A DNA stretch of 64,000 nucleotides, from assembly GCA_964291235.2 (NCBI GenBank), contig OZ219815.1, positions 128,001 to 192,000 on the forward strand. Reading direction: 5' to 3'. Both the position numbers and the translations under genes were made by a program. This document shows positions 1 through 64,000 of the stretch, one piece after another. The number at the start of each line of letters is the position of its first letter. Within the stretch, counting starts at the first letter, position 1. The DNA comes from Vicinamibacteria bacterium. Its GTDB lineage: Bacteria > Acidobacteriota > Vicinamibacteria > Marinacidobacterales > Marinacidobacteraceae. The notes below the pieces were generated by a model. It did not search any database and was not told the origin of the DNA. It saw nothing but the letters and a program-made list of their open reading frames with translations.

Positions 1-2
1 TC

Positions 3-752
3 GGAGACATCATTCGGATATCGCGGGCCGGACTCGGTGAACTCGGAGTCCGGCGGCTCCGCGGGATTTCCGGCGGCTCGCTGGGCGGAATGCAGGCGCT
101 CGAGTGGGCGGCCTCCTTTCCGGACGAGGTGGACGCCATCGTCGTGGTCGCCAGCACCGCCGGCCTGTCCGCCCAGGGAATCGGGTGGAACTGGATCGCG
201 CGGAACGCCATCACTTCGGATCCGGAATGGCGCGAAGGACGCTACGCCGAGAGCGGAAACCGGCCCGTCCGGGGTCTGGCCACCGCCCGCATGGTGGGGC
301 ACCTGACCTATCTGTCGGCGCCCGGCATGGACACGAAGTTCGGCCGGCGGCTCCAGGACCGGGCGGAATTCGCCGGGGACCTCCTCGCCGCCGATTTCCA
401 GGTCGAGTCCTATCTCGTCCACCAGGCGGCCAAATTCAACCGCCGTTTCGATGCCAACGCCTACTTGCTGCTGTCCTGGGCGCTGACGCGGTTTGACCTC
501 GCGAAACGCCACGGCGGCGGGGATCTTCGCGCCGCGGTGGACCGGTTCCGCTGCCGCACCCTCCTCCTCTCCTTCTCCTCGGACTGGCTCTACCCGTCCA
601 GCGATTCCCGCCGCCTCGCCGCTGCGCTCGAGGCCGAAGGGAAAGATGTCGTCCACCACGAGATCGAGACGACGTACGGACACGACTCCTTCCTGCTGGA
701 GGCCGGCCGGATGACGCCCCTGGTCCGCGCGTTTCTGGCGGGCGGTGGGTAA
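3..752 (+). CDS. metX: Homoserine O-acetyltransferase (5'-truncated by window edge)
   Basis: Frame is open from nt 3 (GDIIRISRAGLGELGVRRLRGISGGSLGGMQALEWA, nucleophile elbow GGSxGG). Also ARMVGHLTY, FDANAYL, SDWLYP and YGHDSFL catalytic His motif; directly upstream of metY. Confidence 0.93.
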   Translation, partial: GDIIRISRAGLGELGVRRLRGISGGSLGGMQALEWAASFPDEVDAIVVVASTAGLSAQGIGWNWIARNAITSDPEWREGRYAESGNRPVRGLATARMVGHLTYLSAPGMDTKFGRRLQDRAEFAGDLLAADFQVESYLVHQAAKFNRRFDANAYLLLSWALTRFDLAKRHGGGDLRAAVDRFRCRTLLLSFSSDWLYPSSDSRRLAAALEAEGKDVVHHEIETTYGHDSFLLEAGRMTPLVRAFLAGGG

Positions 753-910
753 AGTGACGTGAGCGCCGAGGCTGCCAGTTCTCCCGGTGGGGGGAGGGCC
801 CGGCTCAAGAAACAAGCGAACGAGGAGCACTCGCCGGGAGATCCGGGCCGCGCAACCTTGCCCCCGGACCGCCAAACCCGAGAAGCCAGCCCCGAGGAAC
901 CAGACGCCCC

Positions 911-2266
911 ATGACCGACAAAGACGCCGGAGCCGAAACCCGCGGGTTCGGGTTCGCGACCCGGGCAGTCCACGCCGGAGCCCGCCCCGAGCCCTACAGC
1001 GGGGCGCGCGCCACTCCCATCTTCCAGACGAGCAGCTACGTCTTCGAAGACCCGGAGGCGGCGGCGGCGTACTTCAACCTGCAGGAATACGGGAACACGT
1101 ATTCGCGGATCATGAACCCGACGGTGGCCGCCTTCGAGGAGCGGGTCGCGAACCTCGAGGGCGGAGTCGGCGCGGTGGCCTTCGCTTCCGGGCTGGCCGC
1201 CCAGGCGGGCGCGTTCTTCACGGCGCTCCGGCCCGGGGACCACCTGGTGGCGTCGCGGGCGCTCTACGGCGGCACCCTGACCCAGATCAAACACCTCGAA
1301 CGCAAGCTGGGGTATGAAGTCACCTTCGTCGATCCGGACCGGATCGACACCTGGAAGAACGCGATGCGCCAGGAGACCCGCCTCCTCTTCGGCGAGACCA
1401 TCGGCAATCCCGGCGGCAACGTCCTGGACATCGAACGGGTGGCCGACCTGGCCCACGAAAACGGCGTGCCCCTGATGGTGGACAGCACCTTCGCCACTCC
1501 CTACCTCTGCCGGCCCATCGAATGGGGCGCCGACATCGTGGTCCACTCGGCCACCAAGTTCCTCGGCGGCCAGGGGACCAGCATCGGCGGGGTGGTTGTC
1601 GAGTCCGGACGCTTTCCCTGGGACAATGGCAAGTTCCCGGGAATCGCGGACCCGTCGCCGGCCTACCACGGGCTCGCGTTTCAGGCCACCTTCGGCGAGT
1701 ACGGGTTCTTGATGAAGCTGCGCGCCGAAACGCTCCGGGATCTCGGCGCCTGCATGTCGCCGTTCAACGCCTTTCTCTTCGCGCTCGGGGTCGAGACGCT
1801 GCCGCTGCGCATGGAGCGCCACGCGGCCAACGCCCTGGAAGTCGCGCGTTTCCTGACGGAGCGGCCCGAAGTGGCGACGGTGGCCCACCCGGGGCTTCCC
1901 GGAAGCCGATACGCGCCGCTCGTCGCCAAGTACCTCCCCCGGGGGGCCGGAGCGGTGTTCTCGTTCGATCTCAAGGGCGGCCGAAGCGCCGGAACGCGCT
2001 TCCTTCGGGCCCTCAACGTTTTCTCCCACCTCGCCAACGTCGGGGACGCCAAGAGCCTGGTGATCCATCCGGCGAGCACCACGCACCGGCAACTCGACGA
2101 GGCGGAATTGTCCGGAGCCGGCATCTCGGCCGGAACTATCCGGCTCTCCGTGGGGATCGAAGATCCACAGGATCTGATCTGGGACCTGACCCGCGGACTG
2201 GAGGCGGCCACCGCCGCTCCCGACCACGACGACGAAACCAAGGAGTCCATGGCATGCCCCCTGTAG
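911..2266 (+). CDS. metY: O-acetylhomoserine aminocarboxypropyltransferase (OAH/OAS sulfhydrylase)
   Basis: YSRIMNPT, DSTFATPYLCRPIEWGADIVVHSATKF (PLP Lys), HLANVGDAKSLVIHPASTTH, IRLSVGIED. Confidence 0.95.
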   Translation: MTDKDAGAETRGFGFATRAVHAGARPEPYSGARATPIFQTSSYVFEDPEAAAAYFNLQEYGNTYSRIMNPTVAAFEERVANLEGGVGAVAFASGLAAQAGAFFTALRPGDHLVASRALYGGTLTQIKHLERKLGYEVTFVDPDRIDTWKNAMRQETRLLFGETIGNPGGNVLDIERVADLAHENGVPLMVDSTFATPYLCRPIEWGADIVVHSATKFLGGQGTSIGGVVVESGRFPWDNGKFPGIADPSPAYHGLAFQATFGEYGFLMKLRAETLRDLGACMSPFNAFLFALGVETLPLRMERHAANALEVARFLTERPEVATVAHPGLPGSRYAPLVAKYLPRGAGAVFSFDLKGGRSAGTRFLRALNVFSHLANVGDAKSLVIHPASTTHRQLDEAELSGAGISAGTIRLSVGIEDPQDLIWDLTRGLEAATAAPDHDDETKESMACPL

Positions 2267-2787
2267 TCGCCTGCGAACTTCCGCCTCCCGCGCCGGGAGA
2301 CGGATCCGCCTCCGACCTCACCAAATACCAGGACGCGGGCGCCATCCGGCGCCTGCTGACTTCGGCCCGGACGGTGGCGGTGGTCGGCCTTTCTCCGAAG
2401 GAGCTGCGGGCCAGCTACTTCGTGGGCTTTTACCTGCAACGGAACGGATACCGGGTGGTGCCCGTAAACCCGCGCGAGGAAACGATCCTTGGCGAGCGGT
2501 GTTTTCCGAGTGTTGCGGCCATCGAGGAACCCGTGGACATCGTGAACGTCTTTCGGGCGCCCGCGGCGGTCCCCGGCATCGTCGAGGAGTGCGCCGGGAA
2601 GGCGAAGGCCATCTGGCTTCAATATGGGGTCATCCACCACGAGGCCGCCGAACGGGCCCGGGAACTCGGGCTGGACGTGATCATGGACCGCTGCATGAAA
2701 GTGGAGCACGCCCGCCACCTCGGCCGGCTGCACTGGCTCGGGTTCACGACCCGGCGCATCACCGCGAGAAGGCCCGAGAGCGCCTGA
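2254..2787 (+). CDS. CoA-binding protein (YccU-like)
   Basis: C-terminal part of ORF 1522..2787; ATG at 2254 overlaps the metY end. TVAVVGLSPK..RASY, PVNP, VDIVNVFR, IWLQYG and MDRCMKVEH motifs. Confidence 0.88.
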   Translation: MPPVVACELPPPAPGDGSASDLTKYQDAGAIRRLLTSARTVAVVGLSPKELRASYFVGFYLQRNGYRVVPVNPREETILGERCFPSVAAIEEPVDIVNVFRAPAAVPGIVEECAGKAKAIWLQYGVIHHEAAERARELGLDVIMDRCMKVEHARHLGRLHWLGFTTRRITARRPESA

Positions 2788-2801
2788 CGGAGCCGGGATC
2801 G

Positions 2802-3407
2802 ATGCCGAAGGGAGACACCGCCGCACCGGCCGACTCCACCATCCTCCGCCAGTTCGTGAGCCGGCCGCGCGAGATCGGCGCGGTGCGGCGCAGCTCCCCC
2901 GCCCTCGGCATCGCCATGGCCGAGGCCGTTCGCTGGCCGGAGCGGGCCGCGGTCATCGAAGCCGGAGCCGGGGATGGAGCGATTACCGAACATCTGCTCG
3001 CGGCCAAACCTCCCGAGACGCCGTTTCTGGCGGTGGAGCTGAATCAGATGTGTGCGCACGCCCTGGCGCGCCGGATTCCCGACCTCAAGGTGGTGGTGGA
3101 CGATCTCGCCAACCTGTGCTCCATCTGCGCCCGGGAGCAAGTGGGCGAAGTGGGGGTGGTAGTGGCCACCCTCCCCTGGTCGGTGATTCCCGAGGACAAG
3201 CAGACGACGATGCTCGAGGCGATCCTCGAGACGCTGGCCCCCGACGGCCAACTCTTGTTCTACGTCTATGTTCAGGCGCTTCCGTTCTGGACGCGCTCCC
3301 CGTTCGCCAAGGTTCTGGAGCGGGCGTTTTCGAAGGTCGAGCGCGGATCCGTCGTCTGGAAGAACGTGCCTCCGGCGGTCGTTTACGACTGCCGGGGACT
3401 CAGGTAG
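2802..3407 (+). CDS. Class I SAM methyltransferase, phospholipid N-methyltransferase (PmtA-like)
   Basis: ATG at 2802; PREIGAVRRSS, VIEAGAGDGAIT, VATLPW and VWKNVPPAVVY are typical of the rhizobial PmtA-like family. Confidence 0.75.
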   Translation: MPKGDTAAPADSTILRQFVSRPREIGAVRRSSPALGIAMAEAVRWPERAAVIEAGAGDGAITEHLLAAKPPETPFLAVELNQMCAHALARRIPDLKVVVDDLANLCSICAREQVGEVGVVVATLPWSVIPEDKQTTMLEAILETLAPDGQLLFYVYVQALPFWTRSPFAKVLERAFSKVERGSVVWKNVPPAVVYDCRGLR

Positions 3408-4476
3408 CGAGCCGGGCTCCGATCCGTCCCGATCCCAGGCAGCGTGTCCCCGCATAGAGGACCGCGAACTGACCGCGGGCGATGCCCTGGTCCGGTTCGT
3501 CGAGGAGCACCTCCCCTGCCCCCGATCCATCCCAGGAGACCCGCGCCGGCGCAAGTTCGGGGCCGTGCCGCACCCGCACCAGCAGCCGCCCCGCGCCGGA
3601 GGACGCCCCGCCTCCGATCCAGTGGAGGTCCTCCAACCCGAAGCGCCGGACGGGCCGCCCGGCGCCGCGGCGCACCATCACCCGGTTCTCCCCGGGATCC
3701 TTCCCGGAAACGAACCAGGGACCCCCGGAGAGGCCGAGGCCGCGGCGCTGGCCGACGGTGAAGAGCCAGTGGCCGCGGTGGGTCCCGATCTCCTCGCCGG
3801 ACGCCTCATCCACCACCGGGCCCCGCCGGTCGCCGAGGTGGGCGGTGACGAAGTCCCGGTAGCGAACGCCCCCGAGGAAGCAGATCCCCTGGCTGTCCCG
3901 GCGGTCCTGGGGAGCCAGCGCGAGCCGGGCCGCGAGCTTGCGGACCTCCGTCTTCTGCAACCCCCCTACCGGGAACAGGGAACGCGCGAGCTGGCCGGAG
4001 CTGATCCGCGAGAGGAAGTAGGTCTGATCCTTCACCGGATCCGGAGCCCGATGCAACTCGACGCCGTCCGCCGCCTCGACCCGCCGCGCGTAGTGGCCGG
4101 TGGCCACCCGCTCGAACCGTCGGCCCGGAATCTCGGCGTCCACCCACTCGGCGAAGGCCCCGAACTTGATGCGGGAATTGCAGAACAGGTCGGGACTCGG
4201 GGTGCCGCCGGCTTCGAGTTCGTCGAGCAGATAGGCGACAACGCCCTCCCGGTAGGCGCGCTGCAACGGGATCACGCTGAGCGGAACCCCGACCTGCCCC
4301 GCGACCGCCCGGGCATACCGGAGATCCTCCTCCCAGGGGCACTCCCCCAGATGTTCCAGTTCGTCTTCCAGCCAGACCTTGAGGTAGAAGGCGTGCACCT
4401 CGTGGCCCTCCTCCACCAGCCGGGCGAGGGCGACAGAACTGTCCACGCCTCCGGAAGTAAGAGCGGCGACGCGCAT
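3400..4476 (-). CDS. mnmA: tRNA-specific 2-thiouridylase
   Basis: ATG at 4476; SGGVDS PP-loop, CPWEED, TPSPDLFCNSRIKFG, ATGHYAR, KDQTYFL, DSQGICF, TVGQRRGL, GQFAVLY. Confidence 0.95.
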   Translation of the reverse strand: MRVAALTSGGVDSSVALARLVEEGHEVHAFYLKVWLEDELEHLGECPWEEDLRYARAVAGQVGVPLSVIPLQRAYREGVVAYLLDELEAGGTPSPDLFCNSRIKFGAFAEWVDAEIPGRRFERVATGHYARRVEAADGVELHRAPDPVKDQTYFLSRISSGQLARSLFPVGGLQKTEVRKLAARLALAPQDRRDSQGICFLGGVRYRDFVTAHLGDRRGPVVDEASGEEIGTHRGHWLFTVGQRRGLGLSGGPWFVSGKDPGENRVMVRRGAGRPVRRFGLEDLHWIGGGASSGAGRLLVRVRHGPELAPARVSWDGSGAGEVLLDEPDQGIARGQFAVLYAGTRCLGSGRIGARLAT

Positions 4477-4591
4477 TGGCGGTTTCCCCGCCGGGAATGA
4501 TGACGCCCGTGGGCGGCGCGCGTCACCGCCGCCTCCCGAACGGCCGAACGGCGGTAGGATTCGGCCCGGCCGCGGCGGCGGCCGCCCACCC

Positions 4592-5080
4592 ATGCCAGAA
4601 GAATCCAGCAACCAAGCGAACGGCAGCCTCCTCGCCATCTGGGCCAAGGGAGCGCGGGGTGAACCCATGGTCCCCCGGTCCGACGGCGATCTCGTCAAGG
4701 GAGAGGGCCTGCTGGGTTCCGCTCCGGTCCGCGGGAAACGGCAGATCACCGTCCTTTCCCGCGAGGCCTGGCGGCGGGCCGCGCGAGAGGCCGGCGAACC
4801 CGGGGTGGATCCGTCCCTGCGCCGGGCGAACCTGCTGGTGTCGGGAGTGGACTTCCGGGAGACGCTCGGGAGGACACTCACGGTTGGCGAGACGCGGATC
4901 CTGATCCACGGCGAGACGAAGCCCTGCGAACGGATGGAAGCCGTCACCCCCCGGCTGCGCGAGACGCTGGCGCCGGACTGGCGCGGCGGAGCGTTCGGCG
5001 AAGTCGTGAGCGGCGGCAGTATCCGGATCGGCGATCCGGTCGCCTGGGCGGACGCCGGGGTTCCTCCTTCCCACGACTGA
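4592..5080 (+). CDS. MOSC domain-containing protein
   Basis: RQITVL, LRRANLLVSG, GETKPCERM (conserved Cys), RGGAFGEVVSGGSIRIGD. Confidence 0.85.
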   Translation: MPEESSNQANGSLLAIWAKGARGEPMVPRSDGDLVKGEGLLGSAPVRGKRQITVLSREAWRRAAREAGEPGVDPSLRRANLLVSGVDFRETLGRTLTVGETRILIHGETKPCERMEAVTPRLRETLAPDWRGGAFGEVVSGGSIRIGDPVAWADAGVPPSHD

Positions 5081-5089
5081 CCCGGGTTC

Positions 5090-6541
5090 TTGACCCAGCG
5101 AGCGCAGGACATCGAGAGTCCTGAACCGGTTCGATTCCCGCTCGCGCGGGTCGGGCCGATTGCCGACGACGCCGCGGGCGCCGTCGGGGACGCACGCCGC
5201 ATCGCTCTTCAGGTCCGCCGCGCCGGTGGACGCGCCCTGGTGGTCGGGGGGTTCGTCCGCGACGGAATGCTCTCCCAACCTACCGGAGAACCCGACCTCG
5301 AGGTGTTCGGACTTTCCGTGCGGAACCTGGAGCGCGCCCTGCGGCCGCTCGGCAAGGTCCGGCGGATCGGGCGGGCCTTCCCCGTGCTGCGCGTCGGAGG
5401 CCTCGGCGTGGAAGTGGCGCTGCCCCGCCGCGAATCGAAGACCGGGCCGGGCCACCTGGGTTTCGAGGTGGTCGTGGACCCCGACATGAGTTTCGCCGAC
5501 GCGGCCCGCCGCCGGGATCTCACCCTGAACGCCATGGGTCTCGATCCGCTGACGGGCGCGCTGTTCGATCCCTACGACGGGGCGCGGGATCTCGCCGCGG
5601 GGGTGATGCGGGCCACCGACGCCGCGAAATTCCCCGAGGATCCACTGCGCGGGCTGCGGGTGGCGGCGTTCGCTTCCCGCTTCTCGTTTACCGCCGACGC
5701 CGAGCTCCACCGCCTCTGCACCGAACTCGACCTCAGCGAGCTGAGTTCCGAGCGGATTCGCGAGGAACTCGCAAAGCTCCTCCACGGGAAAGAGCCTTCG
5801 CGCGGCTTCCGCTTCCTGGCCGCGACCGGACTGCTGCGCTTCCTCCCCGAAGTGGACGCCCTTCGTGGAGTCCCCCAGGATCCCGAGTGGCATCCCGAGG
5901 GGGATGTCTTCGAACACACCCTGCTGGCGCTGGATCGGGCGGCGGCATTGGTCCCGGAGGATCCCGAAGCGCGGCGCGCCTTCCTCTTTGCGACCCTCTG
6001 CCACGATCTGGGCAAGCCGGTGACCACGCGGGAGCGGAAGGGACGGATCACGGCGTACGCTCACGACGCCGCCGGAGCGCCCATCGCGCGCCGCTTCCTC
6101 GAGAGGTTGCGGGCGCCGCGTGCCCTGGTGGACGCGGTCGAAGCGCTGACGCACCGCCACCTGGCGCCCGCGTTCTATCCCCGCCAAGGCGCGAAACGGG
6201 CCGCCTACCGCCGTCTGGCGCGTGAAATGGCGGCGGCCGGCACGACCCTTGAAGAACTCCTGCGGGTAGCCACGGCGGATCAACTCGGGCGGACCACCGC
6301 AACCGCACTCGCCGGCCGGTTCCCGGAGGGGGAGGTCTTTCGGGAGCGGGCGGAAGCGGCCGGGGTGTTTCACGGACCGCCTGAAGACGTGGTCGGCGGG
6401 CGGCATGTCCTGGCGCGCAACATCCCGCCGGGCAAGGCGGTCGGGCGCATCCTCGACCGGAGCCGCGAACTGCAGGACGAAAGCGGGGAGACCGATCCGG
6501 ACAAGATCCTGGACCGGGTGATTTCCGAGGAGCCACCATGA
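5090..6541 (+). CDS. CCA-type tRNA nucleotidyltransferase with HD domain
   Basis: VGGFVRD, RRDLTLNAM, DPYDG, EDPLRGLR, ERIREE, QDPEWHPEGDVFEHT, LCHDLGKP. Start codon uncertain. Confidence 0.9.
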   Translation: MTQRAQDIESPEPVRFPLARVGPIADDAAGAVGDARRIALQVRRAGGRALVVGGFVRDGMLSQPTGEPDLEVFGLSVRNLERALRPLGKVRRIGRAFPVLRVGGLGVEVALPRRESKTGPGHLGFEVVVDPDMSFADAARRRDLTLNAMGLDPLTGALFDPYDGARDLAAGVMRATDAAKFPEDPLRGLRVAAFASRFSFTADAELHRLCTELDLSELSSERIREELAKLLHGKEPSRGFRFLAATGLLRFLPEVDALRGVPQDPEWHPEGDVFEHTLLALDRAAALVPEDPEARRAFLFATLCHDLGKPVTTRERKGRITAYAHDAAGAPIARRFLERLRAPRALVDAVEALTHRHLAPAFYPRQGAKRAAYRRLAREMAAAGTTLEELLRVATADQLGRTTATALAGRFPEGEVFRERAEAAGVFHGPPEDVVGGRHVLARNIPPGKAVGRILDRSRELQDESGETDPDKILDRVISEEPP

Positions 6542-7518
6542 ACCTGACCGTCCCGGACCGACCCTTCGCGGTGCGGCCCACCACCTGGATCGAAGCCGAG
6601 AGAATGCGGGCGGCCCTCGGGCTTCGCGTCACCCTGGTCAGCGAGACCTTCCAGCGCACCGGAAGCTTCAAGTTCCGGGCAGCCTTCCACCGGGCCCGCA
6701 CCTCACCGGCCCGGCATCTTCTCGCCGCCTCCTCCGGCAACTTCGGCCAGGCGCTCGCCCTCGCATGCAAGTTGCTGCGCAAGCGGGCGACCATCGTGAT
6801 GCCGTCCATCTCCGCGCGGGTCAAGATCGATGCGGTCCGCAGCCACGGCGCCACCGTCGAACTTACCGACGTGGAGATCGAGTCGCGCGAGGACGCGGTG
6901 TCCCGGATGCTCCGCGAACTGCCCGAAGCCGAGGTGGCGAGCGCCTACGACGATCCGGCGGTGATCGCCGGGAACGCCACCCTGGGGGTCGAGATTGCCA
7001 CGCGCCTGGGCCGCTGGTCCGCGGCCCGGCAGGCGAAGGCCGTCGTGGTCGTCCCCATCGGGGGCGGCGGGATCAGTTCGGGGATCCTCACCGGCCTCGA
7101 GACCGCCGGGATGGGCGAGGTACCCGTGATCGGCGCCGAGCCGCTGCTGGCGAACGACGCCGCCGAGTCGCTGCGGCAGGGAAACCTGGTGAGCCACGCC
7201 GGCGAGGCACTCTCGCTCGCCGACGGAGCGCGGCTACCCCGTCTGGGCGCGAACAACTGGGCGATTCTCCGCCAGGGCCTCGGCGACGTGATCGAAGTGC
7301 CCGAGCAGCAAATCGCCGAGGGCGTCCGAAGGCTGTTCAGCACCGCCAACCTGAAGGCCGAGCCCACCGGGGCGCTCGGGATCGGAGCGCTGCTCACGGA
7401 CCCCGACCGATTTCAGGGCAAGGAGGTGCTGGTGGTGATCACCGGCGGCAACGTGGACCCCGGGGTGTACTCCCGGATCCTCGGCGGGGCGGACTCCACC
7501 GAGGAGGCCTACGGCTGA
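6538..7518 (+). CDS. PLP-dependent threonine/serine dehydratase / serine racemase-like enzyme
   Basis: QRTGSFKFR (PLP Lys), SSGN, PIGGGG, ADG, EPTGA, TGGNVD; no regulatory domain. Confidence 0.88.
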   Translation: MNLTVPDRPFAVRPTTWIEAERMRAALGLRVTLVSETFQRTGSFKFRAAFHRARTSPARHLLAASSGNFGQALALACKLLRKRATIVMPSISARVKIDAVRSHGATVELTDVEIESREDAVSRMLRELPEAEVASAYDDPAVIAGNATLGVEIATRLGRWSAARQAKAVVVVPIGGGGISSGILTGLETAGMGEVPVIGAEPLLANDAAESLRQGNLVSHAGEALSLADGARLPRLGANNWAILRQGLGDVIEVPEQQIAEGVRRLFSTANLKAEPTGALGIGALLTDPDRFQGKEVLVVITGGNVDPGVYSRILGGADSTEEAYG

Positions 7519-7537
7519 CCGCTGGCGGCGAGACCCA

Positions 7538-8035
7538 ATGCTCCAACTGCTCCTCCTGCGTCACGCCAAGTCAGACTGGAATCACCCCGGTCTGGGCGAT
7601 CACGACCGGCCGCTGGCCCCGCGGGGTTTGCGGGCCGCCCCCCGCATGGGCCGCTACCTCAAGAATGAGGGGCTTTCACCGGCGGCGGCGCTCGTTTCGA
7701 CCGCGCGGCGGGCGCGCGAGACCGCGGCACTCGTACTGGAGGCGGCCGGCGCGCCGGCCGACACGCTCCGCCTGGTTCCCCGACTCTACGGGTCGAGTCC
7801 GGACGAGATCGTGGAGATCGTGGGTGAGGAGGGCGGGATCGCATCACCGCTTCTGGTGGTGGCCCATAACCCGGGCATGGAGGATCTGGCAGCCCGCCTC
7901 GGCGGCCGCTACGAGCATTTTCCTACCGCCGCGCTCGCCGTCGTTTCGGTCCCGGCCCCCGACTGGAGCGCCTTCTTGCCGTCCGCCGCCACCCTCGAGG
8001 CGTTGATCCGGCCCCGGGAGTTGCCGAGCGGCTGA
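7538..8035 (+). CDS. sixA: Histidine phosphatase, SixA family
   Basis: LLRHAKSDW, DHDRPLAPRG, STARRARETA, VAHNPG, FPTAA. Confidence 0.88.
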   Translation: MLQLLLLRHAKSDWNHPGLGDHDRPLAPRGLRAAPRMGRYLKNEGLSPAAALVSTARRARETAALVLEAAGAPADTLRLVPRLYGSSPDEIVEIVGEEGGIASPLLVVAHNPGMEDLAARLGGRYEHFPTAALAVVSVPAPDWSAFLPSAATLEALIRPRELPSG

Positions 8036-8126
8036 CCGGCAGGACCGGTCCCTCGCGACCGGGCGGAAACCTCGGGGTCCGGAGCCGGCCGGTATTCTTG
8101 GCCGCCATCCCCCAGGGGAGCCCCCC

Positions 8127-9215
8127 ATGAAGAACCCGCTTCGCTCCGACTGGTTCCGGCGATTCCTGCTTCCCGGTTTCTGCTTCCAGTCCATGGTCAT
8201 CGCCGGCGGCTACGGGACCGGTCGCGAGCTGGTGGACTTCTTCCTGACCAAGGGAGTCCTCGGGGGGCTCCTGGGAATGCTCCTCATCACGACGCCGCTC
8301 TGGTCGGCCGTCTGCGCCCTGACCTTCGAGATCGCCCGGCGGGCGAGGTCCTACGACTACCGGACGATGACCCGCGAACTGCTCGGCCGGTGGAATTGGC
8401 TCTACGAGGTCATCTACCTCGCCACCATGCTGGTGGTGGTTTCGGTGGTCGCGGCGGCGGGTGGCGAGGTTGTTTCCAGGTCGCTCGGCTTTCCCTACGC
8501 CGTTGGAGTGCTCGCCATCATGGTCGCGGTGGGCTACCTCGTCCTGAAGGGGACCAGCACGGTCGAGAATTTCCTGTCGTTCTGGTCGATGGCCCTCTAC
8601 GCGGTGTACATCCTGGTGCTCATCGCCGCTTTCCGTGCCTTCGGGCCGGAAATCGGGGCGGCGCTCGGCGCCGGCGACGTCACGAGCGACTGGGTTCTCG
8701 GGGGTGTCGAATACATGGCCTACAACGTGGGCACGCTGCCCGCCGTGCTGTTTTGCGCGCACCACCTGAGAACGCGACGCGACGCAATGGTGGCGGGGAT
8801 GCTCGCGGGGCCCATCGCCATCATTCCCGCGGTCCTCTTCTTCATCGCAATCGCGGGCCTCGGTTCCGGGATGGTGGAAGAGACGGTCCCCTCCCTCACC
8901 CTGTTGGCGGAGATCGGTTCGCCGCTCCTGCTGTTCGGCTTCCAGGTGGTCCTGTTCGGAACCCTGATCGAAACTGCCACCAGCCTGATCCACGCAGTCA
9001 ACGAGCGGGTGGCCCGCGCCATGGAGGAGGGGGGCCGCGAACTGAAAACGTGGCTCCGTCCCGCAACCTCGACGGTGGTGCTGCTTGCCGCCATCGTGCT
9101 CGCCCAGGCGGGACTCGAGGACCTGATCGGGATCGGCTACCGGATCCTGACCTATGGGTTCTGGGTCATCTTCATCCTGCCGCTGTTCTGGTACGGGGTC
9201 CGCCGCCTCCGTTAG
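8127..9215 (+). CDS. YkvI-like polytopic membrane protein (probable amino-acid transporter)
   Basis: VIAGGYGTGRELVDFF signature and about 10 hydrophobic segments. Confidence 0.8.
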   Translation: MKNPLRSDWFRRFLLPGFCFQSMVIAGGYGTGRELVDFFLTKGVLGGLLGMLLITTPLWSAVCALTFEIARRARSYDYRTMTRELLGRWNWLYEVIYLATMLVVVSVVAAAGGEVVSRSLGFPYAVGVLAIMVAVGYLVLKGTSTVENFLSFWSMALYAVYILVLIAAFRAFGPEIGAALGAGDVTSDWVLGGVEYMAYNVGTLPAVLFCAHHLRTRRDAMVAGMLAGPIAIIPAVLFFIAIAGLGSGMVEETVPSLTLLAEIGSPLLLFGFQVVLFGTLIETATSLIHAVNERVARAMEEGGRELKTWLRPATSTVVLLAAIVLAQAGLEDLIGIGYRILTYGFWVIFILPLFWYGVRRLR

Positions 9216-9291
9216 CAGCCTGCGGCAAAACCCGCGCGGGAGAACTGGGCCTCACTCGTCTCGGCGCTCACGTGGGTTTCACCACAGGCTG
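9216..9291. mobile_element. Short MITE-like element with CAGCCTG...CAGGCTG terminal inverted repeats
   Basis: Left end CAGCCTGCGGCAAAACCC vs reverse complement of right end CAGCCTGTGGTGAAACCC (15/18 identical); starts immediately after the TAG stop at 9215. Confidence 0.5.
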
Positions 9292-9386
9292 TTGAGATCG
9301 GCCGCGACCGGCCGGGAGTCGCGCCGCGGAACCGGCGTTTCCTACAATCAGCAATCCGGCCAGTGGGCCGGAAAAGGAGTTTCCCG

Positions 9387-10052
9387 ATGAAACGTGCTCT
9401 CTTCTTCCTGGTGCTGGCCGCGGCGATTCCGGCCCTGGTGGCTTTTTCGTCCGCCCCGGCGGCGGCTCCCACCGCCCAGTCGGACATGACCTTTTTCCTG
9501 ACCAGCCGTGGTCCTGGTGACGGAGCGAACCTCGGTGGACTCGACGGCGCCGATGCCCACTGCGCCATGCTCGCCTCGGAGGCGGGCGCCGCCGACGGCC
9601 TCACCTGGCGGGCCTATCTGAGCACCACCGGAGACGGCGGCGTGAACGCGAAGGACCGGATCGGCGACGGCCCCTGGCACAACGCGAACGGCGTGATGGT
9701 GGCCGAGAACGTGGCCGACCTGCACAGCGACAACAACAAGCTGAGCAAGGAGAATTCGATCTCCGAATCGGGCGAAGTCATCAGCGGGCGCGGTGACGAC
9801 GTGAACCGCCACGACATCATCACCGGGAGCGGCATGGACGGGATGGCGTCGTCGGGCGACGGCGACAGCACCTGCTCCAACTGGATGAGCAACGCAGCGG
9901 ACGGCAGCGCTCTGGTCGGCCACCACGACCGGACGGGCGGTGGCGATAACCCCACCTCCTGGAACGCGGCCCACGGCTCCCGTGGCTGCGGACAGGCGGA
10001 CCTCCAGGGCACCGGAGGCGACGGACTGTTCTACTGCTTCGCGATGCGGTAG
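9387..10052 (+). CDS. Secreted C-type-lectin/endostatin-fold ('lectin') protein
   Basis: AGGAG SD then ATG 9387; signal peptide; FFLTSRGPGDGANLGGLDGADAHC, WRAYLST, RIGDGPW, HDIITGS, CSNW, GHHDR, SWNAAHGSRGC, GLFYCFA. Confidence 0.8.
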   Translation: MKRALFFLVLAAAIPALVAFSSAPAAAPTAQSDMTFFLTSRGPGDGANLGGLDGADAHCAMLASEAGAADGLTWRAYLSTTGDGGVNAKDRIGDGPWHNANGVMVAENVADLHSDNNKLSKENSISESGEVISGRGDDVNRHDIITGSGMDGMASSGDGDSTCSNWMSNAADGSALVGHHDRTGGGDNPTSWNAAHGSRGCGQADLQGTGGDGLFYCFAMR

Positions 10053-10058
10053 CCCCCG

Positions 10059-10086
10059 GCGGGGGCGCTAACGTAAGCGCCCCCGC
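10059..10086 (+). terminator. GC-rich hairpin (possible terminator or translational control element)
   Basis: Perfect 11-bp stem GCGGGGGCGCT-aacgta-AGCGCCCCCGC; no U-tract; abuts the ATG at 10087. Confidence 0.35.
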
Positions 10087-11352
10087 ATGAACGAACCCAG
10101 TCCGCCACCGACCGGTCAGGGGCGTTTGCTGGAAGTCTTCCAGGAGATCGGGCGGAGTCTCGAAGTTGGCCGCACGGCCGAAACGATTCTGGCGGGACTT
10201 CGGCGCGTGCTCCCCGGCTGCGACCGGGCGACCCTCTCGGCAATCGGACTCGACGGGAAGACGGTCGTCTGCCGCCGGGCGCGCGGCCGGGACAGCGTAC
10301 TCCCGGAGTCCCCCGCGTCCGACGGCCGGGAACTCCCTTCGGGCGAGTTTGCGACGAAGGTGCTCGATAGCGGCAGGCCCGAGTTCCTGGAAGTGAACGC
10401 GGAGGCGGCAGCTTCCGATCCGGACCTCAGCGCCGGGTCCGCGGCGGCGGTCGCGGCCCCGCTCCTCGGGGCCGGAGGACGCCGGCTCGGGGCACTGGTC
10501 GCGGAATCCATCGACCCGGCCGCGTTTTCGGGGCGGGACCGGGCCGCGCTCGCCTCCTACGCGGCGGGCGCCGCCCCGGCGCTCGAGCGCATCCTGTTCT
10601 ACGAAAAGGCGGTCGAGGGGCGAGAACTCGTTTCCGAGGTGGAAGTCGCGGGCCGAGTGCTCCACGACCTGCTCCCGCACGAGTGCCCGGTCCTCGACGG
10701 CATGGAGGTGGCGGCGGTTTACGAACCCTGCTCGCAGGTGGGCGGCGACTACTACGACCTGATCTCGCTCGGCGAGGACCGCTGGGGCTTCGCGATGGCC
10801 GATGTGGCCGGAAAGGGGATTCCGGCCGCGCTCCTGGTGGCCGCGCTGCGCGCCTCGGTGTTCTCGCTCGCAAAGTCGAGTCTCACGCTCCGCGTCATCG
10901 TCGGCCGCACGAACCAACTGCTCTACGAGAGCGTGGGGCAGACGCGCTACGCCACCTTCTTCTTCGGTCTGCTGGACGTCCCCCTTCGGCGCCTGATCCA
11001 CATCAACGCCGGACATCCGCCCCCGATCCTGGTCCGCGCCAGCGGCGAGGTGGAAATGATCTACGCCAGCGGACTACCGCTCGGGCTCTTCCCCGCTCCC
11101 CGATACTTCGAGCAGGTGATCCAGCTCGGCGCCGGGGACCTGCTCGCGTTCTATACCGACGGGATCACCGAGAGCGCCAACCGGCAGGGGGATCTGTTCG
11201 GACGGGATCGGCTGGGCGCCCTGCTGCGGCGGGAACGCGAGCGGGGAAGCCCTGCCGCCGAAGTCTGCGACAGCGTGCTCAAGGAGGTGCGCCGGTTTCG
11301 CCGCGGCGCCCCCGACGACGACCAGACCGTGGTCGTGATCCGGGCCAGCTAG
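10087..11352 (+). CDS. GAF + SpoIIE/PP2C serine phosphatase (RsbU-like)
   Basis: N-terminal GAF-like region; VGGDYYD, ADVAGKG, NAGHPPP, YTDGITE, DDQT. Confidence 0.92.
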   Translation: MNEPSPPPTGQGRLLEVFQEIGRSLEVGRTAETILAGLRRVLPGCDRATLSAIGLDGKTVVCRRARGRDSVLPESPASDGRELPSGEFATKVLDSGRPEFLEVNAEAAASDPDLSAGSAAAVAAPLLGAGGRRLGALVAESIDPAAFSGRDRAALASYAAGAAPALERILFYEKAVEGRELVSEVEVAGRVLHDLLPHECPVLDGMEVAAVYEPCSQVGGDYYDLISLGEDRWGFAMADVAGKGIPAALLVAALRASVFSLAKSSLTLRVIVGRTNQLLYESVGQTRYATFFFGLLDVPLRRLIHINAGHPPPILVRASGEVEMIYASGLPLGLFPAPRYFEQVIQLGAGDLLAFYTDGITESANRQGDLFGRDRLGALLRRERERGSPAAEVCDSVLKEVRRFRRGAPDDDQTVVVIRAS

Positions 11353-11379
11353 CGGCCTTTGGACAGAGTCACCCGGCGT

Positions 11380-12243
11380 TCAGTCGGCGAACGCGCGCAG
11401 GAAATCCCGAACCCGTTCGTACATCACGGCAAAGCTGGGCGCCACGAAATAGAACGGCTGAAAATCGGTCGGATCGTACGAGGTGTCCGCCATGGTCCGG
11501 CAATCGAACCGCCGGAGTTCCGCGTCCCGCAACCGATCCATCTCGCCGACCGACGAAAGGAGGCCGGCTCCGTACGCCTTGGGAGTCCCGTCCTCGATGG
11601 CCGCCCCGAATTCGAGGGTGAACCAGTAGAGGCGGGCGATCCGTTCCACGTCCTCGTCGCTCGCCACCCGGGCGGCGCGTCCGAAGTGGGCGCTGAGTTC
11701 GCAATAGCTCGGGTGGGCGAACGACGCCGCGTGCCCGATCAGTTCGTGGATGACATCGGGTTCGGGGGTGTAGAGCGGACGGCTCGCGTGGCGGATGTAC
11801 TGGGTCGCCAGGAAGATCCGGTCGGCCAGGAAGGAGAGGAACGCGCGCGCCGTCACCAGCCCGGCCACCGGGAGCATCCGGAACCCGGTCAACGGCCGGA
11901 TGCGGGCGTTCACGTCCTCGAGCTGGGGAATCCGAGCCCGGTCCAGCGCCACTGCATCTCCACACTGCAGGTACTCCGCACAGGCGAACTCCCGGTGCCG
12001 CGGATCGAGCAGCTCCCGAACGTGTTTCCAGACCGCGTGCTCCTCGTCCGTATAGGGCACGGTCGGGGCCGGGTCTCCCTGGACGTAGTCGAAGGCGAGC
12101 TTCGCGATGGCGTTGCGGCGAGCCCGGTACATGGAATCCCGGAAGCCGGGATGGTCGGGATCGAGAGGCACCAGCTCCGGGCTGCCGCCGGCGCCCGGGC
12201 GCACGTCCTCCGACAAGGTGTCGAGGAGGGCGTTTTCGCTCAT
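11380..12243 (-). CDS. phhA: Phenylalanine 4-monooxygenase (pterin-dependent aromatic amino acid hydroxylase)
   Basis: TQYIRH..PLYTPEPDVIHELIGH (Fe ligands), LYWFTLEFG, KAYGAGLLSS.GE, FQPFYFV. Confidence 0.92.
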   Translation of the reverse strand: MSENALLDTLSEDVRPGAGGSPELVPLDPDHPGFRDSMYRARRNAIAKLAFDYVQGDPAPTVPYTDEEHAVWKHVRELLDPRHREFACAEYLQCGDAVALDRARIPQLEDVNARIRPLTGFRMLPVAGLVTARAFLSFLADRIFLATQYIRHASRPLYTPEPDVIHELIGHAASFAHPSYCELSAHFGRAARVASDEDVERIARLYWFTLEFGAAIEDGTPKAYGAGLLSSVGEMDRLRDAELRRFDCRTMADTSYDPTDFQPFYFVAPSFAVMYERVRDFLRAFAD

Positions 12244-12283
12244 GGGGGGCCCGGATTCTAGAGCGGCTCCCGCGGGCCCCGCT

Positions 12284-13728
12284 TCAGGCGGTGAGCCCGG
12301 CGGCGACGAACAGGGACACCGCGACGAGCCCGCCGAGCACTGCGTAGGGGAGCTGGGTGTTCACGTGATCCACCAGGTCGGATCCGGAGGCCATGGAGGC
12401 AATGATGGTGGTGTCCGAGATCGGCGAACAGTGGTCGCCGAAGATGCCGCCCGAAAGCACGGCTCCCACAACCAGGGGAAGGTCGAGGCCGAGCGCGGCG
12501 GCGGCCGGAACCGCGATCGGGAGCATGATGGCGAACGTCCCCCACGATGTCCCGGTGGAGAACGCCACCGCCGAGGTCACCACAAAGAGCACCGCCGGAA
12601 CGAGCCACGCCGGCATGGCCGCTTCCGCGACCCCGGCCAGGTAGATACCCGTCCCCAGGTCGCGCGCCACCGCCGAGATTGCGAACGAAGCCAGCAGCAC
12701 GGCGACGACCGGGACCATTCCCCCGGCGCCCTGCAGAACGAGATCCACCGTTTTCGACACTCGGAGGACCCGCTGGACGATTCCCAGGAGGGCCGCCGTC
12801 AGCACCGCGGCCAGGACAGCCCAGAGAACGGACGTCCCTCCATTCCCGGCGAGCAGGTCGCCTTCGCCGGTGATCCACAGCCCGACGAAGATCATGACCA
12901 GCAGCACCGCCAGGGGAACGATCATGTTCCGGGCCCGGTCGGGAACCCCCGGCCCCGGCGGGAGCGCGAGCACCTCCGTGGAAACGAGCGGACGGGCCCC
13001 TTCGCGGATGACCTGCCCGGTCTCCCGGGCGCGTCGCTGGGCACGCGCCATCGGGCCGAAATCCCTTCCCGAGAGCCCGAAGAAGAAAGCCAGCCCCAGA
13101 GCCGCGAGGGAATAGAAGTTCAGTGGGATGCTCGCGACCAGCACCGAGACCCCACTCTCGATGCCGAGTGTCGCCAGAATCGTGATGATGAGCGCCCCCA
13201 ACCATTCATGGGCAAGAGGATGCAGACGGGAGCCGAAGTCGAATCGGTGAGGTAGGCCAGTTTCTCCCGGGACAGCCGAAAACGATCGAAGAGTGGCCGC
13301 GCCACCGTGCCGCTCACCAGACAGGTGATGCTCGACTCGACGAAGATTCCAAGCCCGAGCAGGAGCGCGAGCGCCTGCGCGCCTCGCGGACCCGCAACCA
13401 GGCGGCGGGACGTCACCCAGTTCACGAATCCGGTGACCCCGCCGGTGAACCCGACCAGCGCCAGCACGCTGCCGACCAGCGTGCTGAAGAGCAGAATGGA
13501 CGGATTCCCCGAAAACGCCTCCGTGAGGCGCGTCACGGTTCCGGCAAGCGCGGAGAAAACGTCTCCGCCACGAAGCACCAGCTCTCCGAACAGGACGCCG
13601 GCGAGCAGCGCCAGCACCGCCTGCCGGGTCGCCAGCGCGACCAGGATCGCGAAGACCGGGGGGAGGACGCTGAGGAAGCCGGGGTCTGCCAAGATCGGGT
13701 GCCGTTTGGCCACCCTATCGTCGCACAC
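12284..13728 (-). pseudogene. Na+/H+ antiporter NhaC-family transporter split by a -1 frameshift
   Basis: ORF 13120..13728 (LSVLPP, REKLAYLTDSTSAPVC..P.NGWG) continues in ORF 12284..13201 (AFSTGTSWGTFAI, GDHCSPISDTT, HVNTQLPYA). One extra G in the minus-strand G5 run at 13195-13199 would restore NGWGALII. Confidence 0.85.
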
Positions 13729-13766
13729 CGGGCCGCGCGCGGTTCGGGCGGTACACTTCTGCCCGG

Positions 13767-15272
13767 TTGTCGGTTCGGAGACCCCTGGAGAAGATCAGGC
13801 GGGGCGTTGTGGGGACGGACGATTCACCCAGAACCTTGGAAGAACAGAAAACGCGGCCTCACGCGCACGGAAGTGACGCGGACGCCCGGCGCTCGGGTGG
13901 AGTCGCCGTCCGTGACCGGCCGCGGCGCGAAGGCTCGCGCTCGCCGGCGCGGCGCGGCCCGCGGGGGCCCTCCTCCGATGCGGAACCGTCCCCCGACCAG
14001 ATTGACGGAGTCCGGATCGTCCGGAGTCAGGAAGGACTCGAAGACCTGGTCGCCGCCTTGCGCTCGGCCGGCGTATTCGCGCTCGACACCGAGTTCATCC
14101 CCGAAAACCGTCTGTTTCCCGAACTTGGGCTGATCCAGGTGGCCGCCCCGGGAGTGGAGGCGGTCGTGGATCCCCTCGAGGTGAAGGAGCTGGATCCGCT
14201 GTTTGCCCTCGTCGGAGATTCCAAGGTCCTCAAGGTCGTTCACTCCGGGAAACACGACTTCGACATCTTCTATGGGCTCGCGTCCGTGGTGCCGCAAAAC
14301 GTGTTCGACACGCAGATCGCCGCGGCCGTGATCGGCCACGGGAAGAAGGTGCAGATCGCCCTCAGGACGCTGGTAGCCGGATTCGTCGGGCGGGAGTTGT
14401 CGAAGCAGGAACAGATGTCCAACTGGCTGCGCCGGCCGCTCACCCCCCGTCAGGTGGAGTACGCCATTGCGGATGTCCGCTACCTGCTGCCGCTGCGGGA
14501 CAAGTTGACGGAACGGGCCAGGGCACTGGGGCGCCTGGACTGGCTGCAGGAAGAGATGATCCCGCTCACCCACGAGGCCGCCTACCAGATGCCTCCCGCC
14601 GAGGAGTGCTATCGCGCCCTCGACAGTCCGGGTCTCACCCCGTCACAGCGCGGCTCCCTCAGGGAGCTGGCCGCCTGGAGGGAGCGGCGGGCGCGGGCGT
14701 CCAACCGCCCCCGGGGCTGGATCCTGAAGGACGGCGCGGTCCGCGATCTGGCCCGGCGCCAGCCGCGCAACCGCGACCAGTTGCTGACCCCGTACGAGTC
14801 GGTCGCCGGTCGTCCACCCAAGGGAGACCCGAAGACCATCCAGGCGACCCGCGCGGTGCTGCAGAAGAATCCGGACGCAATCCTGCGCGTGATCGCCGCC
14901 GGCGCCCGGAAACCGATCCCCTTCACGGGCAAGGGCAAGAGGGAGCGGCGTCCGGCTCCGGAATCCCTGGCGCTGCTGCTCGAAACCTGGCTGAAGCTGC
15001 GCGCCAGCGAACACGGCGTGGCGCCCGAATTGCTCGCTACCCAGGAAGAACTGCGGGCCATCGTGGCCGCCTACCCCGACGAGGCGTCGGACGCCCGTCC
15101 GCTCAAGGGGTACCGGCGGCGCATCCTGGGGGAGGATCTGCTGCTCATCCTCTCGGGCCAGGCCGTGATCCAGGTCGGAGCGGGCGGCCAGCAAAAGGGT
15201 GGACGGCCACCCATCCGGCTGGCCCGACTCGGACGCCTGGGGCGATTCGCCCTCCGGGACTCCCGCTCCTGA
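13767..15272 (+). CDS. rnd: Ribonuclease D
   Basis: ALDTEF (ExoI), LIQVA, KVVHS..HD, FDTQIAA, WLRRPLT..Q.EYA.ADV, HRDC (LAAWRE..AR..NRPRGWILKD), GYRR. True start uncertain; candidates include GTG 13809 and TTG 13836. Confidence 0.9.
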   Translation: MSVRRPLEKIRRGVVGTDDSPRTLEEQKTRPHAHGSDADARRSGGVAVRDRPRREGSRSPARRGPRGPSSDAEPSPDQIDGVRIVRSQEGLEDLVAALRSAGVFALDTEFIPENRLFPELGLIQVAAPGVEAVVDPLEVKELDPLFALVGDSKVLKVVHSGKHDFDIFYGLASVVPQNVFDTQIAAAVIGHGKKVQIALRTLVAGFVGRELSKQEQMSNWLRRPLTPRQVEYAIADVRYLLPLRDKLTERARALGRLDWLQEEMIPLTHEAAYQMPPAEECYRALDSPGLTPSQRGSLRELAAWRERRARASNRPRGWILKDGAVRDLARRQPRNRDQLLTPYESVAGRPPKGDPKTIQATRAVLQKNPDAILRVIAAGARKPIPFTGKGKRERRPAPESLALLLETWLKLRASEHGVAPELLATQEELRAIVAAYPDEASDARPLKGYRRRILGEDLLLILSGQAVIQVGAGGQQKGGRPPIRLARLGRLGRFALRDSRS

Positions 15273-15389
15273 AATCTGTAGCGCAATGGTCCGGGTAGAG
15301 TCCCCGATCCCGATTCGGGCCGGTCTCCGATCCGGCTCCCGCTCCGCTCCCCGACGCGTTCGGGCCCAGCGATCAAACAGCACCCTCTC

Positions 15390-16700
15390 ATGAAGAACAC
15401 ACCCTGGTATCGCAAGCTCTGGGCTCAGATCGTTCTCGGCCTGGCCCTCGGCATCATCTATGGGGTCGCCGCCGCCACGATGGGGTGGGGCGAGTTCACG
15501 AGCGACTACATCTCGCCGTTCGGGGACGTCTTCTTCAACGGGCTCCAGCTCATCGCGGTACCCCTCGTCATTTCCTCCCTCATCATCGGGGTGGCCTCGC
15601 TCAGCGACCTGAAGAAGGTCAGCCGGATCGGGGGCAAGACGATCGGCATCTACGTGGCGACGACCGCGGTGGCGGTCTGCATCGGCCTTGGCTACGCGAA
15701 CCTGCTCCGCCCCGGCAGCTACGTCCCGGAGTCCCTGCAACAGGAACTGGCCGTGCAGTACGAGGAAGCCGCCGCCAACCGGCAGGGCGCCGCGCAGCAG
15801 ATGATGGAGGAGCGCGGCCCGCTCAGCATCCTGCAGGACATCGTGCCGTCCAACGTCATCTCCTCGACGTCCAGCAACCGCAACATGCTCCAGGTGGTGT
15901 TCCTGGCCCTCATGTTCGGCATCGCGCTGATCCGGATCCCGAAGGAGAAGGGCGCGCCCCTCCTCGCGTTCTTCGCGGGCCTGGAAGCGGTGGTCGTCGA
16001 GTTCGTCGGGATCGTGATGAAGATCGCGCCCATCGGGGTCTTTGCGCTGATCGCCCGCGCCATCACCGGAATGGCCGGCGACGATCCGCAGCAGGTCGTG
16101 CAGCTGCTGGGCGCGCTCGGTTTCTACTGCTTCGTGGTGGTCGCCGGACTCGCGACCCAGATGCTGGTGGTCTATCCGCTGGTCCTGAAGTTCCTGACTC
16201 CGATCCGCTGGCGACGCTTCTTCCCGGCGGCCGCGCAGGTACAGCTCGTGGCCTTCTCGACCAGCTCGAGCGGCGCCACCCTGCCGGTCACCATGGACCG
16301 GGCACAGCGTGATCTCGGGGTCTCGGAAGAGGTCTCCTCATTCGTTCTTCCCCTGGGCGCCACCATCAATATGGACGGTACCGCCCTCTACCAGGCCGCG
16401 GCCGCGCTTTTCATCGCCCAGTCGCTCGGGATGTCCATCGGGATCGAGGGCCAACTCGCCATCGTGCTCACCGCGGTCCTTGTTTCCATTGGTACCGCCG
16501 CGGTGCCCGGCGCCGGCATCATCATGCTGGTCATCATCCTCCAGGCCATCGGGGTGCCCGCCGAGGGAGTCGCGCTGATTCTGGGTGTGGACCGGATTCT
16601 GGACATGCTCCGGACCGCGACCAACGTCACCGGCGACCTGACGGTCGCATCGGCGGTGGCGGCGTCCGAAGGCCAGTTGAGCGACGTCGCCACTAGGTAA
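15390..16700 (+). CDS. Dicarboxylate/amino acid:cation symporter (DAACS, GltP-like)
   Basis: AFSTSSSGATLP, PLGATINMDGTALY, GTAAVPG, GVDRILDMLRTATNVTGD. Confidence 0.95.
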   Translation: MKNTPWYRKLWAQIVLGLALGIIYGVAAATMGWGEFTSDYISPFGDVFFNGLQLIAVPLVISSLIIGVASLSDLKKVSRIGGKTIGIYVATTAVAVCIGLGYANLLRPGSYVPESLQQELAVQYEEAAANRQGAAQQMMEERGPLSILQDIVPSNVISSTSSNRNMLQVVFLALMFGIALIRIPKEKGAPLLAFFAGLEAVVVEFVGIVMKIAPIGVFALIARAITGMAGDDPQQVVQLLGALGFYCFVVVAGLATQMLVVYPLVLKFLTPIRWRRFFPAAAQVQLVAFSTSSSGATLPVTMDRAQRDLGVSEEVSSFVLPLGATINMDGTALYQAAAALFIAQSLGMSIGIEGQLAIVLTAVLVSIGTAAVPGAGIIMLVIILQAIGVPAEGVALILGVDRILDMLRTATNVTGDLTVASAVAASEGQLSDVATR

Positions 16701-17107
16701 GGAGCGCCAGCCTCCAGGCTGGCATCGCCGAGCACAGCGAGGCGAAACTCCCAGACCCAATCAGCCTCGACGGCACCTGCCCTGACGAGGCCAGGAGCGC
16801 CAGCCTCCAGGCTGGCATCGCCGAGCACAGCGAGGCGAAACTCCCAGACCCAATCAGCCTCGAGGGCACCTACCCTGACGAGGCCAGGAGCGCCAGCCTC
16901 CAGGCTGGCATCGCCGAGCACAGCGAGGCGAAACTCCCAGACTCAATCAGCCTCGACGGCATCTGCCCAAGCGGGGACGGCGCATCGCTGTACAAGCTCG
17001 GAAGGGGCGCGGCGCCACCCCGCTGGGCTGCAGCGCCATCCGGGCAGGTTGACGATGGGAGTTTCGCTCCGCTGCGCGGAGCGATGCCGGCCGGAGGCCG
17101 GCGCTCC
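16701..17107. repeat. REP-bounded palindromic element (16887-17107) preceded by two tandem 93-bp copies of its left arm
   Basis: Units begin at 16701, 16794 and 16887. Outer IR GGAGCGCCAGCCTCCAGGCTGGCATCGC ... GCGATGCCGGCCGGAGGCCGGCGCTCC; inner IR GCGAAACTCCC ... GGGAGTTTCGC. Confidence 0.9.
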
Positions 17108-17112
17108 AGCTC

Positions 17113-17679
17113 CTAATCCAGGCTGCCGGTCTCGATGAGCTTGCCGATTTCCTCGTTCAGGATGTCGCCGACGGCGCCGAGATAGCGCTTCACGAGCTTT
17201 CCGTCGCGATCGATGAGGTACTTGGTGGGATAGCCGAGGAAGGGTCCAAACGAATCGCGAACCTCGTTGGAGCCCATGACGTTCGGATAGGTCAGGCCCT
17301 TTTCCTCCAGAAACGGCGCGACCTTGTCGGCGTCCCCGGACTCCAGAACGATCCCGAGCATCAGGAAGTCGTCGTCGGGAAGCGTCTCGGAAAGCTCCTG
17401 GAGGTGCGGCAGTTCGGCAACGCAGGGGACGCACCAGGTGGCCCAGAGATCCACCAGCACGACTCTCCCCGCGCCGTCGCCGCGCAGGCTCACGTCCCCG
17501 CCGCCCTCGACCCGCGGCAGGGTGAGGTCGGGAGCGTCGGCAGCCATGCCGCCGGCTCCGCCTCCCGCTCCCGGCGGGGGAGGGCCGCAGGCAGAAAGGA
17601 CGAGCAGACCCGTCAGCAGGATCGCGAACCCGGAGGCGTTCGGTGGGGGTGGGTTCTGGGGAGCGCGCATGGTGGTCAT
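17113..17679 (-). CDS. TlpA/ResA-family thiol-disulfide oxidoreductase (lipoprotein)
   Basis: LSAC lipobox; DLWATWCVPCVAELP; cis-Pro YPT.YLIDRDG. Confidence 0.92.
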   Translation of the reverse strand: MTTMRAPQNPPPPNASGFAILLTGLLVLSACGPPPPGAGGGAGGMAADAPDLTLPRVEGGGDVSLRGDGAGRVVLVDLWATWCVPCVAELPHLQELSETLPDDDFLMLGIVLESGDADKVAPFLEEKGLTYPNVMGSNEVRDSFGPFLGYPTKYLIDRDGKLVKRYLGAVGDILNEEIGKLIETGSLD

Positions 17680-17693
17680 CCTCCGTCGTCTGG

Positions 17694-18080
17694 TCAGCGC
17701 GGCGGCTGGAGCGTCCGCAAGTAGTGGACGACCTGCCAGCGCTCTTCGTCGCTGAGCGTCCGGGCCATACCCGGCATCGGCTTCTTGCCCTCAGTGATCT
17801 TGTAGAACATTTCCCCGTCGGTCATTCGGTCCCGTGCTTCGGCGGTCGAAATGTCGGCCGGCGCGGGGCGGATGAACCGGGTGGCCTTGCCGTCGCCCTT
17901 GCCGGTATCGCCGTGGCAGGAGGCGCAGCGAGCGCCGTAGGACTCCCCACCGGCGGCCAGCGCCTCGTCGGAGAGCGGGACCGGATTCTCGATGGCCCGG
18001 GCTTCCTCCGGAACCTCCCAGACCTCCTGCGGACTCGCCGCGGAGACGGACAACAGGGAAAACAGAAACAACGTCGGCAT
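17694..18080 (-). CDS. Class I monoheme cytochrome c
   Basis: Signal peptide; NPVP, CASCHGDTGKGDG, TDGEMFYKITEG..PMP (Met ligand), ERWQVVHYLRTL. Confidence 0.9.
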   Translation of the reverse strand: MPTLFLFSLLSVSAASPQEVWEVPEEARAIENPVPLSDEALAAGGESYGARCASCHGDTGKGDGKATRFIRPAPADISTAEARDRMTDGEMFYKITEGKKPMPGMARTLSDEERWQVVHYLRTLQPPR

Positions 18081-18102
18081 GGGGTACCCCGCAGAGGAAA
18101 CG

Positions 18103-18834
18103 TCAGCCAAGCACCGGAAGGAAAGTCAGGTACTGCGAAAGCGCCTGGAGGCTGTCGGTGAAGACCAGCACGCCGATCACGACCAGCAGGATGCCGGCAA
18201 CGATTTCGACAGTCCGCATGTGGCGCTTCGCCTTCTTCGAAAACGCAAAGAACCGGTCCACCGCGATCCCGGTCAACAGGAAGGGAACGCCGAGGCCGAC
18301 CGAGTAGGCGCTGAGCAGGATGATGCCCTGGTTCACCGTCTCGTAGTTCGCCGCCACCACCAGCACGGTGGCCAGAATCGGGCCGATGCAGGGAGACCAG
18401 CCGAACGCGAAGGCGAGGCCGATCCCGAAAGACCCGAGCAGGCTGACCGGTTCCCGGTTCGAGTGGAAGCGCTTCTCGACGTTCAGGAAGGGGATCTTGA
18501 GCACCCCCATCACGTGCAGGCCGAACAGCACGATGACCGTTCCGGCGATCCTGCCGAGAAAGACCCGGTTCCCGGCGAGCCACTGCCCCATATACGTCGC
18601 CGACGCTCCCATGGCCACGAAGACGATCGAGAACCCGAGTACGAACGCAACGGTGTTGACAATCACCCGGCGCCGGCGGATGGCGGCATCCTTCTCTCCG
18701 GCCCCCTCCGCCAGTTCGCTCAGCGAGGCTCCCGATACGAAGGAGATGTATCCAGGCACGAGCGGGAGCACGCAGGGCGACAGGAACGAGATCACGCCGG
18801 CGCCCGCGGCGGTTAGCAGAGTGAAAATGTCCAT
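18103..18834 (-). CDS. ccdA: Cytochrome c biogenesis protein CcdA
   Basis: ATG 18834; GVISFLSPCVLPLVPGY and FAFGWSPCIGPIL. Confidence 0.93.
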   Translation of the reverse strand: MDIFTLLTAAGAGVISFLSPCVLPLVPGYISFVSGASLSELAEGAGEKDAAIRRRRVIVNTVAFVLGFSIVFVAMGASATYMGQWLAGNRVFLGRIAGTVIVLFGLHVMGVLKIPFLNVEKRFHSNREPVSLLGSFGIGLAFAFGWSPCIGPILATVLVVAANYETVNQGIILLSAYSVGLGVPFLLTGIAVDRFFAFSKKAKRHMRTVEIVAGILLVVIGVLVFTDSLQALSQYLTFLPVLG

Positions 18835-19058
18835 GGTTTCCCGAATGGCGCTACTCCCGCGGGCGGCCCGGCGACCGGGGCTCCGGCGCTGGAGATAGCC
18901 GCTCCGGCGAAAGGCGCGAAGCCGCCGAATCGTATCCCGTACAGCGACGGGACGCCGGAAGGCATCGTTCGGGCAGCCGCCCGACCGTCTCCACGCCGAC
19001 TTTTCCACAATCCGCGCCGCGGCGGGAAGAAACCGCCGGAGTCTGCGTCTCTTCTTTC

Positions 19059-20687
19059 ATGCGACAGACCGAGGATTCCGATACCAGCAGGCGCACGCGC
19101 ACCGGCCGGCTGCTCGCCGTCACCCGCACGGGGACGGTGCGCGGTGTCGAAGGATTGCTGATTCGGGTCGAAGTGGACCTCCAGCGCGCCGATCGGTGCT
19201 CGTTTCGCACCGTGGGTTTGGCGGACACCGTGGTCCGGGAAGCGCAACTCCGGGTCCAGGCGGCGCTCAGGAACAGCGGGTTCTATCTCCCGAGCGGGCA
19301 CGTCGTGGTCAATCTGGCTCCCGCCGGCGTCCGGAAGGAAGGCGCCGGATTCGACCTGGCGGTGGCGCTCGGCATCCTCGCCGCCACCGGGGTGGTGCCC
19401 CGGCGCCGTCTCCCGGACACGCTCCTGATGGGCGAGCTCGCGCTCGACGGTTCGCTGCGGCCGGTCCCCGGCGGTTTGCCCGTTGCGTGGGAAGCGGCCG
19501 CGGCGGGAATGCGCGCCGCGATCGTGCCTCCCGATAACGCCGCCGAAACCGCCATGGCGACCGGAATCCGCGTCTATCCCGCTTCCAGCCTGCAGGCGGC
19601 GGCGGATCTGCTCGCCGCCGAATCCTCGCCTGCACCCTTCCGACCCCCGGCCAAGGCCCCCGCCGCATCGCGCTCGGGGGTGGACCTCAGCCAGGTTCGG
19701 GGGCAGCCGCGGGCCCGACGAGCTCTCGAAATCGCCGCGGCCGGGGCTCACAACCTCCTGTTCGTCGGACCACCGGGAAGCGGCAAGACCCTCCTGGCCG
19801 GAATCCTTCCGGATCTGCTTCCCGAGCTTTCGGTCGAGAAGGCAATGGACGTGGCGCGGATCCGTTCCGCGATCGGCCAACCGCTGTCCGGCCCTCCGGA
19901 GCATCCTCCGTTTCGTGCGCCGCACCACACGATCTCCTATGCGGGCATGGCGGGCGGCGGACCGGGACCCCGTCCCGGAGAGGTGACCCTCGCCCATCAC
20001 GGAGTGCTGTTCCTGGACGAACTCCCCGAGTTCCAGCGGCCAGTCCTGGAGTGCCTTCGCCAGCCCCTCGAGAGTGGGGACATTCACGTAGGCCGAGTCC
20101 GCCATTCGGTCCGCTTCCCGGCAGCGTTTCAATTGGTGGCGGCCATGAATCCGTGCCCCTGCGGATTCCATGGCGAGGGAGGAAGACCGTGCCGCTGTCC
20201 TCCCGCTTCCGTGGCCCGCTACCGGGCCCGCGTCTCCGGGCCCCTGCTGGACCGGATCGATATCCATCTGGCGGTGCGACCGGTAACCTCCGGCGATGTT
20301 CTGGGGCCGGCGTCCGGGGAGCCGACGGCCACCGTGCGGGAGCGGGTGCACCTCGCTTACCGCATGCGGGAGGAGCGATTCGGAGTGGGGTCCTCGCCCG
20401 CCCGGATGTCGGTCACCGAATTGAAAAAGGCATCGGCCTCCGGCTCGTTCCGCTCGCTCGTTTCCTGGGCGATGGATGGACTCGGCATGTCGGCGCGCGG
20501 CATCACCCGCGCCTTCCGGGTAGCGCGGACCATCGCCGACCTCGCCGGAAGCGGCGCCGTCGAACCGTTGCACTTCGAGGAAGCGATCCAGTTCCGGGCG
20601 GCCGCCGAGCTGAGCGAGCCCGGGTCCGCCGGACTCCGGTTGCCCGGCGGGGCTTCCGAGACCAGCGCCATCGGGGGCAGTGCATGA
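19059..20687 (+). CDS. comM: YifB/ComM-family Mg-chelatase-like AAA+ ATPase
   Basis: VNLAPA..RKEGAGFDL, GELALDG, GPPGSGKT, PFRAPHHT, PGEVTLAHHGVLFLDELPEF, AAMNPCPCG, SGPLLDRID, RVARTIADL. Confidence 0.93.
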   Translation: MRQTEDSDTSRRTRTGRLLAVTRTGTVRGVEGLLIRVEVDLQRADRCSFRTVGLADTVVREAQLRVQAALRNSGFYLPSGHVVVNLAPAGVRKEGAGFDLAVALGILAATGVVPRRRLPDTLLMGELALDGSLRPVPGGLPVAWEAAAAGMRAAIVPPDNAAETAMATGIRVYPASSLQAAADLLAAESSPAPFRPPAKAPAASRSGVDLSQVRGQPRARRALEIAAAGAHNLLFVGPPGSGKTLLAGILPDLLPELSVEKAMDVARIRSAIGQPLSGPPEHPPFRAPHHTISYAGMAGGGPGPRPGEVTLAHHGVLFLDELPEFQRPVLECLRQPLESGDIHVGRVRHSVRFPAAFQLVAAMNPCPCGFHGEGGRPCRCPPASVARYRARVSGPLLDRIDIHLAVRPVTSGDVLGPASGEPTATVRERVHLAYRMREERFGVGSSPARMSVTELKKASASGSFRSLVSWAMDGLGMSARGITRAFRVARTIADLAGSGAVEPLHFEEAIQFRAAAELSEPGSAGLRLPGGASETSAIGGSA

Positions 20688-21130
20688 GCGACGGGCCCGA
20701 GAGCGCGGCACAGGAGGATCCCGTGCTGGTCGAGGCCGCCCGGCTGTTCAACGACCGCGACTACTACGAGAGCCACGACGTACTCGAAGAAGAATGGGCC
20801 GGCGCCCGGGGAGTTCGGCGCGATGCCCTGAAGGCGCTCGTCAAGCTCGCCGCGGGGATGTACCACCTCCAGACCTCCGGATACCAGGGGGCCGAGAGCC
20901 TGCTCTCGAGCGGGTTGGAGGAACTCGACCGCCTCCCGCCGCAGGCGGCGCTCGTCGAGGCGGCCCCCCTGCGGGATCCGGTCAGGCGCTGTCTGGAGAA
21001 AATCAGGACCCTGAAGTCCGGGGGCGCCGTCGAGTGGTCGGAAGGTGATCTTCCCCGGCTTCGCGCCCTGCCTGGCGAATCGGCGCGCCGGATCCGGGCA
21101 GCAGAAGCAGAACCCGGGCAGGGGGCTTGA
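20684..21130 (+). CDS. DUF309-family protein
   Basis: ATG 20684 overlaps the comM stop (ATGA); LFN..DYYESHDVLEEEW, LVKLAAGMYH. Confidence 0.82.
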   Translation: MSDGPESAAQEDPVLVEAARLFNDRDYYESHDVLEEEWAGARGVRRDALKALVKLAAGMYHLQTSGYQGAESLLSSGLEELDRLPPQAALVEAAPLRDPVRRCLEKIRTLKSGGAVEWSEGDLPRLRALPGESARRIRAAEAEPGQGA

Positions 21131-21169
21131 ATTTTGGGACCCACGCCGTCAGAATCCGGGCCTAACTCT

Positions 21170-22108
21170 ATGTTCGGGCGCGCTATATCTGCATTCCGAC
21201 GGCTTGTCGGACGTGGTCCGTCCCGGGGAAGCGCTGCGGATTCGGTGGGAATCCCCACCCGAATCATCGTGTTCGGCACCCGAAACCACACGCCTCGCGA
21301 GGTTCGGATCGGTTCCCGCACCCGGTGGGCCGCCGCCTGCGCCGGCCTGGTGGCTCTTGGATTCGTCGGGCACTACGGCTGGCTGCTGCTCGGGCCGGCG
21401 CCCGGTGCCGGGATCCTGGCCGAAGAGCGCGACGCTCTCCGCGAATTGAATCGGGACTACGCCGAAGACACGGAACGGATGGCCAGCCGGATCGAGTCCC
21501 TTGAAGTCCAGATGCGCAAACTGGCCGTGCTCGCCGGAGCCGAACCGATTCCCACGCCGATCGGCGGCATCGGTGGCGCCGTGGGGAGCCCGGCCGGATA
21601 TGACTATGTGAGCGACCGGTTGGAGGATCTGTCGGGGAGGGTCGCGACCCTCGACCGCCAGAGCGTGGCGCTTGAACGGACGATGCGGGAGAAGAGCCAG
21701 TTGCTCGCTTCGACCCCGTCCATCTGGCCCATTCGCGGCTACATGTCGTCGGGGTTCGGACAGCGCAACGATCCATTTACCGGAGAAATCGAGCGGCACT
21801 ACGGGTTGGACCTGAATGCCAGCACGGGAACCCCGATCCGCGTCACGGCGGACGGGCTCGTCATCGAAACCTCCACGTCGCCGACCTACGGGAAATACGT
21901 GGTGGTTTCCCACGGATTCGGTACCGTGACCCGCTATGCGCACCTGTCCCGGATTGACGCTCGACGCGGCCAGCGGCTCCGCCGCGGGCAGGTACTGGGG
22001 CTCGTGGGGAACACCGGCCGTAGCCGCGCCCCTCACCTCCACTACGAGGTGTGGATCAACGAGCGCGCCCAGAACCCGCTGAACTACATCGTCGACTACA
22101 CGCCCTAA
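21170..22108 (+). CDS. M23-family metallopeptidase (TM + coiled coil + LytM domain)
   Basis: TPSIWPIRG, SSGFG.R.DPF, HYGLD (HxxxD), TRYAHL, GNTGRS.APHLHYEV. Confidence 0.92.
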   Translation: MFGRAISAFRRLVGRGPSRGSAADSVGIPTRIIVFGTRNHTPREVRIGSRTRWAAACAGLVALGFVGHYGWLLLGPAPGAGILAEERDALRELNRDYAEDTERMASRIESLEVQMRKLAVLAGAEPIPTPIGGIGGAVGSPAGYDYVSDRLEDLSGRVATLDRQSVALERTMREKSQLLASTPSIWPIRGYMSSGFGQRNDPFTGEIERHYGLDLNASTGTPIRVTADGLVIETSTSPTYGKYVVVSHGFGTVTRYAHLSRIDARRGQRLRRGQVLGLVGNTGRSRAPHLHYEVWINERAQNPLNYIVDYTP

Positions 22109-22118
22109 GCGGGCAAGC

Positions 22119-22355
22119 GGTTGGGGAGCGGGGCGCTCCTCCCGGCGCGGTGCGAAGACAGCGTCGTTGTGACCGATGTGAAGCGCCCCGCTCCCCAACC
22201 GCCCGGCGCTTCGCGCCGCGAACCGAAACTCCCTTGCGCGCTAAAGCGCGCGGCGGCGAGTTCCGATTCGGTGTCTTCTTGTTGTGAAAGGGGGGATGCC
22301 CCCCTTTCACACTTTCCCCCCGGTCTCGCAGGCAGCGAACAAAGTTCGCTGCCAT
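22119..22355. repeat. Multi-hairpin intergenic element, copy 1
   Basis: Perfect 19-bp stem GGTTGGGGAGCGGGGCGCT/AGCGCCCCGCTCCCCAACC, then CGGCGCttcGCGCCG, TGTGAAAGGGGGGatgCCCCCCTTTCACA and GGCAGCGAACaaaGTTCGCTGCC; homologous to ~35962-36193. Confidence 0.75.
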
Positions 22356-22400
22356 TTTTTCGCGCTCGGGGATGAGCCACCGAAGAGAAGGCGGGCCAGT

Positions 22401-23333
22401 AGGAGCGCCGGCCTCCGGCCGCGAAACTCCCGTCGCTGATGTTCCCTGCTGCGCCGCAGCCCAACTCCGTGGCACAACGCGACTCAGGCGGACGAAGAGC
22501 GTCGCGCCGTCCCCGTTTGGGTTGACGCCGTCGAGGCTGACTGAGTCTGGGAGTTTCGCCTCGCGGTGCAGGAGCGCCGGCCTCCGGCCGGCATCGCGGC
22601 CGCAGGCCGCGAAACTCCCGTCGCTGATGTTCCCTGCTGCGCCGCAGTCCAACTCCGTGGCGCAACGCGACTCAGGCGAACGAAGAGCGTCGCGCCGTCC
22701 CCGTTTGGGTTGACGCCGTCGAGGCTGACTGAGTCTGGGAGTTTCGCCTCGCGGTGCAGGAGCGCCGGCCACAGGCCGCGAAACTCCCGTCGCTGATGTT
22801 CCCTGCTGCGCCGCAGCCCAACTCCGTGGCGCAACGCGACTCAGGCGGACGAAGAGCGCCGCGCCGTCCCCGTTTGGGTTGACGCCGTCGAGGCTGACTG
22901 AGTCTGGGAGTTTCGCCTCGCGTTGCAGGAGCGCCGGCCTCCGGCCGGCATCGTGGCCATAGGCCGCGAAACTCCCGTCGCTGATGTTCCCTGCTGCGCC
23001 GCAGCCCAACTCCGTGGCGCAACGCGACTCACGCGGACGAAGAGCGTCGCGCCGTCCCCGTTTGGGTTGACGCCGTCGAGGCTGACTGAGTCTGGGAGTT
23101 TCGCCTCGCGGTGCAGGAGCGCCGGCCTCCGGCCGGCATCGCGGCCGCAGGCCGCGAAACTCCCGTCGCTGATGTTCCCTGCTGCGCCGCAGCCCAACTC
23201 CGTGGCGCAACGCGACTCAGGCGGACGAAGAGCGTCGCGCCGTCCCCGTTTGGGTTGACGCCGTCGAGGCTGACTGAGTCTGGGAGTTTCGCCTCGCTTC
23301 GCTCGGCGATGCCAGCCGGAGGCTGGCGCTCCT
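22401..23333. repeat. Tandem array of five REP-bounded palindromic units (169/188-bp spacing)
   Basis: Units start at 22401, 22570, 22758, 22927 and 23115, are near-identical and have no unique spacers. The reverse complement matches the 16887-17107 element family. Confidence 0.92.
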
Positions 23334-23432
23334 GGCCGCGAAACTTGAGCCGAGACTGGCGGGCCGGCCCCGTCCGGGAACCGCTCGAGGGCCCCACGCT
23401 GCTAAATTGACCGGTTTACCCGGCTCCGACGA

Positions 23433-26234
23433 GTGTTTCAAAACGTCCTCACCAAGATCGTCGGGAAGAAATCCGATCGGGAACTGAAGCGGCTCGCGCC
23501 GCTGGTCGCTGGCGTCGGCGCTCTCGAGTCCGAAGTCAGGGAGCTTGAGGATCTCCAGCTAGCGGAGCGGATTCAGACGCTCCGCACGCGGGCGGAGAAC
23601 GGCGAGCCCCTCGAGGACCTCATGCCCGAGGTGTTCGCGGTCTGCCGCGAAGGGGCGCGACGCACCCTGGGAATGCGTCACTTCGACGTGCAGCTCCTCG
23701 GCGGCGCCATCCTGCACCGGGGCCGGATCGCCGAAATGAAGACCGGCGAGGGCAAGACCCTGGTCGCAACCCTGCCGGCGGTCCTGAACGCGCTCTCCGG
23801 GAAGGGCGTTCACGTCGTCACCGTGAACGACTACCTCGCCAAGCGCGACTCGGAATGGATGGGCCGGCTCTACCGCTTCCTCGGACTCGGCGTGGGCGTT
23901 ATCCAGCACGACCTGAGCGACGAAGAGCGGCGCGCCGCCTATGGCGCCGACATCACCTACGGCACCAACAACGAGTTTGGGTTCGACTACCTCCGGGACA
24001 ACATGAAGTTCCGCGCCGAGAACTTCGTCCATCGGACCTACCCGCGCACCGAAACCGACCGCGACGGCAAACAGGTGGAGCGGCTCTTCCACTACGCCAT
24101 CGTGGACGAAGTGGACTCGATCCTGATCGACGAGGCGCGCACCCCGCTCATCATCAGCGGCCCGGCGGAGGCCTCCACCGACCTCTATTACACGGTGGAC
24201 CGGGTGATCCCGAGGCTCCGGCGCGACCTCGACTTCACCGTGGACGAGAAGTCGCGTTCGGTGACGCTGACCGAGGAGGGCGTGCCCAAGGCCGAGGATC
24301 TCCTCCACGTCGACAACCTCTACGACCCGGGGCAGATGACGCTCCTGCACCATCTGCTGCAGGCGCTGCGCGCCCACGCCCTCTACAAACGCGAGAAGGA
24401 CTACACGGTGAAGGACGGCCAGGTCGTCATCGTGGACGAATTCACCGGGCGCCTGATGCCGGGCCGGCGGTGGTCCGACGGACTCCACCAGGCAGTGGAG
24501 GCCAAGGAGAACGTGAAGATCGAGCGCGAAAACCAGACGCTCGCCACCATCACCTTCCAGAACTACTTCCGCATGTACGGAAAGCTCGCGGGAATGACCG
24601 GTACCGCGGAGACGGAAGCCGTGGAGTTCGAAAAGATCTACGAACTCGAAGTCGTTCCCATCCCGACCAACCGAACGCTGGTCCGCGTCGAAGAGCCGGA
24701 TGTCGTGTACCGGACGGAGCGGGAAAAGCTGAACGCCATCGCCGAGGAGATCCAGACCGAGCAGCAGCGTGGCCGTCCCATTCTGGTCGGCACGACCTCG
24801 ATCGAAAAAAGCGAGCGGCTCTCACGCGTGCTCAAGCGCCAGCAGGTGCCGCACGTGGTGCTGAACGCGAAGTACCACCAGCGGGAAGCCGAGATCGTGG
24901 CCCAGGCGGGCCGGAGCGGCTCGGTGACGATCGCCACGAACATGGCGGGTCGCGGCACCGACATTCTTCTCGGCGGAAATCCCGACGAGATTGCCAAGGC
25001 GCGCCTCCGGAAGGAGGGAGTGGATTGGGCCGAGGCTCCGGCCGAGGTCTGGGAAGGCGCCGTTACCCGGGCCCGCGAGGAAACGAAGGCGGCGCACGAC
25101 GAAGTCGTCACCCTCGGCGGCCTCCACATCGTGGGCACCGAGCGCCACGAAGCCCGCCGCATCGACAACCAGCTTCGCGGACGCGCCGGCCGCCAGGGCG
25201 ATCCCGGCAGTTCCCGCTTCTTCCTCTCGCTCGAAGACGACCTGATGCGGATCTTCGGCAGTGACCGGATGAGCGGCCTGATGCAGCGGCTCGGTATGGA
25301 GGAAGGTGTCCCGGTGGAGGCGGGGATGGTGACCCGCGCCATCGAGCGCGCGCAAAAGCAGGTAGAAGCGCAGAACTTCGCCTACCGCAAGCACCTCCTC
25401 GAATACGACGACGTCATGAACAAGCAGCGAGTCGCGATCTACGGACTCCGCCGCCGGATCCTGGAAGGACAGGATCAGCGTGAGTACGTCCTCGATCTCG
25501 CCGCGGTCGCCGCGGATTCCCTCGTGGACACCTGGCTCTCGACCGAAACGGACCCTGACGACTGGGACTACCCCGGACTCCGCGAGGGCATCCGCGGCCA
25601 GTACGGCTTCATTCCCGAGCCGGCGAATGGAAACGCGTTCGAGGATCTGGGGCGCGAAGAGATGCGGTCGTTGCTCGCCGAGGCCGTCCCCCTCCGCTAC
25701 ACGGAAAAGGAAGCGGAGATGGGGTCCGACCTGATGCGCGTCCAGGAGCGCTACATCATGCTCCACATCCTGGATGCGCAGTGGAAGGACCATCTCCACG
25801 CGATGGACCACCTCAAACAGGGCATCGGACTCCGCGGCTATGGACAGCGCAACCCGCTCATCGAATACAAGAAGGAGTCGTTTGCGCTGTTCGAGGACAT
25901 GTGGGACCGCATCGAGAACGAGACCGTGCGGCTCCTCTTCGTGCTCAAGGCGGTCCGCGCCGCCCCGGCTCCGAAGCCACCTCCGCTGAGGCAGCGCCCG
26001 CTCGTGTTCAGCGGGGCGAGTTCCGAAGCCGGCGCCGGACTCGCCGCGGCGGGGGGCGGGGGCGGAGGTGTCCCGGCGCTGGCGCCCGGTCCGGGACCCG
26101 GTCCGGCGCCAGCCGCTGCCGGGACGGCGGGCGGGCGCTTCGTCCAGGTAAAGAGCGGCCAGAAGAAGGTCGGGAGGAACGATCCGTGTCCGTGCGGGAG
26201 CGGCAAGAAGTACAAGAAGTGCCACGCGGCGTGA
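23433..26234 (+). CDS. secA: Preprotein translocase ATPase SecA
   Basis: [73 protein letters not shown]-terminal [18 protein letters not shown]. Confidence 0.98.
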
Positions 26235-26320
26235 CGACCCATGAATGAAATGACTCGGCCCGGTCCTTCAGGCGGGGGCGTGCGCGCTCACCTCACTTCG
26301 TCCACAGGCGATGGACACGA

Positions 26321-27781
26321 ATGACGGAACTGCCTGGTCTGCCGCGCCCGGCGCTGACCTTCGACGACGTACTCCTGCGCCCGCGGTACTCGGACGTGCT
26401 CCCCGCGGCCGCAGATCTTCAGACCCGTTTCAGCCGCAACATCGGGCTCGCCATTCCGATGGCGAGCGCCGCGATGGACACGGTCACCGAGGCGAGGCTC
26501 GCGATCGCGATCGCCCAGCTCGGAGGGATCGGAGTGATTCACCGCAACCTGTCCGCCGAGGCGCAGGCCGCCGAGGTCGCCAAGGTGAAGCGGTCGGAGA
26601 GCGGCATGGTCGTGGATCCGGTGACGGTCCCGCCCGACGCCCCAATTGCGGCCGCCCTCGAACTCATGGAGCGGCACAGCATCTCCGGGCTTCCGGTGAT
26701 CCAGGACGACCGCCTCGTGGGCATTCTCACCAGCCGGGACCTCCGTTTCGAAACCCGCTACGACCTCCGGGTCCACGAACTGATGACGCGGACGCCGCTC
26801 CATACCGCCCCGCTCGGCACGACTCTCGAGGAGGCCAAGGCCATCCTCCACGAGCACCGAGTGGAAAAGTTGCCGGTGCTCGACGAAGAAGGAGCCCTCG
26901 CCGGCTTGCTGACCGTCAAGGACATCCAGAAGGCCATGGCGTATCCGAACGCCACCAAGGACGCCCTGGGCCGGTTGCGCTGCGCCGCCGCCGTGGGGGT
27001 TGGAGACGGGGCGATCGCCCGCGCCCGACTGCTTGCGGAGCGCCAGGTGGACGCCATCGTGATGGACACCGCGCACGGTCACACCCAAAGCGGCCTGGAG
27101 ACCGTACGCCGGCTCAAGGCGGCGCTCCCCGAATCCGTGGACGTGGTGGCCGGAAACATCGCCACCCCCGAGGCGGCGCGCGATCTCATGGAAGCCGGAG
27201 CGGACGGGGTGAAGGTGGGTATGGGCCCGGGATCCATCTGCACGACCAGGGTCGTCGCGGGAACCGGGATGCCCCAGTTCTCCGCCATCCGCCAGGTCCA
27301 GCCCGCGGCCGAGGTGCCGGTGATCGCCGACGGCGGGATCCGGTTCAGCGGTGACATCGTGAAGGCGATCGCCGCCGGCGCGGAGTGCGTCATGGTCGGC
27401 AACCTGCTCGCCGGCAGCGACGAGAGCCCCGGCGAGACGATCCTCTTCCAGGGACGGACCTTCAAGAGCTACCGGGGCATGGGATCGCTCGGCGCCATGA
27501 GCGGCGAGTCGGCCGATCGCTACTACCAGGCCGGGCGTCCGGCTTCGAAGCTGGTCCCGGAGGGAATCGAGGGCCGGGTGCCCACCAAGGGCCCGCTCGC
27601 CGGGGTCGTCGAGCAACTCATCGGGGGTCTGCGATCCGGCATGGGGTACACGGGTTGCCGCACGATTCCGGAACTGATGCAGTACGACGACTTCGTTCAG
27701 GTGACCGGCGCCGGACACCGGGAAAGCCACGCACACGACGTCGTGGTCACCAAAGAAGCCCCGAACTACCGATTGGAATAA
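26321..27781 (+). CDS. guaB: Inosine-5'-monophosphate dehydrogenase
   Basis: [19 protein letters not shown] pair, [21 protein letters not shown] (catalytic Cys), IADGG, YRGMGS, PEGIEG, ESHAHDV. Confidence 0.98.
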
Positions 27782-27794
27782 CGGAGAGCGCACC

Positions 27795-28847
27795 GTGCCG
27801 GGACTGGGAACCCGCCCTTCGCGGACCCGTTTCTGCATCCGGGGCGCGGTCGCGGCGGTCCTGGTCGCCGCTGCCGGGCTCGCCTCGTTCTCCTGCCGTC
27901 AGGCCGGCCAAGCGCGCCTGATCACTGTGTACGTGCCGGACATCGCGGTGTCCTTGCCCCTTCCGCAGGGGTGGACCTCCGCCACGAACCAGCAGGGCGG
28001 CTACCGGATGACCACGTTCACCGGACCCTCCGTGGATGTCCCGGAGCGTGACGGAATCCAGGTTCAGGTCATGGCCGGTCCGGCGCCGCCGGGGCAGACG
28101 CTGCGGGAGGTCGCGGAACGCTTCTACATCGGCGAACAGATCGTCCTCTCCGAGGAGCCATTCCAGTTCGGTGCCGAAGAGGGTTTCATCTGGACGTTTG
28201 AATGGGAACGGCGACCGCAAGCCGGCCGCCTGCTGCTGATCGAAAGAGAAGGACTCCTCTACGGAGTGTTCGCCACCGGAGAGGCGCGGAGCGTCCTCGC
28301 CTACGGATCCACGCTGGACCGCATGTACGAGGGGTTCTCGATCGAGTCGGCGGATTACTTCGACGCTTACGAGGATCCTGACCTCGATCTCACGCTGCTC
28401 TACCCCCAGAGCTGGACCCGTTCTCACTTCCTGCGGGAGCCGGGCGAGACGCTGTTTGTCGGTTTCCGGAGCGGCCCGCTGGCGGTGGATGACGACGGCA
28501 CTACCGTGCACGCGACCCTCGAAGTCACGGTAAGCAATGCCGAGCCGGGAGTGACGCTCGAGGGCTTTTACAGCGCCGCCGCCGAGAGCCTTGGCGAGAA
28601 CTACCGAATGCTCCGGCACGACATTCTCGAGGACGGGCGCGGAATCGCGGTGCTCTATTCGGTCGAAACCCAGCTCGCCGACTACCTGGAGTGGGTCATC
28701 TACAACCTGGTGGACGGCAGGACCTACCTCTACCGGTTCCACTGCCGCAACGGCATCTATCGCGCGATCCAGCCCTGGCTGACCGAGATCGCCACCCAGT
28801 TCGTAAGCAGCGAGCGGGATCTGAACTCCGCCGGGCCGGACGACTAG
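27795..28847 (+). CDS. Hypothetical exported protein/lipoprotein with two PsbP-like repeats
   Basis: Hydrophobic N-terminus ending FSC; two related modules (SLPLPQGW / LLYPQSW); strong GC3 codon bias. Confidence 0.6.
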   Translation: MPGLGTRPSRTRFCIRGAVAAVLVAAAGLASFSCRQAGQARLITVYVPDIAVSLPLPQGWTSATNQQGGYRMTTFTGPSVDVPERDGIQVQVMAGPAPPGQTLREVAERFYIGEQIVLSEEPFQFGAEEGFIWTFEWERRPQAGRLLLIEREGLLYGVFATGEARSVLAYGSTLDRMYEGFSIESADYFDAYEDPDLDLTLLYPQSWTRSHFLREPGETLFVGFRSGPLAVDDDGTTVHATLEVTVSNAEPGVTLEGFYSAAAESLGENYRMLRHDILEDGRGIAVLYSVETQLADYLEWVIYNLVDGRTYLYRFHCRNGIYRAIQPWLTEIATQFVSSERDLNSAGPDD

Positions 28848-28868
28848 GATTCCTCACCGGAAGGCCTC

Positions 28869-31208
28869 TTGACGGTGCGGATTCAGCGCGCTGGCGCGTT
28901 CGTCCTCGCGGTGCTGAGCGCCGGCGCCACCGGCGCGGCCCAGGACGATCGGGACCGAGCGCCAGGCGATCCGCGCCAGAGCGGAATCGCGGCGAGTCGC
29001 TCGTCGGCCATCCTGCGGCTGCCCGCTCCCCCCGCCACTTCGCCGAGCGCCGCCGAACTCCGCCGCATGACCCGGGAGGAGCGGGTGCGGGCGCTCAAGG
29101 CCAGAACCTGGGAACTCCACGCCGAACGCGTGCAGGAACCCATCGAGGTTGACGGCTGGCTGGACGAAGCCGCCTGGGAGCGCGCGCGGCCGATCGGGGA
29201 CTTCTACGAGCAGGAGACCGACGAAGGCCTGCCCTCTACCGAAAGGACCATCGTGCGGGTCGTCTATGACGACGAGAACCTCTACTTCGGGTTCTTCTGC
29301 ACCCTGGGCGAGAACGCCGACGACGGGCACCAGACGTCGCACACCCGGCGCACCGCCGGCGAAGGCCGACCGCGCACCATGTTCCGCGACGAGAACATCG
29401 GCAGCGACGATGCCATCGGCATCATGCTGGACGCCTACAACGATCAGCGGAGCGCCATCTTCCTGGCCACCAACGCGAACGGGATCCTGTTCGACATGAG
29501 CCAGAACGGCCAGGGCTCCGAGACCAGGAACATCAACTGGGACATGGTCTGGGAGTCACGCGGACAGACCGTTCCCGGCGGCTGGACCGCGGAGGTACGG
29601 ATCCCCTTCAAATCCCTCCGCTTCCGGCGGCACCTGCCGGGACAGGAGGTGGTGTTCGGAGTCGGTTTCAAGCGGAACATCCCGCTCAAGACCGAGGAGG
29701 TGTACTGGCCGTTCGTCTCCAACGACTCGACCTGGTACCGGCCCGCGGAACTCGGCAAACTGCGCGGCCTCGAGGGCATCCAGCCCGGCCGCAACGTGGA
29801 GATCCGTCCCTACGCGCTCGGCCAGGTCAACGGGGGCGGCGAATGGACGGGCGAGCAGGGTCACGCCGACGGCGGCCTCGACGTGAAGTGGGGCGTCACC
29901 CCGGGTCTGACCGCGGATTTCACCTGGAACACCGACTTCGCGCAGGAGGAGGTGGACGATCTCCAGATCAACTTCACCCGTTTCTCGTTGCGGTTTCCCG
30001 AGAAACGGCAGATTTTCCTGGAAGGCCAGCGGAATTTCACCTTCGGCGAACGCCGGGACGCCGACATCGTCTTCACCCGGAGGATCGGCCTCTCGGATGA
30101 CGGCCACGCAGTTCCGATTCTGGGCGGTGGACGGCTCTCCGGACGGCAGGGCGCTTACACCGTGGGTCTCATGGGGATGGCGACCGCCGCCACCGAAAGC
30201 GCGGTCGGCGAGCGCTTCAGCGTCGCCCGGGTGCGGCGCGACGTCTTCTCGCGTTCCACGGTCGGGGCCGTGTTCACCGACCGGAGCAGCGACGGCGCCT
30301 TCAACCGGGTCGCGGGGCTGGACACCAACCTGCACTTCCGCGACGCCTGGAGTTTCGAGGGAGTCTGGGCCCGGGTGTTCGAGGAGACCGAGCAAAGCAG
30401 CACCGGCCTCGCCGCCGGGCGGTTGATGTACGACGACGACCTGCTCGGGGCGACGGTGAAGTTCATCGAGATCGGTGAGAACTTCCATCCCGGAATCGGT
30501 TTCGTGCAGCGCACCGGGATGCGCAAGACCTTCCTCCAGGCGCGGGTTTCGCCCCGACCGAACGTCCCGTTGATCCGGCAATTCCATCTGCAGGCCAACC
30601 TGAACAACACCCTGAACCTCGAGAACGTGCTGGAGACGCGCCGGGGCACGATGACCGGCCGCGCCACCTTCGAGAGCGGCGACGAAGTCTCCGTCGAGCT
30701 TACGGATCAGTACGAATTCACTACCTACGACTACTCGATCAGCGGGGTGGTGATTCCAGCGGGCGAGTATCCCTTCCGGCGGGCTCAGGTTTCCCTGACG
30801 ACCTACCGCCGCCGTTACGCCTCGGTGCGCGCCGGCTACGAGTTCGGAGGTTTCTGGGGCGGAACGCGCGACCTGTGGACGGTCGGGACGAACTACCGGA
30901 TCAACAAGAACTTCGGGCTGCGCGGCAACTACGCCTACAACCGGATTCGGTTGCCCGGGGGCGATCTGGACACCCACCTGGTTTCCACCCGGATGCAACT
31001 CGCCTTCCGGAACGACCTCATCCTGCTCGGCCTCTTCCAGTACAACAACACGACCGGCGACCTCGCCTCGAATATCCGTTTCAACTGGATCCCCAAGCCC
31101 GGCACCGATTTCTTCCTCGTCTATACCGAACTCGACGAGTGGTCGGAGCTGTTCTTCGTCAAGAACCGCAGCCTCTCCGTCAAGCTGAACTACCTCTTTC
31201 GAATCTAG
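28869..31208 (+). CDS. Carbohydrate-binding family 9-like + DUF5916 outer-membrane protein
   Basis: IEVDGWLDEAAW, YDDENLYF, WTAEVRIPFKSLRF, NTDFAQ.EVD, PEKRQ.FLEG, TRRIG; beta-barrel-like C-terminus KLNYLFRI. Confidence 0.85.
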   Translation: MTVRIQRAGAFVLAVLSAGATGAAQDDRDRAPGDPRQSGIAASRSSAILRLPAPPATSPSAAELRRMTREERVRALKARTWELHAERVQEPIEVDGWLDEAAWERARPIGDFYEQETDEGLPSTERTIVRVVYDDENLYFGFFCTLGENADDGHQTSHTRRTAGEGRPRTMFRDENIGSDDAIGIMLDAYNDQRSAIFLATNANGILFDMSQNGQGSETRNINWDMVWESRGQTVPGGWTAEVRIPFKSLRFRRHLPGQEVVFGVGFKRNIPLKTEEVYWPFVSNDSTWYRPAELGKLRGLEGIQPGRNVEIRPYALGQVNGGGEWTGEQGHADGGLDVKWGVTPGLTADFTWNTDFAQEEVDDLQINFTRFSLRFPEKRQIFLEGQRNFTFGERRDADIVFTRRIGLSDDGHAVPILGGGRLSGRQGAYTVGLMGMATAATESAVGERFSVARVRRDVFSRSTVGAVFTDRSSDGAFNRVAGLDTNLHFRDAWSFEGVWARVFEETEQSSTGLAAGRLMYDDDLLGATVKFIEIGENFHPGIGFVQRTGMRKTFLQARVSPRPNVPLIRQFHLQANLNNTLNLENVLETRRGTMTGRATFESGDEVSVELTDQYEFTTYDYSISGVVIPAGEYPFRRAQVSLTTYRRRYASVRAGYEFGGFWGGTRDLWTVGTNYRINKNFGLRGNYAYNRIRLPGGDLDTHLVSTRMQLAFRNDLILLGLFQYNNTTGDLASNIRFNWIPKPGTDFFLVYTELDEWSELFFVKNRSLSVKLNYLFRI

Positions 31209-31596
31209 GAGCGCCAGGAGCGCCGGCCTCCGGCCGGCATCGCGGCCGCAGGCCGCGTAACTCCCAGACTCAGTCAGCCCCGATGGCGGCAACCCAAGCG
31301 AGGACGGCGCACCGCTCCACCGCCGCCTGAGTAGCACTGCGCCACGGTGCGGGGCCGCGGCGTCACCCTGAACGAACAGGTCTCGGAGTTTCGCTCCGCT
31401 ACGCGTCGCGATGCCAGCCGGAGGCTGGCGCTCCTACTCCTTGATGACCGCGGCCTAAACGAGGACGGCGCACCGCTCCACCGCCGCCTGAGTAGCACTG
31501 CGCCACGGTGCGGGGCTGCGGCGCCACCCTGAACAAACAGGTCTCGGAGTTTCGCTCCGCTACGCGTCGCGATGCCGGCCGGAGGCCGGCGCTCCT
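31208..31596. repeat. REP-bounded palindromic element (31216-31435) plus a partial second copy (~31457-31596)
   Basis: AGGAGCGCCGGCCTCCGGCCGGCATCGC ... GCGATGCCAGCCGGAGGCTGGCGCTCCT; internal blocks shared with the 16.9 kb and 22.4 kb elements; begins at the upstream stop codon. Confidence 0.88.
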
Positions 31597-31698
31597 CGCG
31601 CGTTGGCAACGAAATTGCAAGGACGTGACATCGCTTTACACCCGGACCTCCGGGTCCGGACGTGCGCCTCGCCTCACGATCCCGACGGAGGATTCTCC

Positions 31699-32874
31699 AT
31701 GCAGAAGAAGCTGCCAGCGCTTCGCGAAGTTTGCTCGCCGCCGGGCAGAAAGGCCCTGGCTCTCGCGGTCCTCGCCGCGCTTGGCGCCGTGGCCGCGACT
31801 CCCGTCCCGGCCGGCGCCGCACCCGGTCAGGATGCCCGCGTCATGGTGGACGCCCTTGTCCTCGACCGAGCCGGGAATCCCGTGCCCGGACTGGACATCA
31901 GCGACTTCGAGGTCATCATCGGAGATCGAGTCGGTCGGGTCACCGCCACCCGCACCGTGGCCGCCAATCGAGAGACGCGCCGCTTCGTCTTCGTCCTCAA
32001 CCGGAGGGGAGCACGCCCGGCCCAACTCCGCCGCATGAAGCAGGGGCTCGAAGAATTCGTGTCCGCGCGCTTCGGCGAGCAGGATGAAGCGCTCTTCGTG
32101 GACTTCGCCGAGGTGCCGAGAATCGCCCGGGGGTGGCGGACCGGCCCCGCCGAAACACTCTCCGAGGTCGGAAACATCACTCCGATCGGTTTCCGGAGCC
32201 CGGTCGGCCCGGCGGAGGACGCCGCCGATGCGGTCTTCATGCTCGAGGCGCTCGCCGGACGCCTGGCAGAGTTGCCCGGACGAAAAGTGGTCGTGCTCTT
32301 CTCCGGGAGCCTCAGCGCCTTCGTAGGCCAGGCGGGAGGGGATCTCGTAGCCGTCCGGAGTCCGCGAACGTGGCAGTCGAACGCGCCACCCGAATCGCGG
32401 GGAGGAACCGACGACGCGGCGCGGCCGCTCGCCCGCGCCTTCAACGCCGCGAACGCCTCCCTCTACCCGGTTCACCTTGAGGGCGTGCAACGGCAGGAGG
32501 AGGGCATCCTGGAGGCCAGCCGGGAGGAGTTTGTCGGGACCGCGCGGGACCAAAACGGCAGTGTGGTGGGCTTGCGGCGGGCTCGCGATTCCTCCGCCTC
32601 GCTATCCGGCCGAAGGAAACAGGCGTTCGCCCGGCCCGCGGACGACTTCCTCTCTGCTCTGGCGTCCGGGACGGGCGGCCTCTACACCGCCCAGGCGACC
32701 GATTTCGCCCGGATCCTGGACGGCATCGAAGCTTCCAACCGGCTCTGGTACGAGCTCAGCTTCGAGTCCTTAGGCTCCAACATACCGGGCCGCTATCAAC
32801 CCCACGAAGTCCGGGTCCGGAACGGTCGGGGCCTCCAGGTGATCGTCCGCCCGGGCCACGTGGTCCCGAACTGA
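31699..32874 (+). CDS. Acidobacterial-type VWA-domain protein (paralog 1)
   Basis: GGAGG SD, ATG 31699; signal peptide; VDALVLDRAGNPVPGL..SDF, PGRKVVVLFS, LASGTGG, YELSF, VRVR...V.VRPG. Confidence 0.8.
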   Translation: MQKKLPALREVCSPPGRKALALAVLAALGAVAATPVPAGAAPGQDARVMVDALVLDRAGNPVPGLDISDFEVIIGDRVGRVTATRTVAANRETRRFVFVLNRRGARPAQLRRMKQGLEEFVSARFGEQDEALFVDFAEVPRIARGWRTGPAETLSEVGNITPIGFRSPVGPAEDAADAVFMLEALAGRLAELPGRKVVVLFSGSLSAFVGQAGGDLVAVRSPRTWQSNAPPESRGGTDDAARPLARAFNAANASLYPVHLEGVQRQEEGILEASREEFVGTARDQNGSVVGLRRARDSSASLSGRRKQAFARPADDFLSALASGTGGLYTAQATDFARILDGIEASNRLWYELSFESLGSNIPGRYQPHEVRVRNGRGLQVIVRPGHVVPN

Positions 32875-32888
32875 GGCACCGCTCGGAG

Positions 32889-33944
32889 ATGCCTCGAATG
32901 TTCGGGAAATGCGTCCCGGCCACCGTTCTTGTTGCGGCGCTCTGCGCACCCGCCGTCTCCGCCGGCGAGGAAACCAGCGTCACGCTCGAGGTGCTGGTGC
33001 TCGATCCTGACGGAAAACCCCGCTCCGGCCTGACCGCCGACGATTTCCTCGTGACCCGGCACGGCCAGGAGCAGGCGCTACCCATCGTTGAGGAACAGGC
33101 CGCCGGGAAAGCGCCGCGACGGTTCGTGTTCGTGTTCAACCGCCGCGGCGCGGAGGCCGCGCAGCTCAGCCGGGCGCTCCGGGGGCTCGAGTCGTTCATC
33201 GAAGATCAAATGTCCGACTCGGACCAGTCCCTGTTCGCGGATCTGGGAGAGACCCTGCGAATCGGCCGTGCGTTCGGGCCGGGGAAACAGGTCGCGCGCG
33301 GGGGCCTGCAAACCATCCCGGCGATGGGATACCGAAGCCCCGCCGGGGCGACGGAAGACGCCGCCGCGGCGGCCGAGTTGCTGGTGTTGGTCGCCGAGCG
33401 TCTGGCCGCGACGCCCGGACGCAAGATCGTGGTGCTGTTCTCGGAGAGCGTCAGCAGCTTTTCGTACGCGTCGGAACAACCCGGCACGTTCAGGACGTCC
33501 AATGTAACGATGATTCGTCCCGGTGCGCGGGGCGAGACGGATGCCGGGCTTGCCTCGATCACCCAACGGTTGGTCGGGGTGCAGGCGACCGTCCACGTCA
33601 TCCACCTCGAGGGCGTGCGCGAGTACGACGAGCTGATCCTGACGGCCGAACGCGACCAGTCGAACCCGTTCCGAGCCTTTTCCTCCACCTCCTTCGAGGG
33701 CCGTTTCCGAACCGTCTCGCCGCGCAGTGGGGACGACATCCTGTCCAGCGTTGCCGCCGAGAGCGGGGGCCTTTATTTTGCCCGCGCCACGGGATTCCGG
33801 AATCCGCTCGATCGCATCGAGTCCCGCAATCGTGCCTGGTACCGGTTGACGCTGGACGGCGCCGGACCGGCCGCCGCCGCCTCGAGTGGCATCGAAGTGC
33901 GGGTGCCGGGCTGCGAGGACTGCCAGGTGCTGACCGGGCGGTAG
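32889..33944 (+). CDS. Acidobacterial-type VWA-domain protein (paralog 2)
   Basis: Signal peptide; VLVLDPDGKPRSGLTADDF, PGRKIVVLFSE, VAAESGG, WYRL. Confidence 0.78.
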   Translation: MPRMFGKCVPATVLVAALCAPAVSAGEETSVTLEVLVLDPDGKPRSGLTADDFLVTRHGQEQALPIVEEQAAGKAPRRFVFVFNRRGAEAAQLSRALRGLESFIEDQMSDSDQSLFADLGETLRIGRAFGPGKQVARGGLQTIPAMGYRSPAGATEDAAAAAELLVLVAERLAATPGRKIVVLFSESVSSFSYASEQPGTFRTSNVTMIRPGARGETDAGLASITQRLVGVQATVHVIHLEGVREYDELILTAERDQSNPFRAFSSTSFEGRFRTVSPRSGDDILSSVAAESGGLYFARATGFRNPLDRIESRNRAWYRLTLDGAGPAAAASSGIEVRVPGCEDCQVLTGR

Positions 33945-33993
33945 TCCGGCGCCGGCGAAGCCCAGAAGTCTGCGCCCTTCGTTTCACGGTACG

Positions 33994-35946
33994 ATGGCCC
34001 GGAGGTTCGACGTGCGCATCATGATCGGAAGGGCGGACGCCACCCGCTGGCGCCCGGTGCTTCTGGTGGCGTTCGGGCTCATCCTCCTGTCCTGCCTCGC
34101 GGTTGCGCAGACCTTCCGGTTCCGGGCCGCCACCACCCGCGTCATCGTGGACGTGCTGGTGCTCGACGACGACGGGACGCCCGTCTCCGGTCTCACTGCC
34201 GACGATTTCGAGTTGTCGGAGGACGGAGAGCCGCAGCGGGTCGCGAGCATCGACGTGGTGGACTGGCAGCGCTACGAGTTGGGGGAGGCCCTCCCCGCGG
34301 AGACCCCGGCGATCGATCTCGAACCCGCCGACGCCGGCAACGCCTCACCCCGCCGGTTCGTGATTGTGTTCAACCGCCGCGGCGCCGACCCGGTGAACCT
34401 CCGGCGCGCCAAGCGCGGACTCGAGGACTTCGTAGTCGAGCACATGGTGGACGGGGACGAGACGATGATCCTCGAGTTCGCCCACACCGTTCGCGTGCTC
34501 CAGGAGTTCTACTCGGGCAAGGAGCAGACGCTCGCGAACATCCGCCGGATCGTTCCCGGAACCTACCAAAGCCCCGTTGGACCCGAAATCGACGCCCGCG
34601 ACTCCTACGAGATGCTGTTCGCTCTCGCGGACGCGCTCGAGTCGGTGGAAGGGCGCAAGATCGTGGTCTTCCTCTCGATGAATCTCCAAACCTTCGCCGA
34701 CCCCCGGCAGGTCGTCGGCGAGATTGCCGGCACCGAAGTGGACCAGTTCCCCGGGCGGAGGGCGCTCGACATGACGCGCAGTCTCCGCGAGGCGATCCTC
34801 CAGTTGAATCACGCGAACGCCACCCTCTACGCGGTAGATCTGACCGGTGTGTACGGCAGCGAAAACGACATCCTGAACCCCAGCCTGAACTCCTTCGGCG
34901 TGCTCGGCAACCCGATTCCCGTGGAGCCCGACGATCATCCGCTCACCCGGATGGAGGCCGCCGCCCAAATCCCGGCGGAGGGCGGAGCCGCTTCGCTCGC
35001 GGTCGCCACCGGGGGGACCTACTTCCCGAACCAGACGAACTTCGCCGTCGCGCTCAACCGCATCGGCATCCAGAACCAGCTCTACTACCTGCTGTCGTTC
35101 TCGCCCACGAAGACGGACTTGGACGGCGAGTACCGGCAGATCGAGGTCCGGGTACGCGACCGGCCCGACCTGCGGGTGATCGCCCGGCCGGGTTACTTCG
35201 CGCGGCGCCGCGGCGACGTCGTCGAGGCGGCGGCCCGCGGCGACTACGGGTACGCCTTTCCCGAGGATCTGAACACCTACGCGTACCTCCTGAATCCCCG
35301 GCCGCACGGCGCCTTCGGAATGCTCGCCGCCGCCCTGCCCGAGTCCTACGTGGAGGAGCCCGCCGAGCTTCGGCTTCGGGTGGTGGGCCCGGGCGGGGCG
35401 GTGCTCACCGAGGCCGCCGGTCCGGTGGATTTCCGCCGCTTCTGGATCTCGACGCCCGCGGAACTGCCTTCGGGTGAACACGAACTCCAACTGACAGTCG
35501 AACGCGGCGGCGAAACCGTGCACGAGGGATCCTCGATGCTGACCATTCCCACCGCGTTCGGGGAGACCTTCTCGCTGTCGAGCGTCTTCCCGTTCGTCGC
35601 GGAAGAGCACGCTCCGGAGGCGGTCGGGCCGCCGGTGCGGCCGGTGGCCACCTTCGCCGGGGCGGAGGATGCGCGCGTCGCCTTCTTCATCTTTCCGGGA
35701 CGGGACGATCCCGTTTCGCAGGTCCGGGTCGCCTACGAGATCCGGAACGCGTCCGGCGAGATGGCGGTCGAAGCGGAGCGGCCAGGACGCTTCGATCTCG
35801 ACCCGGACCGCCCGGAAGGCACTCCCATCCTGCTGCCGCTCCAGACAGCGACGCTGAGGGCCGGCCGCTACTCCGCGGTGGTCCGGGTCACCGACGACAC
35901 CCGGAACCGTTCCGCGGTCGGCGAGTTGTCCTTCCTGATCCGTTGA
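33994..35946 (+). CDS. Acidobacterial-type VWA-domain protein with C-terminal Ig-like extension (paralog 3)
   Basis: FRAATTRVIVDVLVLDDDGTPVSGLTADDFELSEDGEPQ, EGRKIVVFLS, LAVATGG, YYLLSF, YRQIEVRV, ARPGYFA. Confidence 0.88.
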   Translation: MARRFDVRIMIGRADATRWRPVLLVAFGLILLSCLAVAQTFRFRAATTRVIVDVLVLDDDGTPVSGLTADDFELSEDGEPQRVASIDVVDWQRYELGEALPAETPAIDLEPADAGNASPRRFVIVFNRRGADPVNLRRAKRGLEDFVVEHMVDGDETMILEFAHTVRVLQEFYSGKEQTLANIRRIVPGTYQSPVGPEIDARDSYEMLFALADALESVEGRKIVVFLSMNLQTFADPRQVVGEIAGTEVDQFPGRRALDMTRSLREAILQLNHANATLYAVDLTGVYGSENDILNPSLNSFGVLGNPIPVEPDDHPLTRMEAAAQIPAEGGAASLAVATGGTYFPNQTNFAVALNRIGIQNQLYYLLSFSPTKTDLDGEYRQIEVRVRDRPDLRVIARPGYFARRRGDVVEAAARGDYGYAFPEDLNTYAYLLNPRPHGAFGMLAAALPESYVEEPAELRLRVVGPGGAVLTEAAGPVDFRRFWISTPAELPSGEHELQLTVERGGETVHEGSSMLTIPTAFGETFSLSSVFPFVAEEHAPEAVGPPVRPVATFAGAEDARVAFFIFPGRDDPVSQVRVAYEIRNASGEMAVEAERPGRFDLDPDRPEGTPILLPLQTATLRAGRYSAVVRVTDDTRNRSAVGELSFLIR

Positions 35947-35961
35947 GCGGTCGTTGAGCGA

Positions 35962-36340
35962 CTTCGGGGCGGGAACCCGCCCCCGGTGGCCAGATCCGGG
36001 TCATCAGCGGCGAATTCCACCGGTTCCCGCTCCGAAGCCGCCCGGCGCTCCGCGCCGCAAATCAAAACTCCCTTGCGCGCCTGCCGCGCGCGGCGGCGAG
36101 TTCCGATTTGTCGTTTCCTTCTTGTGAAAGGGGAGAATCCCCCCTTTCACACTTTCCCCCGAAATCGCGGGCAGCGAACCAGTTCGCTGCCATCAACTTT
36201 TCGGCTCGATCCGTTTCCGGCAACGAAGAGAACGTAGACACCCACGCGGCGGGGACCCGAACCGGTGGCTAGCTAGACCCGGATCATCAGCGGGCATTCC
36301 ACCGGTCCCCGCCCCGAACCCGCCCGGCGCTCCGCCCCCC
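35962..36340. repeat. Multi-hairpin intergenic element, copy 2 (~35962-36193), plus a partial third copy of its 5' module (~36247-36340)
   Basis: CTTCGGGGCGGGAACC/GGTTCCCGCTCCGAAG stem, GCCCGGCGCTCCGCGCCGC, AAACTCCCTTGCGCG..CGCGCGGCGGCGAGTTCCGATT, TGTGAAAGGGG..CCCCTTTCACA, GGCAGCGAACcaGTTCGCTGCC. Confidence 0.72.
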
Positions 36341-36371
36341 CACCGGGAGAACCGGCGCGCGGTAAAGACGT

Positions 36372-37385
36372 TCAGGCCGAGTCCGTCGAGAACCCGTGAG
36401 CGAGGCGGTCCCGGGAATCGAGCGGGAACTGGTGGAACCCGGTGATGTGGGCGGAGCCGGTGATCTCCGGGATGATGGCCTTCCGGTTCCCGAGCCGGGC
36501 CTCCCCGACCATCCGCGCGAGGAACATCCCCCCGGTCACGCTCTCGATCCGCACTCCGCGCTCCGGACCGAGTTCTCCTTTCCGGTGGAGCACCGCGAGC
36601 CGGGCACAGTTTCCGGTTCCGCCGGGAGAGCGATCGAACTGACCGGGCCCGAAGACATGCACGTTCCGGTATGTCGCGGCCGGATCTTCGGGACGGGACA
36701 ACACGGTGGCGATGCCGATGTGGTCGCTGCCCGGAATCTCGGGATGACGGACCGAAAGGTTGCGGTTCGCCGCCTCCCGAACCCGGAGGCCCAGCTCCAC
36801 CACCTCGCGGATGTTGCGAAGCGAAACCTCGATTCCGAGCGCGTCGGCGTCCACATAGACGAACCAGTTACCGCCGTAGGCGACATCCACCCTCAGTTCG
36901 CCGAGTCCGGGCACCGGGAGCGATACGTCGAGGTGTTCCACGAACGAGGGCACACCCCGGAAGGTGACCGAAACCGCGCGTCCTTCCCGGACCGCTACCA
37001 CCGACTCCACGGGCCCGGCCGGCGTCTCGAACCGGATCCGGCGACGCGGCCCCTCGCCGGTGACCATTCCCATTTGGACGAGCGCCGTCGAGACCCCGAC
37101 GGTGGCGTGACCGCACATGTCCAGGTAGCCGCCGCCATCCATGAAGAACATGCCGAACCCGGCATCCGTCCCCGCCGGCTCGGAAAGCACGCAGCCGAAC
37201 ATGTCCCGGTGGCCCCGCGGCTCGTGGAGCAGCGCGGTGCGGAGGTGATCGAGATGGGTCCGGAAGAAATCCCGCTTTTCTGAGATCGACTCGCCGGCGA
37301 GGGGGCCGACCCCGCCGGTGATGATCCGGGTCGGCTCCCCTTCCGTGTGGGTGTCCACGGCATTCAGCCACCGGGATGCCTGCAT
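36372..37385 (-). CDS. Proline racemase / hydroxyproline epimerase superfamily protein (Cys/Gly active-site variant)
   Basis: VDTHTEGEPTRI, EPRGHRDMFG, MCGHAT, DVAYGGNW, DRSPGGTG, ITGSAHITG. Confidence 0.92.
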   Translation of the reverse strand: MQASRWLNAVDTHTEGEPTRIITGGVGPLAGESISEKRDFFRTHLDHLRTALLHEPRGHRDMFGCVLSEPAGTDAGFGMFFMDGGGYLDMCGHATVGVSTALVQMGMVTGEGPRRRIRFETPAGPVESVVAVREGRAVSVTFRGVPSFVEHLDVSLPVPGLGELRVDVAYGGNWFVYVDADALGIEVSLRNIREVVELGLRVREAANRNLSVRHPEIPGSDHIGIATVLSRPEDPAATYRNVHVFGPGQFDRSPGGTGNCARLAVLHRKGELGPERGVRIESVTGGMFLARMVGEARLGNRKAIIPEITGSAHITGFHQFPLDSRDRLAHGFSTDSA

Positions 37386-37400
37386 ATTCGGTCCTCCAGG

Positions 37401-38660
37401 TCAGTGGTCAACGGTGCGTAATGGCCGGTGTCGCCAGAGCAGCCAGTTCAGGAAGGTCGCCACCGCAGCCATCGCCACCACGATTCCAAAGGCCCCGTCC
37501 CAACCGTGAGCATCGATCAGATACCCCATCCCGACCCCCGTGAAGATCGCGCCCGCCGCTCCGATCCCGTCCACGATTCCGGAGGCGGAAGCCGAGGCTT
37601 TTGTCCCCCCGAAGTCCATCACCATGGCTCCCGACATCAGGGAATAGGGGCCGTAGAGCGTGAAGCCCACGAGCCCAAGCGCCGCTGCCAGCCAGAGGCT
37701 CTCCTCGGCCGGCAATCGGCTGAACAGGTAGATGGAGAGCGTGAGCACGACGCTCATGATCGCAAGCACCGGCCCCCGCCCGGCACCCACCCGGTCGGAA
37801 ACCCACCCGGCGGTTATGGAGCCCGCCGAACCGAGCAGCGGGAAAACTGCCGAGGCGGCGGCCGCGGCGCCGATCCCGGCGCCCGCCTGCACCAGGTAAT
37901 CCACCGACCATCCCCAGAAGGTGTAGCGGATCACGGAGAGCAACAGATAGCTTGTGCACATGATCCAAAACGCCGGGCTCGCCAGCATCCGGCGGCGCAA
38001 GCCGCCCCCCTGCCCGCTCCCGGCAACCGGATCGCGGAGCGTTTCCGGAGGCGCGGGAGCTGGCGGCGCGGCGGGCGGATCCGGCCGGATGAGGCGGTAG
38101 AGCGCGAGCCCGAGCAAAGCCAGCAGGCCGGCGTGCGCCCAAAAAAGTCCGGACCAGCCAAGCGCCACGACCAACACCGCGGCCGAAGCGCGGGCGGCGA
38201 AGTCGCCGAGCTGGTAGCTGATCGACATGAACCCCATCACCCGGCCGCTCTCCCGGCTGGGGTACCAGCGGGCCATGATCGGCATGATGGCCAGCCAGCC
38301 CATCGTCTGGAAATACGCGTTGACGCCCCAGACCGCGACGAAGAAGAGGAGTTCCCGGCCGAAACCGAAGACCGCGTTCATGAGCACGGAACCGAAGACG
38401 CCGATGAAGAACATCGCCTTGCCCCCGATGCGGTCACCGAGGAATCCGTTCAGAAGTTTCGACGCCGCGTACACCGCGAAGTACACCGACAGGATCAGCC
38501 CGGTCTCGGTGCTGGAATAGTCAAAGGCCTCCCCGATCAACGGTAGGGCCACCGGGAGCGTGACGCGGCCCAGGTAGTACCCCGCGTAGGCGACGAACAG
38601 GAGCACCGTCAGCAGCAGGCGCTGCCGCCCAAAACCCGGTGACTCCGCGACGCCCCTCAC
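37401..38660 (-). CDS. MFS transporter, organophosphate:Pi antiporter (GlpT/UhpC)-like
   Basis: YAGYYLGR, GFLGDR, WYPSRESGR, GWVSDR, ASGIVDG; about 12 TM segments. Confidence 0.85.
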   Translation of the reverse strand: MRGVAESPGFGRQRLLLTVLLFVAYAGYYLGRVTLPVALPLIGEAFDYSSTETGLILSVYFAVYAASKLLNGFLGDRIGGKAMFFIGVFGSVLMNAVFGFGRELLFFVAVWGVNAYFQTMGWLAIMPIMARWYPSRESGRVMGFMSISYQLGDFAARASAAVLVVALGWSGLFWAHAGLLALLGLALYRLIRPDPPAAPPAPAPPETLRDPVAGSGQGGGLRRRMLASPAFWIMCTSYLLLSVIRYTFWGWSVDYLVQAGAGIGAAAAASAVFPLLGSAGSITAGWVSDRVGAGRGPVLAIMSVVLTLSIYLFSRLPAEESLWLAAALGLVGFTLYGPYSLMSGAMVMDFGGTKASASASGIVDGIGAAGAIFTGVGMGYLIDAHGWDGAFGIVVAMAAVATFLNWLLWRHRPLRTVDH

Positions 38661-38749
38661 CTCAGCGCCCGCCGAGTTCGATCAATGCTTCCATCCGCGG
38701 GGGTGGGTCCCAACCGGTGCGTTCGGAGTGAGAAGAGGCCAGCCGCTAA

Positions 38750-38956
38750 CAGCCCGTGGACGAGGTGGCGTGAGCACCGAGGCCCCGCCGGGGCACTGCC
38801 CTGCAAGAGGTGCGGCTGACCCAGTTCTCGCGGCGGCGCCAGACAGAGGAAGCCCTGGCGTACTTCGACCGAAGCGCAACGACGAGTGAAGCAAGGGCAA
38901 GCGGTTCAGCCGGTATGTTTGTTGGTCCAACGCCACCTCACCTCGTTTACAGGCTG
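38750..38956. mobile_element. MITE-like element with CAGCC...GGCTG terminal inverted repeats at the left edge of the sterol cassette
   Basis: Left end CAGCCCGTGGACGAGGTG vs reverse complement of right end CAGCCTGTAAACGAGGTG (15/18); no credible ORF inside. Confidence 0.55.
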
Positions 38957-39169
38957 TTCTCGCCGTGGAGCCGCAGGGCTGGCGGCCTCTCAATTACACT
39001 AGCCCCGGTTGCGGGGGAGGAATGTGGGGGGAGGAGAGTCTTGGTTCCGGCTGACTCCAGCCGCTCCACCCCCTCCGTCCCGACCACCGCTGACGGGGAC
39101 GCAACGCCCGGGTCGCCTTCTTCATCCTCCGCAGGCGCGAAGATCCGGCGTCGCAGATTCGAGTGAACT

Positions 39170-40252
39170 ATGAAATCCGGAACCAGGCCAGGACCAGCCA
39201 TGCGGCCCACCGGGCAAATCCGTGAACTGTCCGATGGGCTGAGAAGCGCGTTCGACGGATCGAACGTCAAGGACCGGGTGCAGGACTTCGAAGGATGGAC
39301 CGACCGGGCGTCCCACGCAGATTCCACCCGGGAGTACGACCACACGCGGACCGTCAGGGAGTACTACGACCTCTGTACCGAGTTCATGGTCTGGGGCTGG
39401 GGAGAATCCCTGCACTTTGCGCCGCTGTCGCCTTTCGAGAGCTTGGAGGACTCGAAGATCAGGCACCAGAGAGTCATGATCTCCAAACTCGACCTGCGTC
39501 CGGACATGACGGTGATTGATGTCGGCTGCGGGATCGGCGGTCCGATGCGCCGCGTCGCCCGTGAGGCCGGAGTCAGGGTTGTCGGGATCAACGCCAGTGA
39601 AGTCCAGAGCAACAAGGCCAGGCAATTGAACACCGCTGCGGGACTCGATGACATGACCGAATGTCTGCAATGCAGCTTCATGGACATGAGTGCGATCGCG
39701 GACGAGACCTTCGACCGTGGCTACGCGATCGAATCAACCTGCCATGCGGCCGACAAGGTGGGCGCGTTCGCCGAAATCTACCGTGTCCTGAAGCCCGGAG
39801 CTCTCTTCTGGGGCCAGGAAATGTGCATGACGGACATCTACGACCCGGGCAGCGACCAGCAACGCGCCATCAAGCGGGAGCTCATGCACGGCATCGCGCT
39901 CAAGGACATCGCGACGTTCGGCGAGGTGCATCGGGCGCTCGAAACCGCCGGATTCGAAGTCGTGGAGGGGGCGGATCTCGCCATCGGTCAACAGCGTCCG
40001 CACACGCCGTGGTATCAGCCCATGGAAACGCGGCGCGGGCTGCCCGGGAGCACTTTCCGCCGGATTCCGGTGGGTCGCAGGGCGACGGGGTGGGGAATCA
40101 GGATAGCGGAGTTCCTCGGTGTGTTCCCGAAGGGCTCGGCGGAGGTGGTCGCACTGCTGGATCGGACCGCAAACGCCTATGTCGCGGGGGGCAGGACGGG
40201 AATCTTCACACCGCTTTACTGCTTCGTGGCGCGCCGGCCTCTTTCGGGTTAG
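39170..40252 (+). CDS. Sterol 24-C-methyltransferase (ERG6/SMT)-like SAM methyltransferase
   Basis: All SMT signature regions in order: YYDLCTEFMVWGWGESLHFAP (Region I), IDVGCGIGGP (II), YAIESTCHA (III), FAEIYRVLKPG (IV), PWYQP and C-terminal GGRTGIFTPLYCFVARRP. Confidence 0.85.
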   Translation: MKSGTRPGPAMRPTGQIRELSDGLRSAFDGSNVKDRVQDFEGWTDRASHADSTREYDHTRTVREYYDLCTEFMVWGWGESLHFAPLSPFESLEDSKIRHQRVMISKLDLRPDMTVIDVGCGIGGPMRRVAREAGVRVVGINASEVQSNKARQLNTAAGLDDMTECLQCSFMDMSAIADETFDRGYAIESTCHAADKVGAFAEIYRVLKPGALFWGQEMCMTDIYDPGSDQQRAIKRELMHGIALKDIATFGEVHRALETAGFEVVEGADLAIGQQRPHTPWYQPMETRRGLPGSTFRRIPVGRRATGWGIRIAEFLGVFPKGSAEVVALLDRTANAYVAGGRTGIFTPLYCFVARRPLSG

Positions 40253-40289
40253 CCCCGCCCACCTGGGGGCTCTTCCCCCCGCGCGCCCG

Positions 40290-43200
40290 TCAACCGGACG
40301 CCTCGCTGGCCAGTTCTCGCCGCGCCGAGGTCAGGCGCAGATGGAACGAGGAAAGCGCGGGCACCAGAAACACGATGAGGACCGTGGTGAAGACGATGCC
40401 GCAGCCGATCGAGGCGGAGAAGGGAACGAAGAACTGCGCCTGAATCGCGTCTTCGAGAATCAGGGGCGTGAAGCCGAGAAAGGTCGTCAGGGACGTCAGC
40501 ATGATCGGGCGGAAACGCCCCTTCGCACCCTCGATGATCGCGGTTCGCGCCGGGACGCCGTCCCGGAGTTTCTGATCGGTGAAATCGATCATCACCAGGG
40601 AATCGTTCACCACCACGCCGGCGAGGCCGAAGATCCCGACAAAGGATTGCGCGCTCACGGCTACCCCCAGCACCCAGTGACCCAGGATCACGCCGATGAA
40701 CCCGAACGGGATGATGGCCATGACGATGAACGGTTTGGTGTAGGAGCGCAGGGGGATGGCCAGCAGCGCGAAGATCATGAGCAGCGCGATCACGAATCCC
40801 CGATAGAGACCGCCCAGAGAGTCGAGTTGCTGCTGCTGTTCCCCTCCGAAGGTGTACGTGAGATCCGGGTTCTCGGCGATGAGCCCCGCCAGGATGGTGT
40901 TCTCGAGAATGTCATTGGCGGTCCCGGCGGAAATCACACTGGGATCGACGTCAGCGCTCACCGTGACCACGCGCTGGCCGTCCTGGCGCCGGATGGCCGG
41001 CGGGGAGGTGCCCGAACTCAGGGAAGCCACCCGGCTTATCGGCACGTCGGCGCCGGCTGGCGTCCGGAGCCGGTAACTTTCAACGTCGGTGATCGAGTTC
41101 CGCTGCTCCTCGGGCAGCCGGACGTAAACCCGAACTTCGTCACGTCCTCGCTGCACCCGGACGGCTTCCGCGCCAAAGAAGGCGGCTCGCGTCTGCCACG
41201 CAAGGTCGTCAAGCGTCAGGCCGAAGGTGCGCGCTTCGGGGAGCATTCCCACTTGGATCTCCGGGATGCCGGGAGTGTGATCCGAGCGGATGTCGAAGAC
41301 GCCGCCGACTCCGCCGAGATCTGCGACAGTGGAACTCGCGATCTCGTTGAGGCGTTCCGGATCCGGGTGGGACAGCGCGGCTTCGAGCGGGTTTCCCAGG
41401 GTGAAGATCTGGCTGAAGAAGGTGACCGCCCGCGCCTGAGGCAGGACACCCACCTCCTCACGCCATGCCTGGACGACATCTCCCGAAGTGATGCGCCGCT
41501 GCTGCGCACTCAGGAGCTTGAACTCGATGGTGGCGAGTTTGGCTTCCGGGTTCAGGGTGGGAGAGGGGTTGAGCCCCCCGGTCTCGATTCGAGACCGCCG
41601 ACCGACGACGACCGTAACGCCGGACAGCAGCGGAGGCGCATCCGCGGACCGGCCTTCGGAAAGCCGCTCGATGGCCCTGCGACCGGCCACTTCGAGTTCC
41701 TGCGCCACGGCGTACGTTTGCCGCGCGGTTGTGCCGTCCGGCATCTCGAGCGTGGCGATTGCGAAATCGCCTTCGACCTCGGTCGTGAAGACGGCCGGGA
41801 CGATGCCGGCGGGAATGAGCGAAACGCTCAGGATGAGCAGCGCCACGGCCCCCGAGACCGTTACCCCGGGCCAGTCCGTCGCGAACTGGATCCCGCGATC
41901 CAGCGGCCCTTGGACAAAGCTGTTCAGCAGTGAATCGACACGATTCTGGATTCGGGCGACGAATCGTTCGAAGCGCGTGCCGGGAACCCAATCCGGGCCG
42001 TGCAGATGATGGGACAGGTGGTTGGGCAGCACCAGCAGCGATTCGGCCAACGAAAACAGCAGCATGGCAATGACGATGATCGGCAGCGCCTTCCAGACCT
42101 CGCCGAACCCTGCAGGTATGAAGAGCAGGGGAACGAACGCCACGATCGTCGTCAGCACCGCGAAGATCAGCGGCACCTTGATGCGTCTCGCCCCCCGGAT
42201 TGCCGCCACGACCCCCTGCGCACCGCGCCTTCGTTCGAGGTGGATGTGCTCCGACACGACGATCGCATCGTCCACGACGATGCCGATGGCGAGTACGAAA
42301 GAGAAGAGCGACACCGCGTGGAGCGGAATGTCGAACACCAACATGGCGGCCAGCGCGCCGATTCCGGAAACGCCGAGACCGACGGCGACCCAGAAAGCCA
42401 GCCGGAGTTGGAGGAAAAGACCCAGCGCGAGCAGGACCAGCAACAGCCCCAAGGCCCCATTCTTGAGGAGTAGGGTGGCGCGCTCCACAAAGGTCGAAGA
42501 GTCGTCGAGCCAGATGTTGATGCCCACGCCGTCAGGGAGCATGGGGATCGCCTCGTTCGTGACGTAGCCGCGCACCGCGCGCGCCAAATCCATCACCTTC
42601 TCGCCGTCGGCTCGCGAGATGTCGACGAACACGGCAGGGTGGCCCTCGTGCCGGACGATCAGACCGGCGTCCTGGAAGCCGTCGCGCACCTCGGCAATGT
42701 CACCCAGGCGCACAACGGTGCCGTCGTCGTGCCCGAGGATGACGATGTCCTCGAAATCCTGCTGGTCGTAACTCTGACCGAGGGTCCGAATCCGCACCTG
42801 GGACTGCTCGGTATCGATGCTCCCCGCGGACAGGTCCAGGGAACCTCGGCGAATCGTATTGGCGATGTCGGTCAGCGTGAGCCCAAGAGCCCGCAACCGC
42901 TCCAGCGGCACCTCGATCGAGATCTCGTAGTTGCGCACCCCGCTGGTAGCGACCTGGGACACGTTGGGGAGCGCGGCGAGATCGTCCTCGATACGGTAGG
43001 CGAGTTCCTTCAGCGAGCGTTCGGGAACGTCGCCGTAGAGGATGAGGCGCATTGTGCTCTCGGCGTTCGTCATTTCCCGGATCTGCGGCCGCTCGGCACC
43101 TCCCGGGAAGGTCTGGATCCGCGCGACCGCCGACTCGATTTCATCCTTCTTGGCGTCCATGTCCGTCCCCGAGTTCACTTCGACCCTGACGGACGCCATC

Positions 43201-43493
43201 CCCGGGGCCGCTATGGAGCGGACCGCCTTCACGTCGGCCAGTCCCCGGACCTGATCCTCGATCTTGACGACGATGGCCTCCTCCACCTCTTCGGGCGTCG
43301 CGCCGGGAAACGGCACCGAGATTTCGAACTGGTTGAAGGGCACCGTGGGCCACCCTTCCTGCTCGAGGCCGGTCAGCGACACCAGGCCCACGGCGAGGAT
43401 GCCGAACATCAGCAGATTGGACGCGACGCCGTTGCTCGCCATGTAGGCGATCGGTCCGCGGGGTTCGGCGTGGTTGCCTCGGTCGGAACTCAT
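40290..43493 (-). CDS. RND efflux permease (AcrB/AcrD/AcrF family)
   Basis: FPGATPEEVEE, VRLGDIAEV, IGIVVDDAIVVSE, LTTIVAFVPL, GVVVNDSLV, RFRPIMLTSLTTFLGFTPL. Confidence 0.95.
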   Translation of the reverse strand: MSSDRGNHAEPRGPIAYMASNGVASNLLMFGILAVGLVSLTGLEQEGWPTVPFNQFEISVPFPGATPEEVEEAIVVKIEDQVRGLADVKAVRSIAAPGMASVRVEVNSGTDMDAKKDEIESAVARIQTFPGGAERPQIREMTNAESTMRLILYGDVPERSLKELAYRIEDDLAALPNVSQVATSGVRNYEISIEVPLERLRALGLTLTDIANTIRRGSLDLSAGSIDTEQSQVRIRTLGQSYDQQDFEDIVILGHDDGTVVRLGDIAEVRDGFQDAGLIVRHEGHPAVFVDISRADGEKVMDLARAVRGYVTNEAIPMLPDGVGINIWLDDSSTFVERATLLLKNGALGLLLVLLALGLFLQLRLAFWVAVGLGVSGIGALAAMLVFDIPLHAVSLFSFVLAIGIVVDDAIVVSEHIHLERRRGAQGVVAAIRGARRIKVPLIFAVLTTIVAFVPLLFIPAGFGEVWKALPIIVIAMLLFSLAESLLVLPNHLSHHLHGPDWVPGTRFERFVARIQNRVDSLLNSFVQGPLDRGIQFATDWPGVTVSGAVALLILSVSLIPAGIVPAVFTTEVEGDFAIATLEMPDGTTARQTYAVAQELEVAGRRAIERLSEGRSADAPPLLSGVTVVVGRRSRIETGGLNPSPTLNPEAKLATIEFKLLSAQQRRITSGDVVQAWREEVGVLPQARAVTFFSQIFTLGNPLEAALSHPDPERLNEIASSTVADLGGVGGVFDIRSDHTPGIPEIQVGMLPEARTFGLTLDDLAWQTRAAFFGAEAVRVQRGRDEVRVYVRLPEEQRNSITDVESYRLRTPAGADVPISRVASLSSGTSPPAIRRQDGQRVVTVSADVDPSVISAGTANDILENTILAGLIAENPDLTYTFGGEQQQQLDSLGGLYRGFVIALLMIFALLAIPLRSYTKPFIVMAIIPFGFIGVILGHWVLGVAVSAQSFVGIFGLAGVVVNDSLVMIDFTDQKLRDGVPARTAIIEGAKGRFRPIMLTSLTTFLGFTPLILEDAIQAQFFVPFSASIGCGIVFTTVLIVFLVPALSSFHLRLTSARRELASEASG

Positions 43494-43560
43494 CGGCAAG
43501 GGGCGGGGCGGATCCAGAAATGCGCTCGCGTGTCGGTCGCGCGGCTATCGGCCTCCGCGC

Positions 43561-45582
43561 TCACACGGGATTCGGGATTTGCGCGACCCGGAACTTCAGT
43601 TTCCGGTTCGGGGCCAGGGTCGGGAACGGATTGATGCCCAGCTTGTAGTTGTCGGGCGCCACTTCAAGCTGCAGGTGATACGCGATGAGCAGGACGTTCA
43701 CGGCCATCTGAAGCTCCACCCACCGATGGCCGAGGCACATGTGCGTACCCAGGCCGTAGGGCGCATAGGCGCCCGGTTGCAAATGTTCCGCCCGGTCCGG
43801 GAGGTACCGATCGATGTCGAACTTCAGGGGATCCTTGTACAAGTCATCGGAATAGTGCGGCACCGTCTGGCAAATCAATGCCATCGTCTTCGTCGGTATC
43901 CCGTATCCACTGACAACGCACTCGTTCATGACCGTTCTCAACTGCCAGGGAATCACTGGATACATACGCGAGGATTCCATGCAGAGACGAACCGTGACGT
44001 CGACGCTGTCGTGACTGAAATCATCGTCCTTCGGTTCACGACCGTTACCGAAGAGCGACTCCGCCTCACTACGGATCCTCGCGTACACCTCCGGGTTGCG
44101 AACCATGTTGTACACCGCGAAGGCGAGTCCGCTGCCGAGGTAGATGCTGGCAACCATGGCCGCCACGAACGGAAACGTAAGGTCGGTTTCGGGCAAGAAC
44201 TGTGGATCGCTCTTGTGGAGCTCGAGAAGCGCATCGGCGATGTCCCGGGGCTTCCCCTTGCGCTGGGCCGGCGTGTGTGATGCCGTGATCGCCTCCTGGA
44301 GGCTCTTGACATGCCTTCCGTAGCGTTTCATTCTCGGCGTGGACAGCATGAAATCCGGCAAGGCGCCCTGAACCCGCGTTACCAGCGCGCGGTGTTCAAA
44401 AGCCAGCAACTCGTCCACATAGTGGCTGCAGTCCACTCCCATCGTGAGGTGCGAGATCTGACTGCTGATGTGGTGTTGAAAGCTCTCGGTGCCGCGGAAG
44501 ATGTCCCCCTGTTGCCACCGGCCCAGCGACTTGCGGCAGTCGTCGATCAGCTCCGGTAGTCGCCGCGCCAACGTGGCCCGGGAATACGCGCTCTGGAGCG
44601 ACTTTCGCATTCGATAGTGTTCGGCCCCATCCATTCCCGGCAGGCTCCGGGAGGCTCCGAATGCACGTTCCAGCCGCTCGATGTAGTCCTTGGAACGGAG
44701 GTAGAATCGCCCGTGCTGGTTTACCCAGCGATTGACATCCGGACCCATCAAGGCAACCACCGGCGCACCCCGGATCTTGAAGGGCATTCGGACGACGGGT
44801 CCCTGTTGTCGGTAGATACCGTGCATCGCCTTCGGGATGTTGCCCGAAAGGAAATCACGTTCCCGCAGGACACCGAGGAATCGGAGCCGCGGAATGGGTT
44901 TGGTCCGGAGAACGCGGCGGGTCTTCGGCTTCGCGGTGCTGTCCTTCACGGCGGCGGCAACCGTCCGCCCGATGAGATCCAGCCTGGCTACCAGTTCGAT
45001 GCGGTCGAGGCGCTCGTCGTAGTCCTCTTCCTCGAGCAGCATCTTGAACCCGCCACAGGTGTGCATCAGGGCCACGAGGATCGCATCGCGCGGGTCGGGT
45101 ATCTCGTCGTTCAGGATGACGCTCAGGACTCTCGTCTTGGATTCGCCGCGGGACTCGGCGGCTTGGGCCGGGTAGGTTCCCGAATGGGAGACATCGCGAG
45201 AGAGGCCCCAGAATCCGCCGGTCTGGTGCGTGAGGATGTTCCGCTCCACCAGGCGGTCGAGCGTTGCCGCCACGATCTCGTCGGTGCGGCGCGCGTTTCG
45301 TTCGATCCAGAACTGGGCGTCCGATTTCTCATCGGACTCGGCGATGTCCTTGAGCGTCGGGTCGAGCAGGTCGTCGCCGGTCGGGGTGGGGTCCACCAGG
45401 TACAGCCGTTCCAGATCGGTCTCGATGCGCCGTTCCAGCGCCAGGTCGGCGAGCACCGCTCCGGCCATGACACAGGAGAAATCCCATCCCGGAACCATTT
45501 CCAGATAGCCGCTCTGCTCGTCGAGCATCAGGAGGATCAACTCCTCGGCGATGCGGATCGGGAACTGGGTAGCCGCGCTCAT
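43561..45582 (-). CDS. Fusion protein: N-terminal GPP34/GOLPH3-like domain + cytochrome P450
   Basis: GGAGG SD, ATG 45582. N-terminal IAEELILLMLD..SG, AGAVLADLALERRI, PTGDDLLD, LVERNIL, P.PRDA.LVAL (GPP34-like). C-terminal ESSR (ExxR), DPLKFDIDRY and PYGLGTHMCLG (heme Cys). Confidence 0.88.
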   Translation of the reverse strand: MSAATQFPIRIAEELILLMLDEQSGYLEMVPGWDFSCVMAGAVLADLALERRIETDLERLYLVDPTPTGDDLLDPTLKDIAESDEKSDAQFWIERNARRTDEIVAATLDRLVERNILTHQTGGFWGLSRDVSHSGTYPAQAAESRGESKTRVLSVILNDEIPDPRDAILVALMHTCGGFKMLLEEEDYDERLDRIELVARLDLIGRTVAAAVKDSTAKPKTRRVLRTKPIPRLRFLGVLRERDFLSGNIPKAMHGIYRQQGPVVRMPFKIRGAPVVALMGPDVNRWVNQHGRFYLRSKDYIERLERAFGASRSLPGMDGAEHYRMRKSLQSAYSRATLARRLPELIDDCRKSLGRWQQGDIFRGTESFQHHISSQISHLTMGVDCSHYVDELLAFEHRALVTRVQGALPDFMLSTPRMKRYGRHVKSLQEAITASHTPAQRKGKPRDIADALLELHKSDPQFLPETDLTFPFVAAMVASIYLGSGLAFAVYNMVRNPEVYARIRSEAESLFGNGREPKDDDFSHDSVDVTVRLCMESSRMYPVIPWQLRTVMNECVVSGYGIPTKTMALICQTVPHYSDDLYKDPLKFDIDRYLPDRAEHLQPGAYAPYGLGTHMCLGHRWVELQMAVNVLLIAYHLQLEVAPDNYKLGINPFPTLAPNRKLKFRVAQIPNPV

Positions 45583-45762
45583 CCTCTTCGACCTCCAGAT
45601 CGAGCGGCTTGAGGCCAAGCCACCAGCCCCTCTGGATGGTCCGGTTGAAATACTAGTCCATTCGCAGGCGGCCGGCGGGTCCGGATTCCCCTGGGATCAC
45701 GACCGCCATCCCCGATGGCGCGCGCCAGAAAGCTGGCCGCGCGCGTGGGTAGAGTAGAAGGC

Positions 45763-47142
45763 ATGGGTGAAGTGAAGGGCAGAACGCCGCGGAGGATTGC
45801 CATCGTGGGTGGGGGCGTCTCGGGCCTGGGGGCCGCCTGGGCGCTCCATCAGCATCCGGACCGCTTCGATTTCCGGCTGTTCGAAGCGCAGGCGCAGCTC
45901 GGCGGCAACGCGATCACCGCCGACATGCCGCAGGACGACGGAAGCACGATCCCGTTCGATATCTCCGTCACCGCCTGTATTCCGTCGGCATACCACCACT
46001 TTGTCCTGCTCATGCAGCAACACGGTATCGAGCTGATCGATACCCGGTTCAACTACAGCGTGAGGTATCGAGGCCAGACATATGCCCATGATTTCGACTC
46101 GGACATCAGGCGGCAGTTGCGGCCCGAAATCGAGAAGTTCCAGCGGCTCCTGAAACGTCTCCATTGGTGGGGGCGGCTCAACCTGTCCCGGTCCAAACTG
46201 CTCAGTGCATGCAATCCGTTCAACTACGTCAGCATGGGCGCGCTGTTGAACCTGGGCAGGTACTCGGGGGACTTCCGGTACAAGGTTCTGAAACCCATGT
46301 TCGTCAATTTCCTGATGGCGACGAACGTGTTCGACATGCCGGCGTCGCTCTTTTCTCGGTATCTGGATTTCTTCGACATCGAAACCGCGACGCCGATGCA
46401 GACGTGGGACCAGGGAACGCGGCGGATCTATCAGGAGCTCTCCGCGGCCTTCCCGGAGAAGATCTACCTGAACCGGCCCGTGCGAAAGGTTCACCGGCGC
46501 CGTACCGAAGTAGTCGTAGAGGACGAGAACGGTACGACCGAGACGTTCGATGACGTCGTTTTCGCGTGCAACGCGAACCAGACGCTGATGCTCCTGGACA
46601 AGCCGACGCGGCTGGAGGGTTGGCTCCTCTCCTCGATCCGGTACGAGAGCGAACTGCACAACCATACGGTCGTCCACTCGGACGCCTCGGTCCTTCCGGA
46701 TAATGAGGTCCAGCCATTGGCCACCCGGAGCAACCACATCGAGCAGTACGGTGCGAGGCCCGACAACTACGAAATCACCTACATCATGCACAACCAGCAG
46801 CCGTGGGCGAACAGGTCGGACAAGCCATGCCTCGTGACCTACAACCCGATCAGTCATATCGACGACAGCAAGATCGTCAAGAAGTGGTGGTTTCAGCACA
46901 TCGTGCACGACGTGCCTCACGTGACGTTTCTGACCCAGATGTTTCGCTTCGTTCAGGGCCGGAGGCGAACCTGGCACTGTGGCGCCCACACCCTGATCAA
47001 CAGCCAGGAGACCTGTTTCGTTTCCGGCCTCGTGACGGCGAGGCAGCTCGGAGCCGGCTACCCGTTCCAGGATCCTGAAGCCAGGAAATGGTTCAACTTC
47101 TACGGACGCGTGATGTACGGCTGGCGCTTCAAGGCCGCGTAG
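45763..47142 (+). CDS. FAD-dependent oxidoreductase (amine-oxidase fold; resembles the NAD/FAD-binding partners of lipid methyltransferases)
   Basis: RIAIVGGGVSGLGAAWAL, FEAQAQLGGNA, FDDVVFAC, VVHSDASVLP, QGRRRTWHCGA, ETCFVSG. Confidence 0.82.
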   Translation: MGEVKGRTPRRIAIVGGGVSGLGAAWALHQHPDRFDFRLFEAQAQLGGNAITADMPQDDGSTIPFDISVTACIPSAYHHFVLLMQQHGIELIDTRFNYSVRYRGQTYAHDFDSDIRRQLRPEIEKFQRLLKRLHWWGRLNLSRSKLLSACNPFNYVSMGALLNLGRYSGDFRYKVLKPMFVNFLMATNVFDMPASLFSRYLDFFDIETATPMQTWDQGTRRIYQELSAAFPEKIYLNRPVRKVHRRRTEVVVEDENGTTETFDDVVFACNANQTLMLLDKPTRLEGWLLSSIRYESELHNHTVVHSDASVLPDNEVQPLATRSNHIEQYGARPDNYEITYIMHNQQPWANRSDKPCLVTYNPISHIDDSKIVKKWWFQHIVHDVPHVTFLTQMFRFVQGRRRTWHCGAHTLINSQETCFVSGLVTARQLGAGYPFQDPEARKWFNFYGRVMYGWRFKAA

Positions 47143-48157
47143 CCTCGCGATTCGCGGGCTCGGCGTAGAACTGTCGGCAGTAGCGCCGGTACATCCCGAT
47201 CTCGCCGTCGGAGCGGCACAGGCTCGGGCGCGACCGGTACCGTTTCCGGCTCCAGATCTCCACGTCCTGCCTGACGTCGTGCTTCTGGAAGGTCAGCATC
47301 AACTTGTTCATGAGGTCGGTGCGGAGGGCCGGGGGGAGGAATCTCAGCCCCACGATCGGCCGTTTCGGTTTCCTGAGCCGCCGCAACTGGCTGACCAGCA
47401 CCAGATCGATCAGCGTGCCATCGACGGGCGTCGCTAGCACCCACAGGCGCCCGTCCATTCCAATGGACCGCTCGTGGAACTCCACGAACGAATATCCGAG
47501 CCCGACGACATGGGCGGTGGCAGAGACATCGAACGCGAGATCCACGATCCCGGCGACGCTTTGCGTGCGCCTGAAGTCAAAGCTACTCACCAGATGGGCG
47601 CCGTCCACGGTTACCGCGCCGACCCGACCGACATTGCCGTAGCCGTGCACGTACCGGAGGTGCGCCATGTCCACGGCGTTCTCACTCGTTTCCTGGGGGT
47701 GTCCCCGAAACCGGAGAGTCCGGAACGCCAATTCACACCAGTCGTCCCCGCCGGAAGGCTCTTCGGGAAGGCTCCACTGAGGGGGTCGTCGGTCGATGCC
47801 CCACCAGGCGAAGACGATGCCAAGGATTTCCCGCGTCTCGAATGCCGTCAGCTTCGCGGTCTTCGGCGGCGGGGCAAAGGGAGTGGCGACGCATTGCCCG
47901 CTGACGTCGAACTCGTAGCCGTGAAAGGGACAAACAAGACGGCCATCGCGCACCCGGCCGCCGGCGGCGGGGCCCAGTTCGGACCCGAGGTGCGGACAGA
48001 CCGACTCGGCCACCGAGATCCCGCCGGCATCGTCGCACCAGGCGACGATGTTCTTTCCCATCCAGGACTTCTGGATGAGCTTCACCTTCTCCAGGGACCG
48101 CCGGGTGGCAACGAAATACCAGCCCTCCGGGTACGGAGAGAGCGTGGATTCACTCAT
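47129..48157 (-). CDS. Rieske non-heme iron oxygenase/desaturase, Neverland/DAF-36/KshA-like
   Basis: C-terminal part of ORF 47129..49585, ATG 48157. PYPEGWY, CPHLG...CPFHG (2Fe-2S), ENAVDMAHLRYVH (mononuclear Fe), QDVEIWSRKRY..RP.L...DG.I..YRRYCRQFY. Confidence 0.88.
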   Translation of the reverse strand: MSESTLSPYPEGWYFVATRRSLEKVKLIQKSWMGKNIVAWCDDAGGISVAESVCPHLGSELGPAAGGRVRDGRLVCPFHGYEFDVSGQCVATPFAPPPKTAKLTAFETREILGIVFAWWGIDRRPPQWSLPEEPSGGDDWCELAFRTLRFRGHPQETSENAVDMAHLRYVHGYGNVGRVGAVTVDGAHLVSSFDFRRTQSVAGIVDLAFDVSATAHVVGLGYSFVEFHERSIGMDGRLWVLATPVDGTLIDLVLVSQLRRLRKPKRPIVGLRFLPPALRTDLMNKLMLTFQKHDVRQDVEIWSRKRYRSRPSLCRSDGEIGMYRRYCRQFYAEPANREATRP

Positions 48158-48252
48158 GCGTACTGACCGGCATTCTCGCCCAAGACTCGTAGCTCCTCCG
48201 CCGCCCCACCCGGCGGATCTGAATTCCAGGTGATCGAACTTCGCTTCGAGCG

Positions 48253-49473
48253 CTACTCCGCTGTCCGCACCCGCATTCCCTCGGTCGCGAACTGGATCCC
48301 ACCCACGACCACCTTCTGGCCGTCCTGTAGTCCACCGGTGACGTACACGTCGTCGTTGAAGCGTTGGAGCACGCGAACCGGCACAATCGTCACCGCATCG
48401 TCTCTGAGCGCCCAGACCTCGTTGCCCGGCCTGAGCGCCAGACGCCGGATCCGAAAGTACGCCTCGGGAGCGGCGCCGCCAATCTCGACATCCACAAACT
48501 GACCGACCAGCAGGGGCGGCGCCGAGAGCCCGGCCGGAGATTCGGCGCCCTCGCTCCCGTTGCGGCCCTCCACCGGGGAACCACCCACGAAGGGGTTCGG
48601 GACGCGCACGATCACATCGAGAGTCCGGGTCCCTTCGTCCACTGCCGCCTCGAATCGGTCCACGGTTCCCGCCCAGGCATAGCTGGTGGTTCCGTGCCTG
48701 GCGATGACGCGGGCTGCAACCCTGGTGTCTCCGGAGCCGGCCCGAAGTTCCCAAAGGCCCGGGATGAGCGCCGCGTCGGCGTCGGAAAGGGATACCACGA
48801 TCTCGACCGCATCGGAGGCGTAGATCGCTCCCACGCTCATTCCGGCGGTCACGAATTGCCCGACGCCCACCGTTTCGTGCCGGACTACGGCGTCGAAGGG
48901 CGCCTGGACCGCGGTCCGCGAGAGCAGGAGTTCGGCCTCCGCCAGGAGGGCGCGGTCCCGTTCCAGGGCAGCCCGCGCCGCCTCGAGTTGGGGCTCCCAC
49001 TGCGCCAGGGGACTGACGTCCGCGTTTTGTCCATCGCCCGCCCGGCTTCGGAACGCAGCGTACTGCTCCTTCGCGATCCGTGCTTCTTCCTCGACCTTCA
49101 GCAACTCGACCTGCTGGACGGCGACGCTGGCGCGCGCCTGCTCTCTCCGGTGGCGGTAGTCGGCGTCGTCGAGGCGGAAGACGACCTGGCCCTCGGTCAC
49201 CCGGCCGCCGCTTTCGAAAGCCGGATCGACCCAGACCACGCGTCCGCTCACCCCCGCGGCCACGTCCACCTGCACCCGAGGCCGCACGGTTCCGCTGCCG
49301 TACACCGGAATTGCGCCGGAGCCGGCGACCGCCGGGGCGGTGGACGCGAAGGGAATCTGCGAGGGAGGCTCCCGCCGCTCGGGTTCCGGCCGCTGGGCGA
49401 CCAGCAGGGCCGCAATCCCGAAGGATGCCAGCAGGATCGCCGCCGCCAGGACATATCCCTTGGTTCGATTCAT
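48253..49473 (-). CDS. RND efflux periplasmic adaptor (membrane fusion protein)
   Basis: N-terminal TM; GTVRP, VSGRVV, GG.V..GQV.F.LD..DY, RTAVQAPFDA.V, VDEGTRT, GLQDG. Confidence 0.92.
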   Translation of the reverse strand: MNRTKGYVLAAAILLASFGIAALLVAQRPEPERREPPSQIPFASTAPAVAGSGAIPVYGSGTVRPRVQVDVAAGVSGRVVWVDPAFESGGRVTEGQVVFRLDDADYRHRREQARASVAVQQVELLKVEEEARIAKEQYAAFRSRAGDGQNADVSPLAQWEPQLEAARAALERDRALLAEAELLLSRTAVQAPFDAVVRHETVGVGQFVTAGMSVGAIYASDAVEIVVSLSDADAALIPGLWELRAGSGDTRVAARVIARHGTTSYAWAGTVDRFEAAVDEGTRTLDVIVRVPNPFVGGSPVEGRNGSEGAESPAGLSAPPLLVGQFVDVEIGGAAPEAYFRIRRLALRPGNEVWALRDDAVTIVPVRVLQRFNDDVYVTGGLQDGQKVVVGGIQFATEGMRVRTAE

Positions 49474-51017
49474 CGGTCCGTCGCTCCTTTGGCCGTGGCG
49501 CGGGATCCGTCCATCGGTGCGCGGGCGATCTCGTCCGGAGGCGTCCAGGCGCCTCCCAGGGCGCGGTGAATGGCCAAACGGGCAAGAGAGAGGTTCCGTT
49601 CGGAACCCGCGAGAGCGGATTCCACCTCCAGGAGGTTCCCGGTGGCGTCCAGCAGGTCGCGGTAGCCGCCTACCCCCGACTCGTAGCGTTCTTTCTGGAG
49701 ACCCACGGAGGCTTGCGCCTCCTCCTGCTGCGCCAGCAACGATGCGCGGCGACGGCCCTCGTTCCTCAGCGTGGCAAGGGCCGCTTCCACCTCGTTCACC
49801 GCGGTCACCACCGTCTGCCCGTAGGCAGCGGCCAGTTCGTCAAAACGGAACTCGGCCAATTCGACGCCCTTCGCCAGGCGGCCGCCGTCGAACACCGGCC
49901 GAAGCAGGTTGGACGCCAGGTTCGCGAACCACTGCTGCACGTCGAACAGCCCGCCGCCATCCGTGCTCTGGAGCCCGATGGACCCACGGAGCGAGAGTTG
50001 CGGCATCAACGCCGCGCGACGCGCTTCGGCGGCGTGGCTGGCGGCCTCCAGCCGGTGTCCCGCCGCCTGGACGTCCGGCCGCTGCGACAGGAGGTCCGCC
50101 GGGATTCCGGCCGGCACAGGATCCACGGCAAGGGCGGAAGAAAGGGAATCGGGAAGGATCGCCATCACATCCTTGCGATACCCACCAAGCAGGATCGCGA
50201 GCCCGGATTCCGCCTCGGCAAGCTGGTTCTGGATTCCGGGCATTCCGGCCTCGGCGGCCGAAAGCGCCTGGCGCACGCGGTAGAGGTCGCTCGACCTCGC
50301 GAGTCCGCGTTCGTAGCGACCCCTGACCAGCCGCTCGCGCTCCTCCAGTACCTCTACCTGCCGCCGGGTGACGGTGAGTTGCCGCCGCAAATGGCCGATC
50401 TCAAAGTAAGCCGCGATCGTCTCGGCGAGGATTCCGATACGTGCGGCCTGCAGGTCGAACTCCGAGGCGAGCAGCTCGGATCCCGCGGCGAGCGCGGTGT
50501 GACGGGCGCGGCCCCAGAAATCGGCTTCGTAGGCGAAGTCGGCGCTCAGGGAATAGGTCGGGAAACCCAGCCGGTCGGGAAGCGGAAAGTCAAGGCCGAG
50601 ATCCTCGAGCTGCGCGCCAATGGCGGCGTTGGTCGGCACGTCGAAAGCATCGACCCCGGCGCGGGCTCCGACCACCGGCAGGATCGCCGCGTCGGCCAGC
50701 CGAGCCCGCGTCCTGGCCTGTTCGACCCGGGCCACCGCTTCCGCGACGGAAAAGTTGGAAGCGAGCACCGATTCGACCACCTGGTCGAGCGCCGGATCGG
50801 CGAAGGCCCGCCACCACTCCTGCGCCCGGTAGGGGCCGGCGCCGGGAGTCTCGACGAAGTCGCTCGGCAACTCCGGAGCCGCCTCCTGCGCTGGGGCCGG
50901 AGGAGCGGATCCGGAGACCAGGGAGCAACTGCCGACACCGCCGCCGACCAGGAACACGAAGCCCCAGGCGACGCCGATGGACGCCTGGATCTTCTGGCTG
51001 TTCAATCCGAGCAACAC
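49470..51017 (-). CDS. Outer-membrane efflux lipoprotein (TolC/NodT/OprM family)
   Basis: GGAGG SD, GTG 51017; VGSC lipobox; WWRAF.DP.L, YEADFWGR, PADLLSQRPDV.AA, P.FDGG, A..EVE.AL, ALGGAW. Confidence 0.93.
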   Translation of the reverse strand: MLLGLNSQKIQASIGVAWGFVFLVGGGVGSCSLVSGSAPPAPAQEAAPELPSDFVETPGAGPYRAQEWWRAFADPALDQVVESVLASNFSVAEAVARVEQARTRARLADAAILPVVGARAGVDAFDVPTNAAIGAQLEDLGLDFPLPDRLGFPTYSLSADFAYEADFWGRARHTALAAGSELLASEFDLQAARIGILAETIAAYFEIGHLRRQLTVTRRQVEVLEERERLVRGRYERGLARSSDLYRVRQALSAAEAGMPGIQNQLAEAESGLAILLGGYRKDVMAILPDSLSSALAVDPVPAGIPADLLSQRPDVQAAGHRLEAASHAAEARRAALMPQLSLRGSIGLQSTDGGGLFDVQQWFANLASNLLRPVFDGGRLAKGVELAEFRFDELAAAYGQTVVTAVNEVEAALATLRNEGRRRASLLAQQEEAQASVGLQKERYESGVGGYRDLLDATGNLLEVESALAGSERNLSLARLAIHRALGGAWTPPDEIARAPMDGSRATAKGATDR

Positions 51018-51095
51018 GCCTCCTCCGGACCTGAACCCGAGTTTATTCCAGAGGGGGCACGGCTCGAAACGAGATCGGCCGGCGCGGCGGGACGA

Positions 51096-52811
51096 TCACC
51101 AGCCGGCGGCGTGGCCCTCGCGCCGTTTGTCGGGTCCGCCGGAGAGGACTCCCGAACCGGGATAGATCTTGATCGCGTTCAGCATTCCGATCCGGTTCGG
51201 CGGCTGTCGGAGACGGTGGCCCCGGGCGTTCAGAGCCTCCCGCACCTCGTCGGAGAAGTCCTTTTCCAGGACGAGATCGGTTCCGTCCATGTACGGAATC
51301 GAGTTCGCCAGGTAGCGGACCACGAAACGCGGCGCGTCCACCGCCGCCGGCGCGTCCATCTCGTAATCCAGCGCTCGCACCAGCACCTGCACGATGGTCT
51401 GGGGAATCGTCCAGCCTCCCGCCGATCCGAGCGCGAAGTAGGGCTTGCCGTAGCGGGTCACGATGGTGGGGCTCATCACGAAGCGCGGCCGCTGACCACC
51501 CTCGATGACGTTCACGTCCTCGGTATCCAGGCTGAAGTAGGACATGCCGTTGTTGAAGATGATCCCGGTCTCGGGCACCACCACTCCCGCCGGAAGCATG
51601 AGCGTCTGGGTGATCGTCACCACGTTGTGGTCCTTGTCCACCACGGTGTGGTGGGTGGTGTGCTCGACCGCGGTGGGCAGGTCGTTCGTGGAGTGGACCG
51701 CCGCGTGAAACCGGGCGCGCGACGGGTCGATCCGGGCCGCCTGTTCGGCCGCGTATTCCTTGGAGAGCAGCCGGTCGAGCGGGATCCGGGCGTAGTCCTT
51801 CCCGGTGTTGTAGGCGTCCTCGTCCACGAAGGCGAGCTTCATGGCCTCCGAGACCAGGTGGACGAACTCCTCGGAGTTGTGTTCGAGCGCCGGCACATCG
51901 AACTGCTCGAGGATGTTCAGCGTCTGGAGAACGGTCATCCCCGAGCCGCCCGGCGGCTGGCTGTAAACCGTGTGGCCCCGGTAGGTAGTCGAGAGCGGTT
52001 CGCTCCAGCGAGCCCGATAGTTCTGGAAGTCCTCCACGGTGAGGATGCCGCCGTTTTGTCGGAAAAAGTCCACGACGGTCTCCGCCAGCCTTCCGCCGTA
52101 GAACACTTCCGGCCCGTCCGCGGCGATCGCCCTGAAGGTCTTCGCCAGGTCGGGCTGTTTCAGGATCTCGCCCACCGGCCAGGGCTTGCCGGCCTCGAAG
52201 AAGATGCTGGCGCCGTAGGGGTAGCGCGCCACGTCGGCGCCGAACCCACTGGTTCCAAAGGAGCCGTTCACCGCGGGGGTGACCGCAAAACCCCCCTCGG
52301 CGTATTCGATCGCCGGAGCCAGGACTTCGGCCCAGGACATCGAGCCGTACTCCTCGAGAAGCGCCGTCCAGCCGGCGAGGTTTCCGGGAACGAGCGGCGC
52401 CAGGAAGCTGTCGCGGGCGGGGTGGGTCCGGTCCCAGAGCTGGCTCCCCGCGGTAAACGCTTCGGGATCCGCCGCCGCTGGAGCCGCGCCGATGAAGTCC
52501 ACCGACCGGATGTCCCCCGTTTTTGCGTCGTGGATCAGGGCGTAGCCCCCGACGCCGCCGAGCCCGGACATCAGCGGTTCCACGACCGCTTTCACGGCCG
52601 CGCTCGCCACCGCGGCGTCGAAGGCGTTCCCGCCTGCCTGGAGCATGCGAAGCCCGGCCTGCGCCGCGAGCGGATGAGAGGTCACCACCATCCCGTTGAC
52701 GCTCATCCCGGCGCCTTCGGCGGGCTCGCGTAGCGAGGACGCGAGCAGCAGCGGGAGCCCCAGCAGCGGAGCCGCCCAGATGAGGGAGATTCGCCGTTTC
52801 GCGCGCATCAT
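51096..52811 (-). CDS. ggt: Gamma-glutamyltransferase
   Basis: GGAGG SD, ATG 52811; signal peptide; HPLAAQAG..ML.AGGNAFDAAVA, SGLGG, VPG, QPDLAKT, HTTHHTVVD (Thr nucleophile), MSPTIV, GSAGG, D.RREG. Confidence 0.93.
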   Translation of the reverse strand: MMRAKRRISLIWAAPLLGLPLLLASSLREPAEGAGMSVNGMVVTSHPLAAQAGLRMLQAGGNAFDAAVASAAVKAVVEPLMSGLGGVGGYALIHDAKTGDIRSVDFIGAAPAAADPEAFTAGSQLWDRTHPARDSFLAPLVPGNLAGWTALLEEYGSMSWAEVLAPAIEYAEGGFAVTPAVNGSFGTSGFGADVARYPYGASIFFEAGKPWPVGEILKQPDLAKTFRAIAADGPEVFYGGRLAETVVDFFRQNGGILTVEDFQNYRARWSEPLSTTYRGHTVYSQPPGGSGMTVLQTLNILEQFDVPALEHNSEEFVHLVSEAMKLAFVDEDAYNTGKDYARIPLDRLLSKEYAAEQAARIDPSRARFHAAVHSTNDLPTAVEHTTHHTVVDKDHNVVTITQTLMLPAGVVVPETGIIFNNGMSYFSLDTEDVNVIEGGQRPRFVMSPTIVTRYGKPYFALGSAGGWTIPQTIVQVLVRALDYEMDAPAAVDAPRFVVRYLANSIPYMDGTDLVLEKDFSDEVREALNARGHRLRQPPNRIGMLNAIKIYPGSGVLSGGPDKRREGHAAGW

Positions 52812-52908
52812 TCCGCCTCCTCCTGGAGAGAGCCGCCGGGAAGCTCCCGAAACGGCCGATGGTCCATCATAAGCACCTGGCGGAGGTGAGTAAGGATTCA
52901 CCCGACCG

Positions 52909-53577
52909 ATGCTTGCCCTGATTCTCTTCACTCTCCTGGTGCAGACCTCCCCCGTGTACGAAGTCCGCCGAGTCGCGGTCGAGGACGCCGCGCTCCTGGC
53001 CGCGGACGGACGGGAGTGGGATGGCGCCCGGGAGATCGGCTGGGGACCGGAGCCCTACCGCACGCGGTTCCGCGCGCTGTGGAACGAGCGCGGCCTCCAC
53101 CTGCGCTTCGAGTCCGAGGACGACGCGCCGTGGTTCACCATGACGAAGCGCGATGACCCGCTCTGGGAGGAAGAGGTGGTCGAGATCTTCCTCGACCCGC
53201 TGGGCGACGGACGCTACGTCGAAGTGGAGCTGAACCCGGCGAATGTGGTCTGTGACCTCCGGCGGCTCGGTCCGGACGAAACTGCTTCCGACCCCATCGG
53301 ACCCATGGATCGCGGCTTCTCGGTAGCCGGCATGGAGACCGCGGTCTCCACGTCGGAGGACCGCTGGACAGGAACTCTCTTCCTGCCGTGGGAGGGCCTC
53401 GGCCTGTCCGGCCCTCCCCGCCCCGGCATCGAAATTCCCTTCAACGTCTTCCGTATCAAGCGTCCGGGCGGACCCGAGGCGCCGGAGGCGGGGGCCGTCT
53501 TCGCCGCCTGGTCGCCGACGGGCAGTCCGAGCTTCCACGTTCCGGAAGCATTCCGCCCGCTGCGCTTCGTTCCGTGA
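52909..53577 (+). CDS. Carbohydrate-binding family 9-like (DOMON-like) protein
   Basis: TRFRALWN...L.L.F, RDDPLWEEEVVEIFLDP, Y.E.E.NP.N, N.FR, AWSPT..PSFHVPE.F. Confidence 0.82.
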   Translation: MLALILFTLLVQTSPVYEVRRVAVEDAALLAADGREWDGAREIGWGPEPYRTRFRALWNERGLHLRFESEDDAPWFTMTKRDDPLWEEEVVEIFLDPLGDGRYVEVELNPANVVCDLRRLGPDETASDPIGPMDRGFSVAGMETAVSTSEDRWTGTLFLPWEGLGLSGPPRPGIEIPFNVFRIKRPGGPEAPEAGAVFAAWSPTGSPSFHVPEAFRPLRFVP

Positions 53578-53641
53578 TCCACAAACCGGGTCTCGCGCGT
53601 AGCGGGCGCCATCGGGGATAGCCTCTCCCCGCTCACGTGAG

Positions 53642-56587
53642 GTGACTAAGATGTTCTTCCCACGACCGGGGATCCGGAGAACCACAGTTTTCCTGCTGGC
53701 GATTGCCGTTTCGGCTCCCGTGGCCGCCCAGGAGGCGGTGCGCGTCTGGGAGGGAGAACTGACCCTCCCGACCTACGCCCTGCTACCCGACGATCCGAAC
53801 CCGCAGTTCCGGGAGACCGACGGTTCCATCGTCTATCCGTACACGATGCAGGACAACCTCGGGACCGAGCGGGCGGAGCACACCTGGCGCGCCATCTTCA
53901 TCGAGAACGAATACCTCAAGGTGGCCTGCCTCCCCGAGATCGGAGGCCGCATCCAGTGGGTCCTCGACAAGCGCGAGAACGAACAGATGTTCTACAACAA
54001 CCGGGTCATCCGGCCCGGCCTGATCGCGCTGCGCGGGGCCTGGGTCTCGGGCGGGATCGAGTGGAACCGCGGCCCCCAGGGCCACACCGTCACCAGCTAT
54101 TCGCCGGTCAACGTCACCGGCGTCCAGAACGAGGACGGGTCGGCGACCCTGGTGATCGGGGAAATCGAGCAGACCTTCCGGACCGGCTGGGAAGTTCGCC
54201 TCACGCTCCGTCCCGGGGTGGCCCGGCTCGACCAGGAGATCTCGATCTTCAACCCTACCGACCTCCCCCACCCGTACTACTTCTGGAACAACACCGCCTT
54301 CCCCCAGCGGGACGGCACCCGTTTCATCTACCCCATGTCGCTCGCCTCCGACCACTTCGGGACCACCTTCTACCGCTTCCCGGAGGATGACGGGGTAGAC
54401 ATGACCCGCCTTCCCAACTACCCCGAACCGACGTCCATCTTCGCCTACCGGGCGGTTCACGACTTCTTCGGGGCCTACGACTCGGGGGACGACCGCGGAA
54501 TCGTCCAGACCGCCGACCACCGGGAGCTTCCCGGCAAGAAAGGCTGGACCTGGGGACAGGGGGACGACGGGATGATGAACCAGCGCGCCCTCACCGACGA
54601 GGACGGTCCCTACATCGAGGTGCAGAGCGGGCCGCTGCCCACCCAGTCGGACTACGCCTGGGTGTATCCGAGCCAGGAGGTCGCCTGGCGCGAGCAGTGG
54701 ACCCCGGTCTTCGGGCTCGGCGAGGGCTTCGAGTTCGCGACTCCCGATGTGGTGGTCGAACGGGTGAACGACGACCGCGGAACCCGGTTCCTGCTCCTGG
54801 CCACCCGGGGGTTGCCCGGGGCGACCGTGCGGCTGAGCGGCGGCGGGACGACGCACTCCGAAACGCTGGACCTGACCCCGGAGGCGGTCGCGACGGTGGA
54901 ATGGCCCGGCAGCGGGGGCGGCTCGATCGAGGTCACGGTGACCGCCGGCGAGCGAAGCGTGCTCTCCTACCGTTCGCCGCTGGAAATCCCGGTCGAGACT
55001 CCTCCGCAGCTCGCCGAAGCCGTGGAACCCGCAAACGCCGAGGAGGCGTTTCAGGCGGCGGAGCGGGCCGACAAGGATCTCAACCGGGCGGAGGCGCGCC
55101 GCCTCTACGAGCGCGCCCTCGCGTTCGCCCCCGAACACGCGGATGCCGGGGTCGGACTGGCCGTGATGGACCTGAAGGCGGGGCTCTACGAGAGCGCGTC
55201 CGATCGACTCGCGACCGTCACCGCCGCGGATCCCGAACACGGTTTCGCACGCTTCCTCCAGGCGGTGGCCCGCTACCGGCTCGGCGATGCGGAAGGCGCC
55301 CTCGATTCGGCCTACCTGGCCACCAAGCTCTCCGGAGCGGAGGGCCCGGCCTGGCGGCTGATCGGGCGTATCAAGGCCCGGCAGGGAGACGGCCGAGAGG
55401 CCGCCGCGGCCCTCCGCGGGTCCGCCCCCGAACTGCTGCCACTGGCCCTCCTCCGCGCCGGGGCCACCGAGCGAGCAGCGGAACTGGCCGACCGCGCGAT
55501 CGAGCGGGGCACCGTGGAACTCATTCCCTGGGCGGTCCGGCTCCACGTCGCGGACGGAGCGGGACGGGTCGAAGCGGCGGGGGCGATGGCGGCCCTCGCG
55601 GGCGAGCCCGAGTTCGCCTTCACCGAGCTGCTGCTGACGCTGGCGGAATTCGGACTCTCCGACGTGGCCCTCGAGGTGCTCGAAGGGCTGCGGAAGGACG
55701 CCGGGTTCGATCCCGGACCGGTCCTCCTCTTCCACGCGGCCACCTGGGCCGACGGCGAGCCGGCGGAGCTCTACCGCGAGCAGGCGCTTGCCGCCCGGCT
55801 CGACTACGCGTTCCCTTCGCGGCCCGAGTCACTGCCGGTGCTGCGGTCCGCGGCGGAGCACCTTCCGGCGTCGGCCACCCCCCGGCTACTGCTCGGCCAC
55901 CTGCTCGCCGGTCTCGGACGCTATGAGGATGCGACCGCGGCCTGGGAGACCGCAACCGCACTGGATCCCAAGCTCTCGACCGCCCACCGCGCACTCGGCA
56001 TGGTCCACTGGAAGCTCGGAGGACGGGCGGCCGACGCCGAGAGCCGCTTCCGCCAGGCGATCGCAGCCCGGCCCGCCGACCAGACCCTCTACCGCGATCT
56101 CGCCCGGCTGCTGCTCGACGAAGGACGGCCCGCGGACGCCGTGGACGCCCTCGGGATGATTCCCACGGGCGCCCGTCGGCGTCATGACGTCACCATCGAA
56201 ACTGCCCGGGCGCTCAACGCCACCGGACGGTTCTCCGAGACGGTCGCGATGCTGGCGGCGACGAGGATCAACTTCCGGGAGGGGGACGCCACGGTCTGGC
56301 AGTTGTTCTCGCGTGCCGAGATCGAACTTGGCCGGCGGACACTCGCGGCGGGAGACGCGGAAACCGCGCTCGGCCACTTCGACCGGGCGCTCACCTATCC
56401 CGAAAACCTCGGTGTCGGGCGTCCGCACCGCGCCCAGGAGGCGCGGGCGCTCTGGTTCCGCGCCGAGGCGTTGACCGCCCTCGACCGGTTCGACGAGGCC
56501 GCCGTCGCCCTCACCCGCTGCGCGGAGAACGCGCCGCTGAGCACCGAGCAGGATCACTTCATCGCCCGCTGCGCGGCAGCCCGGTAA
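53642..56587 (+). CDS. DUF5107 domain + TPR-repeat protein
   Basis: YPY, IENEYLKV..LPEIGGRI, FYNN.VI.PGLIALRGAW.SGGIEWN, PGKK.WTWG, LTDEDGPYIEVQSG; helical repeats; YPENLG.G. Confidence 0.85.
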   Translation: MTKMFFPRPGIRRTTVFLLAIAVSAPVAAQEAVRVWEGELTLPTYALLPDDPNPQFRETDGSIVYPYTMQDNLGTERAEHTWRAIFIENEYLKVACLPEIGGRIQWVLDKRENEQMFYNNRVIRPGLIALRGAWVSGGIEWNRGPQGHTVTSYSPVNVTGVQNEDGSATLVIGEIEQTFRTGWEVRLTLRPGVARLDQEISIFNPTDLPHPYYFWNNTAFPQRDGTRFIYPMSLASDHFGTTFYRFPEDDGVDMTRLPNYPEPTSIFAYRAVHDFFGAYDSGDDRGIVQTADHRELPGKKGWTWGQGDDGMMNQRALTDEDGPYIEVQSGPLPTQSDYAWVYPSQEVAWREQWTPVFGLGEGFEFATPDVVVERVNDDRGTRFLLLATRGLPGATVRLSGGGTTHSETLDLTPEAVATVEWPGSGGGSIEVTVTAGERSVLSYRSPLEIPVETPPQLAEAVEPANAEEAFQAAERADKDLNRAEARRLYERALAFAPEHADAGVGLAVMDLKAGLYESASDRLATVTAADPEHGFARFLQAVARYRLGDAEGALDSAYLATKLSGAEGPAWRLIGRIKARQGDGREAAAALRGSAPELLPLALLRAGATERAAELADRAIERGTVELIPWAVRLHVADGAGRVEAAGAMAALAGEPEFAFTELLLTLAEFGLSDVALEVLEGLRKDAGFDPGPVLLFHAATWADGEPAELYREQALAARLDYAFPSRPESLPVLRSAAEHLPASATPRLLLGHLLAGLGRYEDATAAWETATALDPKLSTAHRALGMVHWKLGGRAADAESRFRQAIAARPADQTLYRDLARLLLDEGRPADAVDALGMIPTGARRRHDVTIETARALNATGRFSETVAMLAATRINFREGDATVWQLFSRAEIELGRRTLAAGDAETALGHFDRALTYPENLGVGRPHRAQEARALWFRAEALTALDRFDEAAVALTRCAENAPLSTEQDHFIARCAAAR

Positions 56588-56648
56588 AGCCAGGTTCGGC
56601 ATCCGGCTTGCTCGCCGTGTCTCACGGTTTCCGAGGACATTCCAGCCG

Positions 56649-57779
56649 ATGATCGCGAGCGACTCGCACCCGCAACGGTCCTCAACCCGGCGACGCTTCA
56701 GCTCCGGCCGCAGGAGGAGGTTCACTACCCTGGCGCTCGCGATGCTGATCGCGCCGTGGGGCGACGCCCACGGCTACCGTTTCTTCCGGCCGACCGTGGA
56801 CCATCCGATCATTCCGGTAGCGGCGGACGGTGTCCGCTGGAGTGCCGAAGTCTGGGGCCCCTTCCAGACCCTTGCCTGGGTCGTTTCCGATTCCCCGGGG
56901 TGGACCGAACCGTGGGTGGATCCGGATGAGGAGACCCAGGATCCGCCCTTCGCGAGCCGGGAAGAGGCGGTTCCCTACATCGAAGCGGCGCTCGACGCCT
57001 GGTCGGACATTCCCACCGCCGCCATCCGATGGAGGGTGGCCGGCTTGGGTCCCGAGCTGCATCGGGAGCGCGAGCGCATCAATGCGGTGCGGGTCCACAA
57101 CCGGGACAGTTCCGCCTCCTACGCGGCGTTATTCATCCGGGGCGGCGAGCTGGTCGAGTGCGACGTCAACCTGTCACCCCGGCACGTCGCCCACTTCGAT
57201 TCCTGGGGAATGAACGTCCTGATCCATGAATTCGGACACTGCTTGGGTCTCGGCCATTCCGGAATGTTCCCCACCTGGGACAGCAGTTGGCGGCGCCGCA
57301 ACTTCGAGTCGGCGGTCTGGCGACAGGATCCCAAGATGTCCTACGGGGGGGATCGCGACCACGAACTCACCGACGACGACGCCGTCGCCGCGTCGCTGTT
57401 GCGGCCGGCCGCCGGGTTCATCGAGGGGACCGGGAGCATCGGGGGACGGGTGATGCTCGACGGCGAGCCGGCGCGATTCGCGCGGGTGGTCGCCACCCGG
57501 ATTTCCGCGGACGGCCTGGGCTTCACGGTGAACGCCTTTACCGATCGCGAGGGAGAGTTCCTGATCGAAGGACTGCGGCCCGGAGACTACCTGCTCGCCG
57601 CCGGCACCATGGTCCTGGGGAGCGCCCATGGCTCGCTCCTCGATGCCGGCGCCGCGACCCGGGCCGATGACCAGTACTTTCTCCGCCCGCTGGCCGTCAC
57701 CAGCGGGGGCGTGACGCGGGCGCCACCGGTTTCCCTGCGCGGCGGCCGGGCGGTTTCGCTTCTGGAGGAACCGCGTTGA
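56649..57779 (+). CDS. Secreted matrixin-like (metzincin) zinc metalloprotease with carboxypeptidase-regulatory-like C-terminal domain
   Basis: AALDAW, HEFGHCLGLGHS, Met-turn KMSY, LTDDD, GSIGGRV, TD.EG.F.IEGL.PGDY. Start uncertain. Confidence 0.82.
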   Translation: MIASDSHPQRSSTRRRFSSGRRRRFTTLALAMLIAPWGDAHGYRFFRPTVDHPIIPVAADGVRWSAEVWGPFQTLAWVVSDSPGWTEPWVDPDEETQDPPFASREEAVPYIEAALDAWSDIPTAAIRWRVAGLGPELHRERERINAVRVHNRDSSASYAALFIRGGELVECDVNLSPRHVAHFDSWGMNVLIHEFGHCLGLGHSGMFPTWDSSWRRRNFESAVWRQDPKMSYGGDRDHELTDDDAVAASLLRPAAGFIEGTGSIGGRVMLDGEPARFARVVATRISADGLGFTVNAFTDREGEFLIEGLRPGDYLLAAGTMVLGSAHGSLLDAGAATRADDQYFLRPLAVTSGGVTRAPPVSLRGGRAVSLLEEPR

Positions 57780-58612
57780 GGCGCACGCTCGGAGCTGCCG
57801 CCCTCGCCATCATCCTTGCGGGTTGCGACGAAGGCCCGACCCGCACGCCTACGGCGCCACCGCCGGCACCCCCGCCTCCTCCTCCCTTCAGCGCTTCCTT
57901 CACCGCAGGCGCACTTGAAGTTCGGGAAGGAGAAACCCTGACGGTCGCAATCGAGTACCGCGTGCGCGAACTGACCTCCTCGACGGCCCTCGGAATCAGC
58001 ACCCGTCCGGATAGCGCGTCCCCGGAGGACTTTGCGTTCGACGCGGCGACAGTCGTGATTCCGGCGGGAGAGGACATCTCCGGAGTGGCTTCCGTTGAGA
58101 TCAGGGCGCTCACCGATTCCCTCTTCGCTGAAGGGGAGGAAGTTCTCGCCCTCGCTTTCGCACCCACCGGCGCCGCGTCGAGCGCCACTCTCGGCGACCC
58201 GGTCGCGGTCACGATCGTCGAGGCGGGGGCGTCACCCTGTCCCGGAGTCACGATCCGGGCCGAACCCTGGCGGCAGGAGGAATGGCGCGAGTCCCGGGAT
58301 TCGACCATGCTGGCCTCGACCCTCGGAATCGATCTGGCCGCCGGGGCGCTGGATACCCGCTTCGAGCTGATCGGCCCCTACCACGACCTCTACGAGGGCG
58401 GGAGCACCCCACGGTCCATCCCCACGTTCGGCATCGGCGCCTGGCAGGTTCACGCCATGACCGCCGGCATCCGTCACGAACTGCAGATCAACTGGCCGGG
58501 GGAGTCCTGGTTCGAGGAGGAGACCTCCCTCCAGTTCCGTTTCCTGGGGCCGGCCTGTTCCGGCGAACCCATCGCCTCCTGTTCCAGCGAGTCCTGCGAA
58601 GTCCTCCCCTGA
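57776..58612 (+). CDS. Hypothetical lipoprotein with Pro-rich linker and Calx-beta-like domain
   Basis: LAGC lipobox; APPPAPPPPPP; V.EG, A...DF, IPAGE, D.L.EGEE; start overlaps the upstream stop. Confidence 0.65.
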   Translation: MRRTLGAAALAIILAGCDEGPTRTPTAPPPAPPPPPPFSASFTAGALEVREGETLTVAIEYRVRELTSSTALGISTRPDSASPEDFAFDAATVVIPAGEDISGVASVEIRALTDSLFAEGEEVLALAFAPTGAASSATLGDPVAVTIVEAGASPCPGVTIRAEPWRQEEWRESRDSTMLASTLGIDLAAGALDTRFELIGPYHDLYEGGSTPRSIPTFGIGAWQVHAMTAGIRHELQINWPGESWFEEETSLQFRFLGPACSGEPIASCSSESCEVLP

Positions 58613-58706
58613 CACCTTCCTGACGAGCCCCGGTTTGGGACACCCCGAACCGGGACTCCCCGGGGAACGGTCCGGGGAAGCAGTTCCGGCGATATGCTCC
58701 GAACCC

Positions 58707-59276
58707 GTGATTTCCGGGCGCCGCGTGTTCCTCGTCCTGGCGACTGGGGCGGCGTTTCTCACCGCCGCTCCGGCGCCAGCCACCTCCGCGGAAGCTCCCC
58801 AGGAAACCGGCAGTGAAGTCACGGGCCAAGGTGTTGCGGAGAGGTGGTTTCGCCTGCTGAACGACCTCGACGGCAGCGCAGCGAGCCGGGCGGCGTTCCT
58901 CGCCCTCTACGCCGAGGACGCACTCCACATCCAGGGCCCGACCGGCGACTATCAGCGAGGAGAGGCGACCTACTGGGGGCGCGAGAAGGTCGGGCTGCTC
59001 GTGGACCGACTGCTTGCCGAGTGGAAGGACCACTCCATTCGCCCGCAGGTGGCCACCGCCGGCGAGATTTCGGAGACCGTGTGGGCCGCAGCGGAAGGCC
59101 CCTGGGGCGGGGCGCTGATTGCCGCCCAGTTCACGATCGCCGGCACCCGCCTGGAGGACGAAACCCGCTGGCACATCCCGGGAGCCGCGTTCTTCCGGGT
59201 GCGGGGCGAGGAACTCGTTCGCGTCCGGATCTACCTCGGCCTCGGGGAAGCCGCCGAGGTCGAAATCCAGCGGTGA
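58707..59276 (+). CDS. NTF2/SnoaL-like protein with probable Tat signal
   Basis: GTG 58707 gives MISGRRVFLVLATGAAFL (RRxFL); FLALYAEDA, GRE.V, GAAFFRVRG..L.RVR.Y. Confidence 0.7.
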   Translation: MISGRRVFLVLATGAAFLTAAPAPATSAEAPQETGSEVTGQGVAERWFRLLNDLDGSAASRAAFLALYAEDALHIQGPTGDYQRGEATYWGREKVGLLVDRLLAEWKDHSIRPQVATAGEISETVWAAAEGPWGGALIAAQFTIAGTRLEDETRWHIPGAAFFRVRGEELVRVRIYLGLGEAAEVEIQR

Positions 59277-60943
59277 GCAGAACGCCGGCAGCCGGCCGGA
59301 CCGTGTGGCGGCTGGCCGGCCTGGCAGGTGGGATGGTCGCCGCCTCGGCCGCCTGTACCGCTCCGGAACCGGTGGATCTGCTGCTGCACTCCGGTACCGT
59401 GCTGGTGCTTGACGAAGCGGGGACGACCGGGACCGCCATCGCGATTCAGGGCGGCAGGGTGCTGGCGGTGGGCGGCAGCGAACTCCTCGACCGCTACGCC
59501 GCCGAGCGCAAGATGGACCTCGCCGGACGCACCGCGATGCCCGGGTTCAACGACGCGCACATCCACATCCGCGGCCGGGCGCGCCGGCACATTCCGCTGG
59601 CCGGGATCTCCTCCATCGAGGAACTCCAGGACCTGGTGGCGGCCAAGGCCGACGAACTCGGCACGGGGGAATGGATCACCGGTTACGGGTGGTCCGAGGA
59701 CGAGGTCCGGGAGCAGCGGCGGCCGCTCAGGGCCGACCTCGACGCCGCTGCTCCCGAGAACCCGGTCATCCTCACCCGGGCCGGTGGCCACAGCGCGGTG
59801 GCCTCAAGCCTCGCGCTATCGCTCGCCGGGGTGGACCGGAACACGCCGCAACCGGATGGCGGAGTGATCGAGAGCGGCCCGGACGGCGCCTTGAACGGGG
59901 TGATCCGGGAGCGGCAGGACCTCGTCTCGCGCCTCGTGCCCGACGCCACCCCGGAGGAACTCCGCGAGAGCTTCATCGCCGCGCTCCGCGACCTGCTGGG
60001 TCTCGGGATTACGAGCATCGTCCACGCCGGCGTGGCGCCTTCGCGTTTTGGGGAGTGGGAATCCGTCTATGCCGAGTTCGGGGACGAACTGCCCCGCGCC
60101 GCCGTCCAGGTGCGTTGGGCGGGTACCGAGGCCATGGAGGCGTTCGGCCGGTTGAGCGGCGAGGGCGACGAGCGTCTCCGGGTGGGACCGCTCAAGGTGT
60201 TCGTGGATGGTGGTTTCACCGGTCCGGCGGCCTACACCAAGGAGCCCTACCGGGGCGAGGAGTCCTACCGCGGCAGCCTGGTCCGTCCCGAAGAGGAATT
60301 TCGGGCCATCGTCCGCGAGGCGCACGCGATGGGGTGGCAGTTCGCCTTCCATGCGATCGGGGACGCCGCGATCGAACTCACGGTGGACGCTTTCGCCGAC
60401 GCCCTCGCCGACGAGCCGCGGCCGGACCACCGGCATGCATTGAACCACTTCACGGTGCCGCCTTCGGACGAGACGATGGACCGGATGGCGGAACTCGGGA
60501 TCCTCATCATCCAGCAGCCCAACTTCACCTATACGCTCGAAGGCCGTTACCGGGAGTACCTGGACGGGTATCGCCTCGAGCGGAACAACCCGGTCGGCTC
60601 GCCGATGGAGCGGGGGGTGTTCGTCGCGCTCTCGAGCGACATCCTGCCCATCGGGCCAATGGTGGGGCTCTATGCCGCAACCACCCGGAAGGGGATGTCC
60701 GGAGAGATCTACGGCGGACCCCAGGAAGCGATCTCCATCGAGGAGGCCCTCATCGGCTACACCCGGAACGGGGCCTTCGTGACTCGCGAAGAGGGAATCA
60801 AGGGGACCCTGGCGCCGGGGATGCTCGCCGACGTCGTGGTGCTCTCGGCGGATCCGCGGACGGTCGAGCCCGAGGGGCTCCTGGACGTCAAGGTGGAGAT
60901 GACGATCGTGGGGGGCCGGGTTCTCTACGAAAAACCCTCCTGA
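59273..60943 (+). CDS. Amidohydrolase family 3 (YtcJ-like)
   Basis: GTG 59273 overlaps the upstream TGA; PGFNDAHIH, WITGYGW, GHS.VA.S.AL, K.FVDG, HAIGD.A, SSD, YTRNGA, KGTLAPGMLADVVVLS. Confidence 0.92.
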   Translation: MSRTPAAGRTVWRLAGLAGGMVAASAACTAPEPVDLLLHSGTVLVLDEAGTTGTAIAIQGGRVLAVGGSELLDRYAAERKMDLAGRTAMPGFNDAHIHIRGRARRHIPLAGISSIEELQDLVAAKADELGTGEWITGYGWSEDEVREQRRPLRADLDAAAPENPVILTRAGGHSAVASSLALSLAGVDRNTPQPDGGVIESGPDGALNGVIRERQDLVSRLVPDATPEELRESFIAALRDLLGLGITSIVHAGVAPSRFGEWESVYAEFGDELPRAAVQVRWAGTEAMEAFGRLSGEGDERLRVGPLKVFVDGGFTGPAAYTKEPYRGEESYRGSLVRPEEEFRAIVREAHAMGWQFAFHAIGDAAIELTVDAFADALADEPRPDHRHALNHFTVPPSDETMDRMAELGILIIQQPNFTYTLEGRYREYLDGYRLERNNPVGSPMERGVFVALSSDILPIGPMVGLYAATTRKGMSGEIYGGPQEAISIEEALIGYTRNGAFVTREEGIKGTLAPGMLADVVVLSADPRTVEPEGLLDVKVEMTIVGGRVLYEKPS

Positions 60944-60989
60944 GGAACCCCGTTTCCGGAGCTGAGGCACGGGTGTTACCTTCCGGACC

Positions 60990-61967
60990 ATGCACCGTCT
61001 CCTCCCTGCCCTGATCCTCGCCGCCGCCTGTTCGGCGCCCCCCGAAACGCCGGAAACGCCAGCCGAATCCACGGTCGATTCGACGGATTCGCTGCCGCCG
61101 ATCCTCGCCCAGAACGCTTTCCTCTACTACTCCAACCTCGCCGAGGCGGAGGCGTTCTACCGGGACACTCTCGGGCTGCCACTTGCCGCGGACTTCGGGT
61201 TCGCCAAGATGTTCCAGGTCGCGGAGTCGGCGTATCTCACGCTGGTGGACGAGGCGGAGGGCATGCACAGCGCCGACGAACCGAAGACGGTGGCCTTCGC
61301 GTTGATTACCGATCACCTCGCCGCCTGGCAGGAGCGGCTCGACGAAGCGGGCGCCAACTTCCGGAGCCGTTTCGATCCGGAGGCCGCGGATCCGGAGGCC
61401 CCCCACCACGGCTTCACGGTCTTCGACCCGGGTGGCTACATCCTGGAGTTCGAGCGGTTTCTGCCCCACCCCGAGAACGTGGACCTGATGCCGATCCTGG
61501 ACACCACCGAACCGCTCGGCGGGGACGACGCGGCGGCGGGGCCGGGGATGGGGTTCGAGGCCATGATCGTCTGGCTCTACTACCCGAACATCCCGGAGAT
61601 GCTCGACTGGTACCAGACGACCTTCGGCTTCCCCGAGAGCCTGGACCAGGGCTGGGTAAAGGGGCTGCGCACCTCCTACGCCGGATTCATCGCGCTCGTG
61701 GACTCCACCCGCGGCATGCACTCCTTCACCGAGGACAAGGCGGTCACGGTGAGCTTCTTCGTGGACGACGTGCAACCCTGGTACGACCACCTCGAGGCAT
61801 CCGAGGGGTACCGCTCCCGTACCGGAATCACCAGCGAGAGCGACCGGGTGACGGTCTTCGTGGGCTACGACCCGGGGAACTACTTCCTCGAGTTCGACAC
61901 CTTCGTGGACGCACCGGGGAACGAGGAACTGCGGGCGCAACTCAAGGCGGTAAGGATCGCGGAGTAG
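60990..61967 (+). CDS. VOC/glyoxalase-family lipoprotein with two tandem VOC modules
   Basis: AAAC lipobox; repeated FLYY/WLYY, FYRDTLG/WYQTTFG, LVD..GMHS, DPGGY.LEF/DPGNYFLEF. Confidence 0.8.
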   Translation: MHRLLPALILAAACSAPPETPETPAESTVDSTDSLPPILAQNAFLYYSNLAEAEAFYRDTLGLPLAADFGFAKMFQVAESAYLTLVDEAEGMHSADEPKTVAFALITDHLAAWQERLDEAGANFRSRFDPEAADPEAPHHGFTVFDPGGYILEFERFLPHPENVDLMPILDTTEPLGGDDAAAGPGMGFEAMIVWLYYPNIPEMLDWYQTTFGFPESLDQGWVKGLRTSYAGFIALVDSTRGMHSFTEDKAVTVSFFVDDVQPWYDHLEASEGYRSRTGITSESDRVTVFVGYDPGNYFLEFDTFVDAPGNEELRAQLKAVRIAE

Positions 61968-62007
61968 GGAGCCTGAGGCGTCTTCGCCGGCCAGAACCGG
62001 GAAACGT

Positions 62008-62352
62008 TCAGGAAGGCGCGGTCCCCGAGCTCGGGGACACCATGGCTTCGGCCACCCAGTCGAGGTAGCCGGGCGAGCCGACGCCGACCTCGAAGGCGAG
62101 GAATTCGGGGGTGTCGTACGGGTGGAGTTCAAGCACCCGCCCCTTCAGCGGTCCGACACCCGCCGCGGTCGTCTTCATCAGGAGGAGCACTTCCTCATCG
62201 CGCTGCACCTCGCCCTCCCACCGGTAGATCGATGCCACCGCGCCGATCACGTTAACGCAGGCAGCGAGCCGCTCCTCCACCAGGACTGCCGCGAGCCGTT
62301 CGCCCTCGTCGCGGGAGGCGAGCGTGGTCAGCGCGATCCAGCAGTCGGCCAT
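62008..62352 (-). CDS. cutA: Divalent-cation tolerance protein CutA
   Basis: LVEERLAACVN, SIYRWEG, E..LLMKT, HPYDTPE, YLDWV. Confidence 0.93.
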   Translation of the reverse strand: MADCWIALTTLASRDEGERLAAVLVEERLAACVNVIGAVASIYRWEGEVQRDEEVLLLMKTTAAGVGPLKGRVLELHPYDTPEFLAFEVGVGSPGYLDWVAEAMVSPSSGTAPS

Positions 62353-62372
62353 CGCCGGCGCCGCCGGCCGGC

Positions 62373-62996
62373 TCAGGCGGCCGCCAGCTCGGCGGCCTGG
62401 GCTTCGCCGGCGAGTTCGCCCGCCACCACGAAGGTTCGCCGGGCAGCGTGAACCGCCGCTTCCGGATCGCCGAGGGTCGCGCCCGTCCGGTCGATGGCGC
62501 TCCGGAAATCCTTCCAGCGGGCCCGCTGGTGGTCTCCGTAGGGGTCGAAGTAGCGAAGACTCTCCGCCAACTCCGGGCGCTGTTCCTCCACCGCGCGCCG
62601 GATGAAGCGGTTGCCGTTCATGGAGCCCTCGATCACGTAGAAGGCGCCGAGGGCCGCTTGTGGACTCCAGGACTCGCCGCCCAGCGCGTCCTGAAACTGA
62701 ACGACCGCGGGAGACGCCGCGGACCGCCGCGGGCCGGCATCCAGACTCTCCAGATCCAGCACCAGCCGATCGGCGTGCCCCTTCATCGCGCTGGCAAAGG
62801 CGCTCCAGTCGGGTCCCTGCGCAAGGAGCCGCGAGTAGATGATCCGGACCAGGTCGAGAAGTCCCGACTGATGCGTAACGAGCGCGGCGCGGGAAACCTC
62901 GCCCCGAACCAGAGCTCGCAGGAACACGTGGTTCTCGGCGTCCGCGTGCTGTTCGGCGGTAGCCGCCTTCAGGCGATCGGCGAGTCCGCCGGACAT
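62373..62996 (-). CDS. Biliverdin-producing heme oxygenase-like protein
   Basis: LKAATAEQHADAE (proximal His), LDL, YVIEGSMNG, YF..YG, W..F, A..TF. Confidence 0.82.
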   Translation of the reverse strand: MSGGLADRLKAATAEQHADAENHVFLRALVRGEVSRAALVTHQSGLLDLVRIIYSRLLAQGPDWSAFASAMKGHADRLVLDLESLDAGPRRSAASPAVVQFQDALGGESWSPQAALGAFYVIEGSMNGNRFIRRAVEEQRPELAESLRYFDPYGDHQRARWKDFRSAIDRTGATLGDPEAAVHAARRTFVVAGELAGEAQAAELAAA

Positions 62997-63001
62997 GACG
63001 G

Positions 63002-63160
63002 TTACCGGATTACCGCCCAGGCGGCGGCGGCCGCCACTCCGAGCCAGATCAGCCCCTTGATCAGGAAGAACAGGAAAGCTGCGCCGGCCAACCGCTTCAC
63101 GAGACGGCTGTTCGCGCCGGGAAATCGTTGCCAGAAGTTCGTCGCGGATTCCGTAGTCAC
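63002..63160 (-). CDS. Small single-pass membrane protein (52 aa), not in the ORF track
   Basis: Hand translation from GTG 63160 to TAA 63002: MTTESATNFWQRFPGANSRLVKRLAGAAFLFFLIKGLIWLGVAAAAAWAVIR; ends 5 nt before the heme oxygenase ATG. Confidence 0.65.
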   Translation of the reverse strand: MTTESATNFWQRFPGANSRLVKRLAGAAFLFFLIKGLIWLGVAAAAAWAVIR

Positions 63161-63196
63161 GCCGACAGGATAGAAACGAATGCCCTACCGGTCAAG

Positions 63197-64000
63197 TTAT
63201 CCGGGGACCCGGACGAACCGGGTCTCTCCGAAGGACAGGCCGGCTGGCCTGCCGGCCGGGTCGAGCTGGAACGTGATCAGCACTTCGCCGCGCCAGCGGG
63301 CGTCCCACGCGACCCGGAAGGTCTCGTGGCTCCAGTGGGTCAACGGCCCCCGGAGGCCCGGGCCGTACTCGAGGCGAAGCCCCTCGTCCCCGGCCCGGAC
63401 CACGATTTCACCGCCAACCTCGTGCCGGTAGGTTCCCGCGTACCCGGACGGCGCCAGGTGTGGGGTGGTGTTTTCCGTCCGCGTTTCCCGAAGGGCGGCG
63501 AGCGCCTTTTCCTGCGCTTCGGCAAGACCGTCATAGAGCGTCTTCAATTCCGAACTCCAATCGCGGACAGGCTTTCCGAGCAGGGCATCGAGACCCCGCA
63601 GCAGGAGGGCGTGCCGGACCTCCACATGGTCCCGGTTTCCAAGGACATAGACGCCGATTCCCTCGTCCCGGATCAGGCCCGCGATGGCCACCATTCCGTC
63701 GATGCTTCCGGTGTGGAAATCGAGAGCCTCTCCATCGTAATCCTGCTGGAACCAGCCGAGGCCGTAGGTGACCCACTTCGGCTTCGTCAGTTGCTGGGTC
63801 GGATAGAACCCGGCCCGGTCCACGAGCGATTGCGGGCGGAACATCTCCTCGACGACCGCCTCGCTGAGGATGCGCGTTCCGTCAGCAGCCACTCCGGACG
63901 CGAGGAGCATCCGCAGCCAGAGCGACATCTCACGGGCCGAACTCCACACCGAACCCGCTGCGGCCACCGAGTCCACCGGAGCGTTCTCGATCACCACTGT
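63197..64000 (-). CDS. Serine hydrolase (beta-lactamase family) with DUF3471-like C-terminus, 5'-truncated by window edge
   Basis: AAGSVWSSAREM..W, YGLGW, HTGSIDG, GVYVLGN, YAGTY, L.HW...F. Confidence 0.88.
   Translation of the reverse strand, partial: TVVIENAPVDSVAAAGSVWSSAREMSLWLRMLLASGVAADGTRILSEAVVEEMFRPQSLVDRAGFYPTQQLTKPKWVTYGLGWFQQDYDGEALDFHTGSIDGMVAIAGLIRDEGIGVYVLGNRDHVEVRHALLLRGLDALLGKPVRDWSSELKTLYDGLAEAQEKALAALRETRTENTTPHLAPSGYAGTYRHEVGGEIVVRAGDEGLRLEYGPGLRGPLTHWSHETFRVAWDARWRGEVLITFQLDPAGRPAGLSFGETRFVRVPG

Follow-up and report, generated by a model that had tools for sequence, protein, structure and literature searches.

Gene content of the SMT cassette

The window analysed here, 64,000 nucleotides of contig OZ219815.1 from a Vicinamibacteria bacterium, contains an intact forward-strand ORF of 360 aa (39170–40252) that encodes a SAM-dependent methyltransferase of the sterol methyltransferase (SMT) family. 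Pfam places class-I methyltransferase domains on residues ~57–283 and Sterol_MT_C on residues 295–357 (65 bits against a cut-off of 21.7), and Methyltransf_11 and CMAS are also matched. The CMAS match (62.8 bits, cut-off 27) recurs in all 120 close homologues and reflects likeness at the superfamily level; NCBIfam cyclopropane synthase models reach 37–54 bits against cut-offs of 390–650. The sarcosine/dimethylglycine N-methyltransferase model NF041675 scores 79.7 bits, far below its own cut-off of 550. These results bear out the preliminary description of the ORF as an SMT homologue and speak against the refuting outcome named there, a protein without Sterol_MT_C that sides with sarcosine methyltransferases; the C-terminal tail on which that description drew is readily recognised (...GIFTPLYCFVARRP). 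Translation probably starts at the second in-frame ATG, at 39200 (Met11), because the 120 closest homologues are mostly 345–350 aa long and cover 95–97% of the query. No Rfam family reached its gathering score within the window, and the 510 bp preceding the SMT gene gave a chance-level miRNA match only. We found no promoter-like site, and the single terminator-like site lies within chance expectation. A look for expression over 39170–45618 turned up no RNA data set.

The SMT gene is part of a cassette of ~11.9 kb that also encodes an RND pump with its membrane-fusion protein (MFP) and outer-membrane factor (OMF), a GPP34-P450 fusion, a flavoprotein and a KshA-like Rieske oxygenase. The RND inner-membrane efflux permease (AcrB/MexB type; 40290–43499, reverse strand; ACR_tran, 499.8 bits) is convergent with the SMT gene across a 37-bp gap, and among proteins of solved structure it comes closest to multidrug RND pumps. 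The MFP, the periplasmic adaptor of the system (48253–49473, reverse strand; HlyD_3, 49.7 bits), and the OMF (49470–51017, reverse strand; OEP, 128.9 bits) are encoded at the far end of the cassette.

The GPP34-P450 fusion (43561–45618, reverse strand) is one ORF of 685 aa in which Pfam recognizes GPP34 (residues 23–225) and p450 (residues 244–665). It holds the only GPP34 in the genome, and in most loci single tblastn segments span both domains. The best solved relatives of the P450 part are CYP51 (2.3e-20), CYP24A1 and CYP46A1; in NCBIfam it matches terpenoid oxygenases, but weakly. The Rieske [2Fe-2S] oxygenase (47129–48250, reverse strand, start not fixed; Rieske, 55.3 bits) has a KshA-type C-terminal domain (KshA_C, 94.9 bits); no other full-length KshA_C match occurs in the genome, and the best solved relative of the oxygenase is KshA (4qdc, 2.3e-26). 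Similarity of the P450 and Rieske proteins to sterol enzymes is weak (76 and 96 bits, respectively). An SdmA model scores 35 bits on the Rieske oxygenase, below its cut-off of 600, and the cassette showed no partner of the sdmB type. An 818-aa Rieske ORF reaching 49585 was rejected as over-extended: the first ~470 residues run across the MFP gene in a different frame, and in every locus the homologues match residues ~470–818 only.

The remaining gene (45715–47142, forward strand) encodes a 475-aa FAD-dependent flavoprotein of the amine-oxidase family (Amino_oxidase, 62.6 bits, plus NAD_binding_8) with LkcE as its best solved relative (3e-26). In 27 loci, stop-free matches at 70–90% identity extend over most of the protein, and any match at all was found in 30. 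We discarded a 430-aa ORF on the opposite strand (45697–46989), a candidate cassette protein of unknown fold, as a shadow of the flavoprotein gene; the shadow frame is interrupted by 1–6 stops in 24 of 28 loci and has a GC3 of 0.58, against 0.83 for the flavoprotein frame. In NCBIfam, no cassette protein scored above any curated cut-off, nor did either of the two ERG4/ERG24 proteins of this genome.

Remodelling of the substrate pocket

We compared Region I of the window SMT (TEFMVWGWGESLHF, residues 70–83) with the canonical consensus TDFYEYGWGxSFHF, drawn from representatives at 50% identity. Yeast numbers were carried over via P0162, a protein that its source names as fungal sterol 24-C-methyltransferase, with offsets checked on expected residues; positions 333 and 341 were not mappable. 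The window SMT departs from the consensus by Y81M, E82V, Y83W and F89L, reading GWGESLHF in place of 84GWGxxFHF91, and further carries Gln at 223 (Y223Q), Met at 225 (W225M) and Ile at 249. Position 83 stays aromatic (Trp83); positions 81 (Met) and 223 (Gln) do not. The change of YE to MV singled out in the preliminary description is therefore real, as M81 and V82, but was understated, since Y83W, F89L, Region IV and position 249 are altered as well.

These substitutions are shared widely among the relatives of the window SMT. Met81 and Leu89 occur together in 112 of the 120 closest homologues (in the other 8 the search pattern took another site or none), and Y81M, E82V, F89L, Y223Q, W225M and Ile249 are common to the clade described below. 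Position 89 is Leu in all 31 clade rows and Phe in 76 of 83 non-clade rows, and Ile249 is found in 29 of the 31. Comparison of the clade with the canonical group (31 versus 79 rows) yields 13 separating positions. Four positions are aromatic in 67–96% of the canonical rows and replaced in 97–100% of the clade rows.

The catalytic framework is kept. Region II, the SAM-binding motif 125DxGxGxxGP133, aligns with query residues D117, G119, G121, G124 and P125, and every mappable SAM-binding residue is retained. The window SMT keeps 22 of the 23 mappable residues that are invariant in functional SMTs (Y74, T78, G84, W85, G86, H90, F91, D125, G127, G129, G132, P133, G147, Q154, D189, E195, G217, G268, W286, G352, F357 and P359), the exception being position 89.

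Published mutagenesis helps to interpret these changes. According to a preprint (10.64898/2025.12.19.695621), 25 residues, F89 included, are invariant in all assayed active SMTs, and deviation from them may mark non-functional proteins. Since every functional SMT assayed to date has F89 in that account, no Leu89 enzyme has an activity published there. The same preprint quotes work on soybean SMT1 in which Region I aromatic-to-Leu changes lost the second methylation only. It further reports that any non-Gly residue at position 249, Ile included, abolished C30 products, that Ile also gave no C29, and that Chl_SMT, when mutated to Ile249, continued to form C28 sterols. The multiple methylation considered in the preliminary description thus sits poorly with the Region I and position 249 mutagenesis, which points away from it. 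Propylating (24-isopropyl-forming) SMTs are described in the preprint as having Gly249 with Phe at 81 and/or 83; the window SMT has Ile249, Met81 and Trp83.

A separate clade under purifying selection

In a tree of 114 rows, built without an outgroup and rooted at the midpoint only, the window SMT is nested among canonical-motif proteins that include fungal and plant anchors, as expected of a member of the family. It falls in a 35-row clade with an SH-aLRT of 100, set off by a stem 0.75 substitutions per site long. Species-representative genomes contain 291 relatives of the window SMT, and the Met81/Leu89 clade occurs in MAGs whose labels name about eight phyla; the rewiring is accordingly the signature of a whole clade and not the peculiarity of one gene. 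SMT identity of 67–95% is retained across phyla, and dN/dS values of 0.18–0.32 in 10 of 10 pairs demonstrate purifying selection. In 4 loci, a canonical-type SMT lies 4–8 kb from the clade SMT. Judged from alignment and tree, the Met81/Leu89 clade is a separate, horizontally spread branch of the SMT family with a rebuilt substrate pocket. Among 32 metagenome contigs with relatives, identified by exact peptide patterns and so weak evidence, none is named as tested in the portions of published text consulted.

Linkage and mobility of the cassette

Across 80 SMT loci, a GPP34-P450 homologue was present in 64 (with at least 50% coverage in 62), the Rieske oxygenase in 50 and the flavoprotein in 30. 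In 31 of the 80, among them loci of Gemmatimonadota- and Gammaproteobacteria-labelled MAGs, the gene that follows the SMT immediately downstream is an RND copy of at least 80% identity. Seen from the fusion gene, an SMT lies within 7 kb in 31 of 77 GPP34-P450 loci; Region I is readable in 30 of those 31 SMTs and is of the Met81/Leu89 type in 29. At that share, the SMT is an optional addition to the module, not one of its obligate parts.

The cassette is horizontally mobile. It is wholly absent from the same site in two congeners (G082 and G127), where an esterase gene replaces the seven cassette genes and the flanks, ProRac-MFS and GGT-unk222, are retained. Cassette proteins share 70–90% identity across phyla, against 49–55% for SecA; in the same four cross-phylum genomes, the values are 82–83% for the RND pump, 70–73% for the SMT and 49–50% for SecA. 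GC content is 0.62–0.66 over 38–48 kb of the window and 0.66–0.71 elsewhere. No integrase or transposase was found near the cassette among the 38 window ORFs scanned with Pfam. At a Nitrospirales locus (L204), the sequence within reach held only a core of GPP34-P450, clade SMT and Rieske oxygenase, and the published two-SMT sterol cluster was not seen there.

Sterol pathway genes in carrier genomes

The genome of the window organism (3.45 Mb in 2 contigs, 90.3% complete) has no match to SQHop_cyclase_C (PF13243), SQHop_cyclase_N (PF13249), SE (PF08491) or FA_hydroxylase. With neither a cyclase nor a squalene epoxidase, this bacterium is without de novo sterol synthesis. It does carry two intact ERG4/ERG24 reductase genes, of which one is coupled to an SDR gene, and two genes of the SQS_PSY family.

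This pattern extends to other carriers. ERG4/ERG24 was found in 40 of 50 clade-bearing genomes and in 0 of 14 control genomes. Within the organism's own family, GPP34 occurs in 13 of 13 SMT-positive and 6 of 13 SMT-negative genomes, and ERG4/ERG24 in 11 of 13 and 2 of 13, respectively, a contrast that overstates the association because kin are not independent. We take the motif VTDCTAE to mark OSC and DxDDTA to mark squalene-hopene cyclase. An OSC-type cyclase (VTDCTAE) is present in 3 of the 50 clade-bearing genomes and absent from 47, and all 3 cyclase matches of ~190 bits carry this motif. A wider statement, that clade carriers are without any cyclase, did not hold: some PF13243 match was found in 34 of the 50 genomes and a strong, full-length one in 23. 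DxDDTA was read in 10 of 13 strong matches sampled for motif, and two strong matches (L123 and L126) have neither motif. Most Acidobacteriota relatives carrying the clade SMT have no cyclase of any kind.

A proposed role in tailoring exogenous lipids

In our preferred reading, to which we give an even chance, the window gene encodes a catalytically competent, SAM-dependent C-methyltransferase from a separate subfamily of the SMT family that serves a mobile cassette in the tailoring and export of an exogenous, presumably host-derived, sterol-like lipid. The assignment of a sterol as substrate draws on homology and context: with no squalene epoxidase or cyclase and yet two ERG4/ERG24 reductases in the genome, an exogenous sterol or sterol-like olefin is the most likely substrate, and it may come from a host sponge, a coral or food. 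The habitat itself is taken from relatives of the window organism. The retained SAM site and family core would support catalysis, and the aromatic residues that line the pocket for the sterol side chain have been replaced (Y81M, F89L, Y223Q and W225M, alongside E82V and Ile249). The oxygenases of the cassette may oxidize the lipid and the SMT would methylate it, probably once, after which the RND pump could deliver the product to the outer membrane or export it altogether. Weighing against this proposal are the lack of a known activity for Leu89 enzymes, the weak sterol likeness of the P450 and Rieske proteins, and the fact that LkcE, the only good solved relative of the flavoprotein, acts on a polyketide amide and not on a sterol. 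Strong cyclase matches in 23 of the 50 carriers, and the presence of an SMT near fewer than half of the GPP34-P450 genes, also count against it.

The strongest competitor, though still unlikely, is that the methyl acceptor is an isoprenoid olefin other than a sterol (squalene, a hopene, a carotenoid or a terpenoid of the host, for example) and that the family name is misleading. In Botryococcus, SMT-like enzymes add methyl groups to squalene and botryococcene, and the heavy rebuilding of the sterol pocket would fit such a substrate. So would the absence of OSC from 47 of 50 carriers alongside strong cyclase matches in 23, the pair of SQS_PSY genes and the weak P450 matches to terpenoid oxygenases. 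The DxDDTA cyclases in particular make a hopanoid or squalene-derived substrate possible in the lineages that have them. The gene is kept, however, in the window genome and in most Acidobacteriota relatives without a cyclase, and both ERG4/ERG24 and the KshA-type Rieske oxygenase belong to steroid-associated families.

We think it improbable that the pocket changes are functionally neutral and that the enzyme works as an ordinary C-24 SMT, converting desmosterol-type substrates into 24-methylene or 24-methyl sterols. The intact SAM-binding site and mostly intact core are what such an enzyme would have, and the Chl_SMT and soybean SMT1 mutants described above show that comparable changes can leave the first methylation in place. 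Neutral changes would, however, be expected to drift, and these are fixed across a deep, long-stemmed clade, in 4 loci with a canonical paralogue close by; F89 is, moreover, invariant in every SMT that the preprint describes as active on desmosterol or 24-methylenecholesterol.

We give little credence to the cassette as a route of steroid breakdown, in which a host steroid serves as carbon source, the attack on it falls to the P450 and the KshA-like enzyme, and the methyltransferase is incidental: the solved relatives of both oxygenases, which include KshA and side-chain-hydroxylating P450s, suggest it, but these likenesses are distant, the genome has a single full-length KshA_C match, and neither an efflux pump nor a methyltransferase is expected in catabolism. 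Least credible of all is a catalytically dead or binding-only relic, an idea that the preprint's link between deviation and possible non-function invites, since Region II, E195 and H90 are intact, selection is purifying, identity is maintained across phyla and enzyme partners travel along.

Wider implications

A more speculative proposal concerns the clade as a whole. That proposal, which we regard as doubtful, would make the clade an SMT with a new substrate or regiochemistry (for example, methylation at C-26 or C-27, or on a side chain first oxidized by the partner P450 or Rieske oxygenase) inside a mobile cassette for uptake, tailoring and export of host sterols in sponge and coral symbionts under about eight phylum labels. 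If it were true, the unconventional sterols of sponges would owe something to bacteria that have no sterol pathway, and precursors of the 26-methyl and other C30+ sterane biomarkers would be among these contributions. Steranes alkylated at C-24 and C-26 are used to date the earliest animals, and such dating hinges on which organisms alkylate sterol side chains.

The subfamily is abundant in symbiont MAGs, mostly in genomes unable to make sterols. Because most carriers are of this kind, the subfamily would be missed by surveys that equate 'sterol producer' with OSC. Treating it as an ordinary C-24 SMT could be wrong too.

Comparison with known systems

Eukaryotic Erg6, SMT1 and SMT2, represented by the fungal anchor P0162 and the rice SMT1-like anchor P0127, are ~34–41% identical to the window SMT over their full length and have the same domain order and motifs. 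They differ in that the window SMT lies in a separate, long-stemmed clade in which four near-invariant pocket aromatics are replaced, and in that its carrier is a bacterium lacking a sterol pathway.

Bacterial SMTs with demonstrated activity, from sponge-symbiont and environmental metagenomes, are on record (Brown et al. 2023, PMC10070321), in agreement with the preliminary description; in that paper some symbiont SMTs are active and the enzymes of C-26 methylation are still unknown. The functional bacterial enzymes (PMC10070321; Brown & Welander 2025) share with the window SMT the architecture of class-I methyltransferase plus Sterol_MT_C, the SAM motif, E195, H90 and F357/P359, and relatives of the window SMT lie on contigs prefixed LXNI, LXNJ and JGIcombinedJ30088, which are prefixes of published sponge metagenomes. 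The published functional enzymes nevertheless keep 84GWGxxFHF91, whereas the window SMT has L89 plus M81, V82, Q223, M225 and I249; since all of them keep F89, they are not evidence for activity of the Leu89 variant. Their genes, moreover, are often described beside OSC, CYP51, ERG24 or sdmAB, in contrast to the window gene, which stands beside the cassette in a genome without OSC.

The Rieske and KshA_C domains of KshA and SdmA are also found in the cassette oxygenase, although its sequence match to KshA covers the N-terminal half only. In symbiont MAGs from Ircinia, enrichment of SMT1/ERG6 and ERG24, purifying selection and horizontal transfer have been described (Kelly et al. 2022, PMC9531527). 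The core cluster reported there, ERG24-CYP51-LSS, implies de novo synthesis; the window cassette has none of these genes and its genome is without LSS.

The GPP34-P450 gene has exactly the architecture of GPP34_L (GPP34 plus cytochrome P450), which was reported to be exclusive to sponge symbionts and proposed to bind PI4P and to aid evasion of phagocytosis (Microbiome 2025, PMC11706023). The words 'sterol' and 'methyltransferase' have 0 occurrences in the main text of that paper, and no searchable paper connects GPP34 with a sterol methyltransferase. What sets the window fusion apart from that account is that it is linked to an SMT, to a Rieske oxygenase of steroid type and to a pump of lipid type; this linkage points to a role in lipid tailoring. 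If the proposal for the clade is correct, GPP34-P450 would act in lipid tailoring and not as a phagosome decoy. The cassette also offers a testable biochemical context for a protein that the published account reads only as a host-interaction factor.

A predicted sterol methyltransferase with a rebuilt pocket

We predict that the gene at 39170-40252 (+) encodes a member of the sterol methyltransferase (SMT) family whose pocket has been rebuilt. It lies on a mobile cassette, probably for tailoring and export, found in symbiont bacteria most of which are unable to make sterols. The 360-aa open frame, which contains TEFMVWGWGESLHF, had been described as an SMT-family homologue, and Pfam bears this out: Sterol_MT_C matches residues 295-357 at 65 bits (cut-off 21.7), and residues ~57-283 match CMAS and generic class-I methyltransferase domains. 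The best NCBIfam model is that of sarcosine/dimethylglycine N-methyltransferase, yet the query scores 79.7 bits against the 550 it asks for, so this alternative fails; no NCBIfam model was matched at cut-off. A sequence search of solved chains returned no true SMT structure, the best match being the methyltransferase 3bus (7e-22), and according to the available part of a preprint (Brown & Welander, 10.64898/2025.12.19.695621) an SMT structure has yet to be reported. The true start is probably the second ATG, at 39200, because most of the 120 closest homologues have a length of 345-350 aa and align to 95-97% of the query. Compared pairwise with ten homologues of 69-94% identity, the gene has a dN/dS of 0.18-0.32. 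The non-coding stretch 5' of the gene (38661-39169) is unusually long (510 bp); it has no Rfam match, and a simple scan found no promoter-like site in it.

Yeast Erg6 numbering was transferred without the yeast sequence itself, via two anchors named by their source, a fungal sterol 24-C-methyltransferase (P0162) and a rice SMT1-like protein (P0127), and the offsets reproduce the expected residues. The accessible text of the preprint names 25 residues shared by every SMT active in its assays; the query keeps 22 of the 23 that could be mapped, the sole exception being F89, which is Leu. Its product-steering positions hold Met81, Val82, Trp83 and Ile249. We contrasted 31 core rows of the query's branch (the Met81/Leu89 clade) with 79 canonical rows column by column, calling a position discriminating when at least 90% fixed in the clade, unlike the canonical consensus, and when no more than 8% of canonical rows had the clade residue. 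Thirteen positions qualified, Y81M, F89L, Y223Q and W225M among them. The preliminary description's change of YE to MV in Region I is therefore correct but incomplete, since the residues at 81, 89, 223 and 225, where 67-96% of canonical rows carry an aromatic side chain, have all been replaced, F89L, Y223Q, W225M and others having changed as well. According to the same portion of the preprint, every functional SMT assayed keeps F89, and thus it holds published activity for no Leu89 enzyme; its authors suggest that deviating SMTs are perhaps non-functional or need other substrates (10.64898/2025.12.19.695621).

The altered pocket belongs to a whole clade

Met81 and Leu89 occur together in 112 of the 120 closest homologues; in the other 8 the pattern matched another site or none. 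The clade consensus for Region I is [STNG][EDG][FL]M[VI][FWLM]GWGESLHF, and a set of 150 representatives at 50% identity is dominated by the canonical type, TDFYEYGWGxSFHF. For a maximum-likelihood tree (114 rows) we used the query, every fourth close homologue past a length filter, two further proteins (P0122 and P0123) and full-length representatives (315-420 aa with a recognisable Region I), leaving out 90 close homologues and any representatives that were shorter or longer or lacked the motif. In this tree, which has no outgroup, the Met81/Leu89 sequences form one 35-row group (SH-aLRT 100), whose stem measures 0.75 substitutions per site and whose internal branches are very short. The pocket change is a feature of the whole clade and not a one-off of the window gene.

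Distant clade members (about 50-63% identity) also replace G86, by Asn or Asp. The Asn form (for example ...MQFGWNESLHF) was seen at loci L153, L171, L174, L183-L190 and L214, labelled Gammaproteobacteria and Rhodothermales, where SMT identity is 51-63% and the GPP34-P450 gene is still adjacent. In four Chloroflexota loci (L046, L058, L061 and L062) a canonical-type SMT and the clade SMT lie 4-8 kb apart, an arrangement that speaks for separate functions of the two types. Region I of the second SMT there is TDFYEYGWGRSFHF or TDFYEFGWGKSFHF, and the genomes of these loci have no oxidosqualene cyclase (OSC)-type match. Relatives at 57-93% identity also lie on 32 metagenome contigs, some bearing prefixes that Brown et al. 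(PMC10070321, in the sections available) use for Sarcotragus, Petrosia and Aplysina metagenomes.

The SMT is part of a proposed tailoring-and-export cassette

The SMT is convergent with a set of minus-strand genes: an RND permease (40290-43499), a GPP34-P450 fusion (43561-45618), a Rieske/KshA_C oxygenase (about 47129-48250), a HlyD-type membrane-fusion adaptor (48253-49473) and an outer-membrane factor (49470-51017). The seventh gene encodes a 475-aa amine-oxidase-family flavoprotein (45715-47142, +), whose frame has a GC3 of 0.83 and stop-free matches in 27 loci (70-90% identity over most of the length). Among solved structures, the P450 part is closest to CYP51, CYP24A1 and CYP46A1 (2e-20 to 6e-17) and the Rieske protein to KshA (2e-26), and LkcE is the only substantial relative of the flavoprotein. 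The Rieske protein was rejected as an SdmA orthologue (35 bits against a cut-off of 600).

Two open frames were discarded. A 430-aa ORF without a family match (45697-46989, −) is an antisense shadow of the flavoprotein gene, its homologous frames holding 1-6 stops in 24 of 28 loci; its tblastn 'conservation' (43-70%) is misleading, long false ORFs being typical of high-GC genomes. An 818-aa Rieske ORF (47129-49585, −) is over-extended: it is conserved elsewhere only over its last ~350 residues, and its 5' part overlaps the adaptor gene in another frame. Elsewhere in the window, three consecutive genes without a Pfam match (31603-35946, +; 423, 351 and 650 aa) cross-match at 31-44% identity as a local paralogue family; congeners have conserved it, in the same flanking context.

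We retrieved 80 loci with the SMT from species-representative genomes. The GPP34-P450 fusion was present in 64 (62 at half coverage or more), the Rieske gene in 50 and the flavoprotein in 30. In 31 loci the SMT was followed immediately downstream by an RND gene of at least 80% identity; the labels of these loci are Acidobacteriota, Gemmatimonadota, Gammaproteobacteria or Latescibacterota, and no Chloroflexota locus is among them. In the reverse direction, 77 loci retrieved with the fusion protein contained the Rieske gene 44 times, the RND gene 44 times and the flavoprotein 25 times. The SMT is a frequent accessory, not an obligate member, of this broader GPP34-P450, Rieske and pump module, because it lay within 7 kb in only 31 of the 77; where Region I could be read, 29 of 30 were of the Met81/Leu89 type.

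The cassette is mobile

The cassette is mobile. Four genomes labelled Gemmatimonadota or Gammaproteobacteria share 82-83% identity with the window's RND pump and 70-73% with its SMT, and 49-50% in SecA. Of 151 genomes sampled from the window's class, 15 have Sterol_MT_C; besides the window's own, these comprise 13 of the 26 other members of its family and 1 of 124 genomes outside it. In two near-complete, SMT-free congeners (G082 and G127) both flanks of the site are preserved, one with proline racemase and MFS genes and the other with gamma-glutamyltranspeptidase plus a 222-aa ORF, and a single esterase-family gene (576-596 aa; L219:11009-12739 and L220:7760-9550, respectively) stands in place of the seven cassette genes. 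GC falls to 0.62-0.66 at 38001-48000, against 0.66-0.71 elsewhere in the window, a drop that matches the position of the cassette. Among 38 window ORFs scanned with Pfam, none near the cassette was an integrase or transposase.

Sterol genes and the likely substrate

In the window's genome (3.45 Mb in 2 contigs, 90.3% complete) there is a single Sterol_MT_C gene and, at that completeness, no match to either cyclase domain, squalene epoxidase or the ERG3/ERG25-type hydroxylase family. The genome does have two SQS_PSY genes and two intact ERG4/ERG24-family reductase genes, and the cassette contains its only GPP34 domain and only full-length KshA_C match. At G000:C1:293738-295599 (L121:5739-7600), the start of the first reductase gene overlaps by 4 bases the end of an upstream short-chain dehydrogenase gene, and a DUF1214 protein follows; this is possibly a second sterol-modifying unit away from the cassette. 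The second reductase gene lies on the other contig (G000:C2; L122:6635-7774).

We also examined 50 other clade-bearing genomes, picked from the 80 for their long contigs, and 34 of them had a cyclase-domain match of some kind. Of the 22 genomes in the strong group (376-490 bits), 11 were sampled, 9 having DxDDTA and 2 neither motif; a 78.7-bit match in G012 also had DxDDTA, and all three ~190-bit matches had VTDCTAE. We take DxDDTA to mark squalene-hopene cyclases and VTDCTAE oxidosqualene cyclases; on that assumption, a putative OSC-type cyclase occurs in 3 of the 50, since all three ~190-bit matches have VTDCTAE. The carriers (G036, L134; G017, L135; G032, L221), two labelled Dehalococcoidia and one Longimicrobiales, may therefore make their own sterols. 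The cyclase frame of G017 is unusually long (965-1167 aa).

ERG4/ERG24 was found in 40 of the 50 clade-bearing genomes versus 0 of 14 control genomes. Within the window's family, GPP34 and ERG4/ERG24 occurred in 13/13 and 11/13 SMT-positive genomes and in 6/13 and 2/13 SMT-negative ones, a pattern rather than a test because kin are non-independent. These results fit a cassette that tailors an exogenous sterol-like lipid, gene content and the P450 and Rieske likenesses not being proof of a sterol substrate.

Comparison with known systems

A full-text literature search found no paper joining 'GPP34' and 'sterol methyltransferase', and a search for recent work on 26-methyl sterol methyltransferases gave, among the records listed, nothing characterising the Met81/Leu89 clade. 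In the parts available, Brown et al. (2023, PMC10070321) demonstrated activity for bacterial SMTs, three of which propylate, and noted that C-26 methyltransferases were still unidentified. GPP34+P450 proteins were described, in the portion available, as occurring only in sponge symbionts, with a proposed role in evading phagocytosis (Microbiome 2025, PMC11706023); the main text of that paper uses neither 'sterol' nor 'methyltransferase'. Two fusion copies, flanking the SMT and RND genes in L022 and in tandem in L069, are consistent with the several copies per genome given in that portion. SMT1/ERG6 and ERG24 were enriched in sponge MAGs (Kelly et al. 2022, PMC9531527, available part), and Brown et al., in the same sections, remarked on sterol reductases and possible host-sterol modification in bacteria without a sterol pathway.

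Follow-up and report, generated by a model that had tools for sequence, protein, structure and literature searches.

Background

Eukaryote-like sterol reductases are found in Coxiella and the Chlamydiae, bacteria that lack sterol synthesis. In Methylococcus, the BstABC system moves sterols from the inner to the outer membrane by means of an RND-superfamily protein, and this protein, BstA, is an HpnN/MMPL-like RND with periplasmic partners. In the alga Botryococcus, SMT-like triterpene methyltransferases methylate squalene. The modification of host sterols by non-synthesizing bacteria has been mentioned for the Chlamydiae (PMC10070321). Brown et al. (2023, PMC10070321, and a 2025 preprint) described SMTs from sponge symbionts in which a class I methyltransferase with the DxGxGxxGP motif is combined with a Sterol_MT_C domain. 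The preprint by Brown and Welander (2025) states that all SMTs found active on desmosterol or 24-methylenecholesterol keep the sequence 84GWGxxFHF91, with Phe89 and Gly86 present in all functional enzymes. Sterols are made de novo by the CSGs (2022, PMC9531527) with ERG24, CYP51, OSC and SdmA/SdmB-like proteins. Additionally, a GPP34-P450 protein termed GPP34_L was reported to be monophyletic, restricted to symbionts and expressed; PMC11706023 proposes that it is a secreted effector that binds phosphatidylinositol-4-phosphate (PI4P), and the available part of the text makes no mention of SMT, Rieske, FAD or RND genes beside it.

In this work, a seven-gene locus will be discussed that lies in a 64,000-nucleotide stretch of contig OZ219815.1 from a Vicinamibacteria bacterium (GCA_964291235.2), referred to here as the window. 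A horizontally spread module that tailors and exports sterols is its candidate function, and we consider this reading somewhat probable. A sequence-only reading of the window knew of no system with this architecture, and this held in part: the SMTs of bacterial symbionts (PMC10070321) and GPP34-P450 (PMC11706023) are already in print, while no paper was found in which the two are linked with one another and with a pump.

The seven-gene locus

The order and strands of the seven genes agreed with the sequence-only reading when the ORF list and Pfam profiles were examined (Table 1). The fusion gene probably starts at 45582 (43561..45582), as its relatives are 673 aa long, and the true start of the SMT is probably Met11 at position 39200 because its relatives have ~350 aa. 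The Rieske gene sits within a longer, spurious 818-aa frame.

Table 1. Genes of the locus, in window positions, with their principal profile matches.
Product	Position	Strand	Profile evidence
SMT-family SAM methyltransferase	39170..40252	+	Sterol_MT_C 6.6e-18, 65 bits (cut-off 21.7); methyltransferase domains (Pfam)
RND inner-membrane permease	40290..43499	-	ACR_tran 1.8e-149 (Pfam)
GPP34 (GOLPH3-like) + E-class P450 fusion	43561..45618 (ORF)	-	GPP34 2.2e-34; p450 3e-33
FAD-dependent amine-oxidase-superfamily oxidoreductase	45715..47142	+	Amino_oxidase 5.6e-17 (Pfam)
KshA-type Rieske non-haem-iron oxygenase, 342 aa	47129..48157	-	Rieske 2.5e-14; KshA_C 6.1e-26
Periplasmic adaptor (MFP)	48253..49473	-	HlyD_3; TIGR01730 RND_mfp 145.8 bits (cut-off 94.9)
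NodT-family outer-membrane channel lipoprotein (OEP)	49470..51017	-	OEP 2.5e-37; TIGR01845 outer_NodT 268.5 bits (cut-off 210)

Pump and enzyme genes are mixed in two same-strand strings: OEP-MFP-Rieske, in which the OEP gene overlaps the start of the MFP gene by 4 bp and the Rieske gene comes last, and fusion-RND, in which the RND gene follows the fusion after a 61-bp gap. The FAD gene is divergent from the fusion gene, and its 3' end overlaps that of the Rieske gene by 14 bp. The GC content of the cluster is 0.62-0.65, compared with 0.68-0.70 in the flanks, which fits horizontal transfer.

Recurrence and spread of the module

To describe the neighbourhood in other genomes, 1037 ORFs were clustered from 79 loci (±10 kb), each with a relative of the fusion; the titles of the source MAGs name at least five phyla. 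The loci were selected via the fusion, and closely related MAGs account for many of them. Exactly the seven families recurred around the fusion (RND in 52 loci, Rieske 41, MFP 36, SMT 34, OEP 33, FAD 24), the next family being present in 9 of the 79, and tblastn gave similar counts (RND 48, Rieske 46, MFP 47, SMT 34, OEP 30, FAD 24). By tblastn, at least one of the six partners was present in 70 of the 79 loci and all seven families together in nine, all titled Acidobacteria or Vicinamibacteria; in another nine loci the fusion had none of the partners. Gene order is shuffled between phyla. This grouping exceeds chance, and the ORF clustering and tblastn results support both the co-occurrence of the genes elsewhere and their treatment as one functional module, as the sequence-only reading had supposed. 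Its dedicated tripartite pump was upheld as well, since the RND, MFP and OEP genes travel with the enzyme genes; the RND orthologues beside the fusion in 48 loci are 60-90% identical, and the identity to the closest RND paralogue of the own genome is no more than 35%. Among the clustered ORFs of the 79 loci, no electron-transfer partner of either the P450 or the Rieske protein recurred.

Many MAG proteins with both domains share 69-93% identity with the window fusion, and GPP34 and P450 were both present in all relatives among the matches listed (at least 120). Across phyla the fusion is 60-77% identical, and in its tree the Rhodothermota are placed inside the Acidobacteriota. The SMT has relatives of 69-95% identity in many MAGs, and FAD orthologues of 72-89% identity are found in 27 of 43 fusion-bearing genomes. 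Within the class (301 genomes), Sterol_MT_C was found in 19, and the fusion accompanies it in 18 of these; among the 264 genomes that lack the fusion, only 1 has Sterol_MT_C; in the own genus (15 genomes), ten have both and five have neither. These results demonstrate co-inheritance and co-transfer of the gene families of the module. According to published work, the bacterial lineages that host it are sponge symbionts.

Links to sterol metabolism

The absence of squalene epoxidase and oxidosqualene cyclase from the window, which had been noted from the sequence, was confirmed by Pfam profile searches. It extends to the rest of the genome (3.45 Mb, 90% complete), in which no squalene epoxidase and no N or C domain of the cyclase was found, and two closed chromosomes of the same clade also lack the cyclase. 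The own genome has two ERG4/ERG24 sterol-reductase genes (ERG4_ERG24), one of which is within an SDR-reductase-sulfotransferase-SDR string. This resembles the situation in Coxiella and the Chlamydiae in that sterol-family enzymes, here two ERG4_ERG24 and the module, occur without a cyclase; those bacteria have single reductases, whereas the window combines several enzymes with a dedicated tripartite pump, a set that is common to several phyla.

Sterol_MT_C was present in 31 of the 43 fusion-bearing genomes and absent from 12, compared with 0 of 14 controls, and the same counts were obtained for ERG4_ERG24. No substantial cyclase match was found in 22 of the 43; among these 22, Sterol_MT_C is present in 14 and ERG4_ERG24 in 13. 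Genomes with the fusion were also found to contain CSG-type clusters, and some of these clusters adjoin genes of the module. In three of the 79 loci, all from near-identical MAGs, SdmB-like, SdmA-like, ERG24, CYP51-like and fused squalene epoxidase-oxidosqualene cyclase (SE-OSC) genes come immediately after the fusion-SMT pair; these are the only loci in which the fusion adjoins a de novo sterol cluster. An FAD orthologue abuts such a cluster in three genomes (G022, G029 and G030), and a broken copy does so in G043; a 79%-identical FAD copy heads a de novo sterol cluster with the fused SE-OSC. An MMPL and LolA-like pair adjoins the SE-OSC gene in G036. In other genomes, module genes thus lie in physical linkage with genes of de novo sterol synthesis. 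The CSGs and SdmAB C-4 demethylation have the habitat, the horizontal spread and the link to SMT in common with the module, whereas ERG24, CYP51, OSC (here fused to squalene epoxidase), SdmA/SdmB-like proteins and de novo synthesis are all missing from the window module.

The gene neighbourhoods of other genomes thus connect the module with sterol metabolism, as the sequence-only reading had proposed, and an exogenous sterol is plausible given a genome without epoxidase and cyclase. The enzyme families did not support the specific reaction scheme, in which C-24 is methylated, the methylene group reduced and desaturation at Delta7 and Delta22 leads to an ergosterol-like product.

The enzymes and the pump

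The window SMT comes from the same kind of uncultured bacteria as the sponge-symbiont enzymes, retains the SAM-binding DxGxGxxGP motif and shares 40% identity with the canonical SMT of one de novo sterol cluster. By an approximate mapping by offset, made without a reference sequence, it apparently keeps 24 of 25 residues conserved in functional SMTs. In the sterol-binding Region I, its clade has Met81, Trp/Phe83 (Trp83 in the window copy) and Leu89, and frequently Asn at position 86 (GWN for GWG), compared with GWGxxFHF in functional SMTs. Given Leu89 and often Asn86, the enzymes with demonstrated activity on desmosterol or 24-methylenecholesterol include no member of the clade, and members may have been assayed and found inactive. 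C-24 methylation is consequently not supported, as this divergent Met81/Leu89 clade is without a residue common to all SMTs with demonstrated activity. The window SMT is linked to GPP34-P450 and the pump and not to OSC, sdmA or sdmB.

The window fusion is the same two-domain protein as GPP34_L (PMC11706023). Its P450 domain retains the Cys-ligand motif, while a conserved A-S-x-Y-L-G-S takes the place of AGxxT in the I-helix, which is atypical in that the usual threonine is absent. CYP51, CYP24A1 and CYP46A1 are its closest solved relatives; it is not a CYP51, and its identity to the CYP51-like P450 of a de novo sterol cluster is only 24%. In an alignment with GOLPH3, Arg90 and Trp81, which we take to have roles in PI4P binding, correspond to Ala40 and Val30 of the fusion. 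No N-terminal signal sequence was seen in the fusion when judged by eye. Its gene neighbourhood suggests that the protein is a lipid oxygenase tethered to the membrane.

Like the 3-ketosteroid 9alpha-hydroxylase KshA and the cholesterol 7-desaturase Neverland, the Rieske protein combines Rieske and KshA_C domains, and the motifs CPH...CPFH and D-x2-H-x4-H can be read from its sequence. KshA structures are its best solved relatives (6.2e-26), with a phmmer match that spans residues 9-171 only. This leaning towards steroid hydroxylases, like that of the P450 towards CYP51, CYP24A1 and CYP46A1, favours the sterol reading. The module differs from KshA systems in that no KshB-type reductase recurs in the 79 loci and no steroid-degradation context is apparent. 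SdmA was ruled out: the protein scores 34.5 bits against an SdmA model with a cut-off of 600, compared with 411 bits for a CSG protein, and shares 20% identity with an SdmA-like protein. The best solved relative of the FAD protein is the amide oxidase LkcE (3.2e-26, full length); a weak HpnE match was also found. The KshA_C, P450, amine-oxidase and ACR_tran families act on non-sterol substrates too.

The pump resembles BstABC in the idea that an RND-superfamily protein moves sterols, and differs from it in consisting of a classical ACR_tran permease with MFP and NodT proteins. All three score highest against multidrug-efflux subfamilies, the permease reaching 390 bits against a subfamily cut-off of 1250.

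Competing explanations

The fusion could be a secreted effector that binds host PI4P and blocks phagosome maturation, with unrelated neighbours, the effector role being that proposed in PMC11706023, which reports the fusion only from sponge symbionts and reports it as expressed in situ. This agrees with the clear GPP34 match (2.2e-34) and with the nine loci that lack every partner. We consider it quite improbable, as metabolic or pump partners accompany the fusion in the large majority of loci in orders shuffled across phyla, fusion and permease form an apparent operon, no signal sequence was seen by eye and the two GOLPH3 residues are replaced. To our knowledge, folded proteins are not exported by RND/TolC pumps. 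The words sterol, RND, efflux and methyltransferase are absent from the text of PMC11706023, which examined flanks for short GPP34 forms only.

Two other explanations keep the genes together and change the substrate. If the enzymes detoxified lipophilic toxins of the host or of neighbours (terpenoids, alkaloids, saponin-like lipids) and the pump expelled them, the multidrug-type pump scores, the presence of P450, Rieske and flavin oxidases, which are classic xenobiotic enzymes, and a patchy, horizontally moved module resembling a niche-adaptation island would all fit. This is unlikely, however: Sterol_MT_C methyltransferases are not known for detoxification and occur in none of the 14 controls, module parts are linked to de novo sterol clusters, ERG4_ERG24 reductases co-occur with the module, and the permease score is far under the multidrug cut-off. 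Alternatively, the SMT might methylate an acyclic or other triterpenoid or carotenoid of the cell itself, with the oxygenases and pump finishing the lipid and placing it in the outer membrane. The departure of Region I from sterol-active enzymes and a FAD superfamily that includes squalene and phytoene desaturases are in line with this. The genome also has two SQS_PSY genes, one near two amine oxidases, an MpaB-like oxygenase, two RND permeases and an MFP, so that isoprenoid-plus-RND arrangements are present in the own genome. Neither SQS_PSY gene is near the module, however, and the SMT has a Sterol_MT_C domain with most functional-SMT residues apparently kept under the approximate mapping. 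The SMT, FAD and fusion genes adjoin OSC-containing clusters elsewhere, which counts weakly since squalene is the precursor there too. We regard an endogenous isoprenoid as a very doubtful substrate.

Proposed mechanism and implications

In the sterol-tailoring reading, the following scheme is our inference as regards the substrate, the individual reactions, what GPP34 does, and what the pump carries and in which direction. A sterol located in the inner membrane would come from the host or from sterol-making neighbours, as the own genome is without squalene epoxidase and oxidosqualene cyclase, and would be edited by four cytoplasmic enzymes. The SMT-family enzyme of the distinct clade would alkylate a side-chain double bond, and the GPP34 domain would keep the P450 at the membrane, where eukaryotic P450s have an N-terminal anchor. 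The KshA-type Rieske oxygenase may carry out a hydroxylation or a desaturation, and the amine-oxidase-type flavoenzyme may introduce or remove a C=C bond. Export would then fall to the RND-MFP-NodT pump, with the outer membrane or the cell exterior as the destination of the product. As a candidate function, this would mean that a seven-gene kit for editing borrowed sterols and pumping them out recurs in many unrelated sponge-type bacteria.

Organization of the gene cluster

The window corresponds to G000:C1:128001-192000, where G000 is its own genome (3.45 Mb, 90% complete) and C1 and C2 are the two contigs of that genome. A reading of the sequence alone had described seven tightly packed genes at 39170-51017, and this layout was borne out by the ORF listing together with Pfam. 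The families and strands of these genes are included in the table. The start of the gene encoding the fusion of a GPP34 (GOLPH3-like) domain to a cytochrome P450 is placed at 45582, where it probably lies, because relatives of the protein are 673 aa long.

Genes of the module, with strand and family assignment (window positions)
Gene	Position	Strand	Family or note
SMT		(+)	Sterol_MT_C
RND permease		(-)	ACR_tran, 1.8e-149
GPP34-P450 fusion	start probably 45582	(-)	both Pfam domains
FAD protein		(+)	amine-oxidase type
Rieske + KshA_C oxygenase	47129-48157	(-)	342 aa; concealed within a longer spurious frame
MFP		(-)	TIGR01730, above its cut-off
NodT-type outer-membrane factor (OEP)		(-)	TIGR01845, above its cut-off

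The MFP gene shares 4 bp with the OEP gene, with the Rieske gene 95 bp further on, and the RND gene lies 61 bp after the fusion gene. This arrangement (OEP-MFP-Rieske and fusion-RND) means that genes for the pump and genes for the enzymes are interleaved in two strings. The FAD and SMT genes are single and are encoded on the opposite strand to the rest. In the scan for promoters and terminators no promoter-like site was found in 38500-53100, and nine terminator-like sites were found where 8.8 are expected.

The GC content of the window is high (0.62-0.71), being 0.62-0.65 over the module (38000-48000) compared to 0.68-0.70 in both flanks. The near flanks are ordinary and encode an MFS transporter, a proline racemase and a gamma-glutamyltranspeptidase (GGT), with SecA and IMPDH farther away. 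Despite the drop in GC, synteny across the module and its flanking GGT, MFS and proline-racemase genes is kept in seven related MAG loci. Just past the GGT gene, 53642-56587 encodes a protein of 981 aa that contains DUF5107 and numerous TPR repeats and does not recur near the fusion.

Recurrence and distribution of the module

Both the GPP34 and the P450 domain are present in the best 120 of 599 relatives of the fusion, which are 69-100% identical to it. With each species represented by one genome, a scan yielded 79 loci, each cut 10 kb to either side of the fusion relative. The co-occurrence of the module genes in other genomes, which the sequence-only reading had proposed as a check, was confirmed, as the same seven families recur around these 79 loci; the loci were selected via the fusion, which is an anchor bias, and many of the MAGs are close kin. 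When the 1037 ORFs of the loci were clustered, only seven families were found to recur: the fusion (79 loci), RND (52), Rieske (41), MFP (36), SMT (34), OEP (33) and FAD (24). The next commonest family, found in 9 of the 79 loci, is the GGT flank of the window's lineage. A tblastn search with minimum thresholds of 40% identity and half of the query length gave these partner counts (SMT 34, RND 48, FAD 24, Rieske 46, MFP 47, OEP 30), with at least one partner in 70/79 loci and all seven genes in nine, every one of which is titled Acidobacteria or Vicinamibacteria. The module RND permeases are 60-90% identical across loci, and a value of 35% was obtained for the closest paralogue encoded in the window's own genome.

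The titles of the 79 MAGs span Acidobacteria/Vicinamibacteria/Terriglobia/Bryobacterales, Rhodothermales, Gammaproteobacteria/Pseudomonadales/Thiotrichales, Nitrospirales and Spirochaetia, with one Latescibacterota locus and one locus labelled Bifidobacteriaceae. Between phyla the module genes vary in order and orientation. The order in Rhodothermales is mostly RND-Rieske-FAD-fusion, many gammaproteobacteria have fusion-RND-SMT-MFP-OEP-Rieske, and one gammaproteobacterial group (L061-L069) has only the fusion and SMT pair. Two copies of GPP34-P450 were observed inside one 22-kb locus in six cases (L001, L013, L020, L049, L056 and L060). In a FastTree phylogeny of 84 fusions the sequences group by phylum label, yet Rhodothermota are nested within Acidobacteriota, and the well-supported branches require at least five label changes for Acidobacteriota. 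Together with the 60-77% identity of fusions from different phyla, this is consistent with transfer between phyla, although an isolated label that does not fit could reflect a binning error.

Within the window's class, 37 of 301 sampled genomes have the fusion, which is confined to three of the 22 families in the sample (f1, 17/27; f9, 18/43; f11, 1/48). Sterol_MT_C was found in 19 of the 301 genomes, 18 of which also have the fusion, and in one of the 264 genomes without it. Among 15 other genomes of the window's own genus, ten have both and five have neither. The fusion and Sterol_MT_C are present or absent jointly, though the kin genomes counted here are non-independent. Several Sterol_MT_C matches occur in some fusion-bearing genomes (five in G043, three each in G032 and G033).

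De novo synthesis or use of exogenous sterols

The window contains neither a squalene epoxidase nor a cyclase, as the sequence-only reading had stated, and none of the de novo set (OSC, squalene epoxidase, CYP51, ERG24, SdmAB) was found in it. The search of the rest of the genome that this reading had called for gave the same result, as neither a squalene epoxidase nor the N or C domain of a cyclase was found in the 90% complete assembly. The sole genes of the de novo type in this genome are two ERG4_ERG24 genes outside the window.

One of these is found about 100 kb past the window in a string (L089:7739-13117, equal to G000:C1:293739-299117) that encodes an SDR, an ERG4_ERG24 reductase, an 873-aa Sulfotransfer_3 protein and a further SDR, with an LRR protein and a START-like protein (Polyketide_cyc2) encoded next. 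It is possible that this string is a second sterol-modifying operon, which could mean that sterols are reduced and sulfated in a genome that has no cyclase. The other ERG4_ERG24 gene (139.6 bits; G000:C2:1855712-1856770, L090:8635-9774) has unrelated neighbours (hydantoinase, S-Me-THD and AroM).

The same question was asked of 43 fusion-bearing genomes. Seventeen have no match to the cyclase C domain, five have only partial matches under 40 bits, five have a cyclase-like gene of unknown kind (~80 bits) and one has a fragment at a contig edge. Ten have the fused squalene epoxidase-oxidosqualene cyclase (SE-OSC) type, with domains verified in four; the matches of 180-213 bits are such fused proteins according to Pfam. 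The five strongest matches were considered as OSC candidates and rejected, as they are squalene-hopene cyclases (TIGR01507, 600-752 bits). Two closed chromosomes from the window's own clade (G002 and G004) have no cyclase. Sterol_MT_C was found in 31/43 fusion genomes compared to 0/14 controls, and the same figures were obtained for ERG4_ERG24; in the subset of 22 fusion genomes that have no substantial cyclase, the counts are 14 for Sterol_MT_C and 13 for ERG4_ERG24. The presence of several sterol-family enzymes in a genome that has no cyclase argues for the editing of sterols that other organisms have made, for which the sterol reductases of Coxiella and Chlamydiae provide a precedent.

In three loci (L061, L063 and L064) five de novo sterol genes stand directly after the fusion and SMT pair. 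These encode an SdmB-like protein, an SdmA-like Rieske protein, ERG24, a CYP51-like P450 and a fused SE-OSC of 1146-1563 aa, and the best NCBIfam models for the cluster include osq_cycl (741 bits), SdmA (411 bits) and SdmB (299 bits). As near-identical MAGs, the three are counted as one observation. The five genes correspond to the 'cluster of steroid genes' described by Kelly et al. 2022 (PMC9531527). The FAD protein has orthologues (72-89% identical) in 27/43 fusion-bearing genomes, and in four of these (G022, G029, G030 and G043) the orthologue abuts a de novo sterol cluster. The copy beside the cluster in G043 (G043:C23:2748-4123) is disrupted by several stop codons, and the matches in G005, G006, G017 and G042 have one in-frame stop near the 5' end, possibly upstream of the true start. 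Such single-protein SE-OSC fusions, of 1146-1563 aa, were observed in several MAGs (L086:11535-15020, L087:6693-10133, L088:10197-14888 and L093:14684-18214).

The SMT

The SMT consists of a class I SAM domain (Methyltransf_11, 6.5e-17) followed by Sterol_MT_C (65 bits, cut-off 21.7). A recent preprint by Brown and Welander (2025) describes a Region II SAM-binding motif (125-DxGxGxxGP-133) and 25 residues shared by every functional SMT, among them 84-GWGxxFHF-91; in functional SMTs residues 81 and 83 are each Tyr or Phe. The window SMT keeps Region II (DVGCGIGGP at the expected offset), and the rest of the conserved positions seem to be retained as mapped by offset with no reference sequence. 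Region I departs from the conserved motif, reading GWGESLHF with Met81 and Trp83. Met81 and Leu89 are found in all 33 fusion-linked SMTs other than that of L078, many with GWN, and in 110 of the best 120 SMT homologues, the remaining ten of which did not fit the search pattern. The canonical SMT from a de novo cluster, with Region I FYEFGWGRSFHF, is 40% identical to the window SMT.

As the Met81/Leu89 clade departs from the residues of all functional SMTs, no enzyme shown to be active on desmosterol or 24-methylenecholesterol falls within it. The clade thus comprises SMT-like enzymes with a Region I unlike that of any SMT shown to be active, and this could explain the inactivity of some symbiont SMTs on standard substrates. 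The preprint reports deviations at conserved residues in 7 of 11 inactive SMTs, which may require different sterol substrates (Brown and Welander 2025). An earlier study by Brown et al. (2023, PMC10070321) described SMTs clustered with sdmA, sdmB and OSC; for 13 of the 24 SMTs tested, the cluster or the MAG contained an OSC.

The Rieske, FAD and P450 proteins

The Rieske protein has the features of the KshA/Neverland type (Rieske 2.5e-14, KshA_C 6.1e-26), including CPH...CPFH and DMAHLRYVH, which fits the D-x2-H-x4-H iron motif, and its best solved relatives are KshA structures (6.2e-26). No reductase or ferredoxin family that could be a KshB-type partner recurs in the 79 loci. An assignment to SdmA was rejected, as the protein scores 34.5 bits against NF052579 (cut-off 600) through the Rieske domain only and is 20% identical to the SdmA-like protein of the de novo cluster, which scores 411 bits. 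The best solved relative of the FAD protein is the amide oxidase LkcE, and its superfamily includes both desaturases and saturases, so that its reaction may run in either direction; an assignment to HpnE was rejected (28.6 bits, cut-off 283). ESM Atlas queries with the FAD and Rieske proteins gave only generic oxidoreductase or Rieske clusters, with one cluster at rank 30 auto-named 'cholesterol 7-desaturase family' that is taken as a lead only.

CYP51 was rejected as the identity of the P450. It is the best PDB match (4.5e-20), but the match covers only residues 375-647, and the domain is 24% identical to the CYP51-like P450 of the de novo cluster. The AGQHTS of that P450 aligns to ASIYLG in the window fusion, a segment conserved in 84 fusions. 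In place of the I-helix AGxxT there is a conserved A-S-x-Y-L-G-S, and the loop of the Cys ligand is retained, a change in sequence that hints at unusual oxygen chemistry. The best solved P450 relatives are CYP51, CYP24A1 and CYP46A1, with modest E-values, and neither a reference sequence nor a solved structure of the sterol C-22 desaturases CYP61 and CYP710 was among the matches.

A phmmer search against GOLPH3 aligns only residues 9-100 (E 3.2e-4). The PI4P pocket of GOLPH3, which we take to be the basic pocket of Trp81, Arg90, Arg171 and Arg174, is partly covered. In this weak partial alignment Arg90 aligns with Ala and Trp81 with Val, with a conserved Trp three residues off, and Arg171 and Arg174 lie beyond the aligned region. 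The fusion fits the definition of GPP34_L (N-terminal GPP34, C-terminal P450) and falls near the published clade (PMC11706023). That paper describes GPP34+P450 proteins as monophyletic, expressed and confined to sponge symbionts, models them as secreted PI4P-binding effectors and analyses flanking genes for the short GPP34 forms; sterol, RND, efflux and methyltransferase have zero occurrences in the text searched. It also describes rare GPP34+Rieske fusions, which fit a role of GPP34 as a helper domain of oxygenases. We infer that the GPP34 domain would be a peripheral membrane tether, taking the place of the N-terminal anchor of eukaryotic E-class P450s. The module gives a metabolic alternative to the effector model of GPP34-P450.

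The pump

The permease (ACR_tran), MFP adaptor and NodT outer-membrane factor of a tripartite RND efflux set are encoded together. Among classical tripartite RND pumps, that of the module would be a first candidate for one that serves sterols specifically. Another isoprenoid-plus-RND arrangement is found in the window's own genome (L091, G000:C2:~802000-815700), where a squalene/phytoene synthase match adjoins an MpaB/Lcp-like oxygenase and two amine-oxidase genes, and the same locus holds two RND permeases (33-35% identical to that of the module) and an MFP. In another genome (L093, G036:C1:612000-631999) MAPEG, FA_hydroxylase (ERG3/ERG25-like) and MpaB-like genes lie downstream of the fusion, and ~17 kb further an MMPL and LolA-like pair adjoins the SE-OSC gene, a candidate sterol transporter of another type.

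Interpretation and significance

The best reading of these results, which we favor with somewhat better than even confidence, is a sterol-linked tailoring-plus-export module that acts on exogenous sterol. The sequence-only reading had proposed C-24 methylation, methylene reduction and desaturation at Delta7 and Delta22 of an exogenous sterol followed by export; the sterol-linked module and the exogenous substrate are supported by the gene context and the missing cyclase, and the ergosterol-like reaction scheme found no support. No published description of the combined module was found, and the supplements of the cited papers might list the clade or its neighbours. The module is a variant of known bacterial sterol-modifying systems that joins two published features of symbionts.

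A more specific proposal, which we consider speculative and improbable, is that the module supplies the bacterial route, missing so far, by which sponge sterols acquire their 'unconventional' side chains, with cyclase-less symbionts alkylating host sterols and the pump returning the products to the host. The Met81/Leu89 SMTs may alkylate a position or substrate that is unused by canonical SMTs, and this alkylation may come after the GPP34-tethered P450, the Rieske oxygenase and the flavoenzyme have oxidized or desaturated the sterol. GPP34 would then tether lipid oxygenases to the membrane instead of acting as an effector directed at the host. If this proposal is true, some 'sponge' biomarker sterols (26-methyl and other odd alkylations) would be joint products of host and symbiont.

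The tailoring-plus-export module brings two separately published puzzles of sponge symbionts, the bacterial SMTs and the symbiont-restricted GPP34-P450 proteins, into one testable unit. Should host sterols be edited and exported by cyclase-less symbionts, the side-chain-alkylated steranes used to date early animals would raise a question of origin that concerns the host plus its symbionts.

Follow-up and report, generated by a model that had tools for sequence, protein, structure and literature searches.

We describe a gene that encodes, in one reading frame, a GPP34 domain of the GOLPH3/Vps74 type followed by a cytochrome P450, and that is linked in many relatives to genes for a sterol methyltransferase homologue, a Rieske oxygenase, a FAD oxidase and a tripartite RND pump. 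The gene lies on the minus strand of the window, by which we mean the whole analysed stretch of 64,000 nucleotides of contig OZ219815.1 from a Vicinamibacteria bacterium. On balance, and with a little more confidence than doubt, we read its product as an oxidase that resides in the cytoplasm in association with the membrane and belongs to a cassette for the tailoring and export of sterols. The protein would work within the bacterium, on the inner face of the cytoplasmic membrane, its P450 would oxidise a sterol-type lipid alongside an ERG6-type methyltransferase, a KshA-type Rieske oxygenase and a FAD oxidase, and the tailored lipid would then be passed to the RND pump. The substrate probably has an external source such as the host, and the GPP34 domain, which occupies the position of the microsomal anchor, is probably a peripheral docking or a lipid- or partner-handling module that would not act via a PI4P pocket. 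In this proposal we infer that the substrate is a sterol, where in the cell the protein acts, what GPP34 does for it and which reaction the P450 catalyses. The features concerned are the following:

43561..45582, minus strand: GPP34-P450 fusion gene P0001, 673 codons and stop (translation, Pfam, full-length relatives, frameshift-free contigs)
44944..45552, minus strand: GPP34 (GOLPH3/Vps74-like) domain, residues 11-213 (Pfam PF05719, profile against 3kn1, model and Foldseek)
44890..44943, minus strand: basic linker, residues 214-231, ending in a conserved KPIP (charge, conservation, pLDDT)
43564..44889, minus strand: cytochrome P450 domain, residues 232-673 (Pfam PF00067, alignments, Foldseek)
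39170..40252, plus strand: homologue of sterol C-24 methyltransferase (SMT), ERG6 type (Sterol_MT_C 65 bits, cut-off 21.7, and methyltransferase domains)
40290..43499, minus strand: RND permease of the AcrB family (ACR_tran E 1.8e-149; NCBIfam RND_permease_2 389.7 bits)
45715..47142, plus strand: FAD oxidoreductase of the amine-oxidase fold (Amino_oxidase E 5.6e-17; best solved relative LkcE, E 3.2e-26)
47129..48157, minus strand: KshA-type Rieske oxygenase, probable ATG at 48157 (Pfam Rieske and KshA_C)
48253..49473, minus strand: RND periplasmic adaptor (membrane fusion protein; HlyD_3; NCBIfam RND_mfp 145.8 bits, cut-off 94.9)
49470..51017, minus strand: outer-membrane efflux factor of the NodT/TolC type (OEP; NCBIfam outer_NodT 268.5 bits, cut-off 210)

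The preliminary description of this DNA, made from the letters and their reading frames, had proposed a single ORF of 673 codons at 43561..45582, and the translation of 45582..43561 is indeed uninterrupted; the strand is minus, and the plus-strand frame over the same positions contains many stops. A GGAGG is found 9 nt 5' of the ATG, and all motifs quoted at that time, including the linker KPKTRRVLRTKPIP, are present in the translation. The fusion itself is real, as Pfam GPP34 and p450 are both found in the one ORF and the model of the N-terminal domain matches GOLPH3/Vps74. A trivial origin would be an assembly or sequencing error that merged adjacent GPP34_S and P450 genes, and such a gene pair is conceivable, since sponge Actinobacteriota are reported with stand-alone GPP34 genes and a P450 gene within five genes (PMC11706023, accessible part) and since the relatives G040 and G045 show GPP34-only matches. 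Against this, 73 matched frames from 77 independent related loci in many assemblies reach a stop, and 72 of these 73 encode both domains in one ORF of 659-687 aa (L042 is truncated at its contig start and four further frames leave the contig end). Both domains are also covered in 17 of the 55 genomes of the order, with matches running from query residue 1-10 to 658-673; one of these 17 two-domain matches is a second copy in G035 and contains a TAG. Independent contigs from two sequencing runs span 43429-45800 without a single difference (X1 as one contig, X4 as two overlapping ones), and a contig from a separate study (X5) spans 43927-45800. The three indels listed across four runs, two of them in X5, all lie upstream of the fusion-gene ATG, and a stop or frameshift between the two domains, which the preliminary description had named as a refutation, is absent from the ORF in these contigs. 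Together, the fused ORFs in relatives, the order-wide matches and the independent contigs refute the merger of two genes, to which we assign practically no probability.

The same architecture has been published. As far as the accessible part of that paper goes (Microbiome 2025;13:4, PMC11706023, January 2025), a long form of GPP34 protein from sponge symbionts, GPP34_L, consists of GPP34 followed by P450; 656 of 663 long GPP34 proteins have this form, which is monophyletic and expressed. Among 76 Acidobacteriota genomes from sponges, 85.5% are reported to carry it, and of the 16 bacterial phyla with GPP34 genes it is reported in 14. The window protein has the identical architecture and shares 69-93% identity with more than 100 such clusters; in total its relatives fill at least 120 clusters at this identity, all of about 673 aa and with both domains. 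As GPP34_L had already been described with this architecture and as confined to sponge symbionts, the fusion in the window is not a new architecture. The difference lies in its interpretation: the accessible part of the GPP34_L paper presents a secreted, PI4P-binding effector, whereas here the gene neighbours, the lost pocket and the acidity of the domain speak for an enzyme that tailors lipids within the cell.

The assignment of the N-terminal domain to GPP34, which had been proposed from a few motifs, held up against profiles and structures alike. Pfam GPP34 (PF05719) matches residues 11-213 with E 2.1e-34 and 119.8 bits (cut-off 29.1) over positions 1-199 of its 201, and a profile comparison with GOLPH3 (3kn1) gives E 1.2e-11. 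The model of the domain (pLDDT 84.1, pTM 0.84) retrieves among solved structures at E <= 1e-3 only GOLPH3/Vps74 chains (8 of 8, TM 0.60-0.70), with 9qpq_B as the best chain (TM 0.70/0.65). The predicted fold is thus shared with GOLPH3/Vps74 (3kn1, 9qpq, 2zih), including a projecting beta-hairpin modelled at 117-127 (strands 117-120 and 124-127), in which F124 and W125 are invariant. Identity to GOLPH3/Vps74 is only about 20%, however, a segment of 10 residues before helix alpha6 is missing, the pocket residues differ, and the domain, which is strongly acidic, is joined to an enzyme. The net charge of residues 1-215 is -20, and among 40 relatives the GPP34 domain carries between -10 and -23. 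In GOLPH3 the PI4P pocket is formed by W81, R90, R171 and R174 (Wood et al. 2009, PMC2806290, accessible part). In a profile-to-sequence alignment at about 20% identity, made without superposition, these positions correspond to V30, A40, D101 and V104. Arg and Lys are absent from the positions of R90, R171 and R174 in all 40 relatives (A/V, D/E/N and V/I/L/M are found there), and the W81 position holds V, A, M or S. The positions of R90 and R171 are also non-basic in 25 more distant fused representatives, several of which retain Arg at R174. Judged from these aligned residues, the GOLPH3 PI4P pocket is lost in the GPP34 domain of the window protein and its relatives.

In microsomal P450s, an N-terminal membrane anchor precedes the proline-rich start of the P450 domain. 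Here the GPP34 domain is followed by a basic linker (net charge +8 for residues 216-235) with an invariant P231 and with P229 in 38 of 40 relatives, and position 6 of Pfam p450 aligns at residue 232, right after the conserved KPIP. The full-length model reaches pLDDT 84.3 and pTM 0.78, and residues 218-225 fall below pLDDT 50. The earlier idea that GPP34 takes the place of the membrane anchor can therefore be kept in part: GPP34 and the basic linker do directly precede the proline-rich start of an E-class P450 of eukaryote-like type, but docking on anionic lipid in the manner of GOLPH3 is not supported, given pocket residues that are absent in 40 of 40 relatives and a domain charge of -10 to -23. 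Signal peptide and transmembrane segment were not detected in the fusion protein, and its only hydrophobic 19-mer is the I-helix of the P450.

The P450 had been described as complete with ExxR and haem Cys, and these residues, E536, R539 and C616, are invariant across the 40 relatives. Pfam p450 (PF00067) matches residues 232-653 with E 2.8e-33 and 115.8 bits (cut-off 22.8), and the Cys ligand, encoded at nt 43735-43737, is part of an FxxGxxxCxG motif. The I-helix reads A-S-I-Y-L-G-S and the canonical acid-alcohol pair of A/G-G-x-D/E-T is missing. Y481 is present in 40 of 40 relatives, position 482 being L, M, P or A, and A-G-x-D/E/H-T is kept by the majority of the distant fused members and by all five intact stand-alone P450s that were aligned. 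The loss of the I-helix acid and Thr puts ordinary monooxygenase chemistry in doubt. Foldseek gives a CYP102-like P450DA, CYP51 and CYP46A1 as best matches for the P450 domain (TM to target 0.74-0.80, 14-19% identity), and the best solved relatives by sequence are CYP51, CYP24A1 and CYP46A1. The best NCBIfam models, all far below cut-off, are terpenoid oxygenases (pentalenene oxygenase, albaflavenone monooxygenase), the nearest stand-alone relatives are CYP170/183-like, and a search of protein clusters with the P450 part retrieved generic P450 clusters only. Members of one P450 family share more than 40% identity. CYP51 and the window P450 both have E-class folds and a sterol context, and CYP51 is the best solved match by sequence (6mi0, 74.8 bits; structural TM to target 0.78-0.80). 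However, the sequence alignment covers residues 375-647 only, identity in the structural alignments is 18-19%, and the I-helix of this CYP51 reads A-G-H-H-T-S-S, so that an assignment to CYP51 was rejected. The two other strong P450 genes of the genome, a tandem, were likewise rejected as CYP51, being CYP170/183-like.

P450s with a second domain are well known in P450 BM3/CYP102 and P450DA, and haem domains of the CYP102 type rank near the top of the structural matches of the window P450, but in these enzymes the partner is a redox module and in the window protein it is not. Similarly, the CYP51 of Methylococcus capsulatus (6mcw, 7snm) carries a ferredoxin fused at its C-terminus, whereas the window protein has GPP34 at its N-terminus. 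Pfam shows only GPP34 and p450 in the fusion protein and no FMN, FAD or Fe-S redox domain. A ferredoxin or reductase gene was not seen among the cassette ORFs of at least 110 aa either, and when all ORFs of this size were clustered across the 77 loci, no further conserved partner and no redox partner emerged; most of the extra ORF clusters whose position was checked overlap the antisense strand of known cassette genes.

The neighbours of the fusion gene, notably the SMT homologue and the KshA-type Rieske oxygenase, support a sterol link, in line with the comparison to eukaryotic sterol P450s in the preliminary description. The RND permease gene follows 61 nt downstream on the same strand and is convergent with the gene of the SMT homologue, the sole such match in the genome. 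On the other side, the FAD oxidase gene is divergent from the fusion gene with a spacer of 132 nt. Among solved structures, the Rieske protein is closest to 3-ketosteroid 9alpha-hydroxylases (4qdc, E 2e-26); its assignment as an SdmA equivalog was rejected (35 bits, cut-off 600). Among its longer relatives a search found no GPP34-Rieske fusions; one of them is an MMPL+Rieske+KshA_C protein. By NCBIfam, the RND pump is of the generic multidrug (HAE1) type.

This linkage was counted by tblastn of the window proteins against the 77 loci (query cover >=50%, E <= 1e-10). The Rieske gene is found in 48 of them, the SMT homologue in 32 and the FAD oxidase in 27; the RND permease is present in 42 at an identity of at least 50% (46 at any identity), the adaptor in 41 and the outer-membrane factor in 34. 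Control genes from the flanks (GGT, proline racemase, MFS) were found in just 7-10 of the 77. In the 52 full-size loci, which come from many phyla, one or more of the three enzymes occur in 46, two or more in 25, and a cassette gene of some kind in 49. Gene order and strand vary among phyla, and the linkage to the SMT homologue spans both deep clades of the subfamily. Linkage of the fusion gene to the cassette can be taken as shown. The window's cassette genes are absent within 10 kb in nine of the 77 loci, three of them full-size (L063, L070, L071); the fusion gene of L063 has glycosidases all around, and in L070 it is followed by an MMPL transporter with matches to sterol-sensing and Patched domains.

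Within the order of the window, the small-genome family to which it belongs has a match in 20 of 27 other genomes, compared to none of eight in the family f2 and one of 19, a plain P450, in the family f3. The nearest relatives of the window protein come from uncultured Acidobacteriota/Vicinamibacteria genomes. Of 30 long representatives (598-872 aa) retrieved with the P450 part alone as query, 25 carry GPP34 and p450, down to 26% identity. In a FastTree phylogeny with SH-like support only, Rhodothermota are nested within the Acidobacteriota clade, and Pseudomonadota branch at three or more positions. GC over 38-48 kb is 0.62-0.66, the flanks having about 0.68. As part of the proposed sterol-tailoring role, the cassette is most likely horizontally mobile. 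By word content alone, some runs labelled 'sponge metagenome' contain a small share of the sequence words.

The genome also has two genes for ERG4/ERG24-type reductases, one of them directly behind an SDR. Sterol_MT_C and the ERG4/ERG24 families have no match in any of 14 control genomes, and KshA_C matches in one of the 14, below its cut-off. Matches to squalene/oxidosqualene cyclase (PF13243) and squalene epoxidase (PF08491) are lacking in the genome itself, which is 90.3% complete, and therefore the substrate here probably comes from outside, for example from the host. This does not seem to be general, as strong cyclase matches (184 bits or more), which may be of hopene or of sterol type, occur in five of ten other carrier genomes, and one has a weak match (79 bits); the remaining four have none (each a single chromosome-level record). 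The bacterial clusters for de novo sterol biosynthesis (Brown et al. 2023, PMC10070321; Ircinia, PMC9531527) contain an ERG6-type SMT, as found here, and occur in sponge symbionts of many phyla with signs of horizontal transfer. However, they carry OSC/SMO, ERG11 (CYP51), ERG24 and sdmA/sdmB (Supplementary Data 1), none of which is part of the window cassette. P450, Golgi, GPP34, Rieske, Acidobacteri and efflux are not mentioned in the accessible part of the supplements of Brown et al. 2023 (PMC10070321).

The accessible part of the GPP34_L paper proposes that GPP34 proteins, including those fused to P450, are secreted effectors that bind host phosphatidylinositol-4-phosphate and block phagosome maturation (PMC11706023). 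The reported restriction of the family to symbionts of sponges (and corals) and its expression in Aplysina aerophoba metatranscriptomes (PMC11706023, accessible part) would fit such a function, as would the confirmed GOLPH3 fold and, within the window's order, the confinement of the gene to one small-genome family. We nevertheless consider it improbable. The aligned pocket has lost its basic residues and its Trp in all 40 relatives, and at R90 and R171 also in the 25 distant representatives, even if several of these keep the Arg at R174, and the domain is acidic throughout. GPP34 is joined here to a haem enzyme whose Cys ligand is invariant and which requires an intracellular reductant, and the fusion gene lies in operons together with genes for metabolic enzymes and a pump. 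The protein has no signal peptide, secretion via a system independent of a Sec signal being possible. In the accessible part of PMC11706023, the sole paper that we found on a bacterial GPP34-P450 fusion, the word sterol does not occur and flanking genes are described for the short form only; our literature search found no paper joining GPP34, P450, sterol and bacteria. The neighbours of the fusion gene suggest modification of a sterol-like lipid, not host manipulation.

Alternatively, P450, Rieske protein and flavoenzyme might oxidise a toxic lipophile other than a sterol (a terpenoid, polyketide or alkaloid) that stems from the sponge or from fellow symbionts, for expulsion by the RND pump. 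The generic multidrug-type system with its adaptor and outer-membrane factor would suit this purpose, the FAD oxidase resembles LkcE, and both the nearest stand-alone relatives of the P450 and the genome's own tandem P450s are CYP170/183-like. As the nearest NCBIfam models of the P450 are terpenoid oxygenases, a non-sterol terpenoid or another lipid is possible as substrate. The multidrug-type pump and the action of LkcE on a polyketide count against a sterol. We still regard detoxification as rather unlikely, because an ERG6-type methyltransferase with Sterol_MT_C is linked to the fusion gene in 32 of 77 loci and in both deep clades, because the closest solved relatives of the Rieske protein are steroid hydroxylases, and because the genome encodes ERG4/ERG24 reductases.

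Since the acid-Thr pair of the I-helix is replaced by an invariant Tyr-Leu/Met, the fusion P450 may not be a monooxygenase. A speculative version of the sterol-tailoring reading, to which we give a small chance, would have it act as a rearranging P450 in the manner of CYP74/CYP8 on an oxygenated sterol supplied by the Rieske or flavin enzymes of the cassette; transfer of the lipid, or recruitment of a partner at the membrane, would fall to the acidic GPP34 domain, and unusual alkylated or oxidised host sterols would be exported.

Few of the proteins described as specific to sponge symbionts are as widespread as GPP34_L. If its role lies in a cassette for sterol tailoring and export, the proposed mechanism of host manipulation would need to be revised, and symbionts unable to make sterols could alter those of their host, which bears on the debate about sponge sterane biomarkers. 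Should the P450 be a rearranging enzyme as well, bacteria without sterol synthesis would shape the 'sponge' sterol profile that is used as a biomarker.

The GPP34-P450 fusion gene lies on the minus strand and forms a cassette with six further genes of the window:

45582..43561, minus strand: GPP34-P450 fusion ORF, 673 residues by translation
43499-40290, minus strand: AcrB-type permease, 61 nt downstream of the fusion gene
39170-40252, plus strand: ERG6-type sterol methyltransferase (SMT) with a Sterol_MT_C domain
45715-47142, plus strand: FAD amine-oxidase-fold gene, divergent from the fusion gene
48157-47129, minus strand: Rieske + KshA_C oxygenase
48253-49473, minus strand: RND adaptor
49470-51017, minus strand: outer-membrane factor

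The fusion ORF starts with an ATG preceded by GGAGG at 9 nt; the plus-strand reading of 43561..45582 contains stops throughout. Using Pfam we found both domains far over the curated cut-offs, PF05719 (GPP34) at residues 11-213 (E 2.1e-34) and PF00067 (p450) at residues 232-653 (E 2.8e-33), with neither stop nor frameshift between them. Both domains at equal length occur in at least 120 protein clusters with 69-93% identity to the window's protein. In 77 carrier loci drawn from species-representative genomes, 73 matched frames reach their own stop and 72 of these 73 encode both domains in one ORF of 659-687 aa; four frames run off a contig end and locus L042 is truncated by the contig start. 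Contigs of two sequencing runs span 43429-45800 with 0 differences and a contig of a different study shows 94 substitutions, the 3 listed indels (2 of them in the run of the other study) all being located upstream of the start codon. As there are many relatives of the same length, uninterrupted frames and independent contigs without an indel in the ORF, the fusion is genuine, and the presence of GPP34 and P450 in one ORF, as claimed in the preliminary description, could be confirmed by the Pfam matches, the GOLPH3/Vps74 structural match and the 72 single fused relatives. A second GPP34 match was not found in the own genome (3.45 Mb, 2 contigs searched). A same-genus genome contains a second GPP34-P450 copy (G035:C12:61750-63681) that is 36% identical and has one in-frame TAG, and in another relative only 68 residues from the N-terminal part of GPP34 are left (G020:C1:2319756-2319959, 78% identity), possibly a remnant.

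The model of the N-domain (pLDDT 84.1) was compared with solved structures and all eight matches at E <= 1e-3 were GOLPH3 or Vps74, with a TM of up to 0.70. The pocket of GOLPH3 consists of W81, R90, R171 and R174 (Wood et al. 2009), which in a profile alignment are V30, A40, D101 and V104 in the window's protein, and the 10-residue segment preceding helix alpha6 of GOLPH3 is absent from the domain. The positions of R90 and R171 are also non-basic in 25 more distant fused representatives, although Arg is retained at the R174 position in several of these. Among 40 relatives the GPP34 domain has a net charge of -10 to -23 (median -19), with 0 to +8 for the linker and +1 to +19 for the P450 domain across relatives. 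The fold of the modelled domain is thus GOLPH3-like, but given the missing pocket residues and the negative charge the PI4P-binding mode of GOLPH3 is probably not conserved. None of the 40 relatives has Arg or Lys at the three basic pocket positions, which argues against this pocket as the route of the proposed docking on anionic lipid. F124 and W125 in the GPP34 hairpin are invariant in the 40 relatives, as is W33, three residues past the W81-aligned position, and we regard the tip of this hairpin, which is hydrophobic, together with the basic linker as the more plausible predicted membrane contacts. GPP34 and linker stop exactly at the conserved KPIP opening the P450 domain, and the anchor and halt-transfer sequence of microsomal P450s sit at the same place. 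A replacement of the N-terminal anchor by GPP34 therefore fits by position only. One protein, P0163 (872 aa), shows two GPP34 stretches ahead of a single P450 domain.

In the full-length model (pLDDT 84.3, pTM 0.78) the P450 part resembles CYP102-type enzymes, CYP51 and CYP46A1 (TM to target 0.74-0.80, identity 14-19%). All 40 relatives keep the haem Cys, ExxR and Y481, the last followed by L, M, P or A at position 482. The I-helix reads A-S-I-Y-L-G-S, in contrast to A-G-H-H-T-S-S in Methylococcus CYP51. As A-G-x-D/E/H-T is still found in 5/5 intact stand-alone P450s aligned and in the majority of the remoter GPP34-P450 proteins, the acid-alcohol pair has been secondarily lost in the window's subfamily; such a loss is known in P450s with substrate-assisted or peroxide-type chemistry. 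The P450 part alone retrieved 237 representatives at E <= 1e-30, and the 30 long representatives checked comprise 25 with GPP34 and P450, 3 with P450 and cyclic-nucleotide-binding domains and 2 with P450 only. The P450 relatives P0217, P0262 and P0267 (711-738 aa, 27-29% identity) are fused C-terminally to two cyclic-nucleotide-binding domains. The own genome also harbors a tandem pair of stand-alone CYP170/183-like P450 genes (G000:C1:863202-865930; L002, L003) adjoining a radical-SAM HemN/HutW-like gene.

The closest solved relatives of the Rieske protein are 3-ketosteroid 9alpha-hydroxylases (E 2e-26), and LkcE is the closest one of the flavoenzyme. An assignment of the Rieske protein to the SdmA equivalog was rejected (35 bits versus a cut-off of 600). 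The metagenomic protein P0272 (675 aa) joins an MMPL transporter domain to Rieske + KshA_C (58% identical to the window's Rieske protein); this may be a real fusion or two genes merged in gene calling. The genome encodes two large DUF5916 paralogues of 779 and 803 aa, at 28869-31208 (+) of the window and at L084:1127-3538 (+).

A tblastn survey of the 77 loci with the window's proteins detected the Rieske protein in 48, the RND permease at >=50% identity in 42, the adaptor in 41, the outer-membrane factor in 34, the SMT in 32 and the FAD oxidase in 27, compared to only 7-10 loci, all from close relatives, for three flanking control genes. Of the 52 full-size loci, 46 carry one or more of Rieske protein, SMT and FAD oxidase, and 49 have some cassette gene. 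As order and orientation of the cassette genes vary between lineages, this association argues for a functional linkage and not for inherited synteny. Among the ORFs of at least 110 aa of these loci no further conserved partner or redox partner was found. L063, L070 and L071 have none of the window's versions of the cassette genes; in L063 the fusion gene is surrounded by glycosidases, and in L070 the gene behind it encodes an MMPL transporter with hits to sterol-sensing domains. L070 belongs to a Pseudomonadales genome; its MMPL transporter (L070:12863-15151, -) also has Patched-domain hits, and a tyrosine-recombinase gene of the phage integrase family (L070:5493-6482, -) lies ~3.5 kb upstream.

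The window's protein falls among Acidobacteriota/Vicinamibacteria sequences (87% to L008), with Rhodothermota nested in the Acidobacteriota clade and Pseudomonadota at three or more places of the tree (FastTree, SH-like support only). The GC content drops to 0.62-0.66 over the cassette (38001-48000) from ~0.68 on either side, consistent with acquisition by transfer. In the own family (2.7-4.9 Mb), 20 of the 27 other genomes have a match, versus 0/8 and 1/19 in the two other families of the order, the single one being a plain P450; matches spanning both domains occur in 17 of the 55 genomes.

The GPP34-P450 architecture has been in print since January 2025 (PMC11706023), where the long form GPP34_L was described as monophyletic, present in 85.5% of the 76 Acidobacteriota genomes from sponges and expressed in Aplysina aerophoba. 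It was proposed there to be secreted and to act as an effector, binding PI4P and stopping the maturation of phagosomes, which we consider very unlikely; neither signal peptide nor transmembrane helix was found in the fusion protein. The word "sterol" does not occur in PMC11706023, the accessible text of which describes flanking genes for the short GPP34 form only. Further literature on GOLPH3 in sponge symbionts amounted to one unrelated review, and a stand-alone GPP34 protein, SCO4440, has been tied to peptidoglycan remodelling in a Streptomyces study. That the cassette with its tripartite RND pump is a non-sterol detoxification module is also unlikely, though less so than secretion as an effector. 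The interpretation in the preliminary description is partly supported: the link to sterols and the position of the anchor stand, but not the docking on anionic lipid by way of the GOLPH3 pocket.

Neither a squalene-hopene/oxidosqualene cyclase domain nor a squalene epoxidase was found in the own genome (90.3% complete), which encodes ERG4/ERG24-family reductases at G000:C1:294547-295596 and G000:C2:1855712-1856770 (L084:8518-9600, L085:8635-9774), the first directly behind a short-chain dehydrogenase gene, the stop of which overlaps the start of the reductase gene. A 407-aa leucine-rich-repeat, eukaryote-like protein is encoded ~3.5 kb from one of them (L084:13114-14337, -). Matches to the SMT, ERG4/24 and GPP34 families of this genome were found in 0/14 control genomes and to KshA_C in one, below cut-off. 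As cyclase and epoxidase are missing, the simplest reading is that this bacterium tailors an externally supplied sterol. This is not general to the family, since among ten other carriers, each a single chromosome-level record, sterol- or hopanoid-type cyclase matches are strong in five, weak in one and absent in four. The classical sterol clusters of sponge symbionts have a different gene set (OSC/SMO, ERG11, ERG24, SMT and sdmA/B; Brown 2023 Supplementary Data 1, Ircinia clusters). Overall, we slightly favor the fusion protein being an intracellular, membrane-associated oxidase that would act in a mobile cassette for the tailoring and export of sterol-type lipids.
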